Positions 1 through 64,000 of a stretch of DNA of 64,000 nucleotides are shown here, piece by piece (position 1 is the stretch's first letter; each line of letters starts with the position of its first letter). Below the pieces are notes generated by a model. It was given only the letters and a program-made list of their open reading frames with translations. It was not told where the DNA came from and did not search any database. This DNA comes from Candidatus Poseidoniaceae archaeon (GTDB lineage Archaea; Thermoplasmatota; Poseidoniia; Poseidoniales; Poseidoniaceae): contig JBMZTB010000002.1 of NCBI GenBank assembly GCA_049623485.1, forward strand, positions 8,446-72,445. Reading direction: 5' to 3'. The translations under genes were made by a program, and so were the position numbers.

Positions 1-70
1 TTCGTCCTTCCAGCCAAAGATGACCTGGCCAACCAGCAGGGTCATCTGCTCCAGTGAAGGTATCGGCCAT
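1..70 (-). CDS. 5' end of an unidentified CDS running off the window edge
   Basis: ATG at 70..68 (minus strand) opens MADTFTGADDPAGWPGHLWLEGR with no stop before position 1. It lies 38 nt downstream of the purM stop on the same strand. Too short to identify. Confidence 0.25.
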   Translation of the reverse strand, partial: MADTFTGADDPAGWPGHLWLEGR

Positions 71-108
71 GGTCAATGGAATCGATTCTTCTTCTTGACC
101 GCACCGCA

Positions 109-1218
109 TCAATAGTGTTGAAACACAACATCTGAATTCACATGTGTAACGCGGTGCCCATCATCATGTACATGACCAATAATACGCGCTCCAGAATTCT
201 TTGTTTCAAGGAAATTAAGAACGGATTCACTAGCTTCTTTTGATACAGCAAGAACCATTCCCAACCCCATGTTGAATGTACGATGCATCTCCAAATCAGT
301 TACATTTCCATGAGCCTGAAGCCAGACAAATTCCGGAGGAATTGGCATAGGGCTTTCGATATGCCATCCTAGCGAATCATGCAATCTGAGAAGATTGGAG
401 AGCCCTCCGCCGGTGATATGGGCGATTCCGTGAACATCGTGAACAGTTCCATTTTCTGCTTTTAGATGATGAAGTAAGTTGACTACAGGATCACAATAGA
501 TACGAGTTGGCGTCAATAGCACCTCTGCAAAAGTAGGATTTCCTTCCGTCCATCTGGTAATCTCTCTTCCCTCAAATTCAGGATCAAAAGGACATGCATC
601 TTCGTAATCGAGCCCACTATGCTTGATGATGTTTCGAACAAGAGAAAATCCGTTTGAATGAATTCCAGATGAGGGGAGTCCGATGAGTACATCTCCTGCC
701 TGAAGGGTTTCTCCAGTAATTGCATCATCTTTCTCAAGATATCCTAGAGCAGTTCCTGATAAGTCAAGTTCTGTAACGATTCCAGGAAGGGAAGCAGTCT
801 CTCCTCCTGCCAAAGTTACGTTTGCAAGTTCGCAAGCCTTTGCAAGAGAAGCTCCAACCGCTGCATGAACTTCAGGGTCTGGTTTTGGGACTGCTATGTA
901 ATCGACAAAGGCAATTGGTTCAGCGCCGACACAGAGGAGATCATTGACATTCATAGCCATGCAATCGATTCCAACACTTCCCCACTGTTTGACAGCAGTT
1001 GCGATTTGCAATTTACTCCCAACCCCATCCGTGGCCATGGCAAGAAGATGACTTCCAAATTCAATGAGACCTCCAAATCCACCTGGTAGATCGACAGGTG
1101 CTCCTGGTGTTCCTGGTTTTCTCGAAGAACGTTGTAATGAACCGATCAACGAAGCGACAGCAGCCCCTTCCAAGTCAATATCAACGCCGCTCGAAGCATA
1201 ATCCATTGAGTCGCTCAT
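109..1218 (-). CDS. purM: Phosphoribosylformylglycinamidine cyclo-ligase (AIR synthetase, PurM)
   Basis: 369 aa from ATG 1218. Motifs DYASSGVDIDLEGAAV, LLAMATDGVGSKL, GIDCMAMNVNDLLCVGAEPIAFVDY and LAGGETASLPG are typical of PurM. The 65 extra N-terminal codons in the ORF track overlap the upstream gene and were discounted. Confidence 0.9.
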   Translation of the reverse strand: MSDSMDYASSGVDIDLEGAAVASLIGSLQRSSRKPGTPGAPVDLPGGFGGLIEFGSHLLAMATDGVGSKLQIATAVKQWGSVGIDCMAMNVNDLLCVGAEPIAFVDYIAVPKPDPEVHAAVGASLAKACELANVTLAGGETASLPGIVTELDLSGTALGYLEKDDAITGETLQAGDVLIGLPSSGIHSNGFSLVRNIIKHSGLDYEDACPFDPEFEGREITRWTEGNPTFAEVLLTPTRIYCDPVVNLLHHLKAENGTVHDVHGIAHITGGGLSNLLRLHDSLGWHIESPMPIPPEFVWLQAHGNVTDLEMHRTFNMGLGMVLAVSKEASESVLNFLETKNSGARIIGHVHDDGHRVTHVNSDVVFQHY

Positions 1219-1240
1219 AACGTTGCCAGAGCAAGACGTT

Positions 1241-1753
1241 TCATGAATCAATCGTTTGTGAATACAAGGCGTTAGCACCCTCAATAATTGAACGATGCGA
1301 TTCAGACAAGCGATGTCCATCATCAACTTTGTGAAATTGTAGTATATCGTTTCCTGAGCGTTCAGCATATTCAAGACTGCAAGAGATGGGGACGATGTCG
1401 TCTTCAATTCCATGAACGATGACTGTGGGCATGCCTTTCGGTGCTATGAGTATCGTATCTTCATCGACAGGGTCTTCTTTTAGATGCAGTGCTGGAGCAC
1501 ACAGAAGAAGCCCACAAAATTGTTCTGGCATTCTCATTGCAATGATTGCAGCGGTAAGCCCGCCATAACTTGAGCCTGCCAAGATAGGTTTCTTGTCTCT
1601 GTGTTCTTTACAGATGTTCTCCAAAAGATCTACTCGCTCGCTTAAGATCATTCCCTGAAAGTCTGGAGCAAGTACTTCAAATCCAGCAGCCCTCAATGCC
1701 AGTATTTTACTTCCATTAGGCTTGCCTTCAAGTCCATGAGCGAATATAATCAT
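1241..1753 (-). CDS. Small alpha/beta-hydrolase (esterase, YqiA-like)
   Basis: MIIFAHGLEG, nucleophile elbow GSSYGG (GxSxG), VIVHGIEDDIVP and DDGHRL give a Ser-Asp-His triad pattern. Start is ATG 1753 (preferred) or TTG 1801. Confidence 0.7.
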   Translation of the reverse strand: MIIFAHGLEGKPNGSKILALRAAGFEVLAPDFQGMILSERVDLLENICKEHRDKKPILAGSSYGGLTAAIIAMRMPEQFCGLLLCAPALHLKEDPVDEDTILIAPKGMPTVIVHGIEDDIVPISCSLEYAERSGNDILQFHKVDDGHRLSESHRSIIEGANALYSQTIDS

Positions 1754-1941
1754 GATTGAACTCAAACGTACTTGCGTTATCAATTTATTGAGAGAAAGCA
1801 ACCTCGATACGAGGGTTATTTTATTAGAAAATCATGCGTTGGAGAAGTTCCACTAGCATCAATATTTTTCTCGAAAAAGCGGATGACGCCGCAACAATTC
1901 TCCAATGGAAACTAAGGGGTGGATTTGATTGAGCGCGCTTT

Positions 1942-1948
1942 CTATAAA
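1942..1948 (+). promoter_or_regulatory. TATA-box-like element upstream of mcm
   Basis: gcgctttCTATAAActg lies about 44 nt upstream of ATG 1989, inside the 235-nt divergent intergenic region. The spacing is compatible with an archaeal BRE/TATA promoter and a short 5' UTR. Confidence 0.35.
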
Positions 1949-1988
1949 CTGTAGCCCATTATCTTCAACTCCACGCGGTGTGAATACT

Positions 1989-4103
1989 ATGATTCAGGAT
2001 TTCGATTTAACAGCACGTTGGTCAACTCTCCTGCACGCGCATTTCACCGAAGCCGTTCACAACATTGCTCAACTTTGGCCTGATGTTCAAAGTTTGGAAG
2101 TATCTTACCAAACCATCGAAGGATTTGATCACGACTTCGCACAGAGTATACTCAGCCAACCTGACCTTCATTACGATGCTTCAAACAGAGCTCTACGAGA
2201 ACTTCTTGCAGATGTTGGGCACGGGGCAATCCATCCTTGGGTCCGAATCGTTCATCTCCCAAGCGACCAGATACGAACCGTTTCACAACTTCGTTCTGAT
2301 GATATAGGCGTCATGTTGGCGATTGACGCAGTCATCACCAAGATTTCAGGGGTACGTCCAAGAATGTACTCTGCTACATTCAAATGCGTAGCCTGTGAAC
2401 ATTTGATTACAATTAATCAACCGAATGAACAAGAACTCATTCAACCTATGGAATGCACCCAGATCGACGGTGGTTGTGGCCTAAATAACAGACAAACGAG
2501 ATTCCAGTTACTTCATGATAGGTCCGTTCTTATCAACTCCCAGTTTATCGAACTTCAAGAACTTCCTGAACAAGTTCGTGGCGGCATTCAACCAGAACGA
2601 CTCGCATGCATCGCTGAGCATGATCTAACTGGGAAAGTCAACCCTGGAGATCGAGTAAAGGCCAATGGTGTCTTGTTCATACGATCCCAAAGGAAGAACG
2701 GAAAAGACACACCAGTTTTCGATATCTTTCTGAGAATCCAATCACTTGAGCGGCAGAACCTTGCATTGGAAGAAATTGTAGTTTCTGATGAAGAGGAAGC
2801 CCAAATTAGAGAGCTTGCAAGTTCACCTGACATCTATGACCGCTTGTCAAATTCGATTGCTCCATCCATTTTTGGAATGGAGAAAATCAAAGAAACGCTG
2901 ATGCTTCAATTATTCGGGGGAGTAGCCCGACTCAATCCTGATGGAACAAGAAATCGCGGCGATATTCACATTTTACTCATGGGAGACCCAGGGGTTGCAA
3001 AATCGCAACTCTTAGCGTATATGGGCACAATTTCTCCCCGTGGACGCTTTACTTCTGGTATGTCTGCTTCTGCTGCTGGACTCACAGCCGCAGCAGTTCA
3101 GGATTCGAATGCTGATGGACGTTGGACCCTTGAAGCAGGGGCACTTGTTCTCGCCGATCAAGGACTTGCTGCAATTGACGAATTCGACAAAATGAATCAA
3201 TCCGATCGTTCAAGCATGCACGAAGCGATGGAACAACAACGCATTTCAATTTCAAAGGCTGGAATCAATGCCAGTTTGAGAACTCGATGCGCAGTTCTTG
3301 CTGCAGCAAACCCGAAAGCCGGTCGCTTCCAACCAGTATCTGAAGTTCCATTTACAGGGCAAATCAACCTTGCACCCCCTCTCATTTCTCGATTCGACGT
3401 CATCTGGTTGCTGACCGACGAGCCATCTGAAGACAAAGATGCAAAGATTGCAGGGCACATTGTCAACAACCGATTTTCGGGTACAAGTGAATTGCTCGTC
3501 AATGAAGGATCCGCCCCAGATCCGACAAAACTGAGTTCCGTCGTCACGACTCCATCTCATACAGATGGGCATCTTCATCGCGAGTTTATGCGTAAATATA
3601 TTGCATTTTCAAAGCGTTCAATCCACCCAAATCTGAATGAAGATGCGAGAAAACACATCATCGATTACTATGTGACAACAAGAAAGCAATCAGGCGATTT
3701 CCAAGATGCGGTCGCTATTACTGCGCGTTCCCTTGAGGCACTTGCAAGACTCGCAGAAGCCAGTGCAAGAATCCGCCTTGCTGAAACAGCAACTCTCGAA
3801 GATGCTGAACGAGCGGTTCGTCTCACCAAAACTTGGCGCTACGATTTGATGGGTGAAAATTTCGATGAAACAGCCATCGCTTCAAGTAAAAAGGGAGGGG
3901 CTCGTCATGCTGAGCGAACAATACTGGACATCATCGATCGATTCCAACAAAATGGTGGAGGGATTGCACAACTCTTGGATGTCATCAATGAGGCGGAGCG
4001 TGAAAATATACCCCGTTCAAAGGCAGAGGAAATCATCGAGAAACTCAATCAAACAGGTCGTTTGATGAGGCCAAATGGATACGATACGCTCCAGATTGTT
4101 TGA
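1989..4103 (+). CDS. mcm: MCM replicative helicase
   Basis: Zn motif CVACEH..C..GGCG, Walker A ILLMGDPGVAKSQLL, Walker B AAIDEFDKM and arginine finger SRFDVIWLL. The 704-aa length is typical of archaeal MCM and there is no intein. ATG 1989 is preferred over TTG 1929. Confidence 0.93.
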   Translation: MIQDFDLTARWSTLLHAHFTEAVHNIAQLWPDVQSLEVSYQTIEGFDHDFAQSILSQPDLHYDASNRALRELLADVGHGAIHPWVRIVHLPSDQIRTVSQLRSDDIGVMLAIDAVITKISGVRPRMYSATFKCVACEHLITINQPNEQELIQPMECTQIDGGCGLNNRQTRFQLLHDRSVLINSQFIELQELPEQVRGGIQPERLACIAEHDLTGKVNPGDRVKANGVLFIRSQRKNGKDTPVFDIFLRIQSLERQNLALEEIVVSDEEEAQIRELASSPDIYDRLSNSIAPSIFGMEKIKETLMLQLFGGVARLNPDGTRNRGDIHILLMGDPGVAKSQLLAYMGTISPRGRFTSGMSASAAGLTAAAVQDSNADGRWTLEAGALVLADQGLAAIDEFDKMNQSDRSSMHEAMEQQRISISKAGINASLRTRCAVLAAANPKAGRFQPVSEVPFTGQINLAPPLISRFDVIWLLTDEPSEDKDAKIAGHIVNNRFSGTSELLVNEGSAPDPTKLSSVVTTPSHTDGHLHREFMRKYIAFSKRSIHPNLNEDARKHIIDYYVTTRKQSGDFQDAVAITARSLEALARLAEASARIRLAETATLEDAERAVRLTKTWRYDLMGENFDETAIASSKKGGARHAERTILDIIDRFQQNGGGIAQLLDVINEAERENIPRSKAEEIIEKLNQTGRLMRPNGYDTLQIV

Positions 4104-4141
4104 ATCTTAAGCGTTCACCTCATGAAGTGGATACGCTTGGG

Positions 4142-6178
4142 ATGGTTATGGCTGAGATTGTTCGTGAGGAGCCAGAAGGCGTTCTCGAGGACGCTTCTTC
4201 GTTCGATACAGAACAACTCGGCTTCATGTGTGGTATCGAAGTCCACCAGCAATTAGCCACTGGAAAACTCCATTCCAGACAACCTTGTGATTTGTTCGAT
4301 GTTACCATTGACACGGTTCCTGATGAATGGCCACGATACAGCAGAAAACTACGCTTAGCAAGCGGAGAGGGAGGCGTTGTCGATATCGCAGCACGTTTTG
4401 AAAAGCGCCGTAATCGCTCATTTGTTTACATTCAATCTCCAAATGCAGGTCTTATCGAACTTGATGACAGCCCACCACTTCCACATGATTCGGATGCGTT
4501 GGATATTGCTCTAACTGTATCTGCTTTGCTTGAAGCAAAGCCGGTGACTGCTATACAGACAATGAGAAAAACAGTTGTCGATGGTTCGAATACAAGTGGA
4601 TTTCAAAGAACATCACTCATTTCGACCGATGGTGTGCTAAAGACCGAAATGGGTGATGTTGGAATCGATGTTCTGTGCCTAGAAGAAGACAGTGCTCGTA
4701 AATTAGAAACAGTTTCAACATCATCTGGCGAACAAGTCATTTACAATCTAGACCGACTTGGTGTTCCGTTGATTGAAATTGCGACCTCTCCTGATATCAT
4801 CTCGCCAGAACATGCTCAAATTACAGCAAAGGCGTTAGGAAGAACCCTCAGAGATACGCGAAGCGTACGCCGTGGTCTCGGATCCATTCGCCAAGACCTG
4901 AATGTGAGTGTTGCTTGCGGCGATCGCGTTGAAATCAAAGGGTGTCAAGATTTAGGGTGGATTCCGAAGATTGTAAGGCTCGAAATGGTGCGACAAGTCC
5001 ACATGTACCGTCTTGCCAACACGCTTCGACAGGAACTCAATCTTCCGTTATTGCCAACAGATCGACGACTCGATGATTCCTCTACGGAGGTCGAAGTGGC
5101 AAGAGTTGTTGAACAGCATCTTCCTGCAGAACTTTCAGACGTTACCTCCATTTTCTCAAACTGCGAAAGTCGAATGGTTCGGGAAGGTTTGGATTCGGAT
5201 TACAAGATGATTGCACTAAAACTTCCTGGTTTTGCTGGAAGATTTGGAACGAAAACACTTGATTCAGAAGGCTCTCAACTTCCGCGACTCGGAAGAGAAC
5301 TTGCAGGAGCAGCAAAATTAGCAGGTGTTCGAGGCGTATTCCATTCTGATGAACTTCCTGCCTATGGCATTGAGCAACCCTTTGTCGATGGGGTAAGAGA
5401 TCAACTCGAACTTTCTAAACAAGATGGGTTTGTTCTATGCCTTGCACCAGAGTGGCAAGCGAATCTTGCCCTTGAATCAGTTGTTCAGCGAGCACGACTC
5501 TCTTATCATCGAATACCGCAGGAAGTTCGTAATGTTGTAGTCAAAAAGGGAGCTCCTGAAGATGGGACCACCTCACCAATGCGCCCTCTTCCTGGAGGTG
5601 CGCGAATGTATCCCGAAACAGACGTTCCTCCAATTATTGTTCATAATGATCACTGGACTGACATTCTCGAAAACTTGCCTATGAGTCAAGATGAACGGTT
5701 GAATCGATTGAAAGATACGGAACTTTCTGAAGATCAATGCAAACAACTGCTTTCTAGGGAATTAGATGATGTCTTTTTCCAATCACACCCAACTCCAACC
5801 AAAGCCTGGGCATCGCTTCTTTTGGTTCATGAAAGCGTCGAACCTTCAGTTCTTTCCATAGTCCTAACCGTTCGTGAAAACGGTGGAATTACAAGAGAAG
5901 GGATTGAATCTACGATTGAACACTTCGCTCATAGGAAGGAAATTTCAGCGAGTGAAGTTGAAGCTTATGCTGAAGAAAATGGTCTTGTACCTGCAGATGT
6001 AGGCGATCTTGAATCCATTGTTGAATCCATTGTTCTGGAACGTTTAGACTTTGTAAAAGAGCGTGGAATGGGAGCAATGGGCCCATTGATGGGAATTGTT
6101 ATGGGGGCCTGTCCTGGTGTCGATGGCAAGGAAGTGAGTGCCGTTCTTCGTACTGTCATCCAGAGGCATTCGGCATGA
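4142..6178 (+). CDS. gatE: Glutamyl-tRNA(Gln) amidotransferase subunit E (archaeal GatE)
   Basis: GFMCGIEVHQQLATGKLHS, VPLIEIATSPDI, GSIRQDLNVSV and MYPETDVPP match the GatE/GatB core, and the length is GatE-like (678 aa). Start is ATG 4142; the ORF-track TTG 4100 overlaps the mcm stop. No gatD is present in the window. Confidence 0.85.
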   Translation: MVMAEIVREEPEGVLEDASSFDTEQLGFMCGIEVHQQLATGKLHSRQPCDLFDVTIDTVPDEWPRYSRKLRLASGEGGVVDIAARFEKRRNRSFVYIQSPNAGLIELDDSPPLPHDSDALDIALTVSALLEAKPVTAIQTMRKTVVDGSNTSGFQRTSLISTDGVLKTEMGDVGIDVLCLEEDSARKLETVSTSSGEQVIYNLDRLGVPLIEIATSPDIISPEHAQITAKALGRTLRDTRSVRRGLGSIRQDLNVSVACGDRVEIKGCQDLGWIPKIVRLEMVRQVHMYRLANTLRQELNLPLLPTDRRLDDSSTEVEVARVVEQHLPAELSDVTSIFSNCESRMVREGLDSDYKMIALKLPGFAGRFGTKTLDSEGSQLPRLGRELAGAAKLAGVRGVFHSDELPAYGIEQPFVDGVRDQLELSKQDGFVLCLAPEWQANLALESVVQRARLSYHRIPQEVRNVVVKKGAPEDGTTSPMRPLPGGARMYPETDVPPIIVHNDHWTDILENLPMSQDERLNRLKDTELSEDQCKQLLSRELDDVFFQSHPTPTKAWASLLLVHESVEPSVLSIVLTVRENGGITREGIESTIEHFAHRKEISASEVEAYAEENGLVPADVGDLESIVESIVLERLDFVKERGMGAMGPLMGIVMGACPGVDGKEVSAVLRTVIQRHSA

Positions 6179-7797
6179 AACGTGTTGTTCTGTTATTGCT
6201 TCTAGTCCTCCTTTTACCGTTTACAAAGGCGGAATCAAATTTTTCATGGGAGCATGAATTTGAAAATGGTTACATAACGACGCAACCCCTTATCATCGAA
6301 AATTCAGTCTATGTCCGAACTTCTGGGTTTTGGATTGGAGACGAGCGGCCACAAGTCTCTGCGTTTGATTTAGTATCTGGTGATGAGCAGTGGACTTTTC
6401 GTTCCGAAACCACACTTCAACACGATATGTCCCCACTCCTCTTCGTCGAATCGGGCAGTGGAACATGCGGTACATGGCAAGACCTCCTGATCATCGCGTG
6501 GGCGGATGGAAAGGTGACCGCATTGAATCCGTCGAATGGTGCGTTCGTATGGGAAGCGCAAACTGAAGTGAACGTTCTCGGAATTACAGGAAAACTTGGC
6601 ATCGATGAGGACCGTGTTGTAGTTCCGACTCGACAAGGGCTCTCTGCACTTTGTTTAGAGACAGGAGAGCGTCTTTTACGAGTAGAATTCCAAGATGTTG
6701 GTTGGAGAAATGGGGTTTTAATTTCAGAAAGTGGTTACCATGTTGGTACGGAAACTGGTGTGCTTTATTCTGTTAACAGAGATGGAACTATGAGCAATAT
6801 TTCACTTGGTGAGGGGAAGATTCGGCATGCTCCAATCGAAACACAACATGGGTTACTGGTTCACCTCCAAACATCCACTGGGTCAACGCTGTACCTCAAC
6901 AATAGCATCTTAGGAAACTATGGATTTTCTCCTGCTCTTCCACTTCAATATGAGGATCGAATATTCCTTGCAACATCCGAAGAATGGGTTTCATTACGTT
7001 GTGATGCCACAACCTGTTTTGAAGATTCAAAGAGCCCATTCCATTCAAATGGAGAGATGTCAATACATAATCTTGACAATGGGTCAATCGAAATTTGGAT
7101 TCCTTCAAACACTCCGGATGGCGGTTGGGGCGTTTTTAATCAAACCTCTCAACTAAGGATGCACACGACTAAATTTGATACATATACTACTGCAGCTCCA
7201 GGTTTTTCATCTGGAGCAATGGCACTTGGCAATGATATGGGGATTCTACAAGTGACGTTATTCGAAAGCGATAAATCCGCTGAGAAAGCATCGTCCTTTT
7301 CATTCGCTGAAATCCTTCACTACGTCCTCCTCCTCTCCTCGTACCTCCTTTGCTGTATTTTCTTTGCAACAAAGAACAAACCAAGATTTTGGAAGGCTCT
7401 TACCTTATTTCTTCTCCTGTTGACCGTTGCTGCAGTGCCCGAGGTCTCAACCAAATGGTCAACACTCATCGAACAGGATTCTCGTGCTACATGGAACGAA
7501 GCTTGGCCAGAAGAATGGAAAGATACCCAAATTGTCATCATAGAAATAGATGGAAAGGAGAACATCATTGGCGGGCTTAATGGGAATTCAAATGTCTATG
7601 AGTTGACCCAAGCGGCTTCAGAATCCCTTGGGATATCTACTGAGTATGAAGATCAATATCTCGGTTTGTATTTACGCTCATTTAACGGAACTGAAGGGGA
7701 TGGATGGGAGTTTACACTCGATGGCACTCGCTCAAATACAGGAATTGTCGATACAACAATCAATTCTGATTCAATTCTTCATTGGAGACCAGCTTAA
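6175..7797 (+). CDS. Secreted PQQ/BamB-like beta-propeller protein with two TM helices and a C-terminal DUF4430-like domain
   Basis: Signal peptide MKRVVLLLLLVLLLPFTKAES. PQQ-like blades: VSAFDLVSGDEQWTF, GKVTALNPSNGAFVWEA, QGLSALCLETGERLL, GVLYSVNRDG. Hydrophobic pair ILHYVLLLSSYLLCCIFFA / ALTLFLLLLTVAAV. The C-terminus YLRSFNGTEGDGWEFTLDGTRSNTGIVDTTINSDSILHWRP resembles DUF4430 (transcobalamin beta-domain-like). An ATGA overlap links it to the gatE stop. Confidence 0.6.
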   Translation: MKRVVLLLLLVLLLPFTKAESNFSWEHEFENGYITTQPLIIENSVYVRTSGFWIGDERPQVSAFDLVSGDEQWTFRSETTLQHDMSPLLFVESGSGTCGTWQDLLIIAWADGKVTALNPSNGAFVWEAQTEVNVLGITGKLGIDEDRVVVPTRQGLSALCLETGERLLRVEFQDVGWRNGVLISESGYHVGTETGVLYSVNRDGTMSNISLGEGKIRHAPIETQHGLLVHLQTSTGSTLYLNNSILGNYGFSPALPLQYEDRIFLATSEEWVSLRCDATTCFEDSKSPFHSNGEMSIHNLDNGSIEIWIPSNTPDGGWGVFNQTSQLRMHTTKFDTYTTAAPGFSSGAMALGNDMGILQVTLFESDKSAEKASSFSFAEILHYVLLLSSYLLCCIFFATKNKPRFWKALTLFLLLLTVAAVPEVSTKWSTLIEQDSRATWNEAWPEEWKDTQIVIIEIDGKENIIGGLNGNSNVYELTQAASESLGISTEYEDQYLGLYLRSFNGTEGDGWEFTLDGTRSNTGIVDTTINSDSILHWRPA

Positions 7798-7835
7798 GCG
7801 GTAAGACTCAAGGCTAACCGACTTCTGGAAGGTTC

Positions 7836-8495
7836 ATGCTGAGCGGTCTTGGTACACATGGACCTCACGTTTCATCGCTTGGTTTACTCGCCATTAATTC
7901 ACTTCTCTTCGCCTCTGCAATTTGGCTTTTAATGCGTCCAAATAATTCTCAAAAGGGGTGGCTGTGGTCGTTGTTTTTACTCGCTATCATCGCGTCTGGG
8001 GCCAGAATCTTACTTAGCGGTCTTCCAAACATCATGCCAGTTACAATTCTCGTGATTATGGTTGCTTCCAAGTATGGGCTTCAACGTAGCATCGCTTTCG
8101 TTATCTTGGTTACTGTTTCTAGTAATGCAGTTCTCGGAGATGGTTGGTGGACTCTTTTCCAAGTTCTTGCTTGGTCCTCCGTAGCCGCAGTTAGTGCCTT
8201 CTTTTCAGTGCATAACAATGACGGGATTCTCAACATGAAGCGCCTTTCATTTGCTGCAATATGGAGCGTTCCGCTTTTCAGCATCATCGTCTCACTTTCA
8301 ATTCTAGATGGAACAATGGGAATTCTCGAATTTGGCCTTTACCTATTCAACGGCATTCCATTCGATGCTCTCCATATGATAGGGAATATTTTCTTTGCCG
8401 TCTGGAGCGGTGCGTGGTTTGAACGAATACTCTCTCTTCAAACTCCTTCCCAACAAAGAATCGTTCGAGAGGATCAACATGTCAGCATTGTCTGA
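7836..8495 (+). CDS. Polytopic membrane protein (about 6 TM), ECF S-component / DUF6580-like
   Basis: Six hydrophobic segments. The motif ARILLSGLPNIMPVTILVIMVASKYG...SSNAVLGDGWWTLFQVLAW resembles substrate-capture (S) components of ECF transporters. GGAAGG lies 3 nt before ATG 7836. The family call is from memory, not from a search. Confidence 0.4.
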   Translation: MLSGLGTHGPHVSSLGLLAINSLLFASAIWLLMRPNNSQKGWLWSLFLLAIIASGARILLSGLPNIMPVTILVIMVASKYGLQRSIAFVILVTVSSNAVLGDGWWTLFQVLAWSSVAAVSAFFSVHNNDGILNMKRLSFAAIWSVPLFSIIVSLSILDGTMGILEFGLYLFNGIPFDALHMIGNIFFAVWSGAWFERILSLQTPSQQRIVREDQHVSIV

Positions 8496-8850
8496 ACCTC
8501 CGACAATGGCTTTCCTTTGCCGCACTGATTTACAACTTTCAGCAGGGAAACTGGCGGTACAATGCGCCCATGCAGCGATCGGCTCTCTTAAGCAAGCGAA
8601 AAAGACGCATTCTCGAATGGTTCAGCGATGGCAAGAAACATCGTCGAGAAAAATTTGCTTATCGGTCGATGATGAAGAAGATTTGATGTATTTCTTCGAT
8701 TTAGTCAAAGACGCTTCGTTGCCATATTCACTTGTTCAAGATGCAGGATTAACCGAAGTCGCTCCTGGCACGGTAACAGTGTTGGGGGTAGGGCCAGCAC
8801 CGCGTCATACCATGGATCATCTTTTTTCCGAACTCAAGGCATACGATTGA
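8479..8850 (+). CDS. Peptidyl-tRNA hydrolase Pth2-family, divergent paralog
   Basis: 123 aa. AFLCRTDLQLSAGKLAVQCAHAAIG, SRKICLSV and VQDAGLTEVAPGTVTVLGVGPAP align with the Pth2 core, but the canonical GKGK, TQI and LKLL motifs are altered. GAGGA lies 5 nt before ATG 8479. The gene overlaps the upstream gene by 17 nt. Confidence 0.7.
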   Translation: MSALSEPPTMAFLCRTDLQLSAGKLAVQCAHAAIGSLKQAKKTHSRMVQRWQETSSRKICLSVDDEEDLMYFFDLVKDASLPYSLVQDAGLTEVAPGTVTVLGVGPAPRHTMDHLFSELKAYD

Positions 8851-8859
8851 GGTGAATTT

Positions 8860-9279
8860 ATGGGATTGCGAAACTTCATCCATCGTCTTACGGCACCAAA
8901 ACCCTCGAGGAGCATACCTCTTGATGAGAATTTGAAAATGGTCTTTGTTGTCAATCACGAACTAAAAATGGGAAAAGGAAAAATCGCAGCTCAAGTTGCA
9001 CACGCAGCAGTGAAGGCTACGCTTTCTTGTGGGGAGCGAGATCCTGCTCTGCTTGATGCTTGGTTCAAAACGGGACAGAAGAAAATATGCGTGAAAGGTG
9101 AATCTGCTCTTCATTTGGATTCTTTATCTCTCGAAGCCAAGAACTGTGGAATCATGGCAAATAAAATTCATGATGCAGGACATACCCAAATTCCTTCAGG
9201 TTCGTTTACAGTACTTGCTTTAGGGCCTTGTAGCGATGAAGAAATCGAGTCGATTACAGGCGATTTGAAATTACTTTGA
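8860..9279 (+). CDS. pth2: Peptidyl-tRNA hydrolase Pth2 (archaeal/eukaryotic type), canonical copy
   Basis: MVFVVNHELKMGKGKIAAQVAHAAV, GQKKICVKG, IHDAGHTQIPSGSFTVLALGP and ITGDLKLL. GAGGTGA lies 4 nt before ATG 8860, which supports a 26-aa N-terminal extension. An alternative start is ATG 8938. Confidence 0.88.
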   Translation: MGLRNFIHRLTAPKPSRSIPLDENLKMVFVVNHELKMGKGKIAAQVAHAAVKATLSCGERDPALLDAWFKTGQKKICVKGESALHLDSLSLEAKNCGIMANKIHDAGHTQIPSGSFTVLALGPCSDEEIESITGDLKLL

Positions 9280-10364
9280 GTCGATTCTTTGAACATGGGA
9301 TGCTTGTTAGCACATCTATGCGAGACCACTCCTCAAGTCGTATTGACCTCCGTTCAGATACGGTAACTCAACCCACTCTGGCCATGCGTAATGCTATGGC
9401 AACTGCCGAAGTTGGCGACGACGTCCTTGGGGATGACCCAACCGTTCAACAGTTGGAACAACTTGTGGCAAAGCGGTGCGGAAAAGAAGCAGGGCTGTTT
9501 GTACCTTCAGGAACGATGTCAAACGCTGTGGCGTTGAAAACACATACAGTTCCAGGTGACGAAATCGTAACCGAACGTTACAGTCACATCTACCTTTACG
9601 AGGGCGGAGGATATGCAGCACTTTGTGGTTCCAGCATTGCATTACCGGAAGGCAAGTATGGCATGCTCACTCCAGAGTTGGTATCAGACTCAATAAGAAA
9701 ACAAGCAGGTTCACAATCTCATTATCCTGACGGACGCCTTGTTTGCGTCGAAAACACAGCGAATAGAGGCGGAGGAACGTGTTATGAACAATCAATTCTC
9801 GACGAAATTGCATCCGTGGCGAATGAACATAATTGTGGAACACACATAGACGGAGCCCGTATTTTCAATGCCTCCGTTGCTACGGGGGTTGCTTTACCGC
9901 GTATGACTCAACATTACGACTCAGTTTCGATATGTCTTTCCAAAGGTCTTGGTGCACCAGTAGGGTCTGTACTCGTTGGTTCACAAGAATTCATCGATCA
10001 CGCACATCGATGGCGTAAAATGTTTGGAGGAGGTATGAGGCAATCTGGTATTCTTGCCGCAGCTGGAATTTATGCGATTGAAAACCATGTTGATAGAATG
10101 GCTGATGATCATCGAAGAGCGATGAATTTGGCTAATGCAATTGATGAAATGGATCACGTACAGGTTGATATCGATGCAGTTCAAACGAACATGGTTTATT
10201 TCTCAGCAGATGGCTATTCAGCATCGCAAGTAGCAGAACATATGGGGAAACAAGGGATCGATATGTTTGATATTTCACCAACGCACTGTCGTTTAGTAAC
10301 TCATCTCCACATTACAGATCAAGATGTTGACAATGTGATAAAGGCACTTGAATCGCTTCGTTGA
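9276..10364 (+). CDS. ltaE: Low-specificity L-threonine aldolase (PLP-dependent)
   Basis: IDLRSDTVTQPTLAMRNAMATAEVGDDVLGDDPTVQQLE, FVPSGTMSNAVAL, and the PLP-lysine motif SICLSKGLGAPVGS. The start is uncertain: TTG 9276, ATG 9300 or ATG 9318. Confidence 0.85.
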   Translation: MSRFFEHGMLVSTSMRDHSSSRIDLRSDTVTQPTLAMRNAMATAEVGDDVLGDDPTVQQLEQLVAKRCGKEAGLFVPSGTMSNAVALKTHTVPGDEIVTERYSHIYLYEGGGYAALCGSSIALPEGKYGMLTPELVSDSIRKQAGSQSHYPDGRLVCVENTANRGGGTCYEQSILDEIASVANEHNCGTHIDGARIFNASVATGVALPRMTQHYDSVSICLSKGLGAPVGSVLVGSQEFIDHAHRWRKMFGGGMRQSGILAAAGIYAIENHVDRMADDHRRAMNLANAIDEMDHVQVDIDAVQTNMVYFSADGYSASQVAEHMGKQGIDMFDISPTHCRLVTHLHITDQDVDNVIKALESLR

Positions 10365-10396
10365 ATGTTTTTAATCTCTGGAAATCGATAGGTTGT

Positions 10397-12619
10397 ATGC
10401 TTCAACCTTTATGCAGCGTATGCCATCAAGATGAAACAACAAACCAATGCCCACTATGCGAGCGTTGCATTGAACTTGCACAGGAAAAAAATTGGGCTCC
10501 AGAACTCGATTTCTCTATTCACGAACAAATGGCCCAAATTCTCGGGGGGCCAATTCGCTCCTTGAAACGAAGATGGGAAAATCTGGAGCAATTCATGCTT
10601 ACAACTCCAGATGTTGACTGGGCCCGTTTACGTAACCCACAGGAAGACCCTGTACGTTATTCTCCGTTCCCAGATGTGGAAGAGGAACTCTTTGCAGAAA
10701 AATTACATTCTGGATTTGGTGTTTCTGGTTACGAAAAGGAACGATTGGAAGACGGGTATCAGATGAGCAATGGTTCAATTCTCTCCTTCAGTGAGGGGGG
10801 CATGTACATCGATGGAACTCGCCACAATGCCCAGATTCCAATCCGGCAATTCTTACTTATTCTTACTGATAAAGAAGCCAGGATTGGTTGGGATCTCGTC
10901 ATGATTTTTTTAGCAACGAGCTCATTATACCAGCCAATTCGCAAATCTGGATCGGGCGAGAGGTACATGAACCGGTATTACAATCTCTTCTTTCGTCAAA
11001 ACCGATATAATCGAATCACTCCTTTCGATTCGATGATTCAAACATCGTACGTTCTCTCTGAACACAAGAGAAAACTTGGGTTCAATTCATTTTCAAATTA
11101 TCATTGGGCAAGGAATATACTAGAACGGATCGAAGATAGACGCCCTCGCCAACGAATGAAATTCTCAAGACGATTTCTTCGAGATGGTTCGAATACTATT
11201 CTTCAGGATGCGGAATGGCCATGGGCTCGCCGTTGGGGAAATTTAAGCGCTTTAAATGAGCACAAAAACGTGCCTTCGCCGTTAACACTGAGCACCAAAG
11301 GAGAGTTGTGTTTTAGAGCGATGACAAAGAGAGGTTCGACGAGGAGAACACCTATCCCGCCCAGACCTGGATTGCTTGCAGGCTTGGTATCTTGGTGCAG
11401 TTCTCCTCATGAATCTCGAGAAGGCGAGATGCTTATTGCAACCCAAATGAACTGGTCTTCTGCTTACGAAATACAAGAGAAACTGAGTCCGCCGTTTGTG
11501 AAATCAATGCAATTTCTTCGTGGTGTTCTAAATCAATTCCCAAATGATACGTGGGTGGAGAACGATCGAATTCTTGTTCGGGGGATGATTGGTCACTTCT
11601 ATGAAATTAGATTAGAATCTGGCGCTCACAGAGCCCCATTCAAAATCCATGGAATACGTCTTGGGATCACCTCACCTCATTCATTGTGTATTCATACAGG
11701 ACACCATCATCGAAATATTCCAATCGGAGACACGATCGCAATTGTTGTGCTTTCATTAATTTCAGACGTGATTACTGCTGAAAAGGTGAACAGCCTAATG
11801 ATACATCTTCGTTCAAATGAGCCACCAGGTGAACCTCAATCGACATCTCGAATCACGCCAAAATCATTCTATTCAGGCGGTCGAGGAATACTTCCAAATT
11901 TCATGATGTTTGGCGGGCATCAAGAGTTCAACAAACATATCAAACCAGCCGATTTAGATGGGTTACAAACAATTTCTGATACTGTCTTGGTAAACGATTG
12001 GAGAATTCGGCCGACGACATTAACTGAGAGTATGTTTGACCATGAGGATATTGAATTTGGAGGGATTGATTTCGCTAGATATAATTGGGGGAATAGACGA
12101 GAAGATGCGCAATTGGTTATCGTGGAAGATCCACCGGTGGAAGTCGTTGATGTTCTGGAAAATGTAGAGGAAGACCCTGCTGAAAATCTCCGAGAAGGTG
12201 ATGGACAATTCCATCGGTGGTATCGCACAATGCCACTCGTTTGGGAAGCTCTTTCCTTACAGCCTATTGGCAACCACGTCTCTGTTGGCGGCGTTAGAGG
12301 TGTATTACGATTACAAGGATGCGGGCTTCGAATAACAATTCGAACTGCACAAGAAGAAGATTCAATCTTGCGTTTCCTAGAGATTTTGGGGTATCATTAC
12401 TCTCGTCGGCTCAATGGAGATCAGGTGTTTGTTCGACGAGATTTCCCTATCGCAAACCCAAGGCAAGAACTTCGCAATCTGTTGGGACCTCTCGAACAGG
12501 AACTTGGATTTTTCAACATTGAAAACTATGTGATTCGTTACTTAGAAGTGGGACGCCCTCCAGATAGAATGCCGGAAGTTGATCAGAGATTGCATGCGAA
12601 TTTAGTCGATCATTACTGA
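10397..12619 (+). CDS. Orphan 740-aa protein with N-terminal Cys-rich zinc ribbon
   Basis: CSVCHQDETTNQCPLCERC at the N-terminus. A central segment reads FYEIRLESGAH...SLCIHTGHHHRNIPIGDTIAIVVLSLISDVITAEKV, and an acidic stretch reads VEDPPVEVVDVLENVEEDPAE. I recognise no catalytic motif. ATG 10397 is preferred over TTG 10361. Confidence 0.55.
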   Translation: MLQPLCSVCHQDETTNQCPLCERCIELAQEKNWAPELDFSIHEQMAQILGGPIRSLKRRWENLEQFMLTTPDVDWARLRNPQEDPVRYSPFPDVEEELFAEKLHSGFGVSGYEKERLEDGYQMSNGSILSFSEGGMYIDGTRHNAQIPIRQFLLILTDKEARIGWDLVMIFLATSSLYQPIRKSGSGERYMNRYYNLFFRQNRYNRITPFDSMIQTSYVLSEHKRKLGFNSFSNYHWARNILERIEDRRPRQRMKFSRRFLRDGSNTILQDAEWPWARRWGNLSALNEHKNVPSPLTLSTKGELCFRAMTKRGSTRRTPIPPRPGLLAGLVSWCSSPHESREGEMLIATQMNWSSAYEIQEKLSPPFVKSMQFLRGVLNQFPNDTWVENDRILVRGMIGHFYEIRLESGAHRAPFKIHGIRLGITSPHSLCIHTGHHHRNIPIGDTIAIVVLSLISDVITAEKVNSLMIHLRSNEPPGEPQSTSRITPKSFYSGGRGILPNFMMFGGHQEFNKHIKPADLDGLQTISDTVLVNDWRIRPTTLTESMFDHEDIEFGGIDFARYNWGNRREDAQLVIVEDPPVEVVDVLENVEEDPAENLREGDGQFHRWYRTMPLVWEALSLQPIGNHVSVGGVRGVLRLQGCGLRITIRTAQEEDSILRFLEILGYHYSRRLNGDQVFVRRDFPIANPRQELRNLLGPLEQELGFFNIENYVIRYLEVGRPPDRMPEVDQRLHANLVDHY

Positions 12620-12624
12620 TGCAA

Positions 12625-13713
12625 TCAAACTTCTTGCCAGTCCGTTCCATTCCACCATCGGCCACTCCCATCGCTCATTTTCCTCCAGGTGTGGCCAGTC
12701 TCATCCGTCCATTCATTGAGTATTGTCGGTTCAGGTGTTGCTCCTTGCGTTTTGATTCCTTCATCAATTGTTGCAACCACTGCTTGTTGATTCTCTGAGT
12801 CCCAGGCTGAGCCTTTCTTCATCATCATGAAGGCAGCGCCCCCTATAATGACAAGAATTCCAGCGGAAAGTAAGATGAGAGTACTTGAAATGTTGAAATC
12901 TTCCTTCTCATCTTCTGAAGTACTGCCTATTTCCTTGTCAACAATTTCATGAAACATAAGATGGACTTCAAGATCAGTCCCATCGTAGGCATCTGCGTAA
13001 GTAATCGATTGAACCCCTTGACTGAATCCTGTCGAATTGATGAGATCGAGGTGAATAATTTCTCGAACGATGTGAGGGTAGTCTCCCTTTCCATTGGTTC
13101 CGTCAGCAAATGTTCCAATCTTTTCAACGACCCATAAGGACACATTGAACGAGGAATTAGTCGATTGTTCGATGCCCCAAGAAACAGTCCCCGAGTTTGC
13201 TCCTGTCGGCGTCCATGCAAAGCTAACAAAACCAGCACCAAGGTCAAGAGATTTTGCTGCTTGTTCTGTATAATCTGCCTCTAGGGAAGATCCTACAGGG
13301 ACATTCCCAGATATTGCATAAGTTCCATTGAACCCTACAATTGGAGGCTTCCATGGCAGATATGGGTCATAACGGTCCCGAAATTGAGCATCCACTGCTT
13401 CAGAACCCAATGGGTCCTCGGGATCGTTGATGTTTCTATGAATCGAATAGACCTGCATGTTCGAGGTTGATGCCACATTTTCTAGAGCCTCTTCCACGAC
13501 CAAGCACTGGCCACACCACGTCGCAGTATAATCCTCAGCAATTGTAGGGAGATCTTCCAAGGTACTGTTCAAGACAAGAGTTTCTTCAATAGGGACGTGA
13601 AGACCTCCAAATAGCATGCCAGAATCAAGTTCTTCAATCTCTGCGCCTTCAGCAGGACCGAGCAAAGATAGAGCGAAGATGATTGCGAGGGCAGTTACGC
13701 GAATGCGTGCCAT
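12625..13713 (-). CDS. Membrane-anchored extracytoplasmic thioredoxin-like protein
   Basis: Signal peptide MARIRVTALAIIFALSLLGPAEGA, thioredoxin-type motif YTATWCGQCLVVEEAL, and a C-proximal TM helix LILLSAGILVIIGGAAFMMM. A roughly 65-aa Trp-rich tail follows (WTDETGHTWRKMSDGSGRWWNGTDWQEV). Confidence 0.65.
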   Translation of the reverse strand: MARIRVTALAIIFALSLLGPAEGAEIEELDSGMLFGGLHVPIEETLVLNSTLEDLPTIAEDYTATWCGQCLVVEEALENVASTSNMQVYSIHRNINDPEDPLGSEAVDAQFRDRYDPYLPWKPPIVGFNGTYAISGNVPVGSSLEADYTEQAAKSLDLGAGFVSFAWTPTGANSGTVSWGIEQSTNSSFNVSLWVVEKIGTFADGTNGKGDYPHIVREIIHLDLINSTGFSQGVQSITYADAYDGTDLEVHLMFHEIVDKEIGSTSEDEKEDFNISSTLILLSAGILVIIGGAAFMMMKKGSAWDSENQQAVVATIDEGIKTQGATPEPTILNEWTDETGHTWRKMSDGSGRWWNGTDWQEV

Positions 13714-13758
13714 GATTAAACCAAACCATTCTGCTTAAAGATACAACGTATCTAAGCA

Positions 13759-14844
13759 TCAAAGCGAGATATCGAATGCACCATTGTCATAGATTTTGCC
13801 AGCATCAATAGCATCGACCAACTTCGCCAGCCGGGACTTAATCGCGTTTCTGGTCTTGTCAGCAGCACCAGCGATAGCAGTCAATCGACTTTCAGCAACA
13901 CCAAATTTCATACATGACATTTGGAAAAGCATTGAACACAAAATTCGAGCAGGTACATTTGGTATCGGGGATTCAGACATTGTTGGCTCACCTAACTTGA
14001 AAAGTCGCTGATTCAAATCTTCCATGAGCTTGTCTTGGAGGCCCTTTTCCAAATCAGAAACGACGTTTCTCAAGCGTCGTTTCATGATTCTGATTTCCTC
14101 GGCTCTGTTTGCGAGGGCAATTTCCCTTCGGTCTATTGCAGGAGCAATAAGTTTCTTGCCATCGACTTCAACCTTCTCACAAATTGAAAAGTACTTTTCG
14201 ATGATCTTTGAGGCATCGATAACCTGCTTCATTGTGATTCCAGTGTTCTCGAGCATTGCTGCCCAATCGATGCTCATCCCGCCCCATCTTGCCTGATAAA
14301 CTCGAAGGCATCCAAGGGCTAACAGTCTCTCATTATGGTCTGTGTCAGCCCCTCTTGTCTTCATTCTACAAATAGAATTCTTTGGGAGGATGACTTCCTC
14401 TCCTTTGGCGACCTTCTTCATGTTAGCCAGGGCTTCTTCGTCCTCTACAGGCAGAGTGGCACGGGTGATGGCTGTCTTTGCCTTCATCGCATTTTCGGTT
14501 CCGCTAAGTCTTACTGCAGCATCCATAGTAGCTTGGACCATTGGGTGACAATCTTTCGCATCTCGAGCAGCGATGTTTCGCAGAATCTTCCACTTTCCTT
14601 TCGCTTCTTTCTGTGTTCCGATATAGGAACCCAAACCGTTGCCCTTATTACCGGTCTTGATTTTGGTAACTCTGGTGGTAGGAGTGTTGAAACTGTTCTC
14701 TCCCCAGATGGCTCCCGCATTGTCATTTTGGTTGGTGGAAACTTGGTGTTCAGCCACCAGCCCACAGCTCTTGCATTCGAGTTCGCCCCGTGCATTGTCC
14801 ATTTTCATGTCGTTACTTCCACATTCTTCGCATTTTTCTGTCAT
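13759..14844 (-). CDS. TFB/TFIIB-like transcription factor, divergent
   Basis: N-terminal zinc ribbon CEECGSNDMKMDNARGELECKSCGLV. Two helical cyclin-like halves follow (ERLLALGCLRVYQARWGGMSIDWAAMLENTGITMKQV; ILCSMLFQMSCMKFGVAESRLTAIAGAADKTRNAIKSRLAKL). The linker between ribbon and core is longer than in typical TFB. ATG 14844 is preferred over TTG 14889. Confidence 0.6.
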   Translation of the reverse strand: MTEKCEECGSNDMKMDNARGELECKSCGLVAEHQVSTNQNDNAGAIWGENSFNTPTTRVTKIKTGNKGNGLGSYIGTQKEAKGKWKILRNIAARDAKDCHPMVQATMDAAVRLSGTENAMKAKTAITRATLPVEDEEALANMKKVAKGEEVILPKNSICRMKTRGADTDHNERLLALGCLRVYQARWGGMSIDWAAMLENTGITMKQVIDASKIIEKYFSICEKVEVDGKKLIAPAIDRREIALANRAEEIRIMKRRLRNVVSDLEKGLQDKLMEDLNQRLFKLGEPTMSESPIPNVPARILCSMLFQMSCMKFGVAESRLTAIAGAADKTRNAIKSRLAKLVDAIDAGKIYDNGAFDISL

Positions 14845-14993
14845 TATATCGCCTTCTTCTTCCTTTAATCTGCAACAAGATTGAGCCAAACAGAACTTTG
14901 AATTCTAGTGTTTGGCGCAAGTTCGCTCGGCAGGATTACATCTATACCCTGCAACCTATTTAAACCAAACGATTCATGTTGCCCATCATAACA

Positions 14994-15012
14994 AACAAGA
15001 ATTATTCTTGTT
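14994..15012. promoter_or_regulatory. Perfect 9-bp inverted repeat in a divergent promoter region
   Basis: AACAAGAAT-t-ATTCTTGTT sits in the 297-nt region between the TFB-like gene (minus) and the addB-like gene (plus). It is a candidate operator; its function is unknown. Confidence 0.3.
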
Positions 15013-15096
15013 CTATTTTTAGAAACTAGATGAAAGAGTGAAAGAGATCAACAATTTCCTTATTGATCAAAAAATAACAAAACGGAATGAGTTTCC

Positions 15097-15103
15097 TTTT
15101 ATA
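15097..15103 (+). promoter_or_regulatory. TATA-box-like element upstream of the addB-like gene
   Basis: gagtttccTTTTATAccc lies about 42 nt upstream of ATG 15142. A GGGGGAG SD-like motif sits at 15128-15134. Confidence 0.35.
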
Positions 15104-15141
15104 CCCTCGGTATTCTTGTAGAGAACTGGGGGAGAAAGATA

Positions 15142-18100
15142 ATGCAGAACGTTACTGTTGAAGCATGCTCTGCTTCTACCTTAGTACCTCAATGGCTCTT
15201 ACAACATCTTGAAGGTGGAACAAATAATCTCATGATTATCTATCCCAACGAAACCGTTCGAGAAGGTGCGTTGAAGCATCTGAGCACCGTCTGCGGAGCA
15301 ATTGATTCCAGCCGCCATACTACACTTAATCGGCTTTGTACATCACTGCAGATGGACTTCAGGTTTCCAGTTATAATTCCAAGATCTACGATAGGGATTG
15401 TTCAAGTCAACAAGATATTCTCTCATGCTGCTTCTGAGTTTAGATTCCCTAGAATGCATCCTGATGCTTCTCGAAAGTGGTCGTTGTCCAAAACCGAGCG
15501 ATTACTTCAATTGCACCGTTTCTCTACGACGCATGACATTATCTCAAAATGGGATGATGACCCAGGTGTATCAGAGGCCGATAACCTTCTTTCTTCGTTT
15601 AAGAAATCGAATCTTCTCCATGAACACCACGTCATAGAAGAATTAACCAACGCACTTTTAGACTCTGACACTCAAATTCCATATTCTTTATCGACAGTGG
15701 ATGGTATCCTTTTATTGAATCACCCTCCAGATTTCTTCAGCAATGAAAAGAGGCTTTTGAATGCCATAGCCTCAAGAGTTCCGATCCATCATTTGTGCGT
15801 GCAAGGATCTTTCCGTCTTGGACTGCATGGAGCTTATATCGATGATGAAATCCAATACGTGAAATCTGAAAAGGAATTGCCTGACTGGATTCCAAAGCAT
15901 ACCCTTTCTCCCATAGTTGAAGATGAGATTAGGACTGAAGGTATTCACCTTGTATCTTTTGACCAAGCATCCCAAGTTCTCGATGCCGCTTTATCCGCAA
16001 TTCGTATTTATCGACAACATCACTCTGGTAAGATTTTGGTCATTGATGCAGATCAAAACCGCAGAAGTGTTTGGAAACGCAGACTCCAGCAAATAGGCTT
16101 AGATTGTGATGCAGGTACTGAAACCGTTGGCTCAACTTCAGCAGTTCAAGCAGTACTACGCTTCCTTTCAATTGCTGACGGACAAGATGCTTGGTCTGGC
16201 AATAAGTTGTTTGACATCATTCAGTCGCAAGCATTCCCAATTATTGAAAACCTTCTCGCTAATCTATCCCACCCAGTGAATGGGGGTTGGAAGCCTAAAC
16301 CAAATCTCGATGTTTTGGAAAACATAGGCAGAAGCTTCCATGTCATCGGAGGAAATGGGGCTCTTTTCCGCTGGCTTGGTTCGTTATCAGTTGCAACTCC
16401 TTCGTCCTCAGAACCTTACCGAAAAGAGGCAGAAGAGCAGGCAATAGAAGAAACGAGATGGTGGCTCTATTCTCTTGCAAGAGTCTGGGCTCCATTCTTA
16501 GATTCTGAGGCACAAACGTTCATACAGGAACCGTTGATTAGTAGTCTAAGTGGTGTTGAACTTCCACTTCCAAAGGTGAACTCTGGTCATAGAGATGTTC
16601 TTGCTGATCTTCTAAAGGCATGTGAATGGGGGCAACTGTTCAATCGTACTTCGATCTATGATCACTCGATTGGGGGTTTGCAGTCTTGGATTCAAACGAT
16701 TGACTCAATATTACAATACGATTCAGACGTTGATTTCCTTGATATTTGTAAGCTATCAGCAAATCAAACCAACCTCCCTCCAACCCGAATTCGTCATTCT
16801 GATGTAAAAATATGTACGCCAGAACAAGCATATGGAGCACAGGCAGATATCGTCATGTTCGTTGGCATAGACTCCGAATCATGGTCGATGAAACCCCCAA
16901 GAGTGCCTTGGATTGATGATGCCGTAAGAGTTCAACTTGGATTAAATGATTCAGATCATCCAATTCGTCGTGGGCGCCATGTATTCAAATCCTTATTGTC
17001 AACGTGTAATTCTGCGATATTATTCGATACGAAACACGATGAATCTGCTGGAAACTCAACGCCTGTTGCAGAATATTTAGCAGAGATTGAACTTTCAGGA
17101 AAATTATCGAAACTCTCTATCCCCCCTGATTTCTTAATAGATTCAATCTCATCAGGCGCTGGTTGGTCATTCGTAACGCGTGAAGATGGGAACTGGCTGA
17201 CATACAAGAGTTCTGCTTTGGTCTTAGAAGGAAATAATGTCGAGTTACTCCGCGCAGAAAACCTCCCTAGAGACCGCCGACAACGAACAGGCCTCGCTCT
17301 GAAATCAGGCGCAACTCCTGAGGTAAACATTCGCTCACCAACCTCTCTTGTGATAGGAGCAGAAAAGCAACTAAATCTAGATCGATATCGAAGACAACCA
17401 AAGTTCAAAGCAACTGAAAAAGAAGAAGCAATGCCGTGGACTTACAGAGAGAATCTTCTCTCAGTCGACGGGCTCGTCCTTGCACCCTCATTAGGTCAAG
17501 CCAATACTGGAGGGGGAAGAACAGTTGACAATTGGCCGCATCTTGGATACAAAAAGAATGGGAATTCTAGAGGGCCTTCAATCGATCCAAGGCCTCTTCC
17601 CCCAATCTCGTCTATGTCTGCTTCAATCTCATCCATATGGACTACAAATCAACGAAGTGAAGACGATAAGATTTGGTCTACAAACAGACTCACTCCATGG
17701 ATTAATTGCCCTCGTTTAGCTTGGTCTGAACAGATACTGAAAGCGAAGGAAGTAGAGCCAGAGGTATCTGAAGACCTTGCGCCACTTGCCCGCGGAACGT
17801 TGGTTCATTCGATAGAAGAACATCTTCTCTCGTTGCTTGGAGTCAACGTTGGCGATAGACCTCTAGAAGAGGGCACTCCAATGCATATTGGCCTTGACAT
17901 TCCATTAGAGCAGATTTGGGAATCCCTACTGCATCATTTGTCACACCTTGCACCTTGGCTTTCGCGAACAAATGCAGTCTCTGTCCATCGATGCAACGAT
18001 TTGATTGGATGTTCTCCAGAGGAATGGTCTCAATGGCTTGAAGGAGAAAAAATTCCGCAAATTGGTGGGCGCCTAGGACAACTCTTGCTTGCAGATTTTG

Positions 18101-18816
18101 CCTTGGTTGCTGCAGGACCAATTGCTTCAGAGTGGTCGCTTGAATCTGAAGCTGGAAGATTTATCGAACTCAACGGACTAGACGATCAACTTGATTCAGC
18201 GATGTTGAAGATTTACGGCCGAATTGACAGAGTCGATGCACTCGTCCTTGATGCCGAATTACTTGATCAGGTGTCTGAAAAGGGGCTAGTTGATGATGGT
18301 GCAGGTTTGATTCCTCTAAATTTCGATGGTGAAGGACCTTCTGCGAGTCGATTTATTATCATCAGAGATTTGAAAACAATCGAAGGACCAGATCCTAAAA
18401 AGATTGGATTACGCCATGCAGGAGGGCTGTTTAAAGAAATTCAACTTGCTCTCTATGCTCGTGCTTGGGAGATTGCCCATCCTGGTGATCGGGTCATCGG
18501 TGTGGGTATTTCGGAAGTTGGAGATACAACGCGTCATTTTGTAGAACTTGACCCAGCTTTTGCATTTATTCCCGAAGAGGCAAACATAGGTGAAAGAACA
18601 TCATTTTCCAGCCATCATTATAGAGTCCCTGGTGAGGCAAATACGCCAACGAGTAATCCATTTAGGGCGTGGATGAGCTCTCGTCTTACTACTGCAATTC
18701 GAGCAAAAAATGCAAGCGATTCTGGATGGAATCACCCAACTCCGGGCAAACATTGCACCTATTGTTCACTTGCAAATTCTTGTCCTTCAGCCTCGATAGG
18801 AGTTGATGTGAAATGA
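15142..18816 (+). CDS. addB: AddB-like subunit: degenerate helicase-like N-region plus C-terminal PD-(D/E)XK nuclease with Fe-S cysteines
   Basis: I found no GxxxxGK[ST] P-loop. AddB/RecB-like DIVMFVGIDSESW is present. Nuclease module: WINCPRLAW, GTLVHSIEE, GRIDRVDAL, IIIRDLKT, QLALYARAW, and CTYCSLANSC at 18754-18783 (C-x2-C-x5-C, the AddB/Cas4 4Fe-4S spacing). Confidence 0.75.
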   Translation: MQNVTVEACSASTLVPQWLLQHLEGGTNNLMIIYPNETVREGALKHLSTVCGAIDSSRHTTLNRLCTSLQMDFRFPVIIPRSTIGIVQVNKIFSHAASEFRFPRMHPDASRKWSLSKTERLLQLHRFSTTHDIISKWDDDPGVSEADNLLSSFKKSNLLHEHHVIEELTNALLDSDTQIPYSLSTVDGILLLNHPPDFFSNEKRLLNAIASRVPIHHLCVQGSFRLGLHGAYIDDEIQYVKSEKELPDWIPKHTLSPIVEDEIRTEGIHLVSFDQASQVLDAALSAIRIYRQHHSGKILVIDADQNRRSVWKRRLQQIGLDCDAGTETVGSTSAVQAVLRFLSIADGQDAWSGNKLFDIIQSQAFPIIENLLANLSHPVNGGWKPKPNLDVLENIGRSFHVIGGNGALFRWLGSLSVATPSSSEPYRKEAEEQAIEETRWWLYSLARVWAPFLDSEAQTFIQEPLISSLSGVELPLPKVNSGHRDVLADLLKACEWGQLFNRTSIYDHSIGGLQSWIQTIDSILQYDSDVDFLDICKLSANQTNLPPTRIRHSDVKICTPEQAYGAQADIVMFVGIDSESWSMKPPRVPWIDDAVRVQLGLNDSDHPIRRGRHVFKSLLSTCNSAILFDTKHDESAGNSTPVAEYLAEIELSGKLSKLSIPPDFLIDSISSGAGWSFVTREDGNWLTYKSSALVLEGNNVELLRAENLPRDRRQRTGLALKSGATPEVNIRSPTSLVIGAEKQLNLDRYRRQPKFKATEKEEAMPWTYRENLLSVDGLVLAPSLGQANTGGGRTVDNWPHLGYKKNGNSRGPSIDPRPLPPISSMSASISSIWTTNQRSEDDKIWSTNRLTPWINCPRLAWSEQILKAKEVEPEVSEDLAPLARGTLVHSIEEHLLSLLGVNVGDRPLEEGTPMHIGLDIPLEQIWESLLHHLSHLAPWLSRTNAVSVHRCNDLIGCSPEEWSQWLEGEKIPQIGGRLGQLLLADFALVAAGPIASEWSLESEAGRFIELNGLDDQLDSAMLKIYGRIDRVDALVLDAELLDQVSEKGLVDDGAGLIPLNFDGEGPSASRFIIIRDLKTIEGPDPKKIGLRHAGGLFKEIQLALYARAWEIAHPGDRVIGVGISEVGDTTRHFVELDPAFAFIPEEANIGERTSFSSHHYRVPGEANTPTSNPFRAWMSSRLTTAIRAKNASDSGWNHPTPGKHCTYCSLANSCPSASIGVDVK

Positions 18817-21800
18817 TTCCTTTCAATCGGAGCCAACGCTTGGGCCTGAATCTTGATCAACACATTGCATTGGATGCAGGGGCGGGAACAGGAAAAACAA
18901 CCGTCATGGCAGAACGCTATGTTCAACACCTCCTTTCCTCTGAACAAAGAGCAACTTGCGTACTGCCAGCGCCATTGCGGAATGAGCCGTATGGTGCTGG
19001 ACGAATAAAGGCTGCAAAGAAAGACAGAACTCCATTGAATGAATGGAAAGGGCTCCTGCCCCAAGAAATTGTAGCTATTACGTTTACAAGGAAAGCTGCT
19101 GCTGAATTGCGTTCAAGAATACGCAGTAGGATTCAATCTCTTCGAGCAGAGCCCGTAAAAAAGGCTGACCGCTTGGGAATTCATGACCCGCGCCTTAGAC
19201 ATCAAGGTGATGTCTCAATGCTCATGTCGTTGCTCGAAGCAGCCCCGATTTCGACGATTGACTCCTTCTTAGGTGAAGTTCTTGCACCTCACATCGACCT
19301 TGTTGCATTGCATTTGAGCAGAGATCAATTGCCAGATGAGCAAGCTCCCTTATTGAGAACCCAAGCGCTCAACGCAGCCTGGAGAATCCGCAATGCAAGA
19401 GATGGATTTGAAGCCGGGCTGACAAAGTCCTGTGAAGAATTCATTGAAGCTCGAAACCGTCTTGCTATTCGGCTTGGAGGACAATCCTCGGCTCAAACTG
19501 TTCTCACTGGTTTGCTTGAATCCTCATTATTTGTTGAAGAGTCAAAACGAAGATTACGAGCAAGATCAATTCGAAACGAATTACCATGGGACGGTTCCTC
19601 ACCTCCCGATTACCTTCTCATTGAGGATATGATTCTCGAGCGCTGCGGGCATCTTATTGATGGAGTAGTAGAAGATGCATATGATTACTTGAATCAATGG
19701 GTTGAAGTATTTACAAAAGATGGCCGCCATGCATTTTTGGTGAATCCAAGCGGTGCTCCAAATGAAAACACTCGCTTCAATCAACTGTCACAATTAGCAA
19801 GAGATCCACTCCCAACAACTCCAATTTCCAGACTTCAATGGATTCATCAGGTGATTGTATCTCTCTGTTCTCCTGGTCAAGTAGAGAAATCGACTCCAAC
19901 CATTTTGAATTCTGGTGGATTTCATAGCCAAATAATAGGAGGTTGGCATTCAGGTCTTGTCAAATGGTCAAGTGTCTCTTTCCCTGGAATTACTCAAAAA
20001 GAGTCCAAAGCCATCACAAAGGAAATTCAGAATGAAGCCAAGGAAGCAGCAACATTGCTTCGTAATCGTTTCCACAATCCAGAAGATGGTCGTCTCCTGC
20101 TGATGCTTTCACGAGCTTCTTATGCTCTTAACCCCCTTCGTGATTTTGACTTCAGAGATGCGAACGAAAAATACGATGTCACAGCACTTGGAACTTCACC
20201 TTGCCGAGATCCACCAGAAGGAAATTTACGAGTATCGAGAGACCTCCAGGTAGAGGTGCTTGACGATTTATACACTGTACATGCTGGTTGCCAAGATCTT
20301 CTCCGTCACCTCAAGGCTCAAGAAGAGGCTCATGATTTCGATGATGTTCAGTTAATGGTGGGCGATTTACTCCTCGTTCGCTGCCCAGAAATTGTTCGAC
20401 ATTGGTACCCTCCACAAGCGGTTCAAGCTTTGGATGACTTAGGAGAAGAAGCATGGGCTGATGAGCACATTCGGAGAGCGTTAAGTTTGATGCAAGGCGA
20501 TGAAGAAAAACAAAATGATCTTCGAAGAAGATATGCTCTTCTGCAGCAAATACGCGCAAGATATGGGGCGTTTATCATCGATGAATATCAGGATACGAAC
20601 CCAGAGCACGCGCGTCTTCTTGCACGGCTGTGGGGCCATAGGAATGACGGGGCTGATGAAACACCAAATCCACTTGGTCCTTGGGATCCGACAGTCTGTA
20701 TTGTTGGCGATATGAAGCAGAGCATCTATCGATTTAGACAGGCCGAAGTTACTGTAATGCGTCGAATGGTTGCCTCCATTCGACTCGCTAATCGCTTGGA
20801 AGAACATGAACCAAGGATGGAGCACATCATAGAGCAAGGACATGGGCGGGACCCTAGACCAGTTGGTGCGGGGGGGGAAACAGGTTCTTTCATCCAAGCA
20901 AGTGAAATTTCTTCCGATGAATCATCCGCAACATGGGATTATGTATCGTTTGGAATCAATGACTTTGGTACGGCAATAGATGACCTTGTTGTTCTTCAAC
21001 GTCAAGAAGGACACATTGAATTAACAACAAACTTCCGTACAGCCCCACGTTTACTTAACACCTTGAACCATATTTTTGATGACACATTTTCTGAACGTCA
21101 CCATCAATTCCCAGGAGATTTTCATGCCACCGCCCAACCCCTCCACGCAGGTAGAGAGACCGATAGGGACGGTGTGATTGAATGGCTATTGCCAACTCAA
21201 ACTGAAATAGATGCTCTTCCATTGGAATTGGGAGCAGGATACCATCTCTTTGATTCAGAATCTGCGAACCCACGACACCTTGAACACGAACTCATAGCTG
21301 CAAGATTAGATTCTCTTGTGAGAGGTCATGCAACTCGATTATGGTCTTCCGAAGAACAAGAATACGTTGATATTGAGCCAGAGGATGTTATATCTCCTGA
21401 AGATGTCATGATCCTAGTTCACTCAAGGAAGCACATCCCTGATTTGATTAAGAGATTACAAAATCGAGGTTTACCAGTTTTAGCAGATAAGCAAGGCCAA
21501 CTCCTGCAACAACCAGTCGTCAAACCTCTGCTCTCTGTCCTCTCCCTTCTGGCGAAACCATCTTCACGATTGGCTGCACATGGGCTTGTCCGTTCTCCAA
21601 TAGTTGGAGCAACATCAATTCAAATTGAAGAGATATTTGAACAGAATGACGTTGAGAATTATTGGAATCATATTTCCACATATTTCGGAGAGTCATTGAC
21701 TGGAAATCTTCTTTCGCTCCTCTCACAACTGATCGAAAAAGGGGCTCTCCACGAAATATTTGATGTTGTACTGGACTATAGCGATCTTTTGACGACGTAT

Positions 21801-23786
21801 CCAGACGAATCAGAGCGACAGGTTGCTGAGACCTGGTGTGCATTGTTGTACAAAATTGGCACAGAATGCGGACATGAGCCAAGCGCTATGCTCGCCAAGA
21901 TGAATGCCCTAGCTTCCCTTGAAAACAAAGGACCTCAGGCAACATCTTCACCAACGAGTGGTGCGATTCAAATTATGACAATCCATGGAGCGAAGGGATT
22001 ACAGGCACCTGTTGTGATCGTAACAGGATTGTTTGAAGCAGGTAGACGCAGCTCAAGCAATGATGCTCAAAAGAATGTCTTAATTACGCCTGATGTTATT
22101 GCAGGAAGAATACAACCATGGAAGTCAAAGGATAAGCCACTTGATGGCCTTTGGATGCTTGCAAACCAAATGAATAAGGCTCAGAATTTAGCCGAGTTGC
22201 GACGGCAATTCTATGTCGCCCTCACCAGAGTTCGAGATCGCCTTATCTTCGCAGGATCTCCTTCAAAGACAAGTGCGATGTCATCCGATGGATTCATTTT
22301 GGCAACAGGCAATATTTCTGGAAATAATATGGGTGATTTACTCTTGGATGGGCTGCGTTACATGGGTGTCAACTCAAATGTTGAACAACCATGGAGCCTA
22401 GAGGGCGATACTCAAGGTCAGCGATTAAGCGAGTATGAGAGCATCGAACTAATTCTTGATCCATTGAACGTCTTTACATCATCAGGCTTCACATCTGATT
22501 CAGTACTGGGTGCCAGAATTTATCACCATCCAAATTGTTTTGCTCAACAAACACCAGTATCAGTTCTCAATGAATGGCTTGAAGTCGAATCTCGTTTAGA
22601 TTATCAGGTTGACGAAGCTTCTGCAAACGAAATTGTAACGATTTCTCCGTCGCTTAAAATGACCGCACATGGCTTGGATGCGGCGAATTCCTGCCGCAGA
22701 AGATTCTGGTTAAATCAGGTGCGAGGCTGGCAAACCGAGCCCTTCAATATCGAATATATTGCAAGAATCAACCCTTCTGAAGAGGAACCGAAAGATCGAA
22801 CTGGTGGCGAGGATTATGATGGTGATGCGTATACTGGTTGGCCTTCTGCAACCTCATTCGGTTCAATGTTCCACCGCCTAGTTGAGATTGGTCTAGCAAA
22901 TCCAGCGACCATGAAATCAAAGGAATTCCCTCTTTCTTCCGAGTGGCTAAACGGCCAAGAAAATCGATTGCTTGAAACGAAAGAAATTGATGATGCAATT
23001 ACCTCAGAGCCAGAGTGGCATAACTTATCCTTTGATGAACAACAACAGACCCGTGAGAGGATTATCGAACTTGCCCAATTACTGTCAAACGGCTTGTTAG
23101 GAAAATTAACCGATGGAGAAGAAGTAAACGGACAGTCTGTGGAAGGGTTACAAACGGAAGCCTCGTTTTACTTCACAAGAGATGTTGAACTAAGCGAAGT
23201 TTATTCGAATCCAACATTAGGTCTTTCTCAAACGATCGTAACTCAAATTGAGAATGTTGCTATCACGTTTGAAGGCCAAGCAGACATTGTCTTAGCAGGT
23301 TGTGAAGAATCCGAAAAATGGCTTCAAGTTGTTGACCTGAAAACCTCTGGTTCGAGAACAGATGACCTGTCTGAGCATCCTTTGCAGAAGGAAATTGAAG
23401 ATTGGAATTCATCCACTCCACAAAATGCAGAAGAAGTTGAGATGTTACGAAATCACCGACTACAACTCACGCTTTATTCAATGGTATTTTACAAGCAAGA
23501 ATCCTTGAAATCAGCAGATGAGCGTCGAACGATTAAACCCCCTGCTCTTCTCATTAGTACATCCGGAAGGCTTGTTCAGATGCCCGTTGAGATGTACGAA
23601 GAAGCTCAAAATGAACTCTCAATCCTTCTCGAATGGATTGCGAGGTTAACAGCAAATGCAGATGGAGTTAGCGAGCCGAAAAGGCTTCCAATGGATTCAA
23701 TCGATACCTGCAAAAAATGCCCATTTTACAAAGGAGAACTTCGAATGTGCGGGCCTGATGGTGTCGATTTAGGGATTGATGTTTAA
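18813..23786 (+). CDS. addA: AddA-like subunit: UvrD/Rep SF1 helicase fused to a RecB/Cas4-type nuclease (1657 aa)
   Basis: Helicase motifs LDAGAGTGKTTV, AITFTRKAAAELRSRI, FIIDEYQDTN (20580-20594), IVGDMKQSIYRFRQAE, TNFRTAP, TIHGAKGLQAPVVIV and FYVALTRVRDRLIF. C-terminal nuclease: SCRRRFWL, GSMFHRLVE, GQADIVL, VVDLKTS, LQLTLYS and CKKCPFYKGELRMC (23709-23750). An ATGA start/stop overlap links it to the upstream gene. Confidence 0.85.
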   Translation: MIPFNRSQRLGLNLDQHIALDAGAGTGKTTVMAERYVQHLLSSEQRATCVLPAPLRNEPYGAGRIKAAKKDRTPLNEWKGLLPQEIVAITFTRKAAAELRSRIRSRIQSLRAEPVKKADRLGIHDPRLRHQGDVSMLMSLLEAAPISTIDSFLGEVLAPHIDLVALHLSRDQLPDEQAPLLRTQALNAAWRIRNARDGFEAGLTKSCEEFIEARNRLAIRLGGQSSAQTVLTGLLESSLFVEESKRRLRARSIRNELPWDGSSPPDYLLIEDMILERCGHLIDGVVEDAYDYLNQWVEVFTKDGRHAFLVNPSGAPNENTRFNQLSQLARDPLPTTPISRLQWIHQVIVSLCSPGQVEKSTPTILNSGGFHSQIIGGWHSGLVKWSSVSFPGITQKESKAITKEIQNEAKEAATLLRNRFHNPEDGRLLLMLSRASYALNPLRDFDFRDANEKYDVTALGTSPCRDPPEGNLRVSRDLQVEVLDDLYTVHAGCQDLLRHLKAQEEAHDFDDVQLMVGDLLLVRCPEIVRHWYPPQAVQALDDLGEEAWADEHIRRALSLMQGDEEKQNDLRRRYALLQQIRARYGAFIIDEYQDTNPEHARLLARLWGHRNDGADETPNPLGPWDPTVCIVGDMKQSIYRFRQAEVTVMRRMVASIRLANRLEEHEPRMEHIIEQGHGRDPRPVGAGGETGSFIQASEISSDESSATWDYVSFGINDFGTAIDDLVVLQRQEGHIELTTNFRTAPRLLNTLNHIFDDTFSERHHQFPGDFHATAQPLHAGRETDRDGVIEWLLPTQTEIDALPLELGAGYHLFDSESANPRHLEHELIAARLDSLVRGHATRLWSSEEQEYVDIEPEDVISPEDVMILVHSRKHIPDLIKRLQNRGLPVLADKQGQLLQQPVVKPLLSVLSLLAKPSSRLAAHGLVRSPIVGATSIQIEEIFEQNDVENYWNHISTYFGESLTGNLLSLLSQLIEKGALHEIFDVVLDYSDLLTTYPDESERQVAETWCALLYKIGTECGHEPSAMLAKMNALASLENKGPQATSSPTSGAIQIMTIHGAKGLQAPVVIVTGLFEAGRRSSSNDAQKNVLITPDVIAGRIQPWKSKDKPLDGLWMLANQMNKAQNLAELRRQFYVALTRVRDRLIFAGSPSKTSAMSSDGFILATGNISGNNMGDLLLDGLRYMGVNSNVEQPWSLEGDTQGQRLSEYESIELILDPLNVFTSSGFTSDSVLGARIYHHPNCFAQQTPVSVLNEWLEVESRLDYQVDEASANEIVTISPSLKMTAHGLDAANSCRRRFWLNQVRGWQTEPFNIEYIARINPSEEEPKDRTGGEDYDGDAYTGWPSATSFGSMFHRLVEIGLANPATMKSKEFPLSSEWLNGQENRLLETKEIDDAITSEPEWHNLSFDEQQQTRERIIELAQLLSNGLLGKLTDGEEVNGQSVEGLQTEASFYFTRDVELSEVYSNPTLGLSQTIVTQIENVAITFEGQADIVLAGCEESEKWLQVVDLKTSGSRTDDLSEHPLQKEIEDWNSSTPQNAEEVEMLRNHRLQLTLYSMVFYKQESLKSADERRTIKPPALLISTSGRLVQMPVEMYEEAQNELSILLEWIARLTANADGVSEPKRLPMDSIDTCKKCPFYKGELRMCGPDGVDLGIDV

Positions 23787-24403
23787 GCCTTTTTTCCGAG
23801 AATTGCAAGTGTTCCAGGTTTCCCGTCATGAGCATTTGCTCTCCAAGCATGAATTTCTTGAAATCCAACATCGTTCCACATTTGAATCCATTCTGCCTCT
23901 GAAAATGTGGACATGTGAACATCGAGCGCTTCAGGCCAACTAAGACTTTCTTCATGTTCTGCATAATGATCGATTCCGATTACGGCCCAACCGCCCTCTT
24001 CCAACCAATCATCATGTATCGACTGCAACATGCCTTTGGGATCTTTCAGATAATACAGGAATTCCATAGAATGAACGAATTGGTATGTTTTTTCTGGTTT
24101 CGTTTCAGGAAATTTCGCACAATGATATGTATTGATGAAATCTCCTTCTTTCGCCTTCTCAATCATGTGCTCTGCACCGTCATAACCAACGGCTTCAACA
24201 CAAGCAGGATGTTGGGAAAGTTTTCTTACAACCCAACCGTTTCCACATCCGAGATCAACTGCTGAAAAAGCAACGCGTCCTTCCAGTACTCGTTCCATAG
24301 CAACATCGATCATTTCGTTAACAGCATTCGCATGCCCTCGTTCCATTCCTTCATCCTTACCAAGATGCGCCCAGTGATTGAAAACGTCTGTTGCTTCCTT
24401 CAT
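23783..24403 (-). CDS. Class I SAM-dependent methyltransferase (small-molecule type)
   Basis: Motif I AVDLGCGNGWVVRKL, with downstream VHSMEFLYYLKDP and GGWAVIG. There is no DNA-MTase (D/N/S)PP(Y/F) motif. ATG 24403 is preferred. The stop overlaps the addA-like stop convergently by 4 nt. Confidence 0.75.
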   Translation of the reverse strand: MKEATDVFNHWAHLGKDEGMERGHANAVNEMIDVAMERVLEGRVAFSAVDLGCGNGWVVRKLSQHPACVEAVGYDGAEHMIEKAKEGDFINTYHCAKFPETKPEKTYQFVHSMEFLYYLKDPKGMLQSIHDDWLEEGGWAVIGIDHYAEHEESLSWPEALDVHMSTFSEAEWIQMWNDVGFQEIHAWRANAHDGKPGTLAILGKKA

Positions 24404-24472
24404 GCTTCTCCGAAGGCATATATGAAAAAAAGGCATCGAAAGCAACATCATCCGACTTCACTTGGAAGTGCC

Positions 24473-25432
24473 ATGAGCGTTAATTCACAATCAATCGACG
24501 ACGTCTTGTTTCCAAAAACAGAAGCATATGCAACAGGTATGCTTGCAGTCTCACAACGACATACCATCGCTTGGGAATGCAGCGGGAACCCAGATGGAAT
24601 ACCAGTTATTGTCATTCATGGCGGTCCTGGCGGCGGAAGTCAACCGTCGTATCGTAGGTATTTCGATCCTCAGAAATGGAACATCATCCAATTCGATCAG
24701 AGAGGATGTGGCCAATCAACTCCTTACGCAGAGTTAGAAGAAAATACGACAATGGATCTTGTTTCAGATATTGAAGCGCTTCGCGAACATTTTGGAATCG
24801 ACACATGGCACGTTTTCGGAGGGTCATGGGGCTCTACTCTTTCTCTCATCTATGGTCAAAATCATCCAGAACGTGTTCGTTCGTTTATACTAAGAGGAAT
24901 CTTCATGTGTCGAAAATCTGAACTTCACTGGTTCTATCAAGATGGAGCCAGCCATGTCTTCCCAGATGCCTTTGAACCATATTACAATCACATTCCAGTA
25001 GGCGAACAAGACGCTCTTATTCCAGCATATTACAAGCGGTTAACAGATGACGATGTCGAAGTTCGAAGAGCCGCTGCAAAGGAATGGACGCGTTGGGAGA
25101 TGGCAACAAGCCGTCTTTTCCCAGACCCGTCTTATCTTGAAAAGGCAGAAGATCTCGATTTTGCGGTGGCATTTGCTCGGATAGAATGCCATTACTTCAT
25201 CAATGGAATTTTTGTTGAAGAAGCTTACATACTGAATAATTCGTCAATTATCGAACATATTCCTGCTGTAATAGTACAGGGCCGATACGACATGGTTTGT
25301 CCAGTGAAAAGTGCTTGGGAACTGCACAAAAAATTACCTTCTTCAGAGCTCATTATCGTTCCAGATGCGGGGCATTCTATGGGCGAAGTTTCGATTGCAA
25401 AGTCCTTGGTGAATGCGACAAATGTCATCTAG
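24473..25432 (+). CDS. pip: Proline iminopeptidase (prolyl aminopeptidase)
   Basis: PVIVIHGGPGGGS, IIQFDQRGCGQSTP, nucleophile HVFGGSWGSTLSLIYGQNHPERV, and VPDAGHS. ATG 24473 is preferred; the longer ORF-track start overlaps the divergent methyltransferase gene. Confidence 0.9.
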   Translation: MSVNSQSIDDVLFPKTEAYATGMLAVSQRHTIAWECSGNPDGIPVIVIHGGPGGGSQPSYRRYFDPQKWNIIQFDQRGCGQSTPYAELEENTTMDLVSDIEALREHFGIDTWHVFGGSWGSTLSLIYGQNHPERVRSFILRGIFMCRKSELHWFYQDGASHVFPDAFEPYYNHIPVGEQDALIPAYYKRLTDDDVEVRRAAAKEWTRWEMATSRLFPDPSYLEKAEDLDFAVAFARIECHYFINGIFVEEAYILNNSSIIEHIPAVIVQGRYDMVCPVKSAWELHKKLPSSELIIVPDAGHSMGEVSIAKSLVNATNVI

Positions 25433-25717
25433 AGACGTTATCTCATTAAATCACTAAATGACGAGTATAGATGTGATAAGGGAGAAGGAGGAGCGGCAGT
25501 ACTGTTCTTTTTGCTTCTATTCTTTAGGAAAAAGGGTACAGAATCGCCAGATCACCCAGAAATAAAGAAACGTAAGCCCCGAGAAGGGCCACACCGAAAT
25601 TCTAATTTCTCCAGAGTTTTAACACATGGAGTCATACAAAAACAGTCTCAATGAGGCGTCGGCTTCATAGTGTATAGGCGGCTGGGTTGAATCAGAGGCA
25701 TTCCTCCAGGTGAGTAA

Positions 25718-26497
25718 ATGACTGAAGAAGGGACAATCACTCCAGAAATTCAAATCAATCAGCTTGAAGACGCTCTAGCAACGGAAACAGACCGTTTGAA
25801 GAAGCTCTTTGCTGCATACGAAGCGCAAGAAAAAGAACTTGTAGATGCTCGTGCAGAAATCGAAGTTCTTGAGAAAGAAATTATCGATAAAGAAATCGAG
25901 CGAGAAGCACAAGAATCACTCATCGCAGAAAAGGATTTCAGAATTCGTGAACTTGAAATGAAGGCAACGAAAGCAGACAAGCGTGTTGAACATCTTCAAC
26001 CTGCTCTCCAGACAATGGAAGAAAAATACTCACGTGAGAAAGATCGTCTCGGTAAAGTCTTCGGTATTGCAGAAGAACTCGATAACGATCTGAAGCTTGC
26101 AGTTACTGAAATGAAGGCTCGAGATGACTGGTACGTGTCTCACATGACGCTCTTCGAGGATCTTAACAAAGCCATCAAGGAACGATATGAGATGATTGAA
26201 CGTGCAGTTGAATCCGAACGACAATCTCAACATATGTCTCGTGCATTCACAGAAAGGATGGATGAAATGGTTGAAGCCAGAGCAGAAGAAATGGCTAATG
26301 AAGAACCAGAAGCACCAACCGAAGAAGCAGATGAGCCAGAAGAAGTTGTTGAAGATGCACCTTCCGAAGAAATAGTCGAGGAAACAGAAGAAGAATCCCA
26401 AGAGGAAACTCCTGAAGAAGCGGTTGAAGAAGCCGCTGAAACTCCTGAAGAACCTGCAACATGGGACGCTGATGTCGATCCATGGGCAGATAACTGA
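25718..26497 (+). CDS. Coiled-coil protein with hyper-acidic C-terminal tail
   Basis: Heptad-like charged sequence for about 190 aa (LKKLFAAYEAQEKELVDARAEIEVLEKEIIDKEIEREAQ...). A 70-aa E/P/A/T-rich tail follows, ending WDADVDPWADN. AGGTGA lies 4 nt before the ATG. Confidence 0.6.
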   Translation: MTEEGTITPEIQINQLEDALATETDRLKKLFAAYEAQEKELVDARAEIEVLEKEIIDKEIEREAQESLIAEKDFRIRELEMKATKADKRVEHLQPALQTMEEKYSREKDRLGKVFGIAEELDNDLKLAVTEMKARDDWYVSHMTLFEDLNKAIKERYEMIERAVESERQSQHMSRAFTERMDEMVEARAEEMANEEPEAPTEEADEPEEVVEDAPSEEIVEETEEESQEETPEEAVEEAAETPEEPATWDADVDPWADN

Positions 26498-26502
26498 GGT
26501 GA

Positions 26503-27360
26503 TTGAAGTTGGGAGGCCTCGCTCAAGGAGGTCATGCACCTGTTGGTACATTCCTCGTTGCAGGCATTGCAATTCTAGTTGGCGGAATCTATCTTGATTC
26601 TCTGTATGGAATTATGCCTTTGGCTGGAGTACTTTGCTTGATGATTTCAGTCTTCTTTGCTAATTTTTGGAGAGATCCCGATCGACCTATTCCCCAAGAC
26701 GCAGGCATTCTCGTTTCACCTGCAGATGGACATGTTATGTTTGCACGAAGAGAGCGAGCAACAGGCCGACGTCCATCGAAAGCAGAGCGAGAAACATCTT
26801 CAATCGAAACCGATGTCCATACAGGCGATTGGTTCCCTCAAGCATGTGATAATCCACTTGAATTCACAACCGAACAACGATTTGAACCAGCCGATACACC
26901 AGGTCCAAACGACGTTTGGAGAGTTGCTATCTTCATGTCTCCACTTGATGTTCACGTCAATCGTGTCCCTTTCTCTTCAACGATTGTAGCAATGGAGCAC
27001 AGGACTGGAAAAGGACGTCGAAGAGGACCCTTTGCAGCAGCATTCCGTAAAGAAAGCGAATACAATGAGCGTGTTCGAACGGTTCTGGAAGGCGAAGATG
27101 GAGGTAGAATCGAGGTCATGCAAATTTCAGGTGCACTCGCCAGAACAATTGTCCCATGGACAAGCATAGGTGACTCATTACGACGTGGCGAGCGTTATGG
27201 AATGATTCGATTAGGAAGTCGAGTTGATGTTCGGGTTCCAGCATCACTTTACACCCCCAATGTCATTTCTGCTGAGGACGGTAACCCATCTTATCCGAAA
27301 GGCCAATTCATCAAGGCGGGATTAGATATTATTTTCAAACCTGTAACGGAAGAAGAGTAA
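26503..27360 (+). CDS. psd: Phosphatidylserine (archaetidylserine) decarboxylase proenzyme
   Basis: N-terminal TM helices, FWRDPDRPIP, LVSPADGHV, FMSPLDVHVNRVP, and the self-cleavage-type MIRLGSRVDV motif. It carries a roughly 60-aa insertion relative to short PSDs. The start is non-ATG: TTG 26503 or TTG 26509, after GGTGAT. Confidence 0.8.
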   Translation: MKLGGLAQGGHAPVGTFLVAGIAILVGGIYLDSLYGIMPLAGVLCLMISVFFANFWRDPDRPIPQDAGILVSPADGHVMFARRERATGRRPSKAERETSSIETDVHTGDWFPQACDNPLEFTTEQRFEPADTPGPNDVWRVAIFMSPLDVHVNRVPFSSTIVAMEHRTGKGRRRGPFAAAFRKESEYNERVRTVLEGEDGGRIEVMQISGALARTIVPWTSIGDSLRRGERYGMIRLGSRVDVRVPASLYTPNVISAEDGNPSYPKGQFIKAGLDIIFKPVTEEE

Positions 27361-27377
27361 TCTCAGGAGGGAGAAAA

Positions 27378-28544
27378 ATGCTAGACCGTCACTCTTCAAC
27401 ACTCCTCGGGGGAGACGAAAAGAGTCTGAAAATCCACGACCTTGTTAAAGCTCCTGCAAACACTCCTTGGGCTAAGGAGCGCCAGCAATCCTGGGATGCT
27501 AGCAAACCCGCAACTGTATACCATACTCCAGAAATGACCGCAGATGGTGAGCCATGTACTGCTGTCACAGTCATTTTACGAACCAAAGGATGCCATTGGT
27601 GGTGGTCTTCTGGATGTACGTTTTGCGGTTACTTTAACGATACACGGGATGATGTAACCAGCGAAGATCTTCACGCCCAATGGAATGAAGCGAAAAGAAA
27701 GTACAATGATTTTGAGGGCCATTCAATGGTGAAAGTCTATACATCAGGATCGTTACTTGAAGACCGTGAAATACCAGTAGATTTCCAAGAAACCGTTCTT
27801 GCAGACTGCCATTCTTTCGGGAAGGAACTCATCGTTGAAAGCCGTACTGAGCAACTTACAGACGAAAAGTTAGCATGGGCTTCGAGCATAAATCCATCAT
27901 TTACAGTAGCGATTGGTTTAGAAGCATACGATGACGAAGTACTCCGGTTTCATGTCAACAAGGGATTCTCTGTTGCTTCTTGGGACAGAGCAGTCGAACG
28001 TCTTGAGAAATATAACTTGAGAATAAAGACGTATTTGATGTTCAAGCCACCGTTCATGAGCGAAGCCGATGCACTCGATCATTGCGTAAAGTGGATTGAA
28101 TCGGTCGCGGAAAAGAGTGATGAAATTTCAATCAATCCAATGAATATTCAACGTGGAACAGTAATCGATCGTCTCCACCGCCATCAAGAATACAGGCCTC
28201 CATGGCTTTGGTCATTGGTTGAACTTATTCAACAAAGCCATCATATCGTTCATCCTAAAGGCGGAATAAATGGTGATGAGGACCAAATTTCTCGTCTTAT
28301 TATCCATCCAACTGCTGGTGGCAAAATTAGAGGTTCTCACAACTGTGGTGAATGCGATCCAGAGGTTGTAGCTGCGATTGAACGGTATGCTGTTTCCGGC
28401 TCATTGGAAGAATTTACAGGTATCGATTGCGATTGCAAGTCCCTTTGGCAAAAAGAATTAGAAAACGATCGTTCAATTCCAGTTCCTTTAGGGACCTCTC
28501 GGCAAAGAAGGGGTTCTATTATCGAAATGCTCCGCTCATCTTGA
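27378..28544 (+). CDS. Radical-SAM enzyme of the TIGR01210 / RaSEA (archaeosine synthase beta-subunit) type
   Basis: Cluster motif ILRTKGCHWWWSSGCTFCGYFND, followed by a TIM-barrel-like region and C-terminal cysteines (HNCGECD, CDC). AGGAGGG lies 6 nt before the ATG. The family assignment is from motif memory. Confidence 0.6.
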   Translation: MLDRHSSTLLGGDEKSLKIHDLVKAPANTPWAKERQQSWDASKPATVYHTPEMTADGEPCTAVTVILRTKGCHWWWSSGCTFCGYFNDTRDDVTSEDLHAQWNEAKRKYNDFEGHSMVKVYTSGSLLEDREIPVDFQETVLADCHSFGKELIVESRTEQLTDEKLAWASSINPSFTVAIGLEAYDDEVLRFHVNKGFSVASWDRAVERLEKYNLRIKTYLMFKPPFMSEADALDHCVKWIESVAEKSDEISINPMNIQRGTVIDRLHRHQEYRPPWLWSLVELIQQSHHIVHPKGGINGDEDQISRLIIHPTAGGKIRGSHNCGECDPEVVAAIERYAVSGSLEEFTGIDCDCKSLWQKELENDRSIPVPLGTSRQRRGSIIEMLRSS

Positions 28545-28646
28545 AACTCCAAATATACAGCCTTGTTCGATGGATAGCATAGTGAATGTTTATCACCACG
28601 TTTCAAGTCGCAAACATGTCCATCTCGGATTCATTCAGGTGATGCA

Positions 28647-28919
28647 ATGTCGAACAGTACAGAACTCCCCGATGCAGTCATAGGAACTGCAGAACCATCG
28701 TCCAGTCGAATTATGTTGGTTTTACTCTCAGTAGTAGCCATTGGGATGTTCGGTCTGTTTAGCACAATCTTCGGCTGGGACAACATTCCAGTCATCGGAG
28801 ATATCGTTCCATTGATGTCCAATCTTGGCGGCTCAGGAATTTGGTATTACCTTCTTGGATTTATTATTGGCATTGGAGCGATTGTCTCCACCTTAGCGGG
28901 AGAGGTAATCTCGGAGTAG
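28647..28919 (+). CDS. Small membrane protein (2 TM)
   Basis: Two hydrophobic helices (IMLVLLSVVAIGMFGLFSTIF; IWYYLLGFIIGIGAIVSTLAG). AGGTGAT lies 3 nt before the ATG. Confidence 0.55.
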   Translation: MSNSTELPDAVIGTAEPSSSRIMLVLLSVVAIGMFGLFSTIFGWDNIPVIGDIVPLMSNLGGSGIWYYLLGFIIGIGAIVSTLAGEVISE

Positions 28920-28928
28920 GTGATTGAA

Positions 28929-30893
28929 ATGGAAGCAGTTTTTATCGCATTATTTTTCTTCTTTACTGTTGTTGGTTTTTCAACATTCTATCTTCAAAAA
29001 GGAATTGGAACAATGGCCGACCCAATGCGCCAATTCGGTCTTTTCCTCCTTAACAAAGCACCAGCAGGGATTGTTGATCTCTTCAATGATGAGAAAGGAA
29101 GTGGGGCCAAGACCTGGATGAATCTAGGAATGATTTGGTTAACTCTTGCAGGTATCGGAACCTTCCTTTCCCTCTGGCATGATTATGATGGCAGTGCACT
29201 CGATTCTCTTGCTAGTATCGGGTGGGCATACGATGACGGCAGCGCTCTCGATACTTTCGTCAATGCAACATTGATCACAGGATTGTTCTCTGTTTTACTT
29301 GGCGGCGGTCTTGTCGCTGTTGCACGAAGTGGTGCAGGCAAGATGGCTAGTGAATCAAATGCGAGCCTGACTGCACTTCTTTTCAGTGTCCTTACCGCTG
29401 CAGCGCTCCTCCTTCCAACAATCCTTGGTCTTCTGGCTAACCTCAGTGCAGAAAACGAAACACTTCTGCAAGATTTGTTCATGCATTCTTTGCGTGCATT
29501 CATCATCATCGCAGTCATGATCAATGTCCTCCTTACAGTCGCTCAACGTAAAGGCGAGACAATTCAAGCAAGCAACTGGTTTGTGTTCATGGCACTTGCT
29601 TCGTTCATCTTCGGATCTCAATTCCGTTTCTTCGGAGAGTTAGCAGATTCTACTCAAGTCGTTTGGCTTGGAGAGAGAATGACGCAGTCATGGGTTATGA
29701 TTTCGCTCTTCTTTGCAGTTGCATACCACCTTGTTCCTCGTGCCGCAAGTCGCCCAATCTGGTCCGACTCAATGACAAAGGCAAGCATGCTCCTTCTCTT
29801 CATTACACTCCCTCCATTCATGATGAGTTCTGCTGACGCAGGAACACTCCTCGAGAATCTGGGTGCTATTCTAATGACGCTTGCACTCCTTCCTATCTTC
29901 GCAGGGTCGGTCAATATCATTATGACTGCAGCAGGGAACGCTACAGGCATCGTTGCTCGCCCAGGAGCTATGGCAGCAACACTAGCAATGATTGCATTCC
30001 CAATCTTCGCTATTGGCGGTTATTTCACATCTCTGGATGTTTTCATCGGTTTGGGAACACTCAACGATATGGCCACGACTGTCGATATTGGACTCCTTTG
30101 GACTGTAGGCGGACTCATGGCAGTTGCCTGTATCTGTGAATCCTATCCGCTTGCCGCAAATCGCCAATTGTCTTCTCCTTCCTCCGCATCTCTCACAACG
30201 ATCTTGGTTGCCTTTGGCGGAATTACATCGACCGTTGCAAAGATTATGGGAGACTTTACCGAAAAGGCTCTACTCGATTCTGGAAGCGAAGATGTGGTAA
30301 TGACAGATGGTGGTTTTAGCCTTACAGCGGCCGTTCTCTTTTACATCACTTCAATTGGAATTATCCTCCTCTTCCTGAACCTGATTAGAACTTCGATTGG
30401 AGGTATGAAGAACGAAATGACCGCATCAACAACCTCTGATATTACACGATATTCACTTCAAACAGGTGAATCCTCAATTCGCAAACTCTTGCAACGCGGA
30501 GTTGGCGTTGACACAGTTCTCGTGGTCGGACAAGATGTTGAAGACGAAGGCGGAGTAGAGATAATCGAAGTCTCTTCTACACTCCACAATGATGAAATTA
30601 CAGAATTTCCAGTTGTTAAAACAGAACTTGAGATGCTTTCCGATTATCTGGTAAAGAAAGAAATGACCATTTTCGAATTCTTCAGGTCCATTGATTTGGA
30701 TGATTCAGGAAACATCGATGGATTTGAACTACAACAGGCGCTCCTCAATTCAGAAATTGCAGATCTTCCTCCATGGGACGTATTGAAACTCATGGAAATG
30801 ATTGACCTAGATGGCGATGGACGAATCAATTTGCCAGAGTTGGACATCGCAATTGCTCGTGTTCGACCAAACCCATTCTCTGAAGAAGAGTGA
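28929..30893 (+). CDS. Polytopic membrane protein (12 or more TM) with C-terminal EF-hand pair
   Basis: About 500 aa of hydrophobic helices, then a soluble tail with two canonical Ca-binding loops: DLDDSGNIDGFE (from 30693) and DLDGDGRINLPE (to 30839). AGGTGAT lies 4 nt before ATG 28929. Confidence 0.65.
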   Translation: MEAVFIALFFFFTVVGFSTFYLQKGIGTMADPMRQFGLFLLNKAPAGIVDLFNDEKGSGAKTWMNLGMIWLTLAGIGTFLSLWHDYDGSALDSLASIGWAYDDGSALDTFVNATLITGLFSVLLGGGLVAVARSGAGKMASESNASLTALLFSVLTAAALLLPTILGLLANLSAENETLLQDLFMHSLRAFIIIAVMINVLLTVAQRKGETIQASNWFVFMALASFIFGSQFRFFGELADSTQVVWLGERMTQSWVMISLFFAVAYHLVPRAASRPIWSDSMTKASMLLLFITLPPFMMSSADAGTLLENLGAILMTLALLPIFAGSVNIIMTAAGNATGIVARPGAMAATLAMIAFPIFAIGGYFTSLDVFIGLGTLNDMATTVDIGLLWTVGGLMAVACICESYPLAANRQLSSPSSASLTTILVAFGGITSTVAKIMGDFTEKALLDSGSEDVVMTDGGFSLTAAVLFYITSIGIILLFLNLIRTSIGGMKNEMTASTTSDITRYSLQTGESSIRKLLQRGVGVDTVLVVGQDVEDEGGVEIIEVSSTLHNDEITEFPVVKTELEMLSDYLVKKEMTIFEFFRSIDLDDSGNIDGFELQQALLNSEIADLPPWDVLKLMEMIDLDGDGRINLPELDIAIARVRPNPFSEEE

Positions 30894-32185
30894 TTCTGGG
30901 CGGGTTTTCCGTGCGAATTGGATTGGTCGGAAAACCCAATGTAGGGAAGTCAACCTTCTTTGCAGCATCCACTCTCATTCCAGTCGACATTGCAAATTAT
31001 CCGTTCTGTACAATTGACCCTAATGTTGGTATTTCTTTCATTCCAAGCCGTCTTCCATGCCCATGTGGTGAATTACGTACTCGTATAGAAGAAGATGGAA
31101 GAGTTGAACTTTCATCCGAAAGAGGAGGAAGTATCTGCACCCCACGAACAGGTTCTTGTGAGAATCATCAACGTTACGTCCCCTGCATGCTTGTTGACGT
31201 TGCAGGTCTTGTTCCAGGAGCAAGTGAAGGGAGAGGAAGAGGAAACGCTTTCCTATCAGACCTTGCTGAATGTCATGCTCTTATCCAAGTTATCGATGTT
31301 GCTGGGACAACAGATGCAGAGGGCAATCCAATAGGAGCAGGGAAAACAAAAGAAGAGGCCATTGAGCAAGCATTAGCCGAAGTCTCTTTTCTTACAAATG
31401 AATTAGATGCTTGGATATTGAGTCTTCTCAAAGATGGCTGGGTCCGAGGTGCTCGTAAAATACAAGCTGAAGGAGTGAAAGGTTTCGTCCAATTCCTTCA
31501 TGATCGTCTCTCAGGTCTAGGAGCAACCCAAAGCATCTGTCAACGCTCATTCGACTCTTTCCACTCACAACATGGAGATATGACCTCGCCATGGGATTGG
31601 TCCGATGACATTCTAAGGATTCTAGCATCATCGGTCAGAAACCATCTGTTCCCTCTGTTCATCGCAGGGAACAAAGCTGATCTTGCACCAGAAGGTGTTA
31701 TTGAACATCTATCGAAAATCATCCCTCAATTTGTTCCATGCTCAGCAGAGACCGAGTTTGCACTACGTAAGGCGAATGAAGCAGGATTCATTGAATACAC
31801 TTCAGGAGCCTCGACCTTCACCATTCCAGATCAGAAGGCTCTCAACGAAGCTCAAGCAAAAGGATTGGAAATGCTTCAACAGAGGTTGACGAAAATGGGG
31901 GGAACAGGACTTAACAAATTACTCGATCGAGTTTTGTTTGATGAACTTGATCGAATTGTTGTATATCCTGTCCAAGATGAGTCGCATTGGACTGACGGTG
32001 ATGGAAATGTACTTCCAGATGCTCTAGTTGTGGAATCGAATATTCAAGCAAAGCAAGTGGCATACAAAGTTCACAGCGATCTTGGTGATGGTTTCATCAA
32101 AGGTGTGGACGGGCGTACTCGTCGAATCGTCGGAGCAGAGCACGAACTATCCGATGGAGATGTTCTGCGTATTCACTCAAAATAA
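30890..32185 (+). CDS. Obg-family P-loop GTPase/ATPase (YchF/OLA1-like, with TGS-like C-terminus)
   Basis: G1 IGLVGKPNVGKST, ANYPFCTIDPNVG, G3 LVDVAGLV, G4 AGNKADL, and a C-terminal TGS-like DGDVLRIHS. The start is GTG 30890 or GTG 30911. Confidence 0.8.
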   Translation: MILGGFSVRIGLVGKPNVGKSTFFAASTLIPVDIANYPFCTIDPNVGISFIPSRLPCPCGELRTRIEEDGRVELSSERGGSICTPRTGSCENHQRYVPCMLVDVAGLVPGASEGRGRGNAFLSDLAECHALIQVIDVAGTTDAEGNPIGAGKTKEEAIEQALAEVSFLTNELDAWILSLLKDGWVRGARKIQAEGVKGFVQFLHDRLSGLGATQSICQRSFDSFHSQHGDMTSPWDWSDDILRILASSVRNHLFPLFIAGNKADLAPEGVIEHLSKIIPQFVPCSAETEFALRKANEAGFIEYTSGASTFTIPDQKALNEAQAKGLEMLQQRLTKMGGTGLNKLLDRVLFDELDRIVVYPVQDESHWTDGDGNVLPDALVVESNIQAKQVAYKVHSDLGDGFIKGVDGRTRRIVGAEHELSDGDVLRIHSK

Positions 32186-32189
32186 TGAA

Positions 32190-32576
32190 TCAGTGACCCT
32201 TTGGTCGTTCATAGTCAGGGGTAAGTCTTGCAAGTGTGCTTGTGTACTTTGCTCCACTTGTTATGAAGAGTACAAGCGATGCAAGTGTGAGTAGTGTAAG
32301 CATAATTAGCATGTACATACCCCACGGGCTAATACTGCGAACTGTTGTAATGTAAAGACCCCAAAGAACTGAAAGATATAGGAAAGGTCGATATCGGCGA
32401 GATACAGTACTCAATCGGGCTGATTTGAGCGTATCATCATACAGGTTAGGAGCATCTTCCTTACTGATCATTCCATGTTCAACTCCACATCGAGTGCAGA
32501 CCTGTGTATTTGGCCCATTTCCATGAATGAAGAACTCACGAGGATAGGTTGCAGAACATAGGCGACAGGTTGGCAT
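32190..32576 (-). CDS. Zinc-ribbon membrane protein (2 TM)
   Basis: N-terminal CRLC...CTRC ribbon, followed by two hydrophobic helices (FLYLSVLWGLYITTV; MYMLIMLTLLTLASLVLFI). Confidence 0.5.
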   Translation of the reverse strand: MPTCRLCSATYPREFFIHGNGPNTQVCTRCGVEHGMISKEDAPNLYDDTLKSARLSTVSRRYRPFLYLSVLWGLYITTVRSISPWGMYMLIMLTLLTLASLVLFITSGAKYTSTLARLTPDYERPKGH

Positions 32577-32613
32577 CTCTCTCCCTCAGTCCTGCCCACC
32601 GACTACCGTCATT

Positions 32614-34821
32614 TCAACCATGCGCTTGAGAATTTAGAAAAGCGTCAAGGATAAACGCTCCAGATTGACTTCCAACAGACTCTGGATGGAACTGAACCCC
32701 AAAAACAGGATGTGATTGACTCCGTATCGCTAGAACAAGTGATTTTGTTTCATCAGTTGCATCAATTTGGAACCCTGAATTGGCTTGATGATCTGATGAA
32801 AGAAGTGTCAAAGAATTGTATCTGGTCATATGGATTTCAGAAAGGTTCTCAAAAAGGCCACGCCCGTTATGCAAGCATTCGACGGGAATTCCATGTACTG
32901 GGCCAGAGGGGCTAGGAATCAACTGCCAGCCGGCTGCGATGCCAAGCGCTTGATGGCCGAGGCAAATCCCAAGTGTTGGGGGCAACTCTCCAGCAAGAGC
33001 CATTTCTGCAAATTCCATTGTCAGTGGGCTGTCTTTTGGCCAACCTGGACCGGGGCCTAGAATGACATGAGATGGATTGAGAAGTTCTATTATTTTCTTT
33101 GCGGATTGAGTGGTGTTGCTCCTTCCATTCATGATGTTTACATCATATCCAAGGCCACAAATCATGTGGGCAATGTTGTATGTGAAGGAATCAAGATTAT
33201 CGATAAGGAGGACAGAATCTTGTTTGAATTTATTTGTATAGATGGAATTTGAAATTGGTGATGATTTCAAATCACCCTCTATCGGTAGGGAATGGACTGA
33301 AAGATCACCGCGTGGAATAGAGAGACGGTCATCATCTATCCATCCACAGGATCTCAGGAGGGCGTTTGCTTTCCACTTCGCTTCGGCGACCTCAGATTTA
33401 GGATTTGATTCAATGGTAATACCACCGCCAGCAGTAACTCTCGCTTTCCATCCATTTTCATCTCGTTTCAACTCTGCAGTTCGAATCATAATATTCCAAG
33501 AGGACATGTTCGTTTTTGTTTCAAACCAGCCTAATGATCCCGTCCAAAACGACCTTGGCTGCCTTTCTAATTCATCGATAGCTGAACAAACAACTGTTCG
33601 CGGACATCCAGTAATCGATCCGCCAGGAAACACTGCCTGGAAAGCGTCAAAAGCATCGAGTCCATTTTTCATCCGCCCTTGAACACGAGTTACTAGGTGC
33701 TGAACTTCTGCATATGTTTCAACATCAAATCGTTCAATCCAAATTTGGTTTGGCTTTGCTATGGCTCCAACGTCGTTGCGCATGAGATCAACAAGCATTC
33801 TGTGTTCTGCACGTTCTTTTCGATCTGAAATCATATCTTCTCGTAACAAAAGCTCCTCGGCAAGCGATGCTCCTCTAGGGCGTGTTCCTTTGATTGGAGC
33901 GGTTGTGATAATGTCGTCCTTTGTGGACAACAACGATTCAGGGGAGGCGCATATCAATGCCAACTCCTCATCGTTTACATGAACATAACCAGAAAATGGA
34001 GCAGGATTTGATGAAACCGAATGACATAACACCTCCCATGGTTCAGATTCAATTGCCCCTTCCCAAGTTCTTCCATAGTTGAGTTGATACAATTGTCCGT
34101 CTTTGATTGCAGAATGTATGGTTTCTACAATCTGTTCGTGTTCTTCATCAGTACAATTCGAAATCGGAGGCGGTGAAGGCTTTATTGTTGGTGCGTATTC
34201 AGAATGGACGTGTTTTGAAAGAGATACATCCGCTGCTTTGGCCCAATGTTGATCTGTTGAATAAACCCTCATCATATCCATTTCTTTGCAATGGATAATG
34301 CACTTGTCAATTCTCCATACAACAGAAAGCAGTTCATTCTCCTTTGGAGGGTACTGCAATCCAATGGGTTGGGTCCATTGAACCAAATCATATGAGAAAG
34401 CACCAGTCCAAAATGGCCCTGTGATTGGAATTGTTTCAAGAAGTTGATCAAAACTAATCTGTTCTCTAGGACAAAAATGACGAAGAATATCTGCTATGGT
34501 AGTTGCTTCAAATTTTTCTTGAACAACCCAACAAGTCCCATTCCATTGCTGCAATTCGGATGTGATTACTGATGATTCAGTCAATCTGATATCGCCATTC
34601 ATCGGAGAATGAGGGGGCGCAGGTGAAATGATTTCACTCGAAGGCTGTCGAATAATTATTCGAGCAGTACTGGGTCCACAAAGAAGAGAGAAGGTTGCAA
34701 GATGACTTTTTGGTCCCGAGGAAAGTAACATCATCTCGTCAGGAGAACCATATTGGTGAGCATTATCTCCAAGTAACCCCTGGGACTGTAACGTATTTCG
34801 TAGCGAAAGCAGAGGCTCCAT
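32614..34821 (-). CDS. pabB: Aminodeoxychorismate synthase, fused component I (PabB) and C-terminal glutamine amidotransferase (PabA)
   Basis: Chorismate-binding motifs QLYQLNYGR, ASPESLL, APIKGTRPRG (PIKGT with Lys is the PabB signature; TrpE has PIAGT), AEHRMLVDLMRNDVG, and FPGGSITGCPR. The C-terminal GATase has LLIDNLDSFTYN, GICLGHQAL and FGVQFHPES. Confidence 0.85.
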   Translation of the reverse strand: MEPLLSLRNTLQSQGLLGDNAHQYGSPDEMMLLSSGPKSHLATFSLLCGPSTARIIIRQPSSEIISPAPPHSPMNGDIRLTESSVITSELQQWNGTCWVVQEKFEATTIADILRHFCPREQISFDQLLETIPITGPFWTGAFSYDLVQWTQPIGLQYPPKENELLSVVWRIDKCIIHCKEMDMMRVYSTDQHWAKAADVSLSKHVHSEYAPTIKPSPPPISNCTDEEHEQIVETIHSAIKDGQLYQLNYGRTWEGAIESEPWEVLCHSVSSNPAPFSGYVHVNDEELALICASPESLLSTKDDIITTAPIKGTRPRGASLAEELLLREDMISDRKERAEHRMLVDLMRNDVGAIAKPNQIWIERFDVETYAEVQHLVTRVQGRMKNGLDAFDAFQAVFPGGSITGCPRTVVCSAIDELERQPRSFWTGSLGWFETKTNMSSWNIMIRTAELKRDENGWKARVTAGGGITIESNPKSEVAEAKWKANALLRSCGWIDDDRLSIPRGDLSVHSLPIEGDLKSSPISNSIYTNKFKQDSVLLIDNLDSFTYNIAHMICGLGYDVNIMNGRSNTTQSAKKIIELLNPSHVILGPGPGWPKDSPLTMEFAEMALAGELPPTLGICLGHQALGIAAGWQLIPSPSGPVHGIPVECLHNGRGLFENLSEIHMTRYNSLTLLSSDHQANSGFQIDATDETKSLVLAIRSQSHPVFGVQFHPESVGSQSGAFILDAFLNSQAHG

Positions 34822-35592
34822 TCATTTCACCTCAGTCCATGATGATTCATCATCTTCCAAACGAGATAATATATTTCTACACAGATCAGTCAATCTTGTT
34901 GTCCCATCCCCAATTTCTTCTCCATCAATCGATTCAATGGTTGAAGCGCCTAATCCACTTCCAAGAACGACACATTCAATGCAACGAGCAACCATGCGCT
35001 CGTTTAGATTTCCCTTTTGGATAGGAAAACCAGAGGATTTTAGTTCTGGCAAAATCGAATGAAGCGTGACGCCATCGACCGCTTGAGATGAAGCACTGTA
35101 CCATACAACCCCATCTTCGTCTAGTAAAATTGGTGAGCCTCGATCCCCATCAATAACTGAATATTCATGAACAAATAATGCAATATCTGCTCCAGATTGT
35201 TCTGCCTTTTGCTTTGCTTCATGATACACACTCCAGGCCCCATGCTTTGTCCCAGCGACTCGCTTTGGCCATATTTTTGCTTCAACAGTTATTGCATCAC
35301 AAGGCTCATTTCTTATCGAAAATGCTCGATTGGAGAAATTCCATTTTCCCTCAGAAGTGTACTCAATTCGTAGAAGTCCATCTTCAAGTTGAGATTCCAT
35401 CTCAACGATTTGCTCTAGAACGCTCTGTTTCCAATCGTTTGGTAACTCGATTCTAAGATTTTTAGCATGTTCCTGGAGGCGAACTGAATGCTGATCAAAT
35501 TGAAACAATCCTCGTTCTATTGAATACTGCAACGTTGTAAAAACAGCGGAACGTGGGGGTTGCCGCATGCTGCTCATACCACTACCTGTCAT
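34822..35592 (-). CDS. Class IV aminotransferase-fold protein, probable aminodeoxychorismate lyase (PabC-like)
   Basis: FTTLQYSIERGLFQFDQHSVRLQEHA (fold-type IV N-terminal pattern) and SPILLDEDGVVWYSASSQAVDGVTLHSIL. Its TGA stop is immediately followed by the pabB ATG (AAATGAATG). Confidence 0.6.
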   Translation of the reverse strand: MTGSGMSSMRQPPRSAVFTTLQYSIERGLFQFDQHSVRLQEHAKNLRIELPNDWKQSVLEQIVEMESQLEDGLLRIEYTSEGKWNFSNRAFSIRNEPCDAITVEAKIWPKRVAGTKHGAWSVYHEAKQKAEQSGADIALFVHEYSVIDGDRGSPILLDEDGVVWYSASSQAVDGVTLHSILPELKSSGFPIQKGNLNERMVARCIECVVLGSGLGASTIESIDGEEIGDGTTRLTDLCRNILSRLEDDESSWTEVK

Positions 35593-35616
35593 TCCTATGA
35601 CTTGAGCATCACGGTA

Positions 35617-38600
35617 TCAAAGGAGATCGTCTAAGAACGATGTATCGATACCAGGGTTGGATGAATTCTGCTTGGTACCAATATCCAAATCATTGAGTAT
35701 ACTATTGTCAACAGGAGTTCGAACAGGGTTCATGACTGGTCTTGGAGCAACGTATTCTTGTCGGTCGATTGGTGCATTCTGAATTCGGTCAGCAGCTTGG
35801 AAGAGAGACCCAGTATCTACTGGAGGTGGCGGTGGTACACTTGTTTCAGAAGGTGAATTCCATCCTTCATCATCCCCAAGCCCCCAAGTAGCGGTCTGAA
35901 TTTCCCACTGTTTGTCCTTTTGCGATTTCTTTCCGCGACCACGTACAATTGCTATGAGCAAAATCAGCGAGATAAATACCAAGCCTGCAGCGAGCAAATT
36001 CGGTGTTGTTAGAAGAGACTGGAAATCTGTACCGTCGCTTGAATCATCGGTATTTACAACTCCATTTTCAACCGCATTAATCATCACAGCATCTACCGAT
36101 TGACGAATTTGATTATCATCAAATGTTGTGACGGAGACATACCATGCTGATTTGTTATCGAGTTCAGCAAAAACAGTGGAGGATATCACGAACGAGTTCG
36201 CTGTGAGCGTCTCTCCCACAAATGTAGCATCTGAGATATCTATGAAATCCTCATCGGAAATATGGATTTGATATCCTTCTACGCCGAAATCATTTGTGTG
36301 ATTCCATGTCACCAGGATATCGGTTTCTGCAACCCATGCCAAAGTAACTCCATCAATGGCTGGAAGATAGTTGCCAGGATCTGTAATACCATCGTCAATT
36401 GATTGCGAAGAAACAACGGTCAAATCAGTCTTGTGTGCATTGGCAGATGAATCAACGGCTACAACAGCAACCCAAGTTTGCTGTCCTGGAAGTACTGGAA
36501 GGTCGCCTGCAATGATGGTTAGAATAATCGGGAAGCTTGGAATCCTATCAAGAGTCATAATAGGTGCGTTTGGTCCGTCAGAACCTACCCCAACGCTTGA
36601 GAAAGACCATGAAGCAGCATACACCTCGTATTGATAGATATCACTCGCAGTAGAAAGTCCAAACTCAAGGTCGAGAGCGGATCCATCGTCCATAGGGCGG
36701 TCGCTGAGAGAGATATCAGTAAGACGCGGTGGAGGGGTTGTATCCTCTAGATTGTTGATTGGTACAACACTTGCTGATAACAACGAATCGATGTAGACAT
36801 TTCCTTGTAAATCATGAACGGTGACTGTGACAAAGAGTTCGATTCCCGGTTGAATCAACTGGGGAGTGTCAAGAGATGAAAATTCGGATGATTGAGTTCC
36901 ATCTCCATACAATGCAGTATTCAAGGTTAATTCTATTGGATTCTTATCTTCATCAATCCATTGCTTATCGATTGAGATACAACCGCAGGTTGCAGGGTCA
37001 TCACCGTAAGCATTCCAGAGGTAGGAAATGTCATCAACTGGTTTATCTGCAGCCCACACTGTGTAATGACTGAAATCATCAGCAGAAGAGATCGACCAAA
37101 CAACATCGATGGCAGTACCGTCATCATTCGGATGATCGAATGCTTGGATATTTTCAATTCGGGAAGGAGGCATAGAAGCCCCGTCTGAATTATCAAGAGG
37201 TGTCGCTTGAACGATGTTAACATCGTTTAATTCTGCATTTAACCATGAATCATATGCAACTACGCCAATGTAGTATTCGAGTCCATCTGTCAATGGTAAG
37301 TCGTCTAATTGCGAAACAATTGTTGTGTTTTCTTGGCAAGAATTTACCACCTTGGCGACCGAAAATCCAGCGACTGAAGTAGGATTTGTTACGAACACAA
37401 CACCAGTGATCATGTAGATCGTGTAGAAGGCACAATCATCTGCATCACTTGGATCCCATCCGACAGTAATTCTGCCACCCTCATCTTCTGGGGTATCTAT
37501 TGCCCAGACATTTTCGAGTTTTGCAGGAGGCTGACCATCGTCTATTCCGCCTGTTGGTACAACAGGACCAATAATTGTCGCATTCATGATGTCTTCTTGT
37601 CCGCTGGTATCAACGCATGTGAACCCGAGCCAATACGGCTTTCCAGCATCAAGATTTAGAATGGTAAGATTTCCTTCTGTGGGAAGGACAGAGTAGGCAA
37701 TCGACAAGCCAAGAATATCGTTGATTGGTTGTGTCGATGTGTAAATACGGGTTTCGAGAAGATCAAGTGCAGAACAACGTGCCCATTCAGTTTCTAGATC
37801 GCCTTCCACACCACCATCAAGTGGTTGAGCAGTAGCCCATTCAGGAGGGGTTGGAACCTCGTTACTGGTTGTTACCGGCCCCACAATCTGGCTTGGTAAT
37901 CCGAACCGTCCGTTGTCGTATTCAACGACGATAAGAGCGTAATATTCCACGCCATCAACCAAGGGAACGCCGTTGGCCGTTGTTACATCGGCCTTGAGTC
38001 GGCTATGGAGAGATTCAGTCTTATCGATGATTCTTCCAGCAAGATCGATATCGGTCGGCAAGGCTTGCCATGGGCCTTCGTTTACATAGATGAGGTATCG
38101 ATTGAAATCTGGGTCGTGAACAAGTGACCATTCCACAGTCAATGCTCCACCGCCATCATCAGGCCTGTCGTACATATCGGCAATCTCAACAGGTGTATCT
38201 TTTCTCACCCAATCATACACAAGCCGAACCTCAATAGTCCCGTTGCTAGGTGCTATAAGTTTGAGTGGAACAATGCGAGATCCATTGATTAATTGGCCGT
38301 TGTTGATGGCTAATTGGAGACTGTTTTCAACACCAGTCGTATTGTCAAGCTCCAGTACTGCATCATATCTGAGGAGACTGGATTGAGCCCATACAGCAGC
38401 ATTTGAAACAGGAGATGTCATTACGAGAGGCACTGTTTGGAACAAGAGCCCGTGCACACCTGCCACACCTACAGAACTATCCAGAATTACAGGATTGTCT
38501 TGAGTAACAAGGTCAATTTGAAGTCCCGGATGGGTCAAGTTAGTGATTTCCATATATTGTGAATTAAAGCCGATGTTAAGTGGACTTGCATACCGCACGC

Positions 38601-41600
38601 TAATCGTTTCCATTTCGTTAAACGCAGTAGCAGGAGTCCATCCTCTTAGGCCAGCATCAGATGTGGTTAGCCAAAATCCACTGGCACCGACCGCAACATT
38701 CGTCGGGTTCTGCACGATTGCCGATTTTAGCATTGAATGTGTACTTGTTTGAGCTTCAAGTATTGCCATCCCAGAAGCACCCATGACCATCAAGTGCGTT
38801 CCGTCACTGTCCATTCGGTAAATTGGCCAACCAGAACCGAGTTCGAAACTTGCAAGGCCATCTTCGAATTCTCCAGTCAGTCCATCATAGTGAACCAACG
38901 GCCCAACATCGGTTGCGATGTGAAGACCACCGTAGTCAGAGGCGACTGATGTAATGAAGTTGGAAGGGAGTTGATCAAAGCGATGAGTGGCGGCAACAGA
39001 TGAATTAGAGAGATCAACAACGGTAAGGCCTGGGCGCTCACTTCCAGCACCATCATGTCCGAGAATCAACCATGTTCCCGATTGACTGGTTGTGTAGGTT
39101 TCAATAGACCATACAGAATTTCCTAGCAAACCATCAGCAGTCGTCATTGTATTCATAGCACCTGTAGTTGGAATGTATTGGGTTAGGCCACTTGGACTTG
39201 CGATATGGAGTACGTTTGAGATGTATCGAATGTCCTCAATATTTGACGTGGGGAGGCCATCTGATGTTGTCAATGGATTGTCCCAGTCGTTTGTTGTGAG
39301 ATTCCAACGACCAATTCCGTTCTGTGTTGCGATGTAGATGTGAGAATTGGAAAAGGCGAATCCTTGAATGTTGTCAGAAGGAAGGCCTGATAGAAGTTGG
39401 CCGCTGGTGAATTGCTGAGTTGCTACATCGAAGACCTGGACACCAGCAGCTGTTGACGAAGTGCCAAGCAATCCAATAAAGAGCGTTGAGGTACCACCTG
39501 ATTGGTAAAGTCCAATTCCATCTTGGCTGTTATGGACTGCGCCATTCATGAGTTGCAGAACATTTGTCGTTGTATTGAGAGTGTACATCCCACCATTTTC
39601 AGTTGTGATGTAAATTTTCGTTCCTTCCATCAACATGGAGTTTACTTGGTTATTGAATGAAAGAGACCAACCTTCGTTCCAGTCAATGCCTCCGCTGGAG
39701 TTGAATGTGCCTTGTAGAATACCTCCAGAACCTGCTCCTGGACTGTTGCCGTTCAAGGTGACTGAATAGGTAGAGACCCAAATTCGAGAACCGTCGCTGA
39801 CCATTGCTTTGATGTTCCCACTAACCAAAGCAGGTAATTCAAATTCAGTATTCAAACCGGTCGAACTAAGTCTGTCAACATGAGAGTAGCCACTCGCTCC
39901 TCCTGCTTGTCCGATGAGCCATTCATTTCCACTGTATTTGATTGAGGTAACTGCAGTTCCTACGGATTGTACACTCGCTTGACCAGAGATTGCACCAAGC
40001 GTCGAAATAGCCGCAAAGCCTCCATTGTTATCGTAACCGATCAATAATTTACCATTTGCATAGCTAAATGCATCAAGCCAAACTGGATCTGTCGGAATTC
40101 CGTTTCCGTTAGATGTTATCTCCGCAATCCATGCAGATTGTGTCGTATCGTATTTCGAAATCGGTAAGTTATCATCATCGTATCCGACATACAAAGTCTC
40201 GGATGGGTCGCAAGCAACTGCAGCGACTCGCCCGCTCTTGAGAACAGATGTTGTAAATGACCCAACAGCGGTTGTATTTGCGAGGTCAATGTATGTCACC
40301 CCTCCATTGTTGTTGAAAAGTCCAACATACAAGTAAGATCCACATTCAGTCATCGAGATAGGATAGCCATTTGGAATTCCATTTTGGCCAGTGGTGTAAG
40401 TTGTCCAAGTGCCAGATGCATCAAGTTGACCAATTGTTCCTCGTTGGAATCCACCCCAACCTGCAAAGTTTGCTGAACCAACCATCAAGGTACTTCCATC
40501 TGTCCAAAGTTCACCGATCCAATCCCCCATTGCGTTCGGTAAGCCGTTACCAGGCGTCCATGCTGTTTCCCATTGGAAGGAAGATTCGTTGAATCGTTCA
40601 ATACCGTCTTCGGTGGCAAACAAAATCAAACCATCAAATTCGATAATTTCTCGAATTGGAAATGAAAGTGAATCCCAAGAACCGAGTTTTGTTCCACTCG
40701 GGCTGTAGACTTCAAGGCCTATCTCTCCCCAAGAAATCCATGTGTGACCAGTCGACGAATTGAATGCTGTAACCCGATCTACCGAACCTTCTGGCAAGAC
40801 GGAAGAGTTCCATGTTTGAGTTGCTAAATCATATTGCGCAATTCCTCCGCTCCCTTCCTGATTCCACCATTGTCCAGATACTACACTTGCAAGAAGTGTG
40901 TCTCCAACGATGGTCATACCCACAACATCGCCGCCATTTTCACTGACTTCTTGGCCAGCATCAAGTGGTGTTATCGCAGTAAAATTCCCAACATCAATGC
41001 CGTAAATGCTGTCGCTTGATACGCCCTGATGGTAATACATAGTGTATCCATACATTGTCAAATCGTATGGGTCGCCGTTCCCGACGTATAGACTGTTTGA
41101 GACTTCAATATCATACGCCTCTGTACTTGTAGTTGTGTTGATTAATTGAAAACCATCTTCTCCTCCAATCCAAATAAAGCCAGGTCGAATATCTTCAATC
41201 ATACCAGTTACGTACTCATTTCCACTATCTAGGACGTTACTCGTCGTCCATGTTGTCAGCCATTGACTGTTTGCAATGTCCCATCGAGCAACTCCGATAC
41301 TTGACAACCCGATGTATGCGATATCATCGATAATTTCAACGATCGCATTGTCAGTTTGTGAACCAGCATCCCATTCTCCGACGACACTGAATGATGATTT
41401 TTCAATGAGTCCTACGCCAGAGAAGGTTCCACCAAAGACTGTGGTGCTGTTAACTCCGACAGCATAAGTTCCCCAATTAGGCATCCCATCATAGACGTTG
41501 AGGCAGTCATCGATGTTTCCTGACAGATCATACTTGCATACGCCGATGTTTGTACCAGACCACATCGAATTTCCATCAAGAACATAATCAAAATGTTGTG

Positions 41601-43884
41601 ATGGACGCTTTGTCCAGTCACTTCGAGGCCCGATTGTTGTCTCACTAACAGAGAAACCATCCCAAATATATCCTGCAATATTTGTTCCAATCCATAAATC
41701 GTTACCGCTGGCTTCAAGGGCATAGATTGTGTTTGTTTGCATGTTCGTTGTGTCTGAATTAAGCGGAGTCAATATTTCTCCAGTTAGAATATTCTTCCGA
41801 GCTACACCGTACCCGGATAAGCCCATGTGAACCACATCTCCTATTACTGCCACGGGGGCATTATCGACGCCATTGATTCCCGTCGATCCCCATGAAGCAA
41901 GGAATGTATCATTACTGATTTCATATCTGAGCAATCCTTCAGTACTCGCCACATAGCATACGTCTGCGTAGATTGCAAGTTGCCCTGTTAAACCAACGCC
42001 AGACTTCAAAAGTGTCGCAGAGCCGATGGCTGTCGCATCAGCATCTATTCTGTAAACTCCATTGGGTTGAATAACGATAATGTTGCATCCAGTAGAATCT
42101 CCACAGTCGCCTATTGCTGCAATATCGGCGACGTAATTGTCAGAAGAATCTGTGGAAGAACTTGGCGGGACATTTGCTCGGACAGTACCGTTCTCGATGA
42201 GGAAAACCCCGTCATCAACAGTTCCTGCAAGAATCGTATCTCCTGCAAGTTCAAGAGCAGTTATCCTATCACCCAAATCAATAGAGGTTAGCCAAAGTGA
42301 ATTTGCTATATCGAATCTGTCGAGTTGTTCCGAGGTAAATCCTGCAACGTAAAGAATCCCATTGTGTTCGACTGCGTCGCTCATTGCAGAACCAGATGGC
42401 CCACTTGCGATAACAATTTCACGTTGCATTGTGCTTGACATTGTGGCATCAATGAGAATCAGGCGACTTCCGTCTGTCATTGCATGCATCATTGTTGAAG
42501 GTGCTCGTGCGCCTCCAGGAGACCATGGCATCATTTTGCTAACAGCGGTTTCTGTTAGGTTCATCTGGCTCAAATCAATCGAAGAACCGAAAACTCCAGT
42601 TGAAAGGTTGTAACGATGCAGTTCATTTCCACTCATGATGTGAAGCGTGTCTTGATGTGCCTGAGCACCGTACACCGTATTTGAAGCAAGCCAGTTTGCG
42701 TCATTCCATGTCGCTAGCCAGAATCCCGAATTCCAATTGAATCGCGCAAGTCCGTTATCTGGAGATGAAAAGAGGAGTTGATTTCCAGCAGTGATAATTT
42801 CAGAGATTGTGTTGCTGTGGAGAACATTTCCGGAGTTCCATGATGAGAGCGCTTGATTAGCCGATAAATCGTATCGCTCTACACCGTTATCAGTTGCCAT
42901 GTAAAGAATATTATTCTCTTCATGAAGATCGTTAACATCTGTGTTTGAAGAGGATGAAAGAAGAAGATTCCAGCTAGAAGAAGTTGAATCAAAGACATAG
43001 AGGTCTCCTTGGGAGTTTGCTGCATAAATCCCTGAAGCTAAAACCTCAAAGGCGCCAATTTCACCAGCAGGGAAGGATGGCAGCCCAGCCCCAACAGTTC
43101 CGTCGAGCACTGAAATCATTCTAAATTCGGATGATTCTTCAAAGGCAACATGGACGTTACCATTCGGTCCAATGGCTATATCGGAAATGATTCCGAGTGA
43201 AGATTCAAGTTCTTCAAAATCGTAAAAATCAATAATTGCAGGATTGTTTGTTGCATCAAATACCAGAATGGTATCGCCGGTTACAAGGTATAGTTGCCCA
43301 TCAACGGGGTGTTGAGCGTACGACGTGATTGGAATTGTTACTGGAGTAAAGGACGTGAGAGGGTCAACTGGAGCAAGGGCCTCGAATGCGAGTTCTGTAA
43401 TCATCGCATCAGAAGGTAAGGTCCAGCCAGCGCCACTAGCACTGTTTGGAGAGAGCCGATCGGTGTATGGATTTGCTCCATCAAATGAATCAGATGCGCC
43501 TAATATGCCCAATCCTCTCCAATCGAAGAGATTGACGCCTATGTCATTGGCTACGAGAAGCGGCTGATCGATCATCAATCCATCAGAACCATTCACATGA
43601 ATCTGAAGAGAAGCGTTTGAAATCTCTGCGCCTGGAGCGAACTCGAGAATCCAATCTGCAGTGGCTTGACTACTGAGTATTGGGTCCGAACCAATGGTTG
43701 CATTGAGTTGAATCCAACCCGTATCATTGCTACCGGAAAGTGGCCAAGAAATGACGTCCCCTGTTTCATGAGCGGAAGCCATTGGAACGGCTGTGAGAGC
43801 AAGAGACCATGATGAAATCAGCATTAATGCTGTTAGAAACATTGCCCGTCGCGACCGAGATGGTTGATTATGGGCTTCGCTCAT
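35617..43884 (-). CDS. Giant type-I membrane-anchored surface protein: serial beta-propeller repeats plus FN3-like modules
   Basis: N-terminal signal RSRRAMFLTALMLISSWSLALTAVPMASA. About 1,800 aa of Reg_prop-like blades follow (NNILYMATDNGVERYDL, GLARFNWNSGFW, IWIGGEDGFQLIN, ILFATEDGIERFNES, IYIATQNGIGRWNL). Next come 5-6 FN3-like modules, a TM helix (about 35944-36003) and a 108-aa cytoplasmic tail. ATG 43884 is preferred over GTG 43947, which overlaps pyk. Confidence 0.8.
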   Translation of the reverse strand: MSEAHNQPSRSRRAMFLTALMLISSWSLALTAVPMASAHETGDVISWPLSGSNDTGWIQLNATIGSDPILSSQATADWILEFAPGAEISNASLQIHVNGSDGLMIDQPLLVANDIGVNLFDWRGLGILGASDSFDGANPYTDRLSPNSASGAGWTLPSDAMITELAFEALAPVDPLTSFTPVTIPITSYAQHPVDGQLYLVTGDTILVFDATNNPAIIDFYDFEELESSLGIISDIAIGPNGNVHVAFEESSEFRMISVLDGTVGAGLPSFPAGEIGAFEVLASGIYAANSQGDLYVFDSTSSSWNLLLSSSSNTDVNDLHEENNILYMATDNGVERYDLSANQALSSWNSGNVLHSNTISEIITAGNQLLFSSPDNGLARFNWNSGFWLATWNDANWLASNTVYGAQAHQDTLHIMSGNELHRYNLSTGVFGSSIDLSQMNLTETAVSKMMPWSPGGARAPSTMMHAMTDGSRLILIDATMSSTMQREIVIASGPSGSAMSDAVEHNGILYVAGFTSEQLDRFDIANSLWLTSIDLGDRITALELAGDTILAGTVDDGVFLIENGTVRANVPPSSSTDSSDNYVADIAAIGDCGDSTGCNIIVIQPNGVYRIDADATAIGSATLLKSGVGLTGQLAIYADVCYVASTEGLLRYEISNDTFLASWGSTGINGVDNAPVAVIGDVVHMGLSGYGVARKNILTGEILTPLNSDTTNMQTNTIYALEASGNDLWIGTNIAGYIWDGFSVSETTIGPRSDWTKRPSQHFDYVLDGNSMWSGTNIGVCKYDLSGNIDDCLNVYDGMPNWGTYAVGVNSTTVFGGTFSGVGLIEKSSFSVVGEWDAGSQTDNAIVEIIDDIAYIGLSSIGVARWDIANSQWLTTWTTSNVLDSGNEYVTGMIEDIRPGFIWIGGEDGFQLINTTTSTEAYDIEVSNSLYVGNGDPYDLTMYGYTMYYHQGVSSDSIYGIDVGNFTAITPLDAGQEVSENGGDVVGMTIVGDTLLASVVSGQWWNQEGSGGIAQYDLATQTWNSSVLPEGSVDRVTAFNSSTGHTWISWGEIGLEVYSPSGTKLGSWDSLSFPIREIIEFDGLILFATEDGIERFNESSFQWETAWTPGNGLPNAMGDWIGELWTDGSTLMVGSANFAGWGGFQRGTIGQLDASGTWTTYTTGQNGIPNGYPISMTECGSYLYVGLFNNNGGVTYIDLANTTAVGSFTTSVLKSGRVAAVACDPSETLYVGYDDDNLPISKYDTTQSAWIAEITSNGNGIPTDPVWLDAFSYANGKLLIGYDNNGGFAAISTLGAISGQASVQSVGTAVTSIKYSGNEWLIGQAGGASGYSHVDRLSSTGLNTEFELPALVSGNIKAMVSDGSRIWVSTYSVTLNGNSPGAGSGGILQGTFNSSGGIDWNEGWSLSFNNQVNSMLMEGTKIYITTENGGMYTLNTTTNVLQLMNGAVHNSQDGIGLYQSGGTSTLFIGLLGTSSTAAGVQVFDVATQQFTSGQLLSGLPSDNIQGFAFSNSHIYIATQNGIGRWNLTTNDWDNPLTTSDGLPTSNIEDIRYISNVLHIASPSGLTQYIPTTGAMNTMTTADGLLGNSVWSIETYTTSQSGTWLILGHDGAGSERPGLTVVDLSNSSVAATHRFDQLPSNFITSVASDYGGLHIATDVGPLVHYDGLTGEFEDGLASFELGSGWPIYRMDSDGTHLMVMGASGMAILEAQTSTHSMLKSAIVQNPTNVAVGASGFWLTTSDAGLRGWTPATAFNEMETISVRYASPLNIGFNSQYMEITNLTHPGLQIDLVTQDNPVILDSSVGVAGVHGLLFQTVPLVMTSPVSNAAVWAQSSLLRYDAVLELDNTTGVENSLQLAINNGQLINGSRIVPLKLIAPSNGTIEVRLVYDWVRKDTPVEIADMYDRPDDGGGALTVEWSLVHDPDFNRYLIYVNEGPWQALPTDIDLAGRIIDKTESLHSRLKADVTTANGVPLVDGVEYYALIVVEYDNGRFGLPSQIVGPVTTSNEVPTPPEWATAQPLDGGVEGDLETEWARCSALDLLETRIYTSTQPINDILGLSIAYSVLPTEGNLTILNLDAGKPYWLGFTCVDTSGQEDIMNATIIGPVVPTGGIDDGQPPAKLENVWAIDTPEDEGGRITVGWDPSDADDCAFYTIYMITGVVFVTNPTSVAGFSVAKVVNSCQENTTIVSQLDDLPLTDGLEYYIGVVAYDSWLNAELNDVNIVQATPLDNSDGASMPPSRIENIQAFDHPNDDGTAIDVVWSISSADDFSHYTVWAADKPVDDISYLWNAYGDDPATCGCISIDKQWIDEDKNPIELTLNTALYGDGTQSSEFSSLDTPQLIQPGIELFVTVTVHDLQGNVYIDSLLSASVVPINNLEDTTPPPRLTDISLSDRPMDDGSALDLEFGLSTASDIYQYEVYAASWSFSSVGVGSDGPNAPIMTLDRIPSFPIILTIIAGDLPVLPGQQTWVAVVAVDSSANAHKTDLTVVSSQSIDDGITDPGNYLPAIDGVTLAWVAETDILVTWNHTNDFGVEGYQIHISDEDFIDISDATFVGETLTANSFVISSTVFAELDNKSAWYVSVTTFDDNQIRQSVDAVMINAVENGVVNTDDSSDGTDFQSLLTTPNLLAAGLVFISLILLIAIVRGRGKKSQKDKQWEIQTATWGLGDDEGWNSPSETSVPPPPPVDTGSLFQAADRIQNAPIDRQEYVAPRPVMNPVRTPVDNSILNDLDIGTKQNSSNPGIDTSFLDDLL
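36066..38175 (-). repeat. Array of 5-6 divergent FN3/Ig-like modules inside the giant surface protein (protein-level repeat)
   Basis: A recurring signature occurs about every 110-145 aa: DDGGGALTVEWSLVHDPDFNRYLIYV; EDEGGRITVGWDPSDADDCAFYTIYM; NDDGTAIDVVWSISSADDFSHYTVWA; MDDGSALDLEFGLSTASDIYQYEVYA; ETDILVTWNHTNDFGVEGYQIHI. Coordinates are approximate. Confidence 0.55.
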
Positions 43885-43943
43885 GGGTTCTAATGCGTTC
43901 TTCTCACTATTTGAATGCGGTGTCTTATTGATAGAACAATACT

Positions 43944-45413
43944 TCACTCCAGATCGGAGAGTTCACCGTCTTTTTGCACCTGTAACAATCGAATGGTGGA
44001 TGTTCTACCGCTGATTGCTTGAGGGGATCCTGAAATAGCAACAATTTTTTCATCAGGTTTGATTTTTTTCTGCTCATATAACAATCGAACAGCCTCTGCA
44101 ACCGTCGAGCGTGCTCTCGGTTTTTCTTCGACCAACAATCCTTCAACACCGGGCAAAATGGTTGTTCGACGGGCTGCCCGTATACGGTTTGTCATGGCGT
44201 AAATAGGGATTCTTGGACGATGTGCAGCCATCAGCCGAGCAGCGTTCCCGTGTTCAGTTGCGACGATTAAATGGTTTACGTTTGTCTGTCTAGCAATGTC
44301 AACTGCCGCACCTGCTATAACACGCGTTGAAACATAAGCAGCTAAGGCAGGAGGTTCGGGCAAATCTGCTGTTGATGCATCAACAGTTTCAGCAATCCTC
44401 GCCATTGTTTCCACCGCTTTAACGGGATGCTGTCCTCCTGCGGTTTCTCCCGAGAGCATGACTGCACTAACGTGCTGCCGAATAGCAGTTGCAACATCAG
44501 TCACTTCTGCTCTTGTTGGTCGTGCATGATTGACCATACTTTCGAGCATTTGAGTTGCAACAACAACGGGCGTCCCTCTTTCGAGACATGCAGAAACGAT
44601 TCTTTCTTGAGCCGCAGGAACTTCCTCGAGCGGTATTTCAACGCCCAAATCACCTCTTGCAACCATAACAACATCTGCCGCTTCAACGATTGCATTCAGG
44701 TCCTTTAGAGCCGCCGGATGTTCAATTTTCGCAACAATCCAGGTATGTACTCCAGCCTGCTTGATTCGTTCGCGCGCAGGTTCTAAATCGCCTGCACTTC
44801 GGACATACGATACAGCAACAAAATCTACATTTTGAGAGAGTGCATGTTCAAGGCAATCGAGATCATGAGGCCCAACTGCAGGAAGTTTAACCAATGTTCT
44901 TGGAACGTTTATTCCCTTTCTTTCAGTTAAAATTCCGCCATCTTCAACTCGACAACGGACAACTTCGCCAATATGTTCAGGCGCTGATAGAACCTCTAAT
45001 CGAATCAAGCCATCAGATAAGAGGACAGGATCTCCGACGCGTAAATCTTTGGACAATCCGTCCCATTCCACTGGCAATGTTTTGACAGGTTCCCCGAGAA
45101 TTGTATTTGCTTGTGTGGGCAAACCCTCTGGGAATCCACAATGAAGATCGACAAGTTCGCCTCTTTCCAGATTGACTTCACCTTCAAAGGTCCCAAGGCG
45201 GAGTTTAGGGCCGGGAAGATCTGCTAACAATCCAACATATTTCCCAACTTCTTCCTCCGCTGCACGGATGTTCTGTATTGTCTTCTCTTTCCCTTTGAAA
45301 TCACCATGAGAATAATTCAAGCGGGCAATATCCATACCTGCTTCAATCATCTGTTTTAGTGCCTCAACGTTATCACTTGCCGGGCCAATTGTTGCAATGA
45401 TTCTCGAACGCAT
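43944..45413 (-). CDS. pyk: Pyruvate kinase
   Basis: RIIATIGPAS, MDIARLNYSHGD, IVAKIEHP, VMVARGDLGVEIP, VVATQMLESM and MLSGETAGG. Confidence 0.92.
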   Translation of the reverse strand: MRSRIIATIGPASDNVEALKQMIEAGMDIARLNYSHGDFKGKEKTIQNIRAAEEEVGKYVGLLADLPGPKLRLGTFEGEVNLERGELVDLHCGFPEGLPTQANTILGEPVKTLPVEWDGLSKDLRVGDPVLLSDGLIRLEVLSAPEHIGEVVRCRVEDGGILTERKGINVPRTLVKLPAVGPHDLDCLEHALSQNVDFVAVSYVRSAGDLEPARERIKQAGVHTWIVAKIEHPAALKDLNAIVEAADVVMVARGDLGVEIPLEEVPAAQERIVSACLERGTPVVVATQMLESMVNHARPTRAEVTDVATAIRQHVSAVMLSGETAGGQHPVKAVETMARIAETVDASTADLPEPPALAAYVSTRVIAGAAVDIARQTNVNHLIVATEHGNAARLMAAHRPRIPIYAMTNRIRAARRTTILPGVEGLLVEEKPRARSTVAEAVRLLYEQKKIKPDEKIVAISGSPQAISGRTSTIRLLQVQKDGELSDLE

Positions 45414-45481
45414 GTCCTCTCCTCATACCTCAACAAGAGCAAGCAACCCATAGTCCTTACATCACTGGTTCATCAAATCGA

Positions 45482-47884
45482 GTGATAGAAACCCTCTATC
45501 TGGTCCAATCAAGGAACAATGCTCAAACCATTGATGTTACCAAGAGAGGTTTAGGGGATACAAACTTGAAGAAAAAGAGAGATGAAATTCTTCGCCGAGA
45601 AACACTTGAGTATCACGAAAAAGAACCGCGAGGAAAAATCAAGGTTGTACCAACAAAACCTCACGCGACAGCGCATGAACTCTCACTGGCTTATTCTCCA
45701 GGAGTAGCCTTCCCATGTCTCGAAATCGCTGAAAGGCCAGAAGACGCCTATCGTTATACATCAAAGGGGAATTTGGTTGCTGTTATCTCAAACGGAACTG
45801 CTGTCTTGGGTCTTGGAAACATCGGCGCATTGGCAAGTAAACCTGTTATGGAAGGCAAAGGCCTCCTTCTGAAAACATTCGCAGATATTGATGTGTTTGA
45901 CATCGAAGTCGATACGACCGATCCAGAAGAGTTTATCTCGACAGTTGTCAATATTTCCAAAACATTTGGAGGCATCAATCTAGAAGATATCAAAGCTCCA
46001 GAATGTTTCGAGATTGAACGAAGAATTGCAGAAGCAACAGACATCCCGGTTATGCATGATGATCAACATGGAACCGCTATCATTTCAGGCGCTGCATTAC
46101 TCAATGCAGCAGAACTTCAGGAAAAGGAATTGGACACAATCAACGTTGTCGTTCTCGGTGCAGGAGCCTCAGCCTTTGCTTGTGCGGAGCATTATGTTGC
46201 CTTAGGAGTAAAACGTTCGAACATTAAGATGGTTGATTCTCAAGGAATCATCACTACAAATCGTCTCAAGAAAGGGGAACTTAATGAGTACAAGGCTAAA
46301 TTTGCCACTGACTGCCCAGACGGTGCTCTTGCGGATGCAATGAATGGTGCTGATGTTCTACTTGGCCTATCTAAAGGTGGGCTTGTTTCAAAAGAAATGA
46401 TTGCTTCAATGTCAGCAAAGCCAATTATTTTCGCACTAGCAAACCCAACTCCCGAAATTCTCCCTGAAGAAATCCTTGAAGTTCGCACAGATGCAATCAT
46501 TGCGACTGGTCGCTCAGATTATGCAAACCAAGTAAACAATGTTCTTGGTTTCCCTTACATTTTCCGAGGTGCCCTTGATGTACGAGCAAGAGATATTACT
46601 CAGAATATGAAGATGGCAGCGACACGCTCTCTTGCTGCATTGGCAAAAGAACCAGTTCCAGATTACATCTCAACCGCATACGATGGTGCTACGATGGAAT
46701 ACGGTCCAGAATACATTATTCCAAAACCATTCGATCGTCGTGTCTTGATTTGGGAGGCTTCTGCAGTGGCACAGGCTGCTGTTGATGAAGGAATTACCTC
46801 TGTAACCAAAGAGGAATTTTCCTTACAATCTTACAAAGAATCACTCGAAGCGCGTTTGGGAATGACCTACTCGATCATGCGTAGTGTGATCAATCAGGTG
46901 CGCAGAAGAAACAAGCGAATCGTTTTCCCAGAAGGCGATAATGAGAAAGTTATACGCGCAGCCGCTCAACTGGCTGAGCAAAAAATATGCAAACCAATTC
47001 TACTAGGTCCAAAGAAAAGAATTGCTCGAATGATGGAAGAAATGCATTTCGATTTCGAATACGAAGCTTACGATCCACGAACAGACCAACGAAGAAAAGG
47101 AGTCTATGCTGAGAAATTATTCAAGCTAAGAGAGCGGAAAGGCGTAACGAGAGTCGATGCAGCGCGTCTTCTCAAGAGCCGTCCTTACTTTGCAAGCCAG
47201 ATGGTTGAATCTGGTGATGCTGATGGATTTGTTGGTGGCGTTAGTAGAAACTACAGCGATGTGTTGCGTCCGGTATTGGAAACGATTGGCCCTGCAGAAG
47301 ATGCCCATTGCTTGATTGGGTGTTATATGGTCACCATCAAGGGTCGACTGCTTTTCCTCGCAGACGCAACTGTGAACGTCTATCCTGATAGTCGTACGCT
47401 TGCAGAAATTGCTGTTCAAACAGCAAAGGTCGCAAGAAGATTTGGTGTAAGTCCAAAGGTTGCAATGCTCTCTTTCTCAAACTTTGGGAGTACTCGAGCC
47501 CAGCGCAGCGACCGAATCGAAGAGGCTGTTGAGATGGCGAGAATTCTTGACCCAACTCTCGTTATTGATGGCCCAATGCAAGCAGATACAGCTCTTGATC
47601 CGACCGTCCAAGAAGAATACCCGTTCATGGAATTTACAGGACCTGCGAATATTCTGGTTCTTCCAAATCTCGCTTCAGCCAATATTGTCTACAAGATGCT
47701 TGAACAACTCGCTGATGCTGAAATGACAGGGCCAATTCTTGAAGGAATGAAAAATCCAGTACAACTTGTCGCTCGCCAAGATGGAGTTCGCCACATCGTT
47801 AACATGGCTGCAATTTGCGTTGCTGATGCTATGCGTAAGGATTCTTACTGGGAAACATTGGCAAACGAATCTTCTGAATCTTGA
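45482..47884 (+). CDS. maeB: NADP-dependent malic enzyme, MaeB type with C-terminal phosphotransacetylase-like domain
   Basis: LSLAYSPGVAFPC, GTAVLGLGNIGALASKPVMEGKG, GINLEDIKAPECFEIE, PVMHDDQHGTAII and VVLGAGASA. The C-terminal roughly 330 aa are PTA-like (IVFPEGDNEKVIRAA ... NILVLPNLASANIVYK). The start is uncertain: GTG 45482 or TTG 45566. Confidence 0.88.
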   Translation: MIETLYLVQSRNNAQTIDVTKRGLGDTNLKKKRDEILRRETLEYHEKEPRGKIKVVPTKPHATAHELSLAYSPGVAFPCLEIAERPEDAYRYTSKGNLVAVISNGTAVLGLGNIGALASKPVMEGKGLLLKTFADIDVFDIEVDTTDPEEFISTVVNISKTFGGINLEDIKAPECFEIERRIAEATDIPVMHDDQHGTAIISGAALLNAAELQEKELDTINVVVLGAGASAFACAEHYVALGVKRSNIKMVDSQGIITTNRLKKGELNEYKAKFATDCPDGALADAMNGADVLLGLSKGGLVSKEMIASMSAKPIIFALANPTPEILPEEILEVRTDAIIATGRSDYANQVNNVLGFPYIFRGALDVRARDITQNMKMAATRSLAALAKEPVPDYISTAYDGATMEYGPEYIIPKPFDRRVLIWEASAVAQAAVDEGITSVTKEEFSLQSYKESLEARLGMTYSIMRSVINQVRRRNKRIVFPEGDNEKVIRAAAQLAEQKICKPILLGPKKRIARMMEEMHFDFEYEAYDPRTDQRRKGVYAEKLFKLRERKGVTRVDAARLLKSRPYFASQMVESGDADGFVGGVSRNYSDVLRPVLETIGPAEDAHCLIGCYMVTIKGRLLFLADATVNVYPDSRTLAEIAVQTAKVARRFGVSPKVAMLSFSNFGSTRAQRSDRIEEAVEMARILDPTLVIDGPMQADTALDPTVQEEYPFMEFTGPANILVLPNLASANIVYKMLEQLADAEMTGPILEGMKNPVQLVARQDGVRHIVNMAAICVADAMRKDSYWETLANESSES

Positions 47885-48711
47885 ATCACGCCTTCTTCAT
47901 AGGAAATTGTAGGCCTTCTCGGTCTCCATATAGCTCCCGTTACAAACCCAGCAACAAGTCCTCCAAACAGAAGATTTGGCCATCCATCGATTGCATATGT
48001 ATCGAAACCTCGTAAGATAGGAATCAGAAATGATGGGACGATACCAAGTAATGTTGTCCACAAGAGTTCAGTTCGGAAATTGCCCCATGAATCTGCGGAT
48101 TTAGGGACTCTTCTCGCCGGTGAATCTCGAATTGGCGAAATCACAAATCGCACTACTGTATTGGTAAGTGAACGATCAACAGGGATATTTGAGGTTGCAA
48201 AAACGCCCTTTCGTTTTGGATGCATTTCTACAGCTAACCGATGATATTGTAACGGACCAGTCGTTTCGATTGGGCGGATTCGTCCGTCCATCATTGCACC
48301 TCGATGATTTGCAGCAGCAGCGTCCCCTAGAATTTCGACAATACCTGGAGAGAGATGTATCTTATTCTGCGCATGATGCCACTCCGGATAAGAAGGGGAC
48401 CGAACCTCCCACTCTCCTTTCAATAATTCGAAATCGAGTTGTTCTTCAATCTGTTTCCTTATGGCTTCGATCTCGCTTCCAATGAGCCCAACCATCGGCT
48501 CAGTTGAATCTTCAATTTCATCATTTTCACCTAATAAACCAGCCACTTGTCTCCTTGTTATAGGCTCTTCAAGAATGTAATAGTCGGGTAATTGGACCTC
48601 GTATCGAGGCCTTTGGCTTGCATAAATCCAGCCTCCTTTGTCACTTCCTAAGAAGGAACTGCCTTGCGAAATGAGTTTGAATTCAAGTTCATTCACTGAA
48701 ATAGAATCCAA
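47845..48711 (-). CDS. FGE/SUMF1-like domain protein with C-terminal TM helices
   Basis: EFKLISQGSSFLGSD...RPRYEVQLPDYYILEEPITRRQV, WEVRSPSYPEWHHA, NHRGAMM and VVRFVISP loosely follow the FGE-sulfatase fold pattern. Two hydrophobic helices lie near the C-terminus. The 3' end overlaps the maeB 3' end by 40 nt (convergent). Confidence 0.4.
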   Translation of the reverse strand: MDSISVNELEFKLISQGSSFLGSDKGGWIYASQRPRYEVQLPDYYILEEPITRRQVAGLLGENDEIEDSTEPMVGLIGSEIEAIRKQIEEQLDFELLKGEWEVRSPSYPEWHHAQNKIHLSPGIVEILGDAAAANHRGAMMDGRIRPIETTGPLQYHRLAVEMHPKRKGVFATSNIPVDRSLTNTVVRFVISPIRDSPARRVPKSADSWGNFRTELLWTTLLGIVPSFLIPILRGFDTYAIDGWPNLLFGGLVAGFVTGAIWRPRRPTISYEEGVIQDSEDSFANVSQ

Positions 48712-48720
48712 ATCATCACC

Positions 48721-49410
48721 TCAGTTGAGATGTTGTTCCATCTTACGATACCAGACCATTCCGTTTTCATGCTCTTCCAAAAGTCTGAATTGTTTGAAGG
48801 GTGAAACTGAGCGCATGTAGCCGAATGCGGCAAAATCTACTAGGTCAGGATGTTCTCCTCCAAAGAAATCCTTCCCTTCAAAAGAATCAGTATATTCTGT
48901 TAGGAGATCATGCCACAATTTCTTTGGCGTTCTCCCATCTTTCTTCACTCGCTTTCGTGCGATGATGCCCCACATTATGGGGAATCCCGCCCATGCATAG
49001 AGGCGACGGGATATGAATCCAAATTTCTCAAGTTTTGAAACACGACGGGTTGTACTAAGTGCAGATCCTAGGGAACCATAGAGAATAGGAATAGTTGCAC
49101 TTTTCCATGCATCATCGACATGCTTTAGCATACTGTCGAATCGTTCTGTTCCCTTTGCATTGGAAAGTTTACCGTGGTTGTATTTGTCATCAATGTATGA
49201 CATAATTGGAGTTGAGTCAACCACGACTGTCCCTTCAGTGTCAGTAAATACCGGGACTTTGTTCCACCCGTCTGTGAAAGCGAGTTCCTTTTTTGTCTTC
49301 ATGGCGTTGACTTGAATCTCTTGAACATCCATTCCAAGGTGCTCAATAATACCTCGGACTTTCCAAGAAAATGGGCACGTTTGCAAAAGGTGGAGCGTGG
49401 CCTTGTTCAT
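48721..49410 (-). CDS. Glutathione S-transferase / prostaglandin-E-synthase-2-like thiol transferase
   Basis: Glutaredoxin-like N-domain ATLHLLQTCPFSWKVRGIIEHLGMDVQEIQVN...KVPVFTDTEGTVVVDSTPIMSYI (compare PGES2 CPFCSKVR), with a helical C-domain. ATG 49410 is preferred; the longer ORF-track N-terminus overlaps the upstream gene in another frame. Confidence 0.6.
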   Translation of the reverse strand: MNKATLHLLQTCPFSWKVRGIIEHLGMDVQEIQVNAMKTKKELAFTDGWNKVPVFTDTEGTVVVDSTPIMSYIDDKYNHGKLSNAKGTERFDSMLKHVDDAWKSATIPILYGSLGSALSTTRRVSKLEKFGFISRRLYAWAGFPIMWGIIARKRVKKDGRTPKKLWHDLLTEYTDSFEGKDFFGGEHPDLVDFAAFGYMRSVSPFKQFRLLEEHENGMVWYRKMEQHLN

Positions 49411-49435
49411 ACCCAGACGACAGAGGACTCCTTCT

Positions 49436-49774
49436 TCAATCCTCGTTATTCTCTTGCTCAGGCCGCCATCCCGGCTTCCAGAAATCATCATTGTCAAGCC
49501 ATGAAATCCATTCATCATCTGAGCTAGATAAGAGTCGGAAAGCCCGACTTTCAAGCCCTTCTCGATTGTATTGAGGAAGAATTCCCTCTGAAAATGCCTG
49601 ATGCCAATCAACCTGCATCTGCCGAATCTGTCGACGAGCTGCTTCAGGATTGTCAAAATTCATTTCACAAATATCCCGTAATTCCGATAACCAAGTTCTG
49701 GTATCTTTCCTTAATGGATCATTGATGATTTGTCTTTTCGGGTTCGATTTCTTTCCAAAAGGCCACCATCCCAT
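49436..49774 (-). CDS. Small Trp-rich acidic protein, unknown function
   Basis: 112 aa from MGWWPFGKKSNPKR to DDEWISWLDNDDFWKPGWRPEQENNED. It is first in an apparent three-gene minus-strand operon and lies 72 nt from the divergent rlmH. Confidence 0.45.
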   Translation of the reverse strand: MGWWPFGKKSNPKRQIINDPLRKDTRTWLSELRDICEMNFDNPEAARRQIRQMQVDWHQAFSEGILPQYNREGLESRAFRLLSSSDDEWISWLDNDDFWKPGWRPEQENNED

Positions 49775-49846
49775 GATGATTCCAAATCGACGTTTGTTTT
49801 CATCTTTCGTACGAATATGAAAAAAGAACCATCTTCTCGCAGAGTT

Positions 49847-50269
49847 ATGGGCCGAATCAATATCCATCTGCACGGGAAATTAAAGGACAAGGCCATAGCA
49901 AGTATTGCTGAAATGTATCAGCAACGGCTGCTAAGCGCAGGTGTCAAGACGCATGTCCACACAGATTCTCTCGATGCCTACCTTGCCAAATTAAAGGGCA
50001 AAAAAGGTCGGCTTATCCTTCTTGACGAGAGGGGAGATTCATTCGAGTCAATTCAATTCGCTGCAAAAATAAATGAATGGAAAATAGGGGGTGAAGACGT
50101 ACACTTTGCCATTGGTCCTGCCGAGGGCTGGGCTGGTAAAGAGCCGACGTTGAAACGGATTTCCCTCTCTTCGTTCACATTCACTCATGAAATGGCCACC
50201 ATCATTTTGTTTGAACAACTGTACCGTGCTCATGAAATTCTCAAAGGGACATCGTATCATAAGGACTGA
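49847..50269 (+). CDS. rlmH: SPOUT methyltransferase RlmH (23S rRNA m3-pseudouridine methyltransferase family)
   Basis: 140 aa, alignable by eye along the full length of E. coli RlmH: LILLDERGDSFESIQFA, VHFAIGPAEGW, SLSSFTFTHEMATIILFEQLYRAHEILKGTSYHK. ATG 49847 is preferred. Confidence 0.8.
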   Translation: MGRINIHLHGKLKDKAIASIAEMYQQRLLSAGVKTHVHTDSLDAYLAKLKGKKGRLILLDERGDSFESIQFAAKINEWKIGGEDVHFAIGPAEGWAGKEPTLKRISLSSFTFTHEMATIILFEQLYRAHEILKGTSYHKD

Positions 50270-50305
50270 GCGAATCATAAAGAATACCCGTATCGACGGC
50301 AAACC

Positions 50306-51073
50306 ATGTCGCTCCCATTAACGGATGAATCCAGCCTTCGTTGGGTTCTCATCTGTTTTGAATTCCTTATTGGATTTGCACTCCTTTTCAATAGCAAAAA
50401 CCAACCGTTTCCACAACCCAGTTCACGCTTTGGCTGGCTTTTGATAATGCTTGCTTTGTTGATCTTAATCGGTCAAGCTGCTCCAAACCCAATGGGATCA
50501 AATGCTCATTTTGTGATGTTATCTGCCCTGGGAGGTTTTGGTCTCGTAGCGGGAGTGTACCATCTTGCTCGGACTCAACGCGATGTTTTGGTAGCCCCAT
50601 ACTCAGGATTGCTATTTTGCGTTGGCGTTGTTGGATTGATGGTTGAAACATGGAGTGATCTTTCGACAATTGAACAATGGGCGGCATTCATCACCCTTGT
50701 CGTCATTGGTGGTGGCGAAACATGGCTCATTTTCAGAGGCTTACTCATCGGTAAACTCCCTCTAGCGTGGTCACAAGCAGGGATGATCGCTCTCATGCAA
50801 GGCCGATTAACAGGGCCTCAAGGTGCAATTTCTTGCTTTGAACGAGGCTGGGATGCCGATGAAGAACATCTTAATCCAATGGCTTACCTTGCACTCCACC
50901 GAATTCACCTTTTCCTTGGTAACCAATCGGAAGCAACAGAATGGGAAGAATTACTTCTTCGCGAGGGCGGTGAACGGTCAGTCGCTCGTCCGTATATCGA
51001 AGCGATTCATGATGCGCTCGTTGCTCTCGATTCAGATGCCGCAAGCATCCTCCCTCTCATCGAGGAAGAATAG
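50306..51073 (+). CDS. Membrane protein (about 5 TM) with helical C-terminal domain, unknown function
   Basis: Five hydrophobic segments in the first 170 aa, then a soluble helical tail (ERGWDADEEHLNPMAYLALHRIHLFLGNQSEATEWEELLL) that looks TPR-like. Confidence 0.5.
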   Translation: MSLPLTDESSLRWVLICFEFLIGFALLFNSKNQPFPQPSSRFGWLLIMLALLILIGQAAPNPMGSNAHFVMLSALGGFGLVAGVYHLARTQRDVLVAPYSGLLFCVGVVGLMVETWSDLSTIEQWAAFITLVVIGGGETWLIFRGLLIGKLPLAWSQAGMIALMQGRLTGPQGAISCFERGWDADEEHLNPMAYLALHRIHLFLGNQSEATEWEELLLREGGERSVARPYIEAIHDALVALDSDAASILPLIEEE

Positions 51074-51131
51074 GGCGGTAAAACCAGATATACTACTGGA
51101 ATCTGGTAAATTTTAAGCATTAAACAGATAC

Positions 51132-51140
51132 TTTTAATAT
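51132..51140 (+). promoter_or_regulatory. TATA-box-like element, probable leaderless promoter
   Basis: cTTTTAATATccc is centred about 26 nt upstream of ATG 51162. This spacing is typical of archaeal leaderless transcripts. Confidence 0.35.
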
Positions 51141-51161
51141 CCCAGAGGTCAATAATATAAC

Positions 51162-51419
51162 ATGGGTAAAATAATTTCAAGTTCTCTATTGTTTTGGATG
51201 GTCTCCATATGGATTGCCTCGAACTTGTTTTCTCAAGCCGTCTATATGGGATTCAACGGCACTCCTTACAGCGGTATCGAAATGATTCAATCTCTCGGCC
51301 CATGGTACTACGTTGTTGTTGTTCTAGAGGTTCTTGCCTGGATTTATTTGGGAATACACCTATCGCTGAAGGTAATTCGCAACATGAAAGTCAAGGCCAC
51401 GGCTCAGATGGCGTCATGA
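51162..51419 (+). CDS. Small membrane protein (2 TM)
   Basis: Helices LLFWMVSIWIASNLF and WYYVVVVLEVLAWIYLGIHL. It was preferred over the overlapping alternative-frame ORF 51194..51451, whose product looks non-protein-like. Confidence 0.5.
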   Translation: MGKIISSSLLFWMVSIWIASNLFSQAVYMGFNGTPYSGIEMIQSLGPWYYVVVVLEVLAWIYLGIHLSLKVIRNMKVKATAQMAS

Positions 51420-51482
51420 AACAACCTTCTTACATCCCAAACCTCCGATGAGATTAAGTGGTGCCAATAAAAACATGACCTC

Positions 51483-51965
51483 ATGTTCAATCTTGACCGT
51501 GAACCTCTCTTTTCTGGTCAACCCATGTCGTTCGAAGATCTTCTTGAAGAGGAATTACAACTCGATGGGCTAGAAAATATGCACATTCTAACTGTTGAAG
51601 AAGTCCGAGAAGGGCTTTCAAAAGTAGAAAGAGAACTCGCAACGTTACAATCACTTGTTGACGAAGCTCACGATATGACCGAGGAAATAGAAATTCTTCT
51701 AGAAACATATGCTCCAGAGCATCCACATGTTGTAGAAATGGCGGAGTTATTGGGTGGCTTGGTTGCATTGTGGCAACAAACCGTTGCGAAGATTGAAGGC
51801 CTAGGCGCTCGAGTTGCAGGTCTGGATCCTGGCAGAATCGAGTGGTACGGAGTTATTGACAACAAGGTAATGCTGTATTCATGGGCGATGGGTGAACCAG
51901 ATATCGAATGGTATTATGGAATCGATGAGGGCTATTCTTCCCGAAAACCACTCATAGAAGCATAG
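51483..51965 (+). CDS. DUF2203-like protein
   Basis: N-terminal coiled coil, then the C-terminal pattern GLDPGRIEWYGVIDNKVMLYSWAMGEPDIEWYYGIDEGYSSRKPL. This resembles the DUF2203 signature (GLVDFP...LCW..GE..I..WH....GF.GR.P). Recognised from memory only. Confidence 0.5.
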   Translation: MFNLDREPLFSGQPMSFEDLLEEELQLDGLENMHILTVEEVREGLSKVERELATLQSLVDEAHDMTEEIEILLETYAPEHPHVVEMAELLGGLVALWQQTVAKIEGLGARVAGLDPGRIEWYGVIDNKVMLYSWAMGEPDIEWYYGIDEGYSSRKPLIEA

Positions 51966-51990
51966 TTTCGCATGGTTTAGGGGCGTAACA

Positions 51991-52689
51991 ATGGTTCGAA
52001 TTGATCGTGTTCATACAGGAGGAGGAGATTCTGGGGAATCGTCGCTGGTTGATGGCTCACGTCGTTCTAAATCTGACGCACGGTTTTCAGTTGTTGGAGA
52101 TTGCGACGAATTGAATTCTCTCCTCGGTGTTGCAAGAATGGAATGCGCTCGAGTTCCTATGAGACATCGAGATGGTGGAGATCGTAAAGGTGCGGGGCGC
52201 GTCCATTTCATTTGTGATTCAGCGCTTTCAAGAGTCCAGCATGAACTCTTCGATCTTGGAGCTGAACTTGCTTGTCCTCCACAAAACCTTCCAGAGTATA
52301 TGGTTCTCATCAATGAAGATCAATCAGAAGTCTTGGTATCGGATATGGATGCGTGGCTAAGTCAAACAGAACCGCTCACATCATTCATCTTACCTGCAGG
52401 GGGGCCTCCACAGGCCATGCTTCATCATGCTCGAACCGTTGCTCGGCGACTTGAACGAAACATTGTCGCACTCAGAGATATTGAGGGGGAAGGGTCAGTG
52501 CGGCCACTTGCATTAACCTATGTAAACAGGCTTTCAGATTGGCTCTTTGTATTAAGTCGATGGATTACTGCAGTCCTTGGGGAAGAAGAAATGTTGTGGC
52601 TTCCACTTGGAAAGCGCGGAAAAGAAGATGGAATCGCAGATTCAATTCTCAGGCAGAAAGAGAATGATTCAGAGTTCGATGAAATCTGA
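51991..52689 (+). CDS. ATP:cob(I)alamin adenosyltransferase, PduO/MMAB type
   Basis: RIDRVHTGGGDSGESSLVDGSRRSKSDARFSVVGDCDELNSLLG, VQHELFDLGAELA, FILPAGG, LHHARTVARRLER and YVNRLSDWLFVLSR. Confidence 0.85.
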   Translation: MVRIDRVHTGGGDSGESSLVDGSRRSKSDARFSVVGDCDELNSLLGVARMECARVPMRHRDGGDRKGAGRVHFICDSALSRVQHELFDLGAELACPPQNLPEYMVLINEDQSEVLVSDMDAWLSQTEPLTSFILPAGGPPQAMLHHARTVARRLERNIVALRDIEGEGSVRPLALTYVNRLSDWLFVLSRWITAVLGEEEMLWLPLGKRGKEDGIADSILRQKENDSEFDEI

Positions 52690-53091
52690 TTATTGCTTTT
52701 TCATATGTTCCCAAGCTTTGAGAACGACAGATGTTGTTTCATCATGCGTTAGTTGAGCAAGAGCTTGTTCCCAATCAAGCCACAAATGGCCGCGATGCTC
52801 GTGTGAAATCTTTACTTCGAGTTGATCAGTTTGAGCCAAAAACCAAAACACTTCTTTGTGCATTTGTTTTCCTTTGTGCCTGTACGTATAGGAGGTGCGT
52901 TCTACGAAATCCTCAACAAATTCTATTTCTGTAATGCCAGTTTCTTCACCTAATTCTCTTCGAACAGTTGCAAGATGGTCCTCATCGGTCAATTCCACAT
53001 GACCTTTTGGTAAATCCCAATGACCTTGCGGATATTGTAGAAGTAGGACTGTGTCAAAGTTGACAAGGACTACGCCGCATGAAGTCTCCAT
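52690..53091 (-). CDS. Nudix hydrolase (Ap4A-hydrolase-like size)
   Basis: Nudix box LPKGHVELTDEDHLATVRRELGEETGI; 133 aa. Confidence 0.85.
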   Translation of the reverse strand: METSCGVVLVNFDTVLLLQYPQGHWDLPKGHVELTDEDHLATVRRELGEETGITEIEFVEDFVERTSYTYRHKGKQMHKEVFWFLAQTDQLEVKISHEHRGHLWLDWEQALAQLTHDETTSVVLKAWEHMKKQ

Positions 53092-53174
53092 GCTTCCTCC
53101 CTCGAATCCAATGCTTTGGCCTTTTCGCCGTTATACTCCAATACGTTCAAGACCCGAGCACAAAAGGAATTAGC

Positions 53175-54155
53175 ATGACTGGTGTCAATGCGTTCCCTGA
53201 TATCCATCGAATTGTCGCTGATTCGGATTTGGATGGAATGTGCGCAGCAGCAGTTCTTCTCAAAGCCTATCCAGAAGCCGAAGTGGTGTTTGGGCATGCG
53301 GCAATTCTTCGAGCCGGGATGTTGGACGATGTCATCGATTCAAAAACGGTGACAGTTGATTTACCATTCCATCCAGCAAGCGGGTGGTATCTCGATCACC
53401 ATCTCACCAACAAGCCAAATAAAATCGAAGAACAAGAATTCACACAACGTGGAGGAATTGTTCATTGGGAGCATACACCCTCAGCCGCACGTTTGGCGTA
53501 TGAATTATTCAAACATCAATTCGATCTAAAACATCTCGAAGAAATCATGCCAATGGTTGACGCCTTGGATTCTGGGGGCATAACACGAGAAGATTTTCTT
53601 CAAGATGGGCCCGTTTTACAACTTTCTCGCACCTTGTCTTCGACGGATGATGCCTACATGCAACATCTTCTACGCCTTTTTTCAACATCCTCTGGGCTCT
53701 CAGATATTACGAATGATAAACTGGTCTCAGAACGAATGAAATCCGCACAAGAACAGCGTATTGAGGCGGTAAAACTTGTTCAGGAACAGACGGAAATTGT
53801 CGATAGATTGGCAATATGCAGACTTGATGACTCTGGAATCCGTTCCAATGGATACCTCATTACTGCCTTTGCCGGCGACAAAGCAGACGCTTGTTGTGTC
53901 GTTCACGGATACAGTGACGGAGATTTGTCGACGCCAAATCGTCCTCCGCTTTCAGCGAGTTTTTATGCGAATTCGTTTATTGAGGGAGGACAAGATTGTT
54001 ACGATTTATCAAAACTTGCAACCGCATTTGATCCACATGGTGGAGGGCATGCTAATGCTTGTGGTTGTCGAATTCAACCACCTGGGCTCGAATCCAATCT
54101 TCGTGATTGGATTCAAATGTGGAAGAATCGTGAAACCACACTGCGGATAAATTAA
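53175..54155 (+). CDS. DHH/DHHA1-family phosphoesterase (NrnA/RecJ-like core)
   Basis: Motif I IVADSDLDG, motif III WYLDHHLTN (DHH), and the DHHA1-type GGGHANACGCRI near the C-terminus. ATG 53175 is preferred; the ORF-track start 53079 overlaps the divergent Nudix gene. Confidence 0.65.
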   Translation: MTGVNAFPDIHRIVADSDLDGMCAAAVLLKAYPEAEVVFGHAAILRAGMLDDVIDSKTVTVDLPFHPASGWYLDHHLTNKPNKIEEQEFTQRGGIVHWEHTPSAARLAYELFKHQFDLKHLEEIMPMVDALDSGGITREDFLQDGPVLQLSRTLSSTDDAYMQHLLRLFSTSSGLSDITNDKLVSERMKSAQEQRIEAVKLVQEQTEIVDRLAICRLDDSGIRSNGYLITAFAGDKADACCVVHGYSDGDLSTPNRPPLSASFYANSFIEGGQDCYDLSKLATAFDPHGGGHANACGCRIQPPGLESNLRDWIQMWKNRETTLRIN

Positions 54156-54157
54156 AT

Positions 54158-54625
54158 TCAAATTACTTGGAATGTGTAAATGAATCCAAGGAAGGAATGA
54201 AACATAATCAAGACCATCACTAAATCTGCCGCTCTACCATGCTTCATACGTTGTGCAGAAAATTTTTCACCGTTCTCCTTGCTTGAAACAGTCTCTCTTC
54301 CGTAGCGCACTACAAGCCACAAAAGAATCAATCCAATCGGGCCAGTATAGCCATGAACACTTTGTGGAAGTAAATCCGAGGTCGCATCACCCTGCTCAAT
54401 GTATCCCGAAATAGCCCGAGCAATGAATGCTATGAGGGCCAATGAAATTCCAGCCCATAGAATGAATTCCCCATGTTTCTGATGACGCTTTAGAGACTCT
54501 TTCCGTTCTTCTCCTCGCAGAGCCATCCCTCGCTTTCTCCATCCGTATTGCCGAACGAGCCAGATAACGAGAATAACAGCAAGAAGGGGATGAATCAGCA
54601 TAATGATGGTTCTTACGACAGACAT
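54158..54625 (-). CDS. Four-TM membrane protein with conserved histidines (DUF4079-like?)
   Basis: Four hydrophobic helices, each flanked by His (IHPLL, KHGEF, VHGYTG, FHSF). This suggests a possible b-type haem scaffold. The family call is tentative. Confidence 0.4.
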   Translation of the reverse strand: MSVVRTIIMLIHPLLAVILVIWLVRQYGWRKRGMALRGEERKESLKRHQKHGEFILWAGISLALIAFIARAISGYIEQGDATSDLLPQSVHGYTGPIGLILLWLVVRYGRETVSSKENGEKFSAQRMKHGRAADLVMVLIMFHSFLGFIYTFQVI

Positions 54626-54745
54626 TATCTTCCTCCCCAATACATCCCATGGGTTGCTGTCTTGAATCAGTTTCTCTCTAATTTATTGAAACCATATCGT
54701 CGGTGAGTTGAAAGTCTGTGTCTCAAGCGATAGGTTGGGGGCGCA

Positions 54746-57700
54746 ATGCAAGAAACATATCTCGCGGCTTGTCTTGAAGCAGGATTCAAGACAATTAAAT
54801 CGCGACGCCTCAGCACTGTGGGCAAATGCCCAGAGTTTACTCTTCTCGAAAAACCTTGGAAAGACTTGGTAAAACTAGCTGTTTTGGAAACAGAACTACC
54901 TGGTCAGGATGAAGAGGGTGAAACCATCACAACCTCCCCGCGTTTCAGGCGTGGACGGCGTAGAGGTAAGCAACAATCAACGATTGCAACACCTGAAGAG
55001 ATTGCTGCAATGGAATCCGAATCTCCGGCACTTCGCTTCGCATTGATTTTGGTAAACAAACTCCTTCATGCTGATCAGTGGTCGGAAGAAGAGAGTGGTG
55101 ATTTAGAAAAAGAATTGAGAAATTCCTGTCTGAATCAAGGGGTTCACCCAGTATGGCATGAGATGGCGAAGCGATGCGATTTGTTTGGGCAGTTTTCAGC
55201 GTGTCCTATTGCAGATGTAAAATCGAGTGATGTCAAGGCGGGATTGAAACTGTCTGCCATATCAATCGATCCATACAATATTTCTTCCTGTCTTGATGTT
55301 TTCAAATCTGTACCAGAATCGAGTTTTACCGCTGAAGAATTGGTCGCCATGAAGCGATTAATCAAGCGTCTTTCTTCAGGAAAATGGCCTAACACTGATA
55401 GAATTCTGTTGGATTTTGAAGGAGAACTTTCACTTATATCTCTCTTAATCGCAATGAATACGAATGAAGACATTGATTTGATTTTCGATAGGATTCATGG
55501 TGTGGAGAGTATCCAGGGTGCCCGATATCAATTGATTCATAATTTAACAAAGAGCAGTATTGACTGGAATGATGAACTTCTCGTCCAGGACGATGATGAG
55601 TTGGGCAATGCGATTTTAGAAGCAATTTGGACAAATGGACCAATCGATGAAATGAATCCTTCAACCGAACAACTCGAAATTGGGCTTTCAATTCTTCTTG
55701 GCCAACAAGCCCTAACTCAGCGCGTAGGTGCAGTTCGCTGGAAGATGTTGCAATCCTATGTAGCAGAAGGTCGCAAGGAAGATGCCTTGACAGTCATTGG
55801 AACGATTAATTTAGAGCAAGAATCCGATGCATCAGAACTCCTTCCTCTCTTGGTACAACTTGACAACCCAGATGCCTACGGTTGGTTGGCTAAAAACATT
55901 GAAAACATCGATGAAGGCGGCCTTATTTCCATTGCCAGAGAAGAACAAATCCCTCTCGATATACGTTCGAAATCTCTTGTTCTTCTCAAGCAAATGAACG
56001 GTGAAGGGTGGCAAGAATCACAGGCGATTTCAGTTCAAGTTTTCTTACAGTCAATGGACTTGGAGAATCTTTCTGATATGCTTCTTAACAATCCATTAGC
56101 TATCCTTTCGCATCCATATGAAACACTTCTTATCGCTCATCTTCTCTCAGCTTCACATCCTGAAGAGGTTTGGAAGCAAGCAAGATCTGCGAGAAAAGAT
56201 GCTTTGCAAAACATTCACAGTTCAGAACTACCGCAACAAATGAGCGATGATGAGCACAAACTTCTGCTTCTCCTCGAAGGGCGGATTGACAAGGCAGTGA
56301 GCAATGTCGAATTGGGCATGTCTCTCGGAAAAAGCGGATTAAAAGCAATGAATCAAATTGTCAAGGCACTTTCTTCTGGTGGATCGCACTTGGTTGATGA
56401 AACGCAATTAGGCAATCTCGCTGAAGCTCTTAGCGATGCAGATACGACTCCACTCGCCAGAGCACTCCTTTCAACAATCATTTCTAAACTTCGATTGAAT
56501 AATGCCCGTCTTTCATTGGAAAACGGAGAGGCTATGGATGGAGTAATTGGTTTGTTAGAAACAGTTCTGCAACAACAGGATGTTCCGTTCACAATTATTG
56601 ACGGCGTTCGCCAACTGATGTATGAATTCGATCTTGGTATTCAAGGACTGGTTCAATGGTATCAAAGCGCTCACCAACGCTCTATCTGGGCACTCCTGTC
56701 CCAGGCAACTCTCCAAGCATCCGAAGGAAAGAATTTGAGCGCTGCTCGTCTGTTCAAGCGAGCTGCTGATTCAAAGAAATTTGATTATGATGAAGAGATT
56801 ATGCTGTATAGGAAGGCCTTGATTCATCTCGCCTTTGATCGCAAGTGGGGCGAGGCTAAGCAACTCCTTTCAGATCATCCAAACCTCAGAGCGGCAATTA
56901 CAAAGCGATTCCAACTTTATCTCGATGTATCGCATCAAGCCTCAATTCAAGAGACAGAAAAAGCAACATCAATGCTGAAAAGTTTCGTTAAAACAACCGA
57001 AACAACGACTGAAGAAACAGAAGAGGGAACGCGTACTCGAACGCGTACAATCTACAAAGAAGATGAACTAGACCTGCTTCATTCCTACCCTGATGAACAT
57101 CCAAAACCACTTCCGAGTGAACCATTCACGGGAAGAATCCTTGCAGCAACGAATGCACTTCAAAGAAACCGAAGAACACAGAGTTCTAAATCATTCGATC
57201 GTCGTTATCGTGACATTATGCACATGCATTCTCCAGACCCTGTGGAGATTCACACATTGGCCGATCAAGCAAGTGAATCCTCTCCTCTTGATGCTCTGCG
57301 AATTTTAGAACGTGCGCAATTATCTGGCCGCTTCCCTGACAAAAACAAAGCGTTTGCAAACCTTGAATTGATGCTCTTCAGAAGACATCAAACAAGCATC
57401 AAAACCTCGGATCGCCGCTACCTGCGGAATCTACCACTCAAGCCCCTTGTTTTGGTTGATACGAATATTGTCATTGATGCTCTCTATCAACGCATACAAG
57501 AGAAACTCAACCGTTCAAATCATTTTGAAGATTCGACGAATCAACGATCACACTTCGCTCGATATCTCCTTCATTTGGCACAAAATAATCGGGTTGATTT
57601 ATGGCTCCCAGAAGTCGTTCGAGGAGAGATTCGAAACATCGCTCGGTCGATGGGAGATGTCAGAAAGCGCTTCGATAATTCCTTCATTGAGTCCGAAACA

Positions 57701-58132
57701 CTGGATTCGACTCTAACCTCCGATATCATCGAGATTATGGTGGAAGAATTGATTGGTGAATTTTCAACTTGGAACGGTTCGAGTGAAGAATTTGAAACCG
57801 ATTCAAATGAGGAAGAATTGAAGAATGAAATGACAACTTTCTTGATTGAGCACGAAGAAATCTTTGACGAACTTACTCAGATGAAAGAGTTCTATGGGGA
57901 TGCAGCCCACCGAACTGATTTGAAAGGAAGAAAAATCTATCCTGAGAAACCAGATCTAATGATCATGAAGTATGCAGCAGTATTATCAAGCCGCCCAATC
58001 GATAATGTGGGTGCAATTATCGTTGCAACCCATGACGGCGATTTCACTGTTGTTGCAAGAGCGTTTGAAGAACGGTTTGGCTTCGGAATTGCCAAAAATA
58101 GCCGTACGCTATCACCTTGGCTTCGTTCATGA
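54746..58132 (+). CDS. Large helical-repeat protein with C-terminal PIN-like nuclease domain
   Basis: About 890 aa of predicted helical sequence with no motif I recognise. A PIN-like domain follows from about 57443: LVLVDTNIVIDAL, LWLPEVVRGEI, PDLMIMKYAAVL and IIVATHDGDF supply the four acidic positions, with an acidic insertion of about 100 aa. Confidence 0.65.
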   Translation: MQETYLAACLEAGFKTIKSRRLSTVGKCPEFTLLEKPWKDLVKLAVLETELPGQDEEGETITTSPRFRRGRRRGKQQSTIATPEEIAAMESESPALRFALILVNKLLHADQWSEEESGDLEKELRNSCLNQGVHPVWHEMAKRCDLFGQFSACPIADVKSSDVKAGLKLSAISIDPYNISSCLDVFKSVPESSFTAEELVAMKRLIKRLSSGKWPNTDRILLDFEGELSLISLLIAMNTNEDIDLIFDRIHGVESIQGARYQLIHNLTKSSIDWNDELLVQDDDELGNAILEAIWTNGPIDEMNPSTEQLEIGLSILLGQQALTQRVGAVRWKMLQSYVAEGRKEDALTVIGTINLEQESDASELLPLLVQLDNPDAYGWLAKNIENIDEGGLISIAREEQIPLDIRSKSLVLLKQMNGEGWQESQAISVQVFLQSMDLENLSDMLLNNPLAILSHPYETLLIAHLLSASHPEEVWKQARSARKDALQNIHSSELPQQMSDDEHKLLLLLEGRIDKAVSNVELGMSLGKSGLKAMNQIVKALSSGGSHLVDETQLGNLAEALSDADTTPLARALLSTIISKLRLNNARLSLENGEAMDGVIGLLETVLQQQDVPFTIIDGVRQLMYEFDLGIQGLVQWYQSAHQRSIWALLSQATLQASEGKNLSAARLFKRAADSKKFDYDEEIMLYRKALIHLAFDRKWGEAKQLLSDHPNLRAAITKRFQLYLDVSHQASIQETEKATSMLKSFVKTTETTTEETEEGTRTRTRTIYKEDELDLLHSYPDEHPKPLPSEPFTGRILAATNALQRNRRTQSSKSFDRRYRDIMHMHSPDPVEIHTLADQASESSPLDALRILERAQLSGRFPDKNKAFANLELMLFRRHQTSIKTSDRRYLRNLPLKPLVLVDTNIVIDALYQRIQEKLNRSNHFEDSTNQRSHFARYLLHLAQNNRVDLWLPEVVRGEIRNIARSMGDVRKRFDNSFIESETLDSTLTSDIIEIMVEELIGEFSTWNGSSEEFETDSNEEELKNEMTTFLIEHEEIFDELTQMKEFYGDAAHRTDLKGRKIYPEKPDLMIMKYAAVLSSRPIDNVGAIIVATHDGDFTVVARAFEERFGFGIAKNSRTLSPWLRS

Positions 58133-58157
58133 AGTCACTAGCAGTTGTTGTTCATCT

Positions 58158-59393
58158 TCACATGTGAGCGATTAGAGCATCGCCAAAGTCTGAACAAGAC
58201 ATAAGCGTTGCATCATCCATAAGTCGTTCAAAGTCGTAAGTAACCGTTTTTGCGCTGATTGCACCTTCCATACCCTTGACGATAAGATCTGCAGCCTCAG
58301 ACCATCCCATGTGCCGTAGCATCATCTCTGCAGAGAGGATAAGAGACCCTGGGTTGACTTTGTTTTGACCAGCATACTTTGGAGCAGTTCCGTGTGTAGC
58401 CTCAAAGATTGAGATGCCTGTATCGTAGTTGATGTTAGCGCCGGGGGCAATTCCAATGCCTCCCACTTGAGCTGCTAGAGCGTCAGAGATGTAATCTCCA
58501 TTGAGATTCATTGTAGCAAGAACACCGTATTCAGCAGGTCGTGTGATAATTTGCTGAAGCATTGCATCAGCAATAACGTCCTTGATTATGATAGTGTTCC
58601 CTGTAACAGGATTTGTCATTGTACACCAAGGGCCACCGTCCAGTTCAACAGCTCCGAATTCTTTCTTAGCGAGTTGATATCCCCAATCTCTGAATCCGCC
58701 TTCTGTGAATTTCATGATGTTGCCCTTGTGGACAAGTGTAACACTGTCTTTGTCGTTATCGATTGCATATTGGAATGCAGCACGAACGATGCGGTTTGTC
58801 CCTTCTTGACTGATTGGCTTAATTCCGATGCCCGAGGTGTTCGGGAATCGGATTTTGTCGACGCCCATTTCGTTTGTGAGGAAATCAATGAGTTTCTTGA
58901 CTCCTTCAGATCCCGCTTCCCATTCAATTCCTGCATAAACGTCTTCACTGTTTTCTCGGAAGATGATCATATCTACATCCCCTGGTGCCTTGACTGGAGA
59001 TGGTGTTCCATCATACCAGCGAACTGGTCGTACGCAAGCAAAGAGGTCGAGTTTTTGTCGAAGAGCAACATTGAGCGAACGTATTCCGCCTCCAACAGGG
59101 GTTGTAAGAGGTCCTTTGATTGAGACTAAACCGGTTCGCATAGCATCAAGAGTTGCTTCTGGCAACCATTCACCAGTTGCATTAAACGCCTTTTCACCAG
59201 CAAGAACTTCATTCCATGCAATGGTACGAGCACCGTTGTATGCTTTGTTGATGGAAGCATCCACAACAGCCTTCATGACAGGAGTAATATCGACTCCAAT
59301 TCCGTCTCCTTCGATGTAGTGAATAATTGGGTGGTCTGGGATGTGTAGTTTACCATCTTTCATGACAATAGGTGTTCCGCTCATAGTTCTCAT
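58158..59393 (-). CDS. icd: Isocitrate dehydrogenase (NADP)
   Basis: [76 protein letters not shown] and [11 protein letters not shown]. Confidence 0.93.
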
Positions 59394-59442
59394 AACGTCC
59401 GACCAATAACCACTTCAAGAACCAACCGACGCGGTAGTTTCT

Positions 59443-59823
59443 ATGAGAGGCAGTGTATATTGGGCCGGAGGCACTAAATTGAGATGTGAAAATCAACACA
59501 AACAAAGCATTGATGTGGATTGGGAAGATGGTCCAAATCCAGTTCAGATTCTCCTTCAAATGGTGGCGGCATGTTCAATTGTTGATGTCGTAACAGGTCT
59601 GAAAAATCGTGAGTTTGGGAACGTATGGATCGATATGGATTCAGAGCGAAGAAAGGAACAACCGCGGTCATTCACAAAGATGCACTTTGTGTACAATGTA
59701 GAAGGCAATGTGCCTGAGAAACTCGTACGAAGAACAATCGAAAAATCCCATGAGAAGTATTGCTCAGTGTCGAATACAATCAACGACAAGGTTGAGATCA
59801 CTTGGGACTTGATTTTACATTGA
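59443..59823 (+). CDS. OsmC/Ohr-family peroxiredoxin-like protein
   Basis: GPNPVQILLQMVAACSIVDVV and SHEKYCSVSNTI contain the two conserved Cys of the OsmC family; 126 aa. Confidence 0.75.
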   Translation: MRGSVYWAGGTKLRCENQHKQSIDVDWEDGPNPVQILLQMVAACSIVDVVTGLKNREFGNVWIDMDSERRKEQPRSFTKMHFVYNVEGNVPEKLVRRTIEKSHEKYCSVSNTINDKVEITWDLILH

Positions 59824-60411
59824 TCAGGCAATTTGGGCAGTTGCTTTGAGAGAATCCAACGCACTGCTGAGTGCTTGATGAAGCATCTTGTAGAGTGGAA
59901 GCCATTGTTTTGGGACTTTCTCTTCTTCTTCTACGATACTCAGTGAACCATTTTGCTGACGAACTCTAACACATGGTCGAATTTTTTTCTCATCTTGAAG
60001 TTTCACGAGAAGAGATAATCTGAATTCATCTTCTTGTGAGGTAACCCGTGCAGAATTGATGTCAACATCATTAGCAACCGCAGGAAGAACGCCTGCTGGG
60101 TCATCTGCGTGCTTTACAATGGCATGATGTGCAAGAACTTGCAGTAGGTCAGCAATCACATCTGAATCGAATGTGATTGATTCGTTAACCTCGTCTTCTC
60201 CGAGTAAAATTTGTTCAAGAGGATTCTTTTCTGTCTTAGAAAAGGAGTTGCTTGAAGAGAGCTCTTCGAAAATATTGATGTCATCTGCATCGAAGTCTGG
60301 TGTGATTGAGTCTGAGTTAAAATCCATGTTATCAACCAGTATTCGATACCATTCCCTTTTGAACTGTTGTTCGGAATGTGCTATGCATGAAAGGTTCAAA
60401 ACAGGGCGCAT
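59824..60411 (-). CDS. Acidic hypothetical protein
   Basis: 195 aa from ATG 60411, which avoids overlap with the divergent gene. It is D/E/S-rich (DFNSDSITPDFDADDINIFEELSSS) and has no motif I recognise. Confidence 0.4.
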   Translation of the reverse strand: MRPVLNLSCIAHSEQQFKREWYRILVDNMDFNSDSITPDFDADDINIFEELSSSNSFSKTEKNPLEQILLGEDEVNESITFDSDVIADLLQVLAHHAIVKHADDPAGVLPAVANDVDINSARVTSQEDEFRLSLLVKLQDEKKIRPCVRVRQQNGSLSIVEEEEKVPKQWLPLYKMLHQALSSALDSLKATAQIA

Positions 60412-60434
60412 AGTAGCGAATACAGGGGAGTTGT

Positions 60435-61043
60435 GTGAAAAAACAGTCAATACTCCTACTCACGATTCTTTTCGTGCCTTGGGTTAGTTCTGCCCCACAG
60501 GGAATTGGGGATGTTGGAGGCGGCGGTTGTATCTGCCATGGTTCCGAAGAGGCCTCAACAGAATTGATTATTCTTGGACTCCCAACCGAATTTGAATCAA
60601 ATACTTCGTACAACTTTTCCCTTGAAATCCGTTCTTCTGTTGTGAACATTTCACCTGGAGAAGAAGCTGGAGGCTTTAGAATTGAGATTTCAAGCGGAGA
60701 TATTGAATTCGATGAAGAACTCGGCTTTGTACAAAAACTCGAAGAGGGCTGGACTCATACAATTCTAGGAAACAAAGTACGTTCATGGAATTTCACTTAC
60801 ATTAGCCCAAGCGATAACAGCACTTACACCGATATCACAATCAACGGAAATGCGGTTAACGGAAATGATCAAAGTACCGGCGATGCATGGAATGGCACAA
60901 CAATTCGGATTCCTGGAACTTTGTTCACAGGAGATTTAGAGCCTTCAGAAAATACAGAATTCCTTGGAACGTTAGACTACGCTGTTGGAAGTGTAGCAAT
61001 TCTCGGATTACTCGCAATTGCGTTAGTAATCATCAAAGATTGA
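60435..61043 (+). CDS. Secreted, C-terminally anchored protein with GGGGCICHG motif (reeler-like beta-sandwich?)
   Basis: Signal peptide MKKQSILLLTILFVPWVSSA (GTG start), Cys-x-Cys-His motif, beta-rich middle, GDAWNG near the end, and a C-terminal TM helix AVGSVAILGLLAIALVII. Confidence 0.5.
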   Translation: MKKQSILLLTILFVPWVSSAPQGIGDVGGGGCICHGSEEASTELIILGLPTEFESNTSYNFSLEIRSSVVNISPGEEAGGFRIEISSGDIEFDEELGFVQKLEEGWTHTILGNKVRSWNFTYISPSDNSTYTDITINGNAVNGNDQSTGDAWNGTTIRIPGTLFTGDLEPSENTEFLGTLDYAVGSVAILGLLAIALVIIKD

Positions 61044-62180
61044 TTAGTTTACAAATTCAATAGTGCTGCTACGTAGGGCTTTGAGTTGACGAGTTTCTGA
61101 TGAGCCATGTATTTGTTCGCTCTTAACACCCGTAAGCACAAGCATAACCCGAATTTCATCATCAAGGGACTCGTCGATAGCAGTCCCCCAAATGATTTTC
61201 GCATGTGGAGAGATACGTTCTGTAATGATTTGAGCGCATCGCTCAGCCTCTCCAAGAGTTAGATTGTTGCCACCCACGACATTGATTAGTGCTCCTCTTG
61301 CATCACTGAAATCAAGATCAAGAAGTGGAGAATGTAGGGCCTCTAGTGTCGCTTCCTCTGCTCTTCCTGGACCCGAGCCAGCACCTAACCCAATCATTGC
61401 GACGCCTGCACCTGAATTGATGACGGATTTCAAATCTTCAAAGTCGAGATTAACCATTCCGTCACGTGTGAGCAGCTCAGTAACTCCGATAATAGATCGA
61501 ACCAAGAGTTCATCCCCTACTCTAAATGCGCTGGCGAGGGGCAAATCTTTGACGCCTTCTATTTCCAATAATTTTTCATTTGGAATAACAAGGATTGTAT
61601 CGCAATGCTCCCGGAGTCTTTCCAAACCCCATTCAGCGTTTTCGCGTCGGGTTGCACCCTCTGAGTTGAATGGATACGTCACAACTGCAATGGTCATAGC
61701 ACCCTGTTGTTTTGCCAAACGTGCGATGTGTCCTGCAGCACCAGTGCCAGAACCGCCTCCCATACCTGCTGCAATAATCGCAAGTTGGGTATCGGTGGTA
61801 ATTGTACGAAGAGACATTTCAGATTCCAATGCAGCGGCTTCTCCTTTTGTAGGATCTCCTCCCGCTCCACGACCTCTCGCCGTTCTACCAATGAGTATTT
61901 TATTCTCCAGTGGAGACATGAGTAAAGCTTGTGCATCTGTGTTTATTGCATATCCTGTGACGAATGAATTCCCAAACAGACCTTCGGCTTCAAGGCGGCC
62001 AACAGCGTTACAACCGGCTCCACCTACACCATAGACTCGAATTCTGGGCTGGAGAGATTCAAGCAGGGCTCGCAACTCTTCATCCGTTCCTTGGCCAGCG
62101 GGCTGAGGGGTTAACTGTGGTACAACTTCTTCATCGGAAAGTTCTAACACACGTTCGATCAAATGGCGCATGGCGTCCAT
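61044..62180 (-). CDS. ftsZ: Cell-division GTPase FtsZ
   Basis: VYGVGGAGCNAVGRL, INTDAQAL, the tubulin signature AGMGGGSGTGAAGHIA, GRGAGGDPTKG and VIPNEKLL. ATG 62180 is preferred over GTG 62222. Confidence 0.9.
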   Translation of the reverse strand: MDAMRHLIERVLELSDEEVVPQLTPQPAGQGTDEELRALLESLQPRIRVYGVGGAGCNAVGRLEAEGLFGNSFVTGYAINTDAQALLMSPLENKILIGRTARGRGAGGDPTKGEAAALESEMSLRTITTDTQLAIIAAGMGGGSGTGAAGHIARLAKQQGAMTIAVVTYPFNSEGATRRENAEWGLERLREHCDTILVIPNEKLLEIEGVKDLPLASAFRVGDELLVRSIIGVTELLTRDGMVNLDFEDLKSVINSGAGVAMIGLGAGSGPGRAEEATLEALHSPLLDLDFSDARGALINVVGGNNLTLGEAERCAQIITERISPHAKIIWGTAIDESLDDEIRVMLVLTGVKSEQIHGSSETRQLKALRSSTIEFVN

Positions 62181-62248
62181 CTTTGTTGATGGTAACTTGA
62201 ATGTATTCCTTCGTTTGTGCACGAAAGAGAGGTTTTGAAGACCTCTTT

Positions 62249-63286
62249 TCAGTCACGGAGTCCTTCTTGCGTGACCTGGTAAACACATTCTCCGTCAGGG
62301 AGGTTTGGAGAATCAACTAGGCGAGCAATACGTCGTCCACCCTTTGCCTTTCGCAAGTAAAGTCTGAACGTTGAAGCGTGAGCTAAGACGTGACCACCAA
62401 TAGGTTTGGTTGGATCGCCCCACATGGCATCAGGCTTGGAATGGACTTGGTTTGTAACGAGGACAAGAGCGTTGTTAATGTCGGCGAGTTGCTTGAGGTC
62501 CTTGAGGTGACGATTCAATTTTTGTTGCCTGTTTGCAAGCATTCCACGGCCGATAAACTCTGCTCGGAAATGGCTGGTCAGCGAATCGACAATAATCATC
62601 TTCACATTCAATCCTTTACTCATTCGCTTAATCTCTTCAGCGAGGAGCATCTGGTGAGCAGAGTTGTATGCTCTTGCAACGTGAATTCTGCTTAGGACTG
62701 CATCTGGATCTAAGCCGTGGCCTCGAGCCATCTGAGTTATTCGTTCAGGACGAAACGTGTCTTCTGTATCGATGTAAAACACATCTCCATCAAATCCACC
62801 TTCTTCGACTGGCATTGTGCAATTGACAGCGAGTTGATGGCCAATTTGGGTTTTTCCAGAACCAAATGCTCCGTACACCTCAACAAGTGCTTGAGTTTCA
62901 AACCCTCCTCCAAGCAAATCGTCAATTGATTGAACCTTGGATGAGAGTTTCTGTACTTCCCGTCGACGATCGAGGAGCGCAACACCTGAAACGAAACCAC
63001 CAATGTTTGCCATCTTCTTTGCAGCGTTGATGATCTTGCCGGCAACAGCCTCGCCAAGTTCAGCTTGCTCAGCCAAGTCCGCTGGGGACATGACTGCAAG
63101 AGCGAGTAACTCATCGAACCCTGCTTCTCTTAATTTTTCAGCAGTTGCTGGACCTACGCCAGGTAAGTCTTCAATTGAAACCTCGGGGGCTTCATCATCA
63201 ACGGCTGCCATCAAAATGTCCTCTTCTACAGTCAGACCTTCATCCTTCTTACTTGTTGTCTTTTTCTTTTTACTAGTTGTGCTCAT
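62249..63286 (-). CDS. radA: DNA repair and recombination protein RadA
   Basis: Hh[18 protein letters not shown], Walker [10 protein letters not shown], Walker [16 protein letters not shown], and VTNQV. It carries a Lys-rich N-terminal extension, [14 protein letters not shown]. Confidence 0.93.
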
Positions 63287-63401
63287 TGTATCACTGCCTC
63301 AAACCAATGGCTGAGGGTATATCAATGAAGATTTGAGGGGAAAGAGGCGCAAAATTTGAAAATGTTATCTTCAATGAGTGCAGTATACGTGATTTCACTT
63401 T

Positions 63402-64000
63402 TCATTCACTTTCAGTTTGTGAATCTTCAGTTCCACTTTCGGTTGGGAATGGATTTACAGCACTTTCAGTTTGTTCGTACAAAATATCGATTACATGGTT
63501 CACATTGACTCTTTCTTGGTCAGTACTTTGGTCGAGTTGAACACTTAATTCATGCACTCCGCGTTCTGGGAAGTTTAAGCTAAACTCCCAAATTGCATCT
63601 TGGCCATCGGCTATTTGTTCTGTCTTCATGCCCTTGCTTTCTGCATTTGAATCCGTTAATTCCCAAGTGATGGTGATCGGGCTACCGCCAAGTCCTCCTA
63701 AGTTTTCGATATTTTCAACCGTTGATTTAATATGAAGAACTTTTGGAGTAGCGCCATCATTGTCAGGCTCAGTATTGATCGACATAACATCGGGTTCTGC
63801 ACTGTTCTGTTCACTCCATTCAATGTGCTGCTCTATTCGAACCATTACTGTCATGTTTTCCGAGTTTTCCTCAACATCAGTTGCAGTAAGAACTACTGAG
63901 AATAACCCATGAAGCTCATATTCGACATCAATACTTGCAGATTCGCCAGCATTAACTGTGATTGGGCTTCGTCCATCACCAGGCTCCAATGAAAATGTTG
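63402..64000 (-). CDS. 3' part of a secreted PKD/Ig-like repeat protein (continues beyond the window)
   Basis: The reading frame is open to position 64000. The PKD-like pattern is GDGRSPITVNAGESASIDVEYELHGLFSVVLTATDVEENS, followed by an acidic C-terminus. Confidence 0.5.
   Translation of the reverse strand, partial: TFSLEPGDGRSPITVNAGESASIDVEYELHGLFSVVLTATDVEENSENMTVMVRIEQHIEWSEQNSAEPDVMSINTEPDNDGATPKVLHIKSTVENIENLGGLGGSPITITWELTDSNAESKGMKTEQIADGQDAIWEFSLNFPERGVHELSVQLDQSTDQERVNVNHVIDILYEQTESAVNPFPTESGTEDSQTESE

What the first reader, a model, noticed from the sequence alone, without database searches (positions are those of the whole stretch)
15142..23786. Bacterial-style AddAB/AdnAB-like helicase-nuclease pair, with Fe-S nuclease modules on both subunits, in an archaeal genome
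Two ORFs of 1224 and 1657 aa are translationally coupled by an ATGA overlap at 18813-18816.

ORF2 has a complete UvrD/Rep SF1 motif set (GAGTGKTT, TFTRKAAAELRSRI, IIDEYQDTN, IVGDMKQSIYRFRQAE, TNFRTAP, TIHGAKGLQAPVVIV, YVALTRVRDRL). A RecB/Cas4-type nuclease follows (CRRRFWL, GSMFHRLVE, GQADIVL, VVDLKTS, QLTLYS, CKKCPFYKGELRMC).

ORF1 has no P-loop that I can find. It does have the AddB hallmarks: DIVMFVGIDSESW, then NCPRLAW, GTLVHS, GRIDRVD, IIIRDLKT, QLALYA and CTYCSLANSC. The last is C-x2-C-x5-C, the cysteine spacing of the AddB/Cas4 4Fe-4S cluster.

Archaeal end resection upstream of RadA is canonically done by Mre11-Rad50-HerA-NurA, and radA itself is in this window at 62249-63286. A dual-nuclease AddAB/AdnAB-type machine here is therefore unexpected. 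ORF2 is also about 400 aa longer than typical AddA, with long insertions between helicase motifs.

The pair could be a horizontally acquired repair machine or a defence-type helicase-nuclease. It is transcribed divergently from a non-canonical TFB-like gene.
Basis: partly seen in the sequence, partly recalled or inferred. Interest (0 to 1): 0.7.

Follow-up and report, generated by a model that had tools for sequence, protein, structure and literature searches.

The report
Divergent AddAB-type helicase-nuclease in marine archaea
Two overlapping genes in this Marine Group II (Poseidoniales) archaeal genome encode a very divergent version of the bacterial AddAB DNA-break-processing machine; it is kept in the same chromosomal place across the whole order, so these abundant ocean archaea probably prepare broken DNA ends for their RadA recombinase with a bacterial-type enzyme that nobody has studied.

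Summary

- **ORF2** is an AddA/RecB-like SF1A motor with a C-terminal RecB-family nuclease.
- **ORF1** matches no AddB model by sequence. Its predicted structure, however, hits B. subtilis AddB first (Foldseek E 1.6e-20) and mycobacterial AdnA second. Its family profile aligns over its full length with haloarchaeal AddB-like proteins (hhalign 97.9%).
- ORF1 has no P-loop, so the pair is AddAB-type and not the dual-motor AdnAB type.
- Nuclease catalytic residues are invariant in both subunits. The four-cysteine "iron staple" is invariant in ORF1 and present in about 90% of ORF2 relatives. Solved AddAB and AdnAB carry Fe-S on one subunit only.
- The host is a Poseidoniales archaeon. The pair occurs in 272 species-representative genomes, always adjacent, in a conserved housekeeping neighbourhood (MCM ... 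PS decarboxylase). dN/dS is 0.04-0.09.

The pair is therefore an old, vertically kept core system, not a recent transfer or a defence island. AddAB-like pairs also sit on 51 haloarchaeal plasmids, so archaeal AddAB is not unique. I call it a new variant of a known kind, of moderate interest. Function is inferred, not shown.

The parts
14890..15141 (+). Intergenic region upstream of ORF1, shared with the divergent TFB-like gene. It holds a TATA-like TTTATA at 15098-15103, 44 nt before the ATG, and a GGGGGAG purine run just before the start codon.
   Evidence: Read directly from the sequence. Promoter function is inferred, not tested.
15142..18816 (+). ORF1, the AddB-like subunit (1224 aa).
   Evidence: ORF confirmed. 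AF2 model pLDDT 77. Foldseek top hits are AddB chains 4ceh_B/4cei_B/3u4q_B (E 1.6e-20 to 8e-17), then AdnA 6ppj_A. hhalign against haloarchaeal AddB-like proteins gives 97.9%. dN/dS 0.07-0.09.
15142..17301 (+). ORF1 residues 1-720: degenerate SF1 helicase-like lobes with no Walker A or B. The DIVMFVGIDSESW motif lies at residues 569-581.
   Evidence: The model shows alternating beta/alpha RecA-like lobes that align to the AddB, AdnA, UvrD and PcrA helicase folds. The loop after strand 1 reads SASTLVP, and no invariant G/K exists in the family. There are faint addB_alphas hits over residues 530-633, and also in the relative P0190.
17302..17667 (+). ORF1 residues 721-842: low-confidence, probably flexible linker.
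   Evidence: pLDDT is below 50 for 721-745 and 753-842.
17668..18813 (+). ORF1 residues 843-1224: RecB-family nuclease with a four-cysteine staple. Cysteines are C856, C1205, C1208 and C1214 (C-x2-C-x5-C). Catalytic positions are H889, D1029, D1076, K1078, Q1101 and Y1105.
   Evidence: Pfam PDDEXK_1 E 6e-10. All ten positions are invariant in 18 and 41 family sequences and in the deep relatives. The nuclease profile matches the haloarchaeal AddB nuclease at 97.8%, E 7.6e-13.
18813..18816 (+). ATGA start/stop overlap that couples ORF1 and ORF2.
   Evidence: The same overlap is present in L001, L002, L018 and L081. An ORF2 homolog lies directly downstream in 77 of 80 loci; the other 3 are cut by contig ends.
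18813..23786 (+). ORF2, the AddA-like subunit (1657 aa).
   Evidence: Pfam finds UvrD-helicase, UvrD_C, AAA_19 and PDDEXK_1. NCBIfam scores: addA_Gpos 161 bits, recB 137, addA_alphas 125. The best PDB sequence match is AddA 3u44_A, E 8e-32 with the family profile. dN/dS 0.04-0.05.
18813..22262 (+). ORF2 residues 1-1150: SF1A (UvrD/AddA-type) motor with a complete motif set and about 240 aa of insertions.
   Evidence: K28, D590, E591, Q636, R640, R742 and R1139 are invariant in 121 sequences. Insertion sizes come from the profile alignment to AddA.
22665..23783 (+). ORF2 residues about 1285-1657: RecB-family nuclease of the cysteine-stapled (Dna2/AddB/Cas4-like) kind. Cysteines are C1294, C1633, C1636 and C1646 (C-x2-C-x9-C). 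Catalytic positions are H1354, D1491, D1508, K1510, Q1551 and Y1555.
   Evidence: Catalytic positions are 121/121. Cysteines are 116, 118, 120 and 110 of 121, and are kept in the deep relatives L081 and L087. The AF2 model has pLDDT 77.6. Foldseek top hits are Dna2 5ean_A (2e-5), RecB, AddB chain B and Cas4.

Best explanation
The two genes encode the subunits of an AddAB-type heterodimeric helicase-nuclease that is a core chromosomal system of Poseidoniales (Marine Group II) archaea.

**Proposed mechanism (inferred by homology to B. subtilis AddAB).**
1. The complex binds a double-strand DNA end.
2. ORF2, the only ATPase, translocates 3'->5' on the 3'-ended strand and unwinds the duplex.
3. 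That strand passes over ORF1's dead helicase-like lobes, which in AddB hold the Chi-recognition site, to ORF2's own C-terminal nuclease.
4. The displaced 5'-ended strand is cut by ORF1's C-terminal nuclease.
5. A four-cysteine (presumably 4Fe-4S) staple holds each nuclease domain together. In ORF1 it probably also splits the strands at the fork.
6. The product would be a 3' single-stranded tail for the RadA recombinase.

**Shown here:** gene structure, domain architecture, fold similarity, conservation of catalytic and cysteine residues, operon conservation, purifying selection and taxonomic spread.

**Inferred:** complex formation, strand polarity, Fe-S occupancy, any Chi-like regulation and hand-off to RadA.
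For: **Architecture**
- B-like gene upstream of A-like gene with an ATGA overlap.
- Adjacent in 77 of 80 loci; the rest are cut by contig ends.

**A subunit**
- All SF1A motifs are invariant in 121 sequences.
- Best matches are AddA models and the AddA structure.

**B subunit**
- The model's best structural matches over its whole length are AddB chains (E 1.6e-20), then AdnA.
- Profile-profile match to haloarchaeal AddB-like proteins: 97.9%, E 5e-13, 933 columns.
- Those haloarchaeal proteins hit addB_Gpos (E 2e-21), addB_alphas and rexB models.

**Nucleases**
- Catalytic H, D, D-x-K and Q-x3-Y are invariant in both subunits.
- The cysteine quartet is invariant in ORF1 and present in about 90% of ORF2 relatives, including the deepest ones.
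- The ORF2 nuclease model is most like the Fe-S nucleases Dna2, AddB and Cas4, plus RecB.

**Housekeeping role**
- 272 species-representative genomes encode the B subunit; the 80 best kept are Poseidoniales apart from three bins labelled as bacteria, probably mis-binned.
- A conserved MCM-GatE ... PS-decarboxylase neighbourhood is kept even in relatives with 25% identity.
- dN/dS is 0.04-0.09.
- Base composition is flat across the locus.
- No defence-specific PADLOC hit.
- radA is in the same window.
Against: - There are no biochemical, genetic or expression data.
- Both proteins score far below the NCBIfam AddA/AddB equivalog cutoffs: 161 against 708 bits, and 16 against 486 bits.
- ORF1 has no sequence-level PDB match, even with a family profile. 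Its assignment therefore rests on a predicted structure (pLDDT 77, pTM 0.56) and one transitive profile link.
- The heterodimer was not modelled.
- 13 of 121 ORF2 relatives have lost one or more cysteines, so the second metal site is dispensable in some lineages.
- I could not test whether Poseidoniales also have Mre11-Rad50-HerA-NurA. The physiological weight of this system is therefore unknown.
- Bacterial AddAB hands over to RecA. Cooperation with RadA is unprecedented and purely inferred.
Confidence: 0.72

Rival explanations
1. The pair is primarily a defence nuclease. It would degrade linear foreign (viral) DNA in the way RecBCD/AddAB do in bacteria, or act as an accessory to restriction-like systems as proposed for UvrD-Cas4 fusions, rather than serve recombinational repair.
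For: - The haloarchaeal plasmid homologs often lie beside BREX or methyltransferase/PglZ-type genes.
- UvrD plus a Cas4-like nuclease is a defence-linked architecture in the literature (PMC5704561).
- ORF2 gives generic GajB/UvrD hits in PADLOC.
- Bacterial RecBCD/AddAB do both jobs (established knowledge).
Against: - In Poseidoniales the pair sits in a fixed housekeeping neighbourhood (MCM, GatE, beta-eliminating lyase, methyltransferase, PS decarboxylase) in every locus examined.
- It occurs in 272 species-representative genomes under strong purifying selection. Defence genes are usually patchy and mobile.
- ORF1 has no PADLOC hit, and the ORF2 hits are only to the shared UvrD core.
- No restriction, methylase or BREX partner is adjacent. 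The neighbouring methyltransferase is a small generic SAM-MTase on the opposite strand.
Confidence: 0.13
2. The pair is a helicase-nuclease for another DNA transaction, such as processing reversed or stalled replication forks, degrading over-replicated DNA at termination, or recycling nucleotides from DNA. Canonical archaeal Mre11-Rad50 (with or without HerA-NurA) would still do break resection.
For: - It is a core, housekeeping-type gene pair.
- RecBCD also acts at reversed forks and termini in bacteria (PMC7776575 text).
- Nothing here links the pair physically or genetically to radA, which lies 38 kb away on the other strand.
Against: These roles use the same biochemical activity and in bacteria are carried out by the same enzyme that does break repair. 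This is therefore a difference of emphasis, not of mechanism. No specific evidence favours it.
Confidence: 0.12
3. The pair is an AdnAB-type dual-motor machine, with both subunits binding and hydrolysing ATP, or a RecBC-like pair in which ORF1 is a RecC-like scaffold with a dead nuclease.
For: AdnA (6ppj_A, E 1e-13) and RecC chains also appear among the structural matches of ORF1. AdnB appears among the ORF2 sequence matches.
Against: - ORF1 has no Walker A or B and no conserved helicase motifs in 41 sequences. AdnA binds nucleotide (PMC13000450).
- ORF1's nuclease catalytic residues and cysteine quartet are invariant, unlike RecC.
- AddB chains outrank AdnA and RecC.
- No recD-like gene is adjacent.
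Confidence: 0.03

Closest known systems
Bacillus subtilis AddAB (PDB 3U4Q, 4CEH and related entries)
   Same: - Two-gene unit with the B gene upstream of the A gene (the B. subtilis gene order is from my own knowledge, not tested here).
- The A subunit is an SF1A motor plus a RecB-family nuclease.
- The B subunit has dead helicase-like lobes plus a RecB-family nuclease with a C...C-x2-C-x5-C quartet.
- It is the best structural match for ORF1 and the best sequence match for the ORF2 motor.
   Different: - About 10% identity for ORF1, with no sequence-level hit.
- Both proteins score far below the AddA/AddB equivalog cutoffs.
- ORF1 has no Walker A motif. B. subtilis AddB keeps one (my own knowledge, not tested here).
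- ORF2 carries a cysteine quartet, whereas the reviews read here place the Fe-S cluster in AddB only (PMC3378879).
- ORF2 is about 400 aa longer.
- The host recombinase is RadA, not RecA.
AddB-like + AddA-like gene pairs on haloarchaeal plasmids (e.g. Halobacterium salinarum PHS3, Halapricum pHSR-Est01)
   Same: - Archaeal host.
- Overlapping B-then-A gene pair.
- The B subunit has no GKT P-loop and has C...C-x2-C-x5-C.
- The B family is homologous to ORF1 over its full length (hhalign 97.9%).
- The A subunit is 27% identical to ORF2 over the motor region (E 4e-38).
   Different: - The haloarchaeal proteins are much closer to bacterial AddAB: addA_alphas 340 bits and addB_Gpos 75 bits.
- They are shorter, at about 1020-1100 and 1210-1255 aa.
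- Their A subunits have no C-terminal cysteine cluster.
- They are plasmid-borne, patchy, and often beside BREX or defence genes, not in a fixed chromosomal core.
Mycobacterial AdnAB (PDB 6PPJ, 6PPR, 9NP6)
   Same: - Heterodimer of two UvrD-like-fold plus RecB-nuclease subunits.
- The Fe-S cluster is in the non-motor subunit AdnA, at the fork junction (PMC13000450).
- AdnA is the second-best structural match for ORF1.
   Different: - AdnA keeps nucleotide-binding motifs and binds AMPPNP. ORF1 has none.
- In the structures described, only AdnA has an Fe-S cluster.
E. coli RecBCD
   Same: The RecB motor plus nuclease resembles ORF2 (recB model 137 bits). RecC, like ORF1, is a helicase-fold scaffold with no ATPase motifs.
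   Different: - RecBCD has three subunits and a second motor, RecD.
- The RecC nuclease-like domain is inactive (my own knowledge, not tested here), whereas ORF1's catalytic residues are invariant.
- No recD gene is adjacent.
- RecC ranks below AddB and AdnA in the structure search.
UvrD-Cas4 fusion proteins of bacteria and mesophilic archaea (Hudaiberdiev et al. 2017, PMC5704561)
   Same: ORF2 has the same domain string: a UvrD-like SF1 helicase followed by a cysteine-bearing PF12705 nuclease.
   Different: Those fusions are described as stand-alone or linked to type III restriction-modification or Dcm-Vsr genes. ORF2 always has an AddB-like partner, and its motor is closest to AddA.
Eukaryotic Dna2 nuclease domain (PDB 5EAN)
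   Same: It is the best structural match of the ORF2 C-terminal domain (E 2e-5). Both are RecB-family nucleases with one cysteine before and three after the catalytic core.
   Different: In Dna2 the nuclease is N-terminal to an SF1B 5'->3' helicase (my own knowledge, not tested here). Identity is 12%. There is no evidence of direct descent.

Membership tests
AddAB-type helicase-nuclease (AddA + AddB) | Two adjacent, co-oriented genes, with the B-like gene directly upstream of the A-like gene. | tested here: met
   ATGA overlap at 18813-18816. Adjacent in 77 of 80 related loci; the other 3 are truncated.
AddAB-type helicase-nuclease (AddA + AddB) | The A subunit is an SF1A UvrD-like motor with a complete motif set. 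| tested here: met
   Pfam UvrD-helicase and UvrD_C. K28, D590/E591, Q636, R640, R742 and R1139 are invariant in 121 sequences. The best PDB match is AddA.
AddAB-type helicase-nuclease (AddA + AddB) | The A subunit has a C-terminal RecB-family nuclease with catalytic D ... D-x-K. | tested here: met
   PDDEXK_1 at E 3e-7. H1354, D1491, D1508, K1510, Q1551 and Y1555 are 121/121.
AddAB-type helicase-nuclease (AddA + AddB) | The B subunit has an inactivated helicase-like fold followed by a RecB-family nuclease. | tested here: met
   The AF2 model (pLDDT 77) matches AddB chains best over its full length (E 1.6e-20). hhalign to AddB-like proteins gives 97.9% over 933 columns. The catalytic residues are invariant.
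AddAB-type helicase-nuclease (AddA + AddB) | The B subunit has a four-cysteine 'iron staple' (C ... C-x2-C-x5-C) binding a 4Fe-4S cluster. | tested here: inconclusive
   C856, C1205, C1208 and C1214 are invariant with the canonical spacing. Actual metal binding cannot be tested with these tools.
AddAB-type helicase-nuclease (AddA + AddB) | Scores above the curated equivalog cutoffs of the NCBIfam AddA/AddB models (TIGR02785, TIGR02784, TIGR02773, TIGR02786). | tested here: not met
   ORF2 scores 161 bits against a cutoff of 708 and 125 against 861. ORF1 scores 16 bits against 486.5. The pair belongs to the same superfamily and architecture but lies outside the curated bacterial families.
AddAB-type helicase-nuclease (AddA + AddB) | ATP-dependent unwinding and dual-strand degradation of linear dsDNA, regulated by a Chi sequence. 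| not testable with these tools
   This needs purified protein or genetics. No Chi search was attempted, because it needs complete genomes with known replication direction.
AdnAB-type (dual motor-nuclease) | Both subunits keep the UvrD-like nucleotide-binding motifs. | tested here: not met
   ORF1 has no Walker A or B. The loop after strand 1 reads SASTLVP, and no invariant G/K is found in 41 sequences.
RecBCD | Three subunits including an SF1B RecD motor, with a catalytically dead RecC nuclease-like domain. | tested here: not met
   No recD-like gene is in the neighbourhood. The ORF1 nuclease residues are invariant. RecC ranks below AddB and AdnA.
UvrD-Cas4 fusion / defence-island helicase-nuclease | Stand-alone fusion protein, or one embedded in restriction-modification, Dcm-Vsr or other defence contexts. 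| tested here: not met
   ORF2 is always paired with the AddB-like gene. The neighbours are housekeeping genes. ORF1 has no PADLOC hit.

The most novel reading that the evidence does not exclude
Poseidoniales, among the most abundant archaea in the surface ocean, would use a bacterial-type AddAB machine as their main long-range end-resection system. It would feed a eukaryote-like RadA recombinase, supplementing or replacing HerA-NurA.

This lineage of the machine is a distinct architectural class. Both nuclease domains are stapled by Fe-S clusters and the B subunit is a completely nucleotide-free scaffold.

This reading would also predict a Chi-like regulatory sequence in an archaeal genome.
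Probability: 0.3. Interest if true: 0.75.

Novelty: new variant of a known kind. Interest (0 to 1): 0.55.

Why it matters
The textbook view is that RecBCD/AddAB initiate recombination in Bacteria, while Archaea use Mre11-Rad50 with HerA-NurA (e.g. PMC12977600). Some mesophilic archaea, such as Haloferax volcanii, lack HerA-NurA (PMC7776575). What carries out long-range resection in those archaea is therefore unsettled.

Here an AddAB-type machine is a fixed, strongly constrained core gene pair of an entire, globally abundant archaeal order. It lies in the same window as radA. If it is active, it would be a natural case of a bacterial-type resection machine working with a Rad51-like recombinase. 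It would also be a third structural flavour of the AddAB/AdnAB family, with cysteine staples on both nucleases and a B subunit stripped of nucleotide binding.

The result also shows that current annotation ('PD-(D/E)XK nuclease family protein', 'hypothetical protein') hides this system in hundreds of archaeal genomes and haloarchaeal plasmids.

Tried and rejected
1. Sequence searches of ORF1 against PDB found nothing relevant, either with the single sequence or with an 18-sequence profile. Only structure prediction and profile-profile comparison linked it to AddB.
2. PADLOC gave nothing for ORF1 and only generic UvrD-core (GajB, DRT helicase) hits for ORF2. I rejected these as evidence for defence.
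3. The first profile search of the 1.84-billion-protein library failed because the profile exceeded 1200 positions. I repeated it with residues 61-1224. The 150 hits listed were full-length sequences or fragments matching within the profile. The named clusters I looked up were Poseidoniales. No recognisable bacterial AddB bridge appeared in that list; hits ranked 151-447 were not visible.
4. A homolog search with the deepest relative, P0189, returned only itself.
5. I tested whether ORF2's cysteine-stapled nuclease is a recent copy of ORF1's nuclease. It is not: hhalign gives 6% probability. Its weak best match is the haloarchaeal AddA nuclease (27%, E 7e-4).
6. C1242 of ORF2 was considered as a possible cluster ligand and rejected. 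It is invariant in Poseidoniales but absent from the deep relatives, and it lies in a low-confidence stretch of the model.
7. Literature searches for Marine Group II or Poseidoniales together with AddAB, Rad50, DNA repair or RadA found no description of the pair. Cromie 2009 is not held and is known here only through a citing sentence.
8. tblastn of ORF2 against plasmids was meant to fetch bacterial AddAB for comparison. It returned only haloarchaeal plasmids, which turned out to be informative.
9. I could not search whole Poseidoniales genomes for mre11, rad50, herA or nurA. No such genes were seen among the window ORFs I scanned against Pfam.


Full report

Yes. The window has an ATG-started ORF of 1224 aa at 15142-18816 (+) and one of 1657 aa at 18813-23786 (+). 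The junction reads ...GTGAAATGATTC..., so the ORF2 ATG overlaps the ORF1 TGA.

Pfam finds UvrD-helicase (E 4e-33), UvrD_C (9e-22), AAA_19 and PDDEXK_1 (3e-7, residues 1346-1638) in ORF2. In ORF1 it finds only PDDEXK_1 (6e-10, residues 1071-1215). radA at 62252-63286(-) is confirmed (Rad51 domain, E 2.5e-86).

Base composition is flat across the locus, at 43-46% G+C like the rest of the window.

**2. Whose genome is it, and how widespread is the pair?**

The closest relatives of both proteins come from Candidatus Poseidoniales/Poseidoniaceae (Marine Group II archaea). Identity ranges from 92-94% down to about 30% for ORF1 and about 42% for ORF2 within the listed hits.

A scan of one genome per GTDB species with the ORF1 family profile found 272 genomes that encode a relative. 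The best 80 are all Poseidoniales (Poseidoniaceae, Poseidonia, Thalassarchaeaceae), apart from three bins labelled as bacteria that are probably mis-binned. In 77 of those 80 loci an ORF2 homolog lies immediately downstream. The other three loci end at the contig edge.

The flanking genes recur around the pair in most loci:
- a 752-aa and a 362-aa protein of unknown function;
- the zinc-ribbon 'TFB-like' protein;
- a small SAM methyltransferase;
- an alpha/beta hydrolase;
- PS decarboxylase.

The wider window is ordinary core chromosome: MCM, GatE, pyruvate kinase, malic enzyme, isocitrate dehydrogenase, FtsZ and RadA.

A profile search of 1.84 billion cluster representatives returned 447 hits (88 at E<=1e-30). 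The 150 listed were full-length sequences or fragments matching within the profile, and the named clusters I looked up were Poseidoniales. Two of the most divergent full-length relatives were examined:
- P0189, on a 3.0-Mb contig with 71% G+C;
- P0190, on a 136-kb contig.

Both still sit in the same MCM-GatE ... pair ... PS decarboxylase block. The genes overlap at the junction (4 nt in L081 and L087, 10 nt as called in L088). This holds even though GatE in L081 is only 47% identical, and its ORF1 and ORF2 homologs only 26-28% identical, to the window's.

dN/dS against close relatives is 0.07-0.09 for ORF1 and 0.04-0.05 for ORF2.

Conclusion: this is an old, vertically inherited, strongly constrained core gene pair of the order and its nearest relatives. 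It is not a recent acquisition or a mobile island.

**3. What is ORF2?**

ORF2 is an AddA/RecB-class SF1A motor-nuclease. Its best NCBIfam models are addA_Gpos (161 bits), recB (137) and addA_alphas (125). All are far below the equivalog cutoffs of about 700-860 bits.

Its best solved-structure relative by sequence is B. subtilis AddA: E 2.5e-17 alone and 8e-32 with a family profile. That is ahead of UvrD1, AdnB, UvrD and RecB.

Conservation across 121 family members:
- Motor residues K28 (Walker A), D590/E591 (Walker B), Q636, R640, R742 and R1139 are invariant.
- Nuclease residues H1354, D1491, D1508, K1510, Q1551 and Y1555 are invariant.

The extra length of about 400 aa relative to AddA (1232 aa) is spread over four places (coordinates):
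- about +35 aa between motifs I and Ia;
- about +137 aa in the 1B region;
- about +70 aa between motifs III and IV;
- about +160 aa after motif VI.

**4. What is ORF1?**

By sequence alone ORF1 is almost an orphan:
- It has no PDB match, either alone or as a profile.
- It has no PADLOC hit.
- It has only a 16-bit trace of addB_alphas over residues 530-633, the stretch that includes DIVMFVGIDSESW. The distant relative P0190 shows a similar trace.

An AlphaFold2 model of residues 1-1200, built from 41 family sequences (mean pLDDT 77), shows three parts:
- two alpha/beta lobes with helical inserts (residues 1-720);
- a disordered linker (721-842);
- a compact C-terminal domain.

Foldseek against the PDB puts the five AddB chains of the B. 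subtilis AddAB structures first, aligned over the whole length at about 10% identity (E 1.6e-20 to 8e-17). AdnA follows (1e-13), then AdnB, UvrD, PcrA and Rep, with RecC and RecB lower.

There is independent profile-level support. The ORF1 family aligns to a family of haloarchaeal 'PD-(D/E)XK nuclease family proteins' with 97.9% probability (E 5e-13) over 933 columns, from N- to C-terminus. Those haloarchaeal proteins in turn hit the addB_Gpos (E 2e-21), addB_alphas and rexB models. The nuclease domains alone match at 97.8%.

ORF1 has no Walker A or B. After the first strand the loop reads SASTLVP, and no glycine or lysine is conserved there in 41 sequences. The 'motif II' strand ends in LNHPPDF. 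Its nuclease residues H889, D1029, D1076, K1078, Q1101 and Y1105 are invariant, as are the cysteines C856, C1205, C1208 and C1214 (C-x2-C-x5-C). This holds even in the 26%-identical relatives.

ORF1 is therefore an AddB-type subunit: a dead helicase scaffold plus a live, cysteine-stapled nuclease. It is neither AdnA-like (nucleotide-binding) nor RecC-like (dead nuclease).

**5. Are there Fe-S modules on both subunits?**

ORF2 has one cysteine before the nuclease core (C1294) and three after it (C1633, C1636, C1646). The spacing is C-x2-C-x9-C here and in 109 of 120 relatives, and C-x2-C-x7-C in L087. Occupancy is 116, 118, 120 and 110 of 121. All four are kept in the deepest relatives, so the quartet is ancestral to this clade. 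13 of 121 sequences have lost at least one cysteine.

A model of ORF2 residues 1150-1657 (pLDDT 77.6, high around both cysteine sites) is most similar to:
- the Fe-S nuclease of Dna2 (E 2e-5);
- RecB (4e-4);
- the AddB nuclease (7e-4);
- Cas4.

AddA chains are absent from the 50 matches listed.

In the systems described in the literature I could read, only one subunit carries the cluster. That subunit is AddB in AddAB (PMC3378879) and AdnA in AdnAB (PMC13000450). The five haloarchaeal AddA-like proteins I examined have no C-terminal cysteine cluster.

The ORF2 nuclease is not a recent copy of the ORF1 nuclease (hhalign 6%). Its weak best match is the haloarchaeal AddA nuclease (27%, E 7e-4).

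The double quartet is therefore real at the sequence level and distinctive. Metal binding remains an inference.

**6. How it most likely works**

This section is inferred from AddAB.
1. The heterodimer binds a duplex end.
2. ORF2, the sole ATPase, pulls the 3'-ended strand 3'->5'.
3. That strand passes across ORF1's inactive lobes, the place where AddB reads Chi, to ORF2's nuclease.
4. The 5'-ended strand goes to ORF1's nuclease, whose staple probably sits at the fork.
5. The outcome is a 3' tail for RadA.

Whether a Chi-like signal exists, and whether RadA is loaded actively, is unknown.

**7. Rival readings**

- **A primary role in defence.** This is suggested by the haloarchaeal plasmid contexts, which include BREX genes next to the pair in Natrinema and methyltransferase/PglZ/DUF499 genes in Haloplanus. 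It is also suggested by the literature on UvrD-Cas4 fusions. The Poseidoniales pair, however, has a fixed housekeeping context, order-wide presence and no defence partner.
- **A role at replication forks or termini.** This uses the same chemistry and cannot be separated from break repair here.
- **AdnAB-type or RecBC-type architectures.** These fail on tested features (section 4).

**8. Comparison with what is known, and novelty**

The canonical view places RecBCD/AddAB in Bacteria and Mre11-Rad50 with HerA-NurA in Archaea (PMC12977600). HerA-NurA are reported absent from Haloferax volcanii (PMC7776575).

Archaeal AddAB is not wholly new:
- A 2009 phylogenomic survey is cited as suggesting transfer of addAB 'even into the archaea' (the paper itself is not held).
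- I found AddB-like + AddA-like overlapping pairs on 51 haloarchaeal plasmids, including Halobacterium salinarum PHS3.

What I found in no held paper is the Poseidoniales lineage. It is chromosomal and order-wide, is far outside the curated AddA/AddB families, has a nucleotide-free B subunit and a cysteine-stapled A-subunit nuclease, and carries about 400 aa of insertions.

I therefore classify it as a new variant of a known kind.

**9. Limits**

- There are no experimental data of any kind.
- The heterodimer was not modelled.
- No phylogeny against bacterial AddAB was built.
- Whole Poseidoniales genomes could not be searched for mre11, rad50, herA or nurA. The claim that this pair is the main resection machine therefore remains open.

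Noticed in passing
window 35617-43947 (-): A 2776-aa ORF with no Pfam hit at E<=1e-4: a giant protein of unknown nature, lying between a 256-aa ORF (34822-35592) and pyruvate kinase.
   Followed up: no
window 54746-58132 (+): A 1128-aa ORF with no Pfam hit.
   Followed up: no
window 13759-14889 (-): The 'TFB-like' gene divergent from ORF1 has only an N-terminal TFIIB zinc-ribbon hit, below Pfam's cutoff (27.4 against 29 bits), and no cyclin-fold hit. A homolog is found in 53 of 80 Poseidoniales loci.
   Followed up: partly
window 28920-30893 (+): A 657-aa protein with a C-terminal EF-hand pair (E 2.7e-9). The rest of the protein is unassigned.
   Followed up: no
L082-L086 (haloarchaeal plasmids NZ_CP104004.1, NZ_CP064792.1, NC_010368.1, NZ_CP031151.1, NZ_CP100447.1): 51 haloarchaeal plasmids carry an AddB-like gene. 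In all five loci examined it overlaps a downstream AddA-like gene. The pair is annotated only as 'PD-(D/E)XK nuclease family protein' + 'UvrD-helicase domain-containing protein'. Some pairs lie next to BREX-type genes (L085, L086), and one lies next to Mre11/Rad50-like genes (L083). The A subunits lack the cysteine cluster.
   Followed up: partly
L081 (ENA ERZ26167216, 3.0-Mb contig, range 2865113-2888607): An unnamed relative with 71% G+C keeps the MCM-GatE ... pair ... PS decarboxylase-radical SAM synteny, although GatE is only 47% identical. It is probably a complete genome of a deep sister lineage. A homolog search with its B subunit found only itself.
   Followed up: partly
L016, L023, L051: Genome bins labelled Salipiger bermudensis, Rhodobiaceae and Verrucomicrobiales contain contigs with Poseidoniales-type ORF1 homologs (57%, 60% and 36% identity). 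This is most likely binning contamination in public MAGs.
   Followed up: no
window 22536-22538 (ORF2 residue C1242): A fifth cysteine is invariant in 121 of 121 Poseidoniales ORF2 sequences. It is not conserved in the deep relatives, and it lies in a low-confidence stretch of the model. Its role is unexplained.
   Followed up: partly
window 10361-12619 (+) and 12625-13713 (-): Two proteins (752 aa and 362 aa) without Pfam hits have homologs in 51 and 61 of the 80 loci.
   Followed up: no
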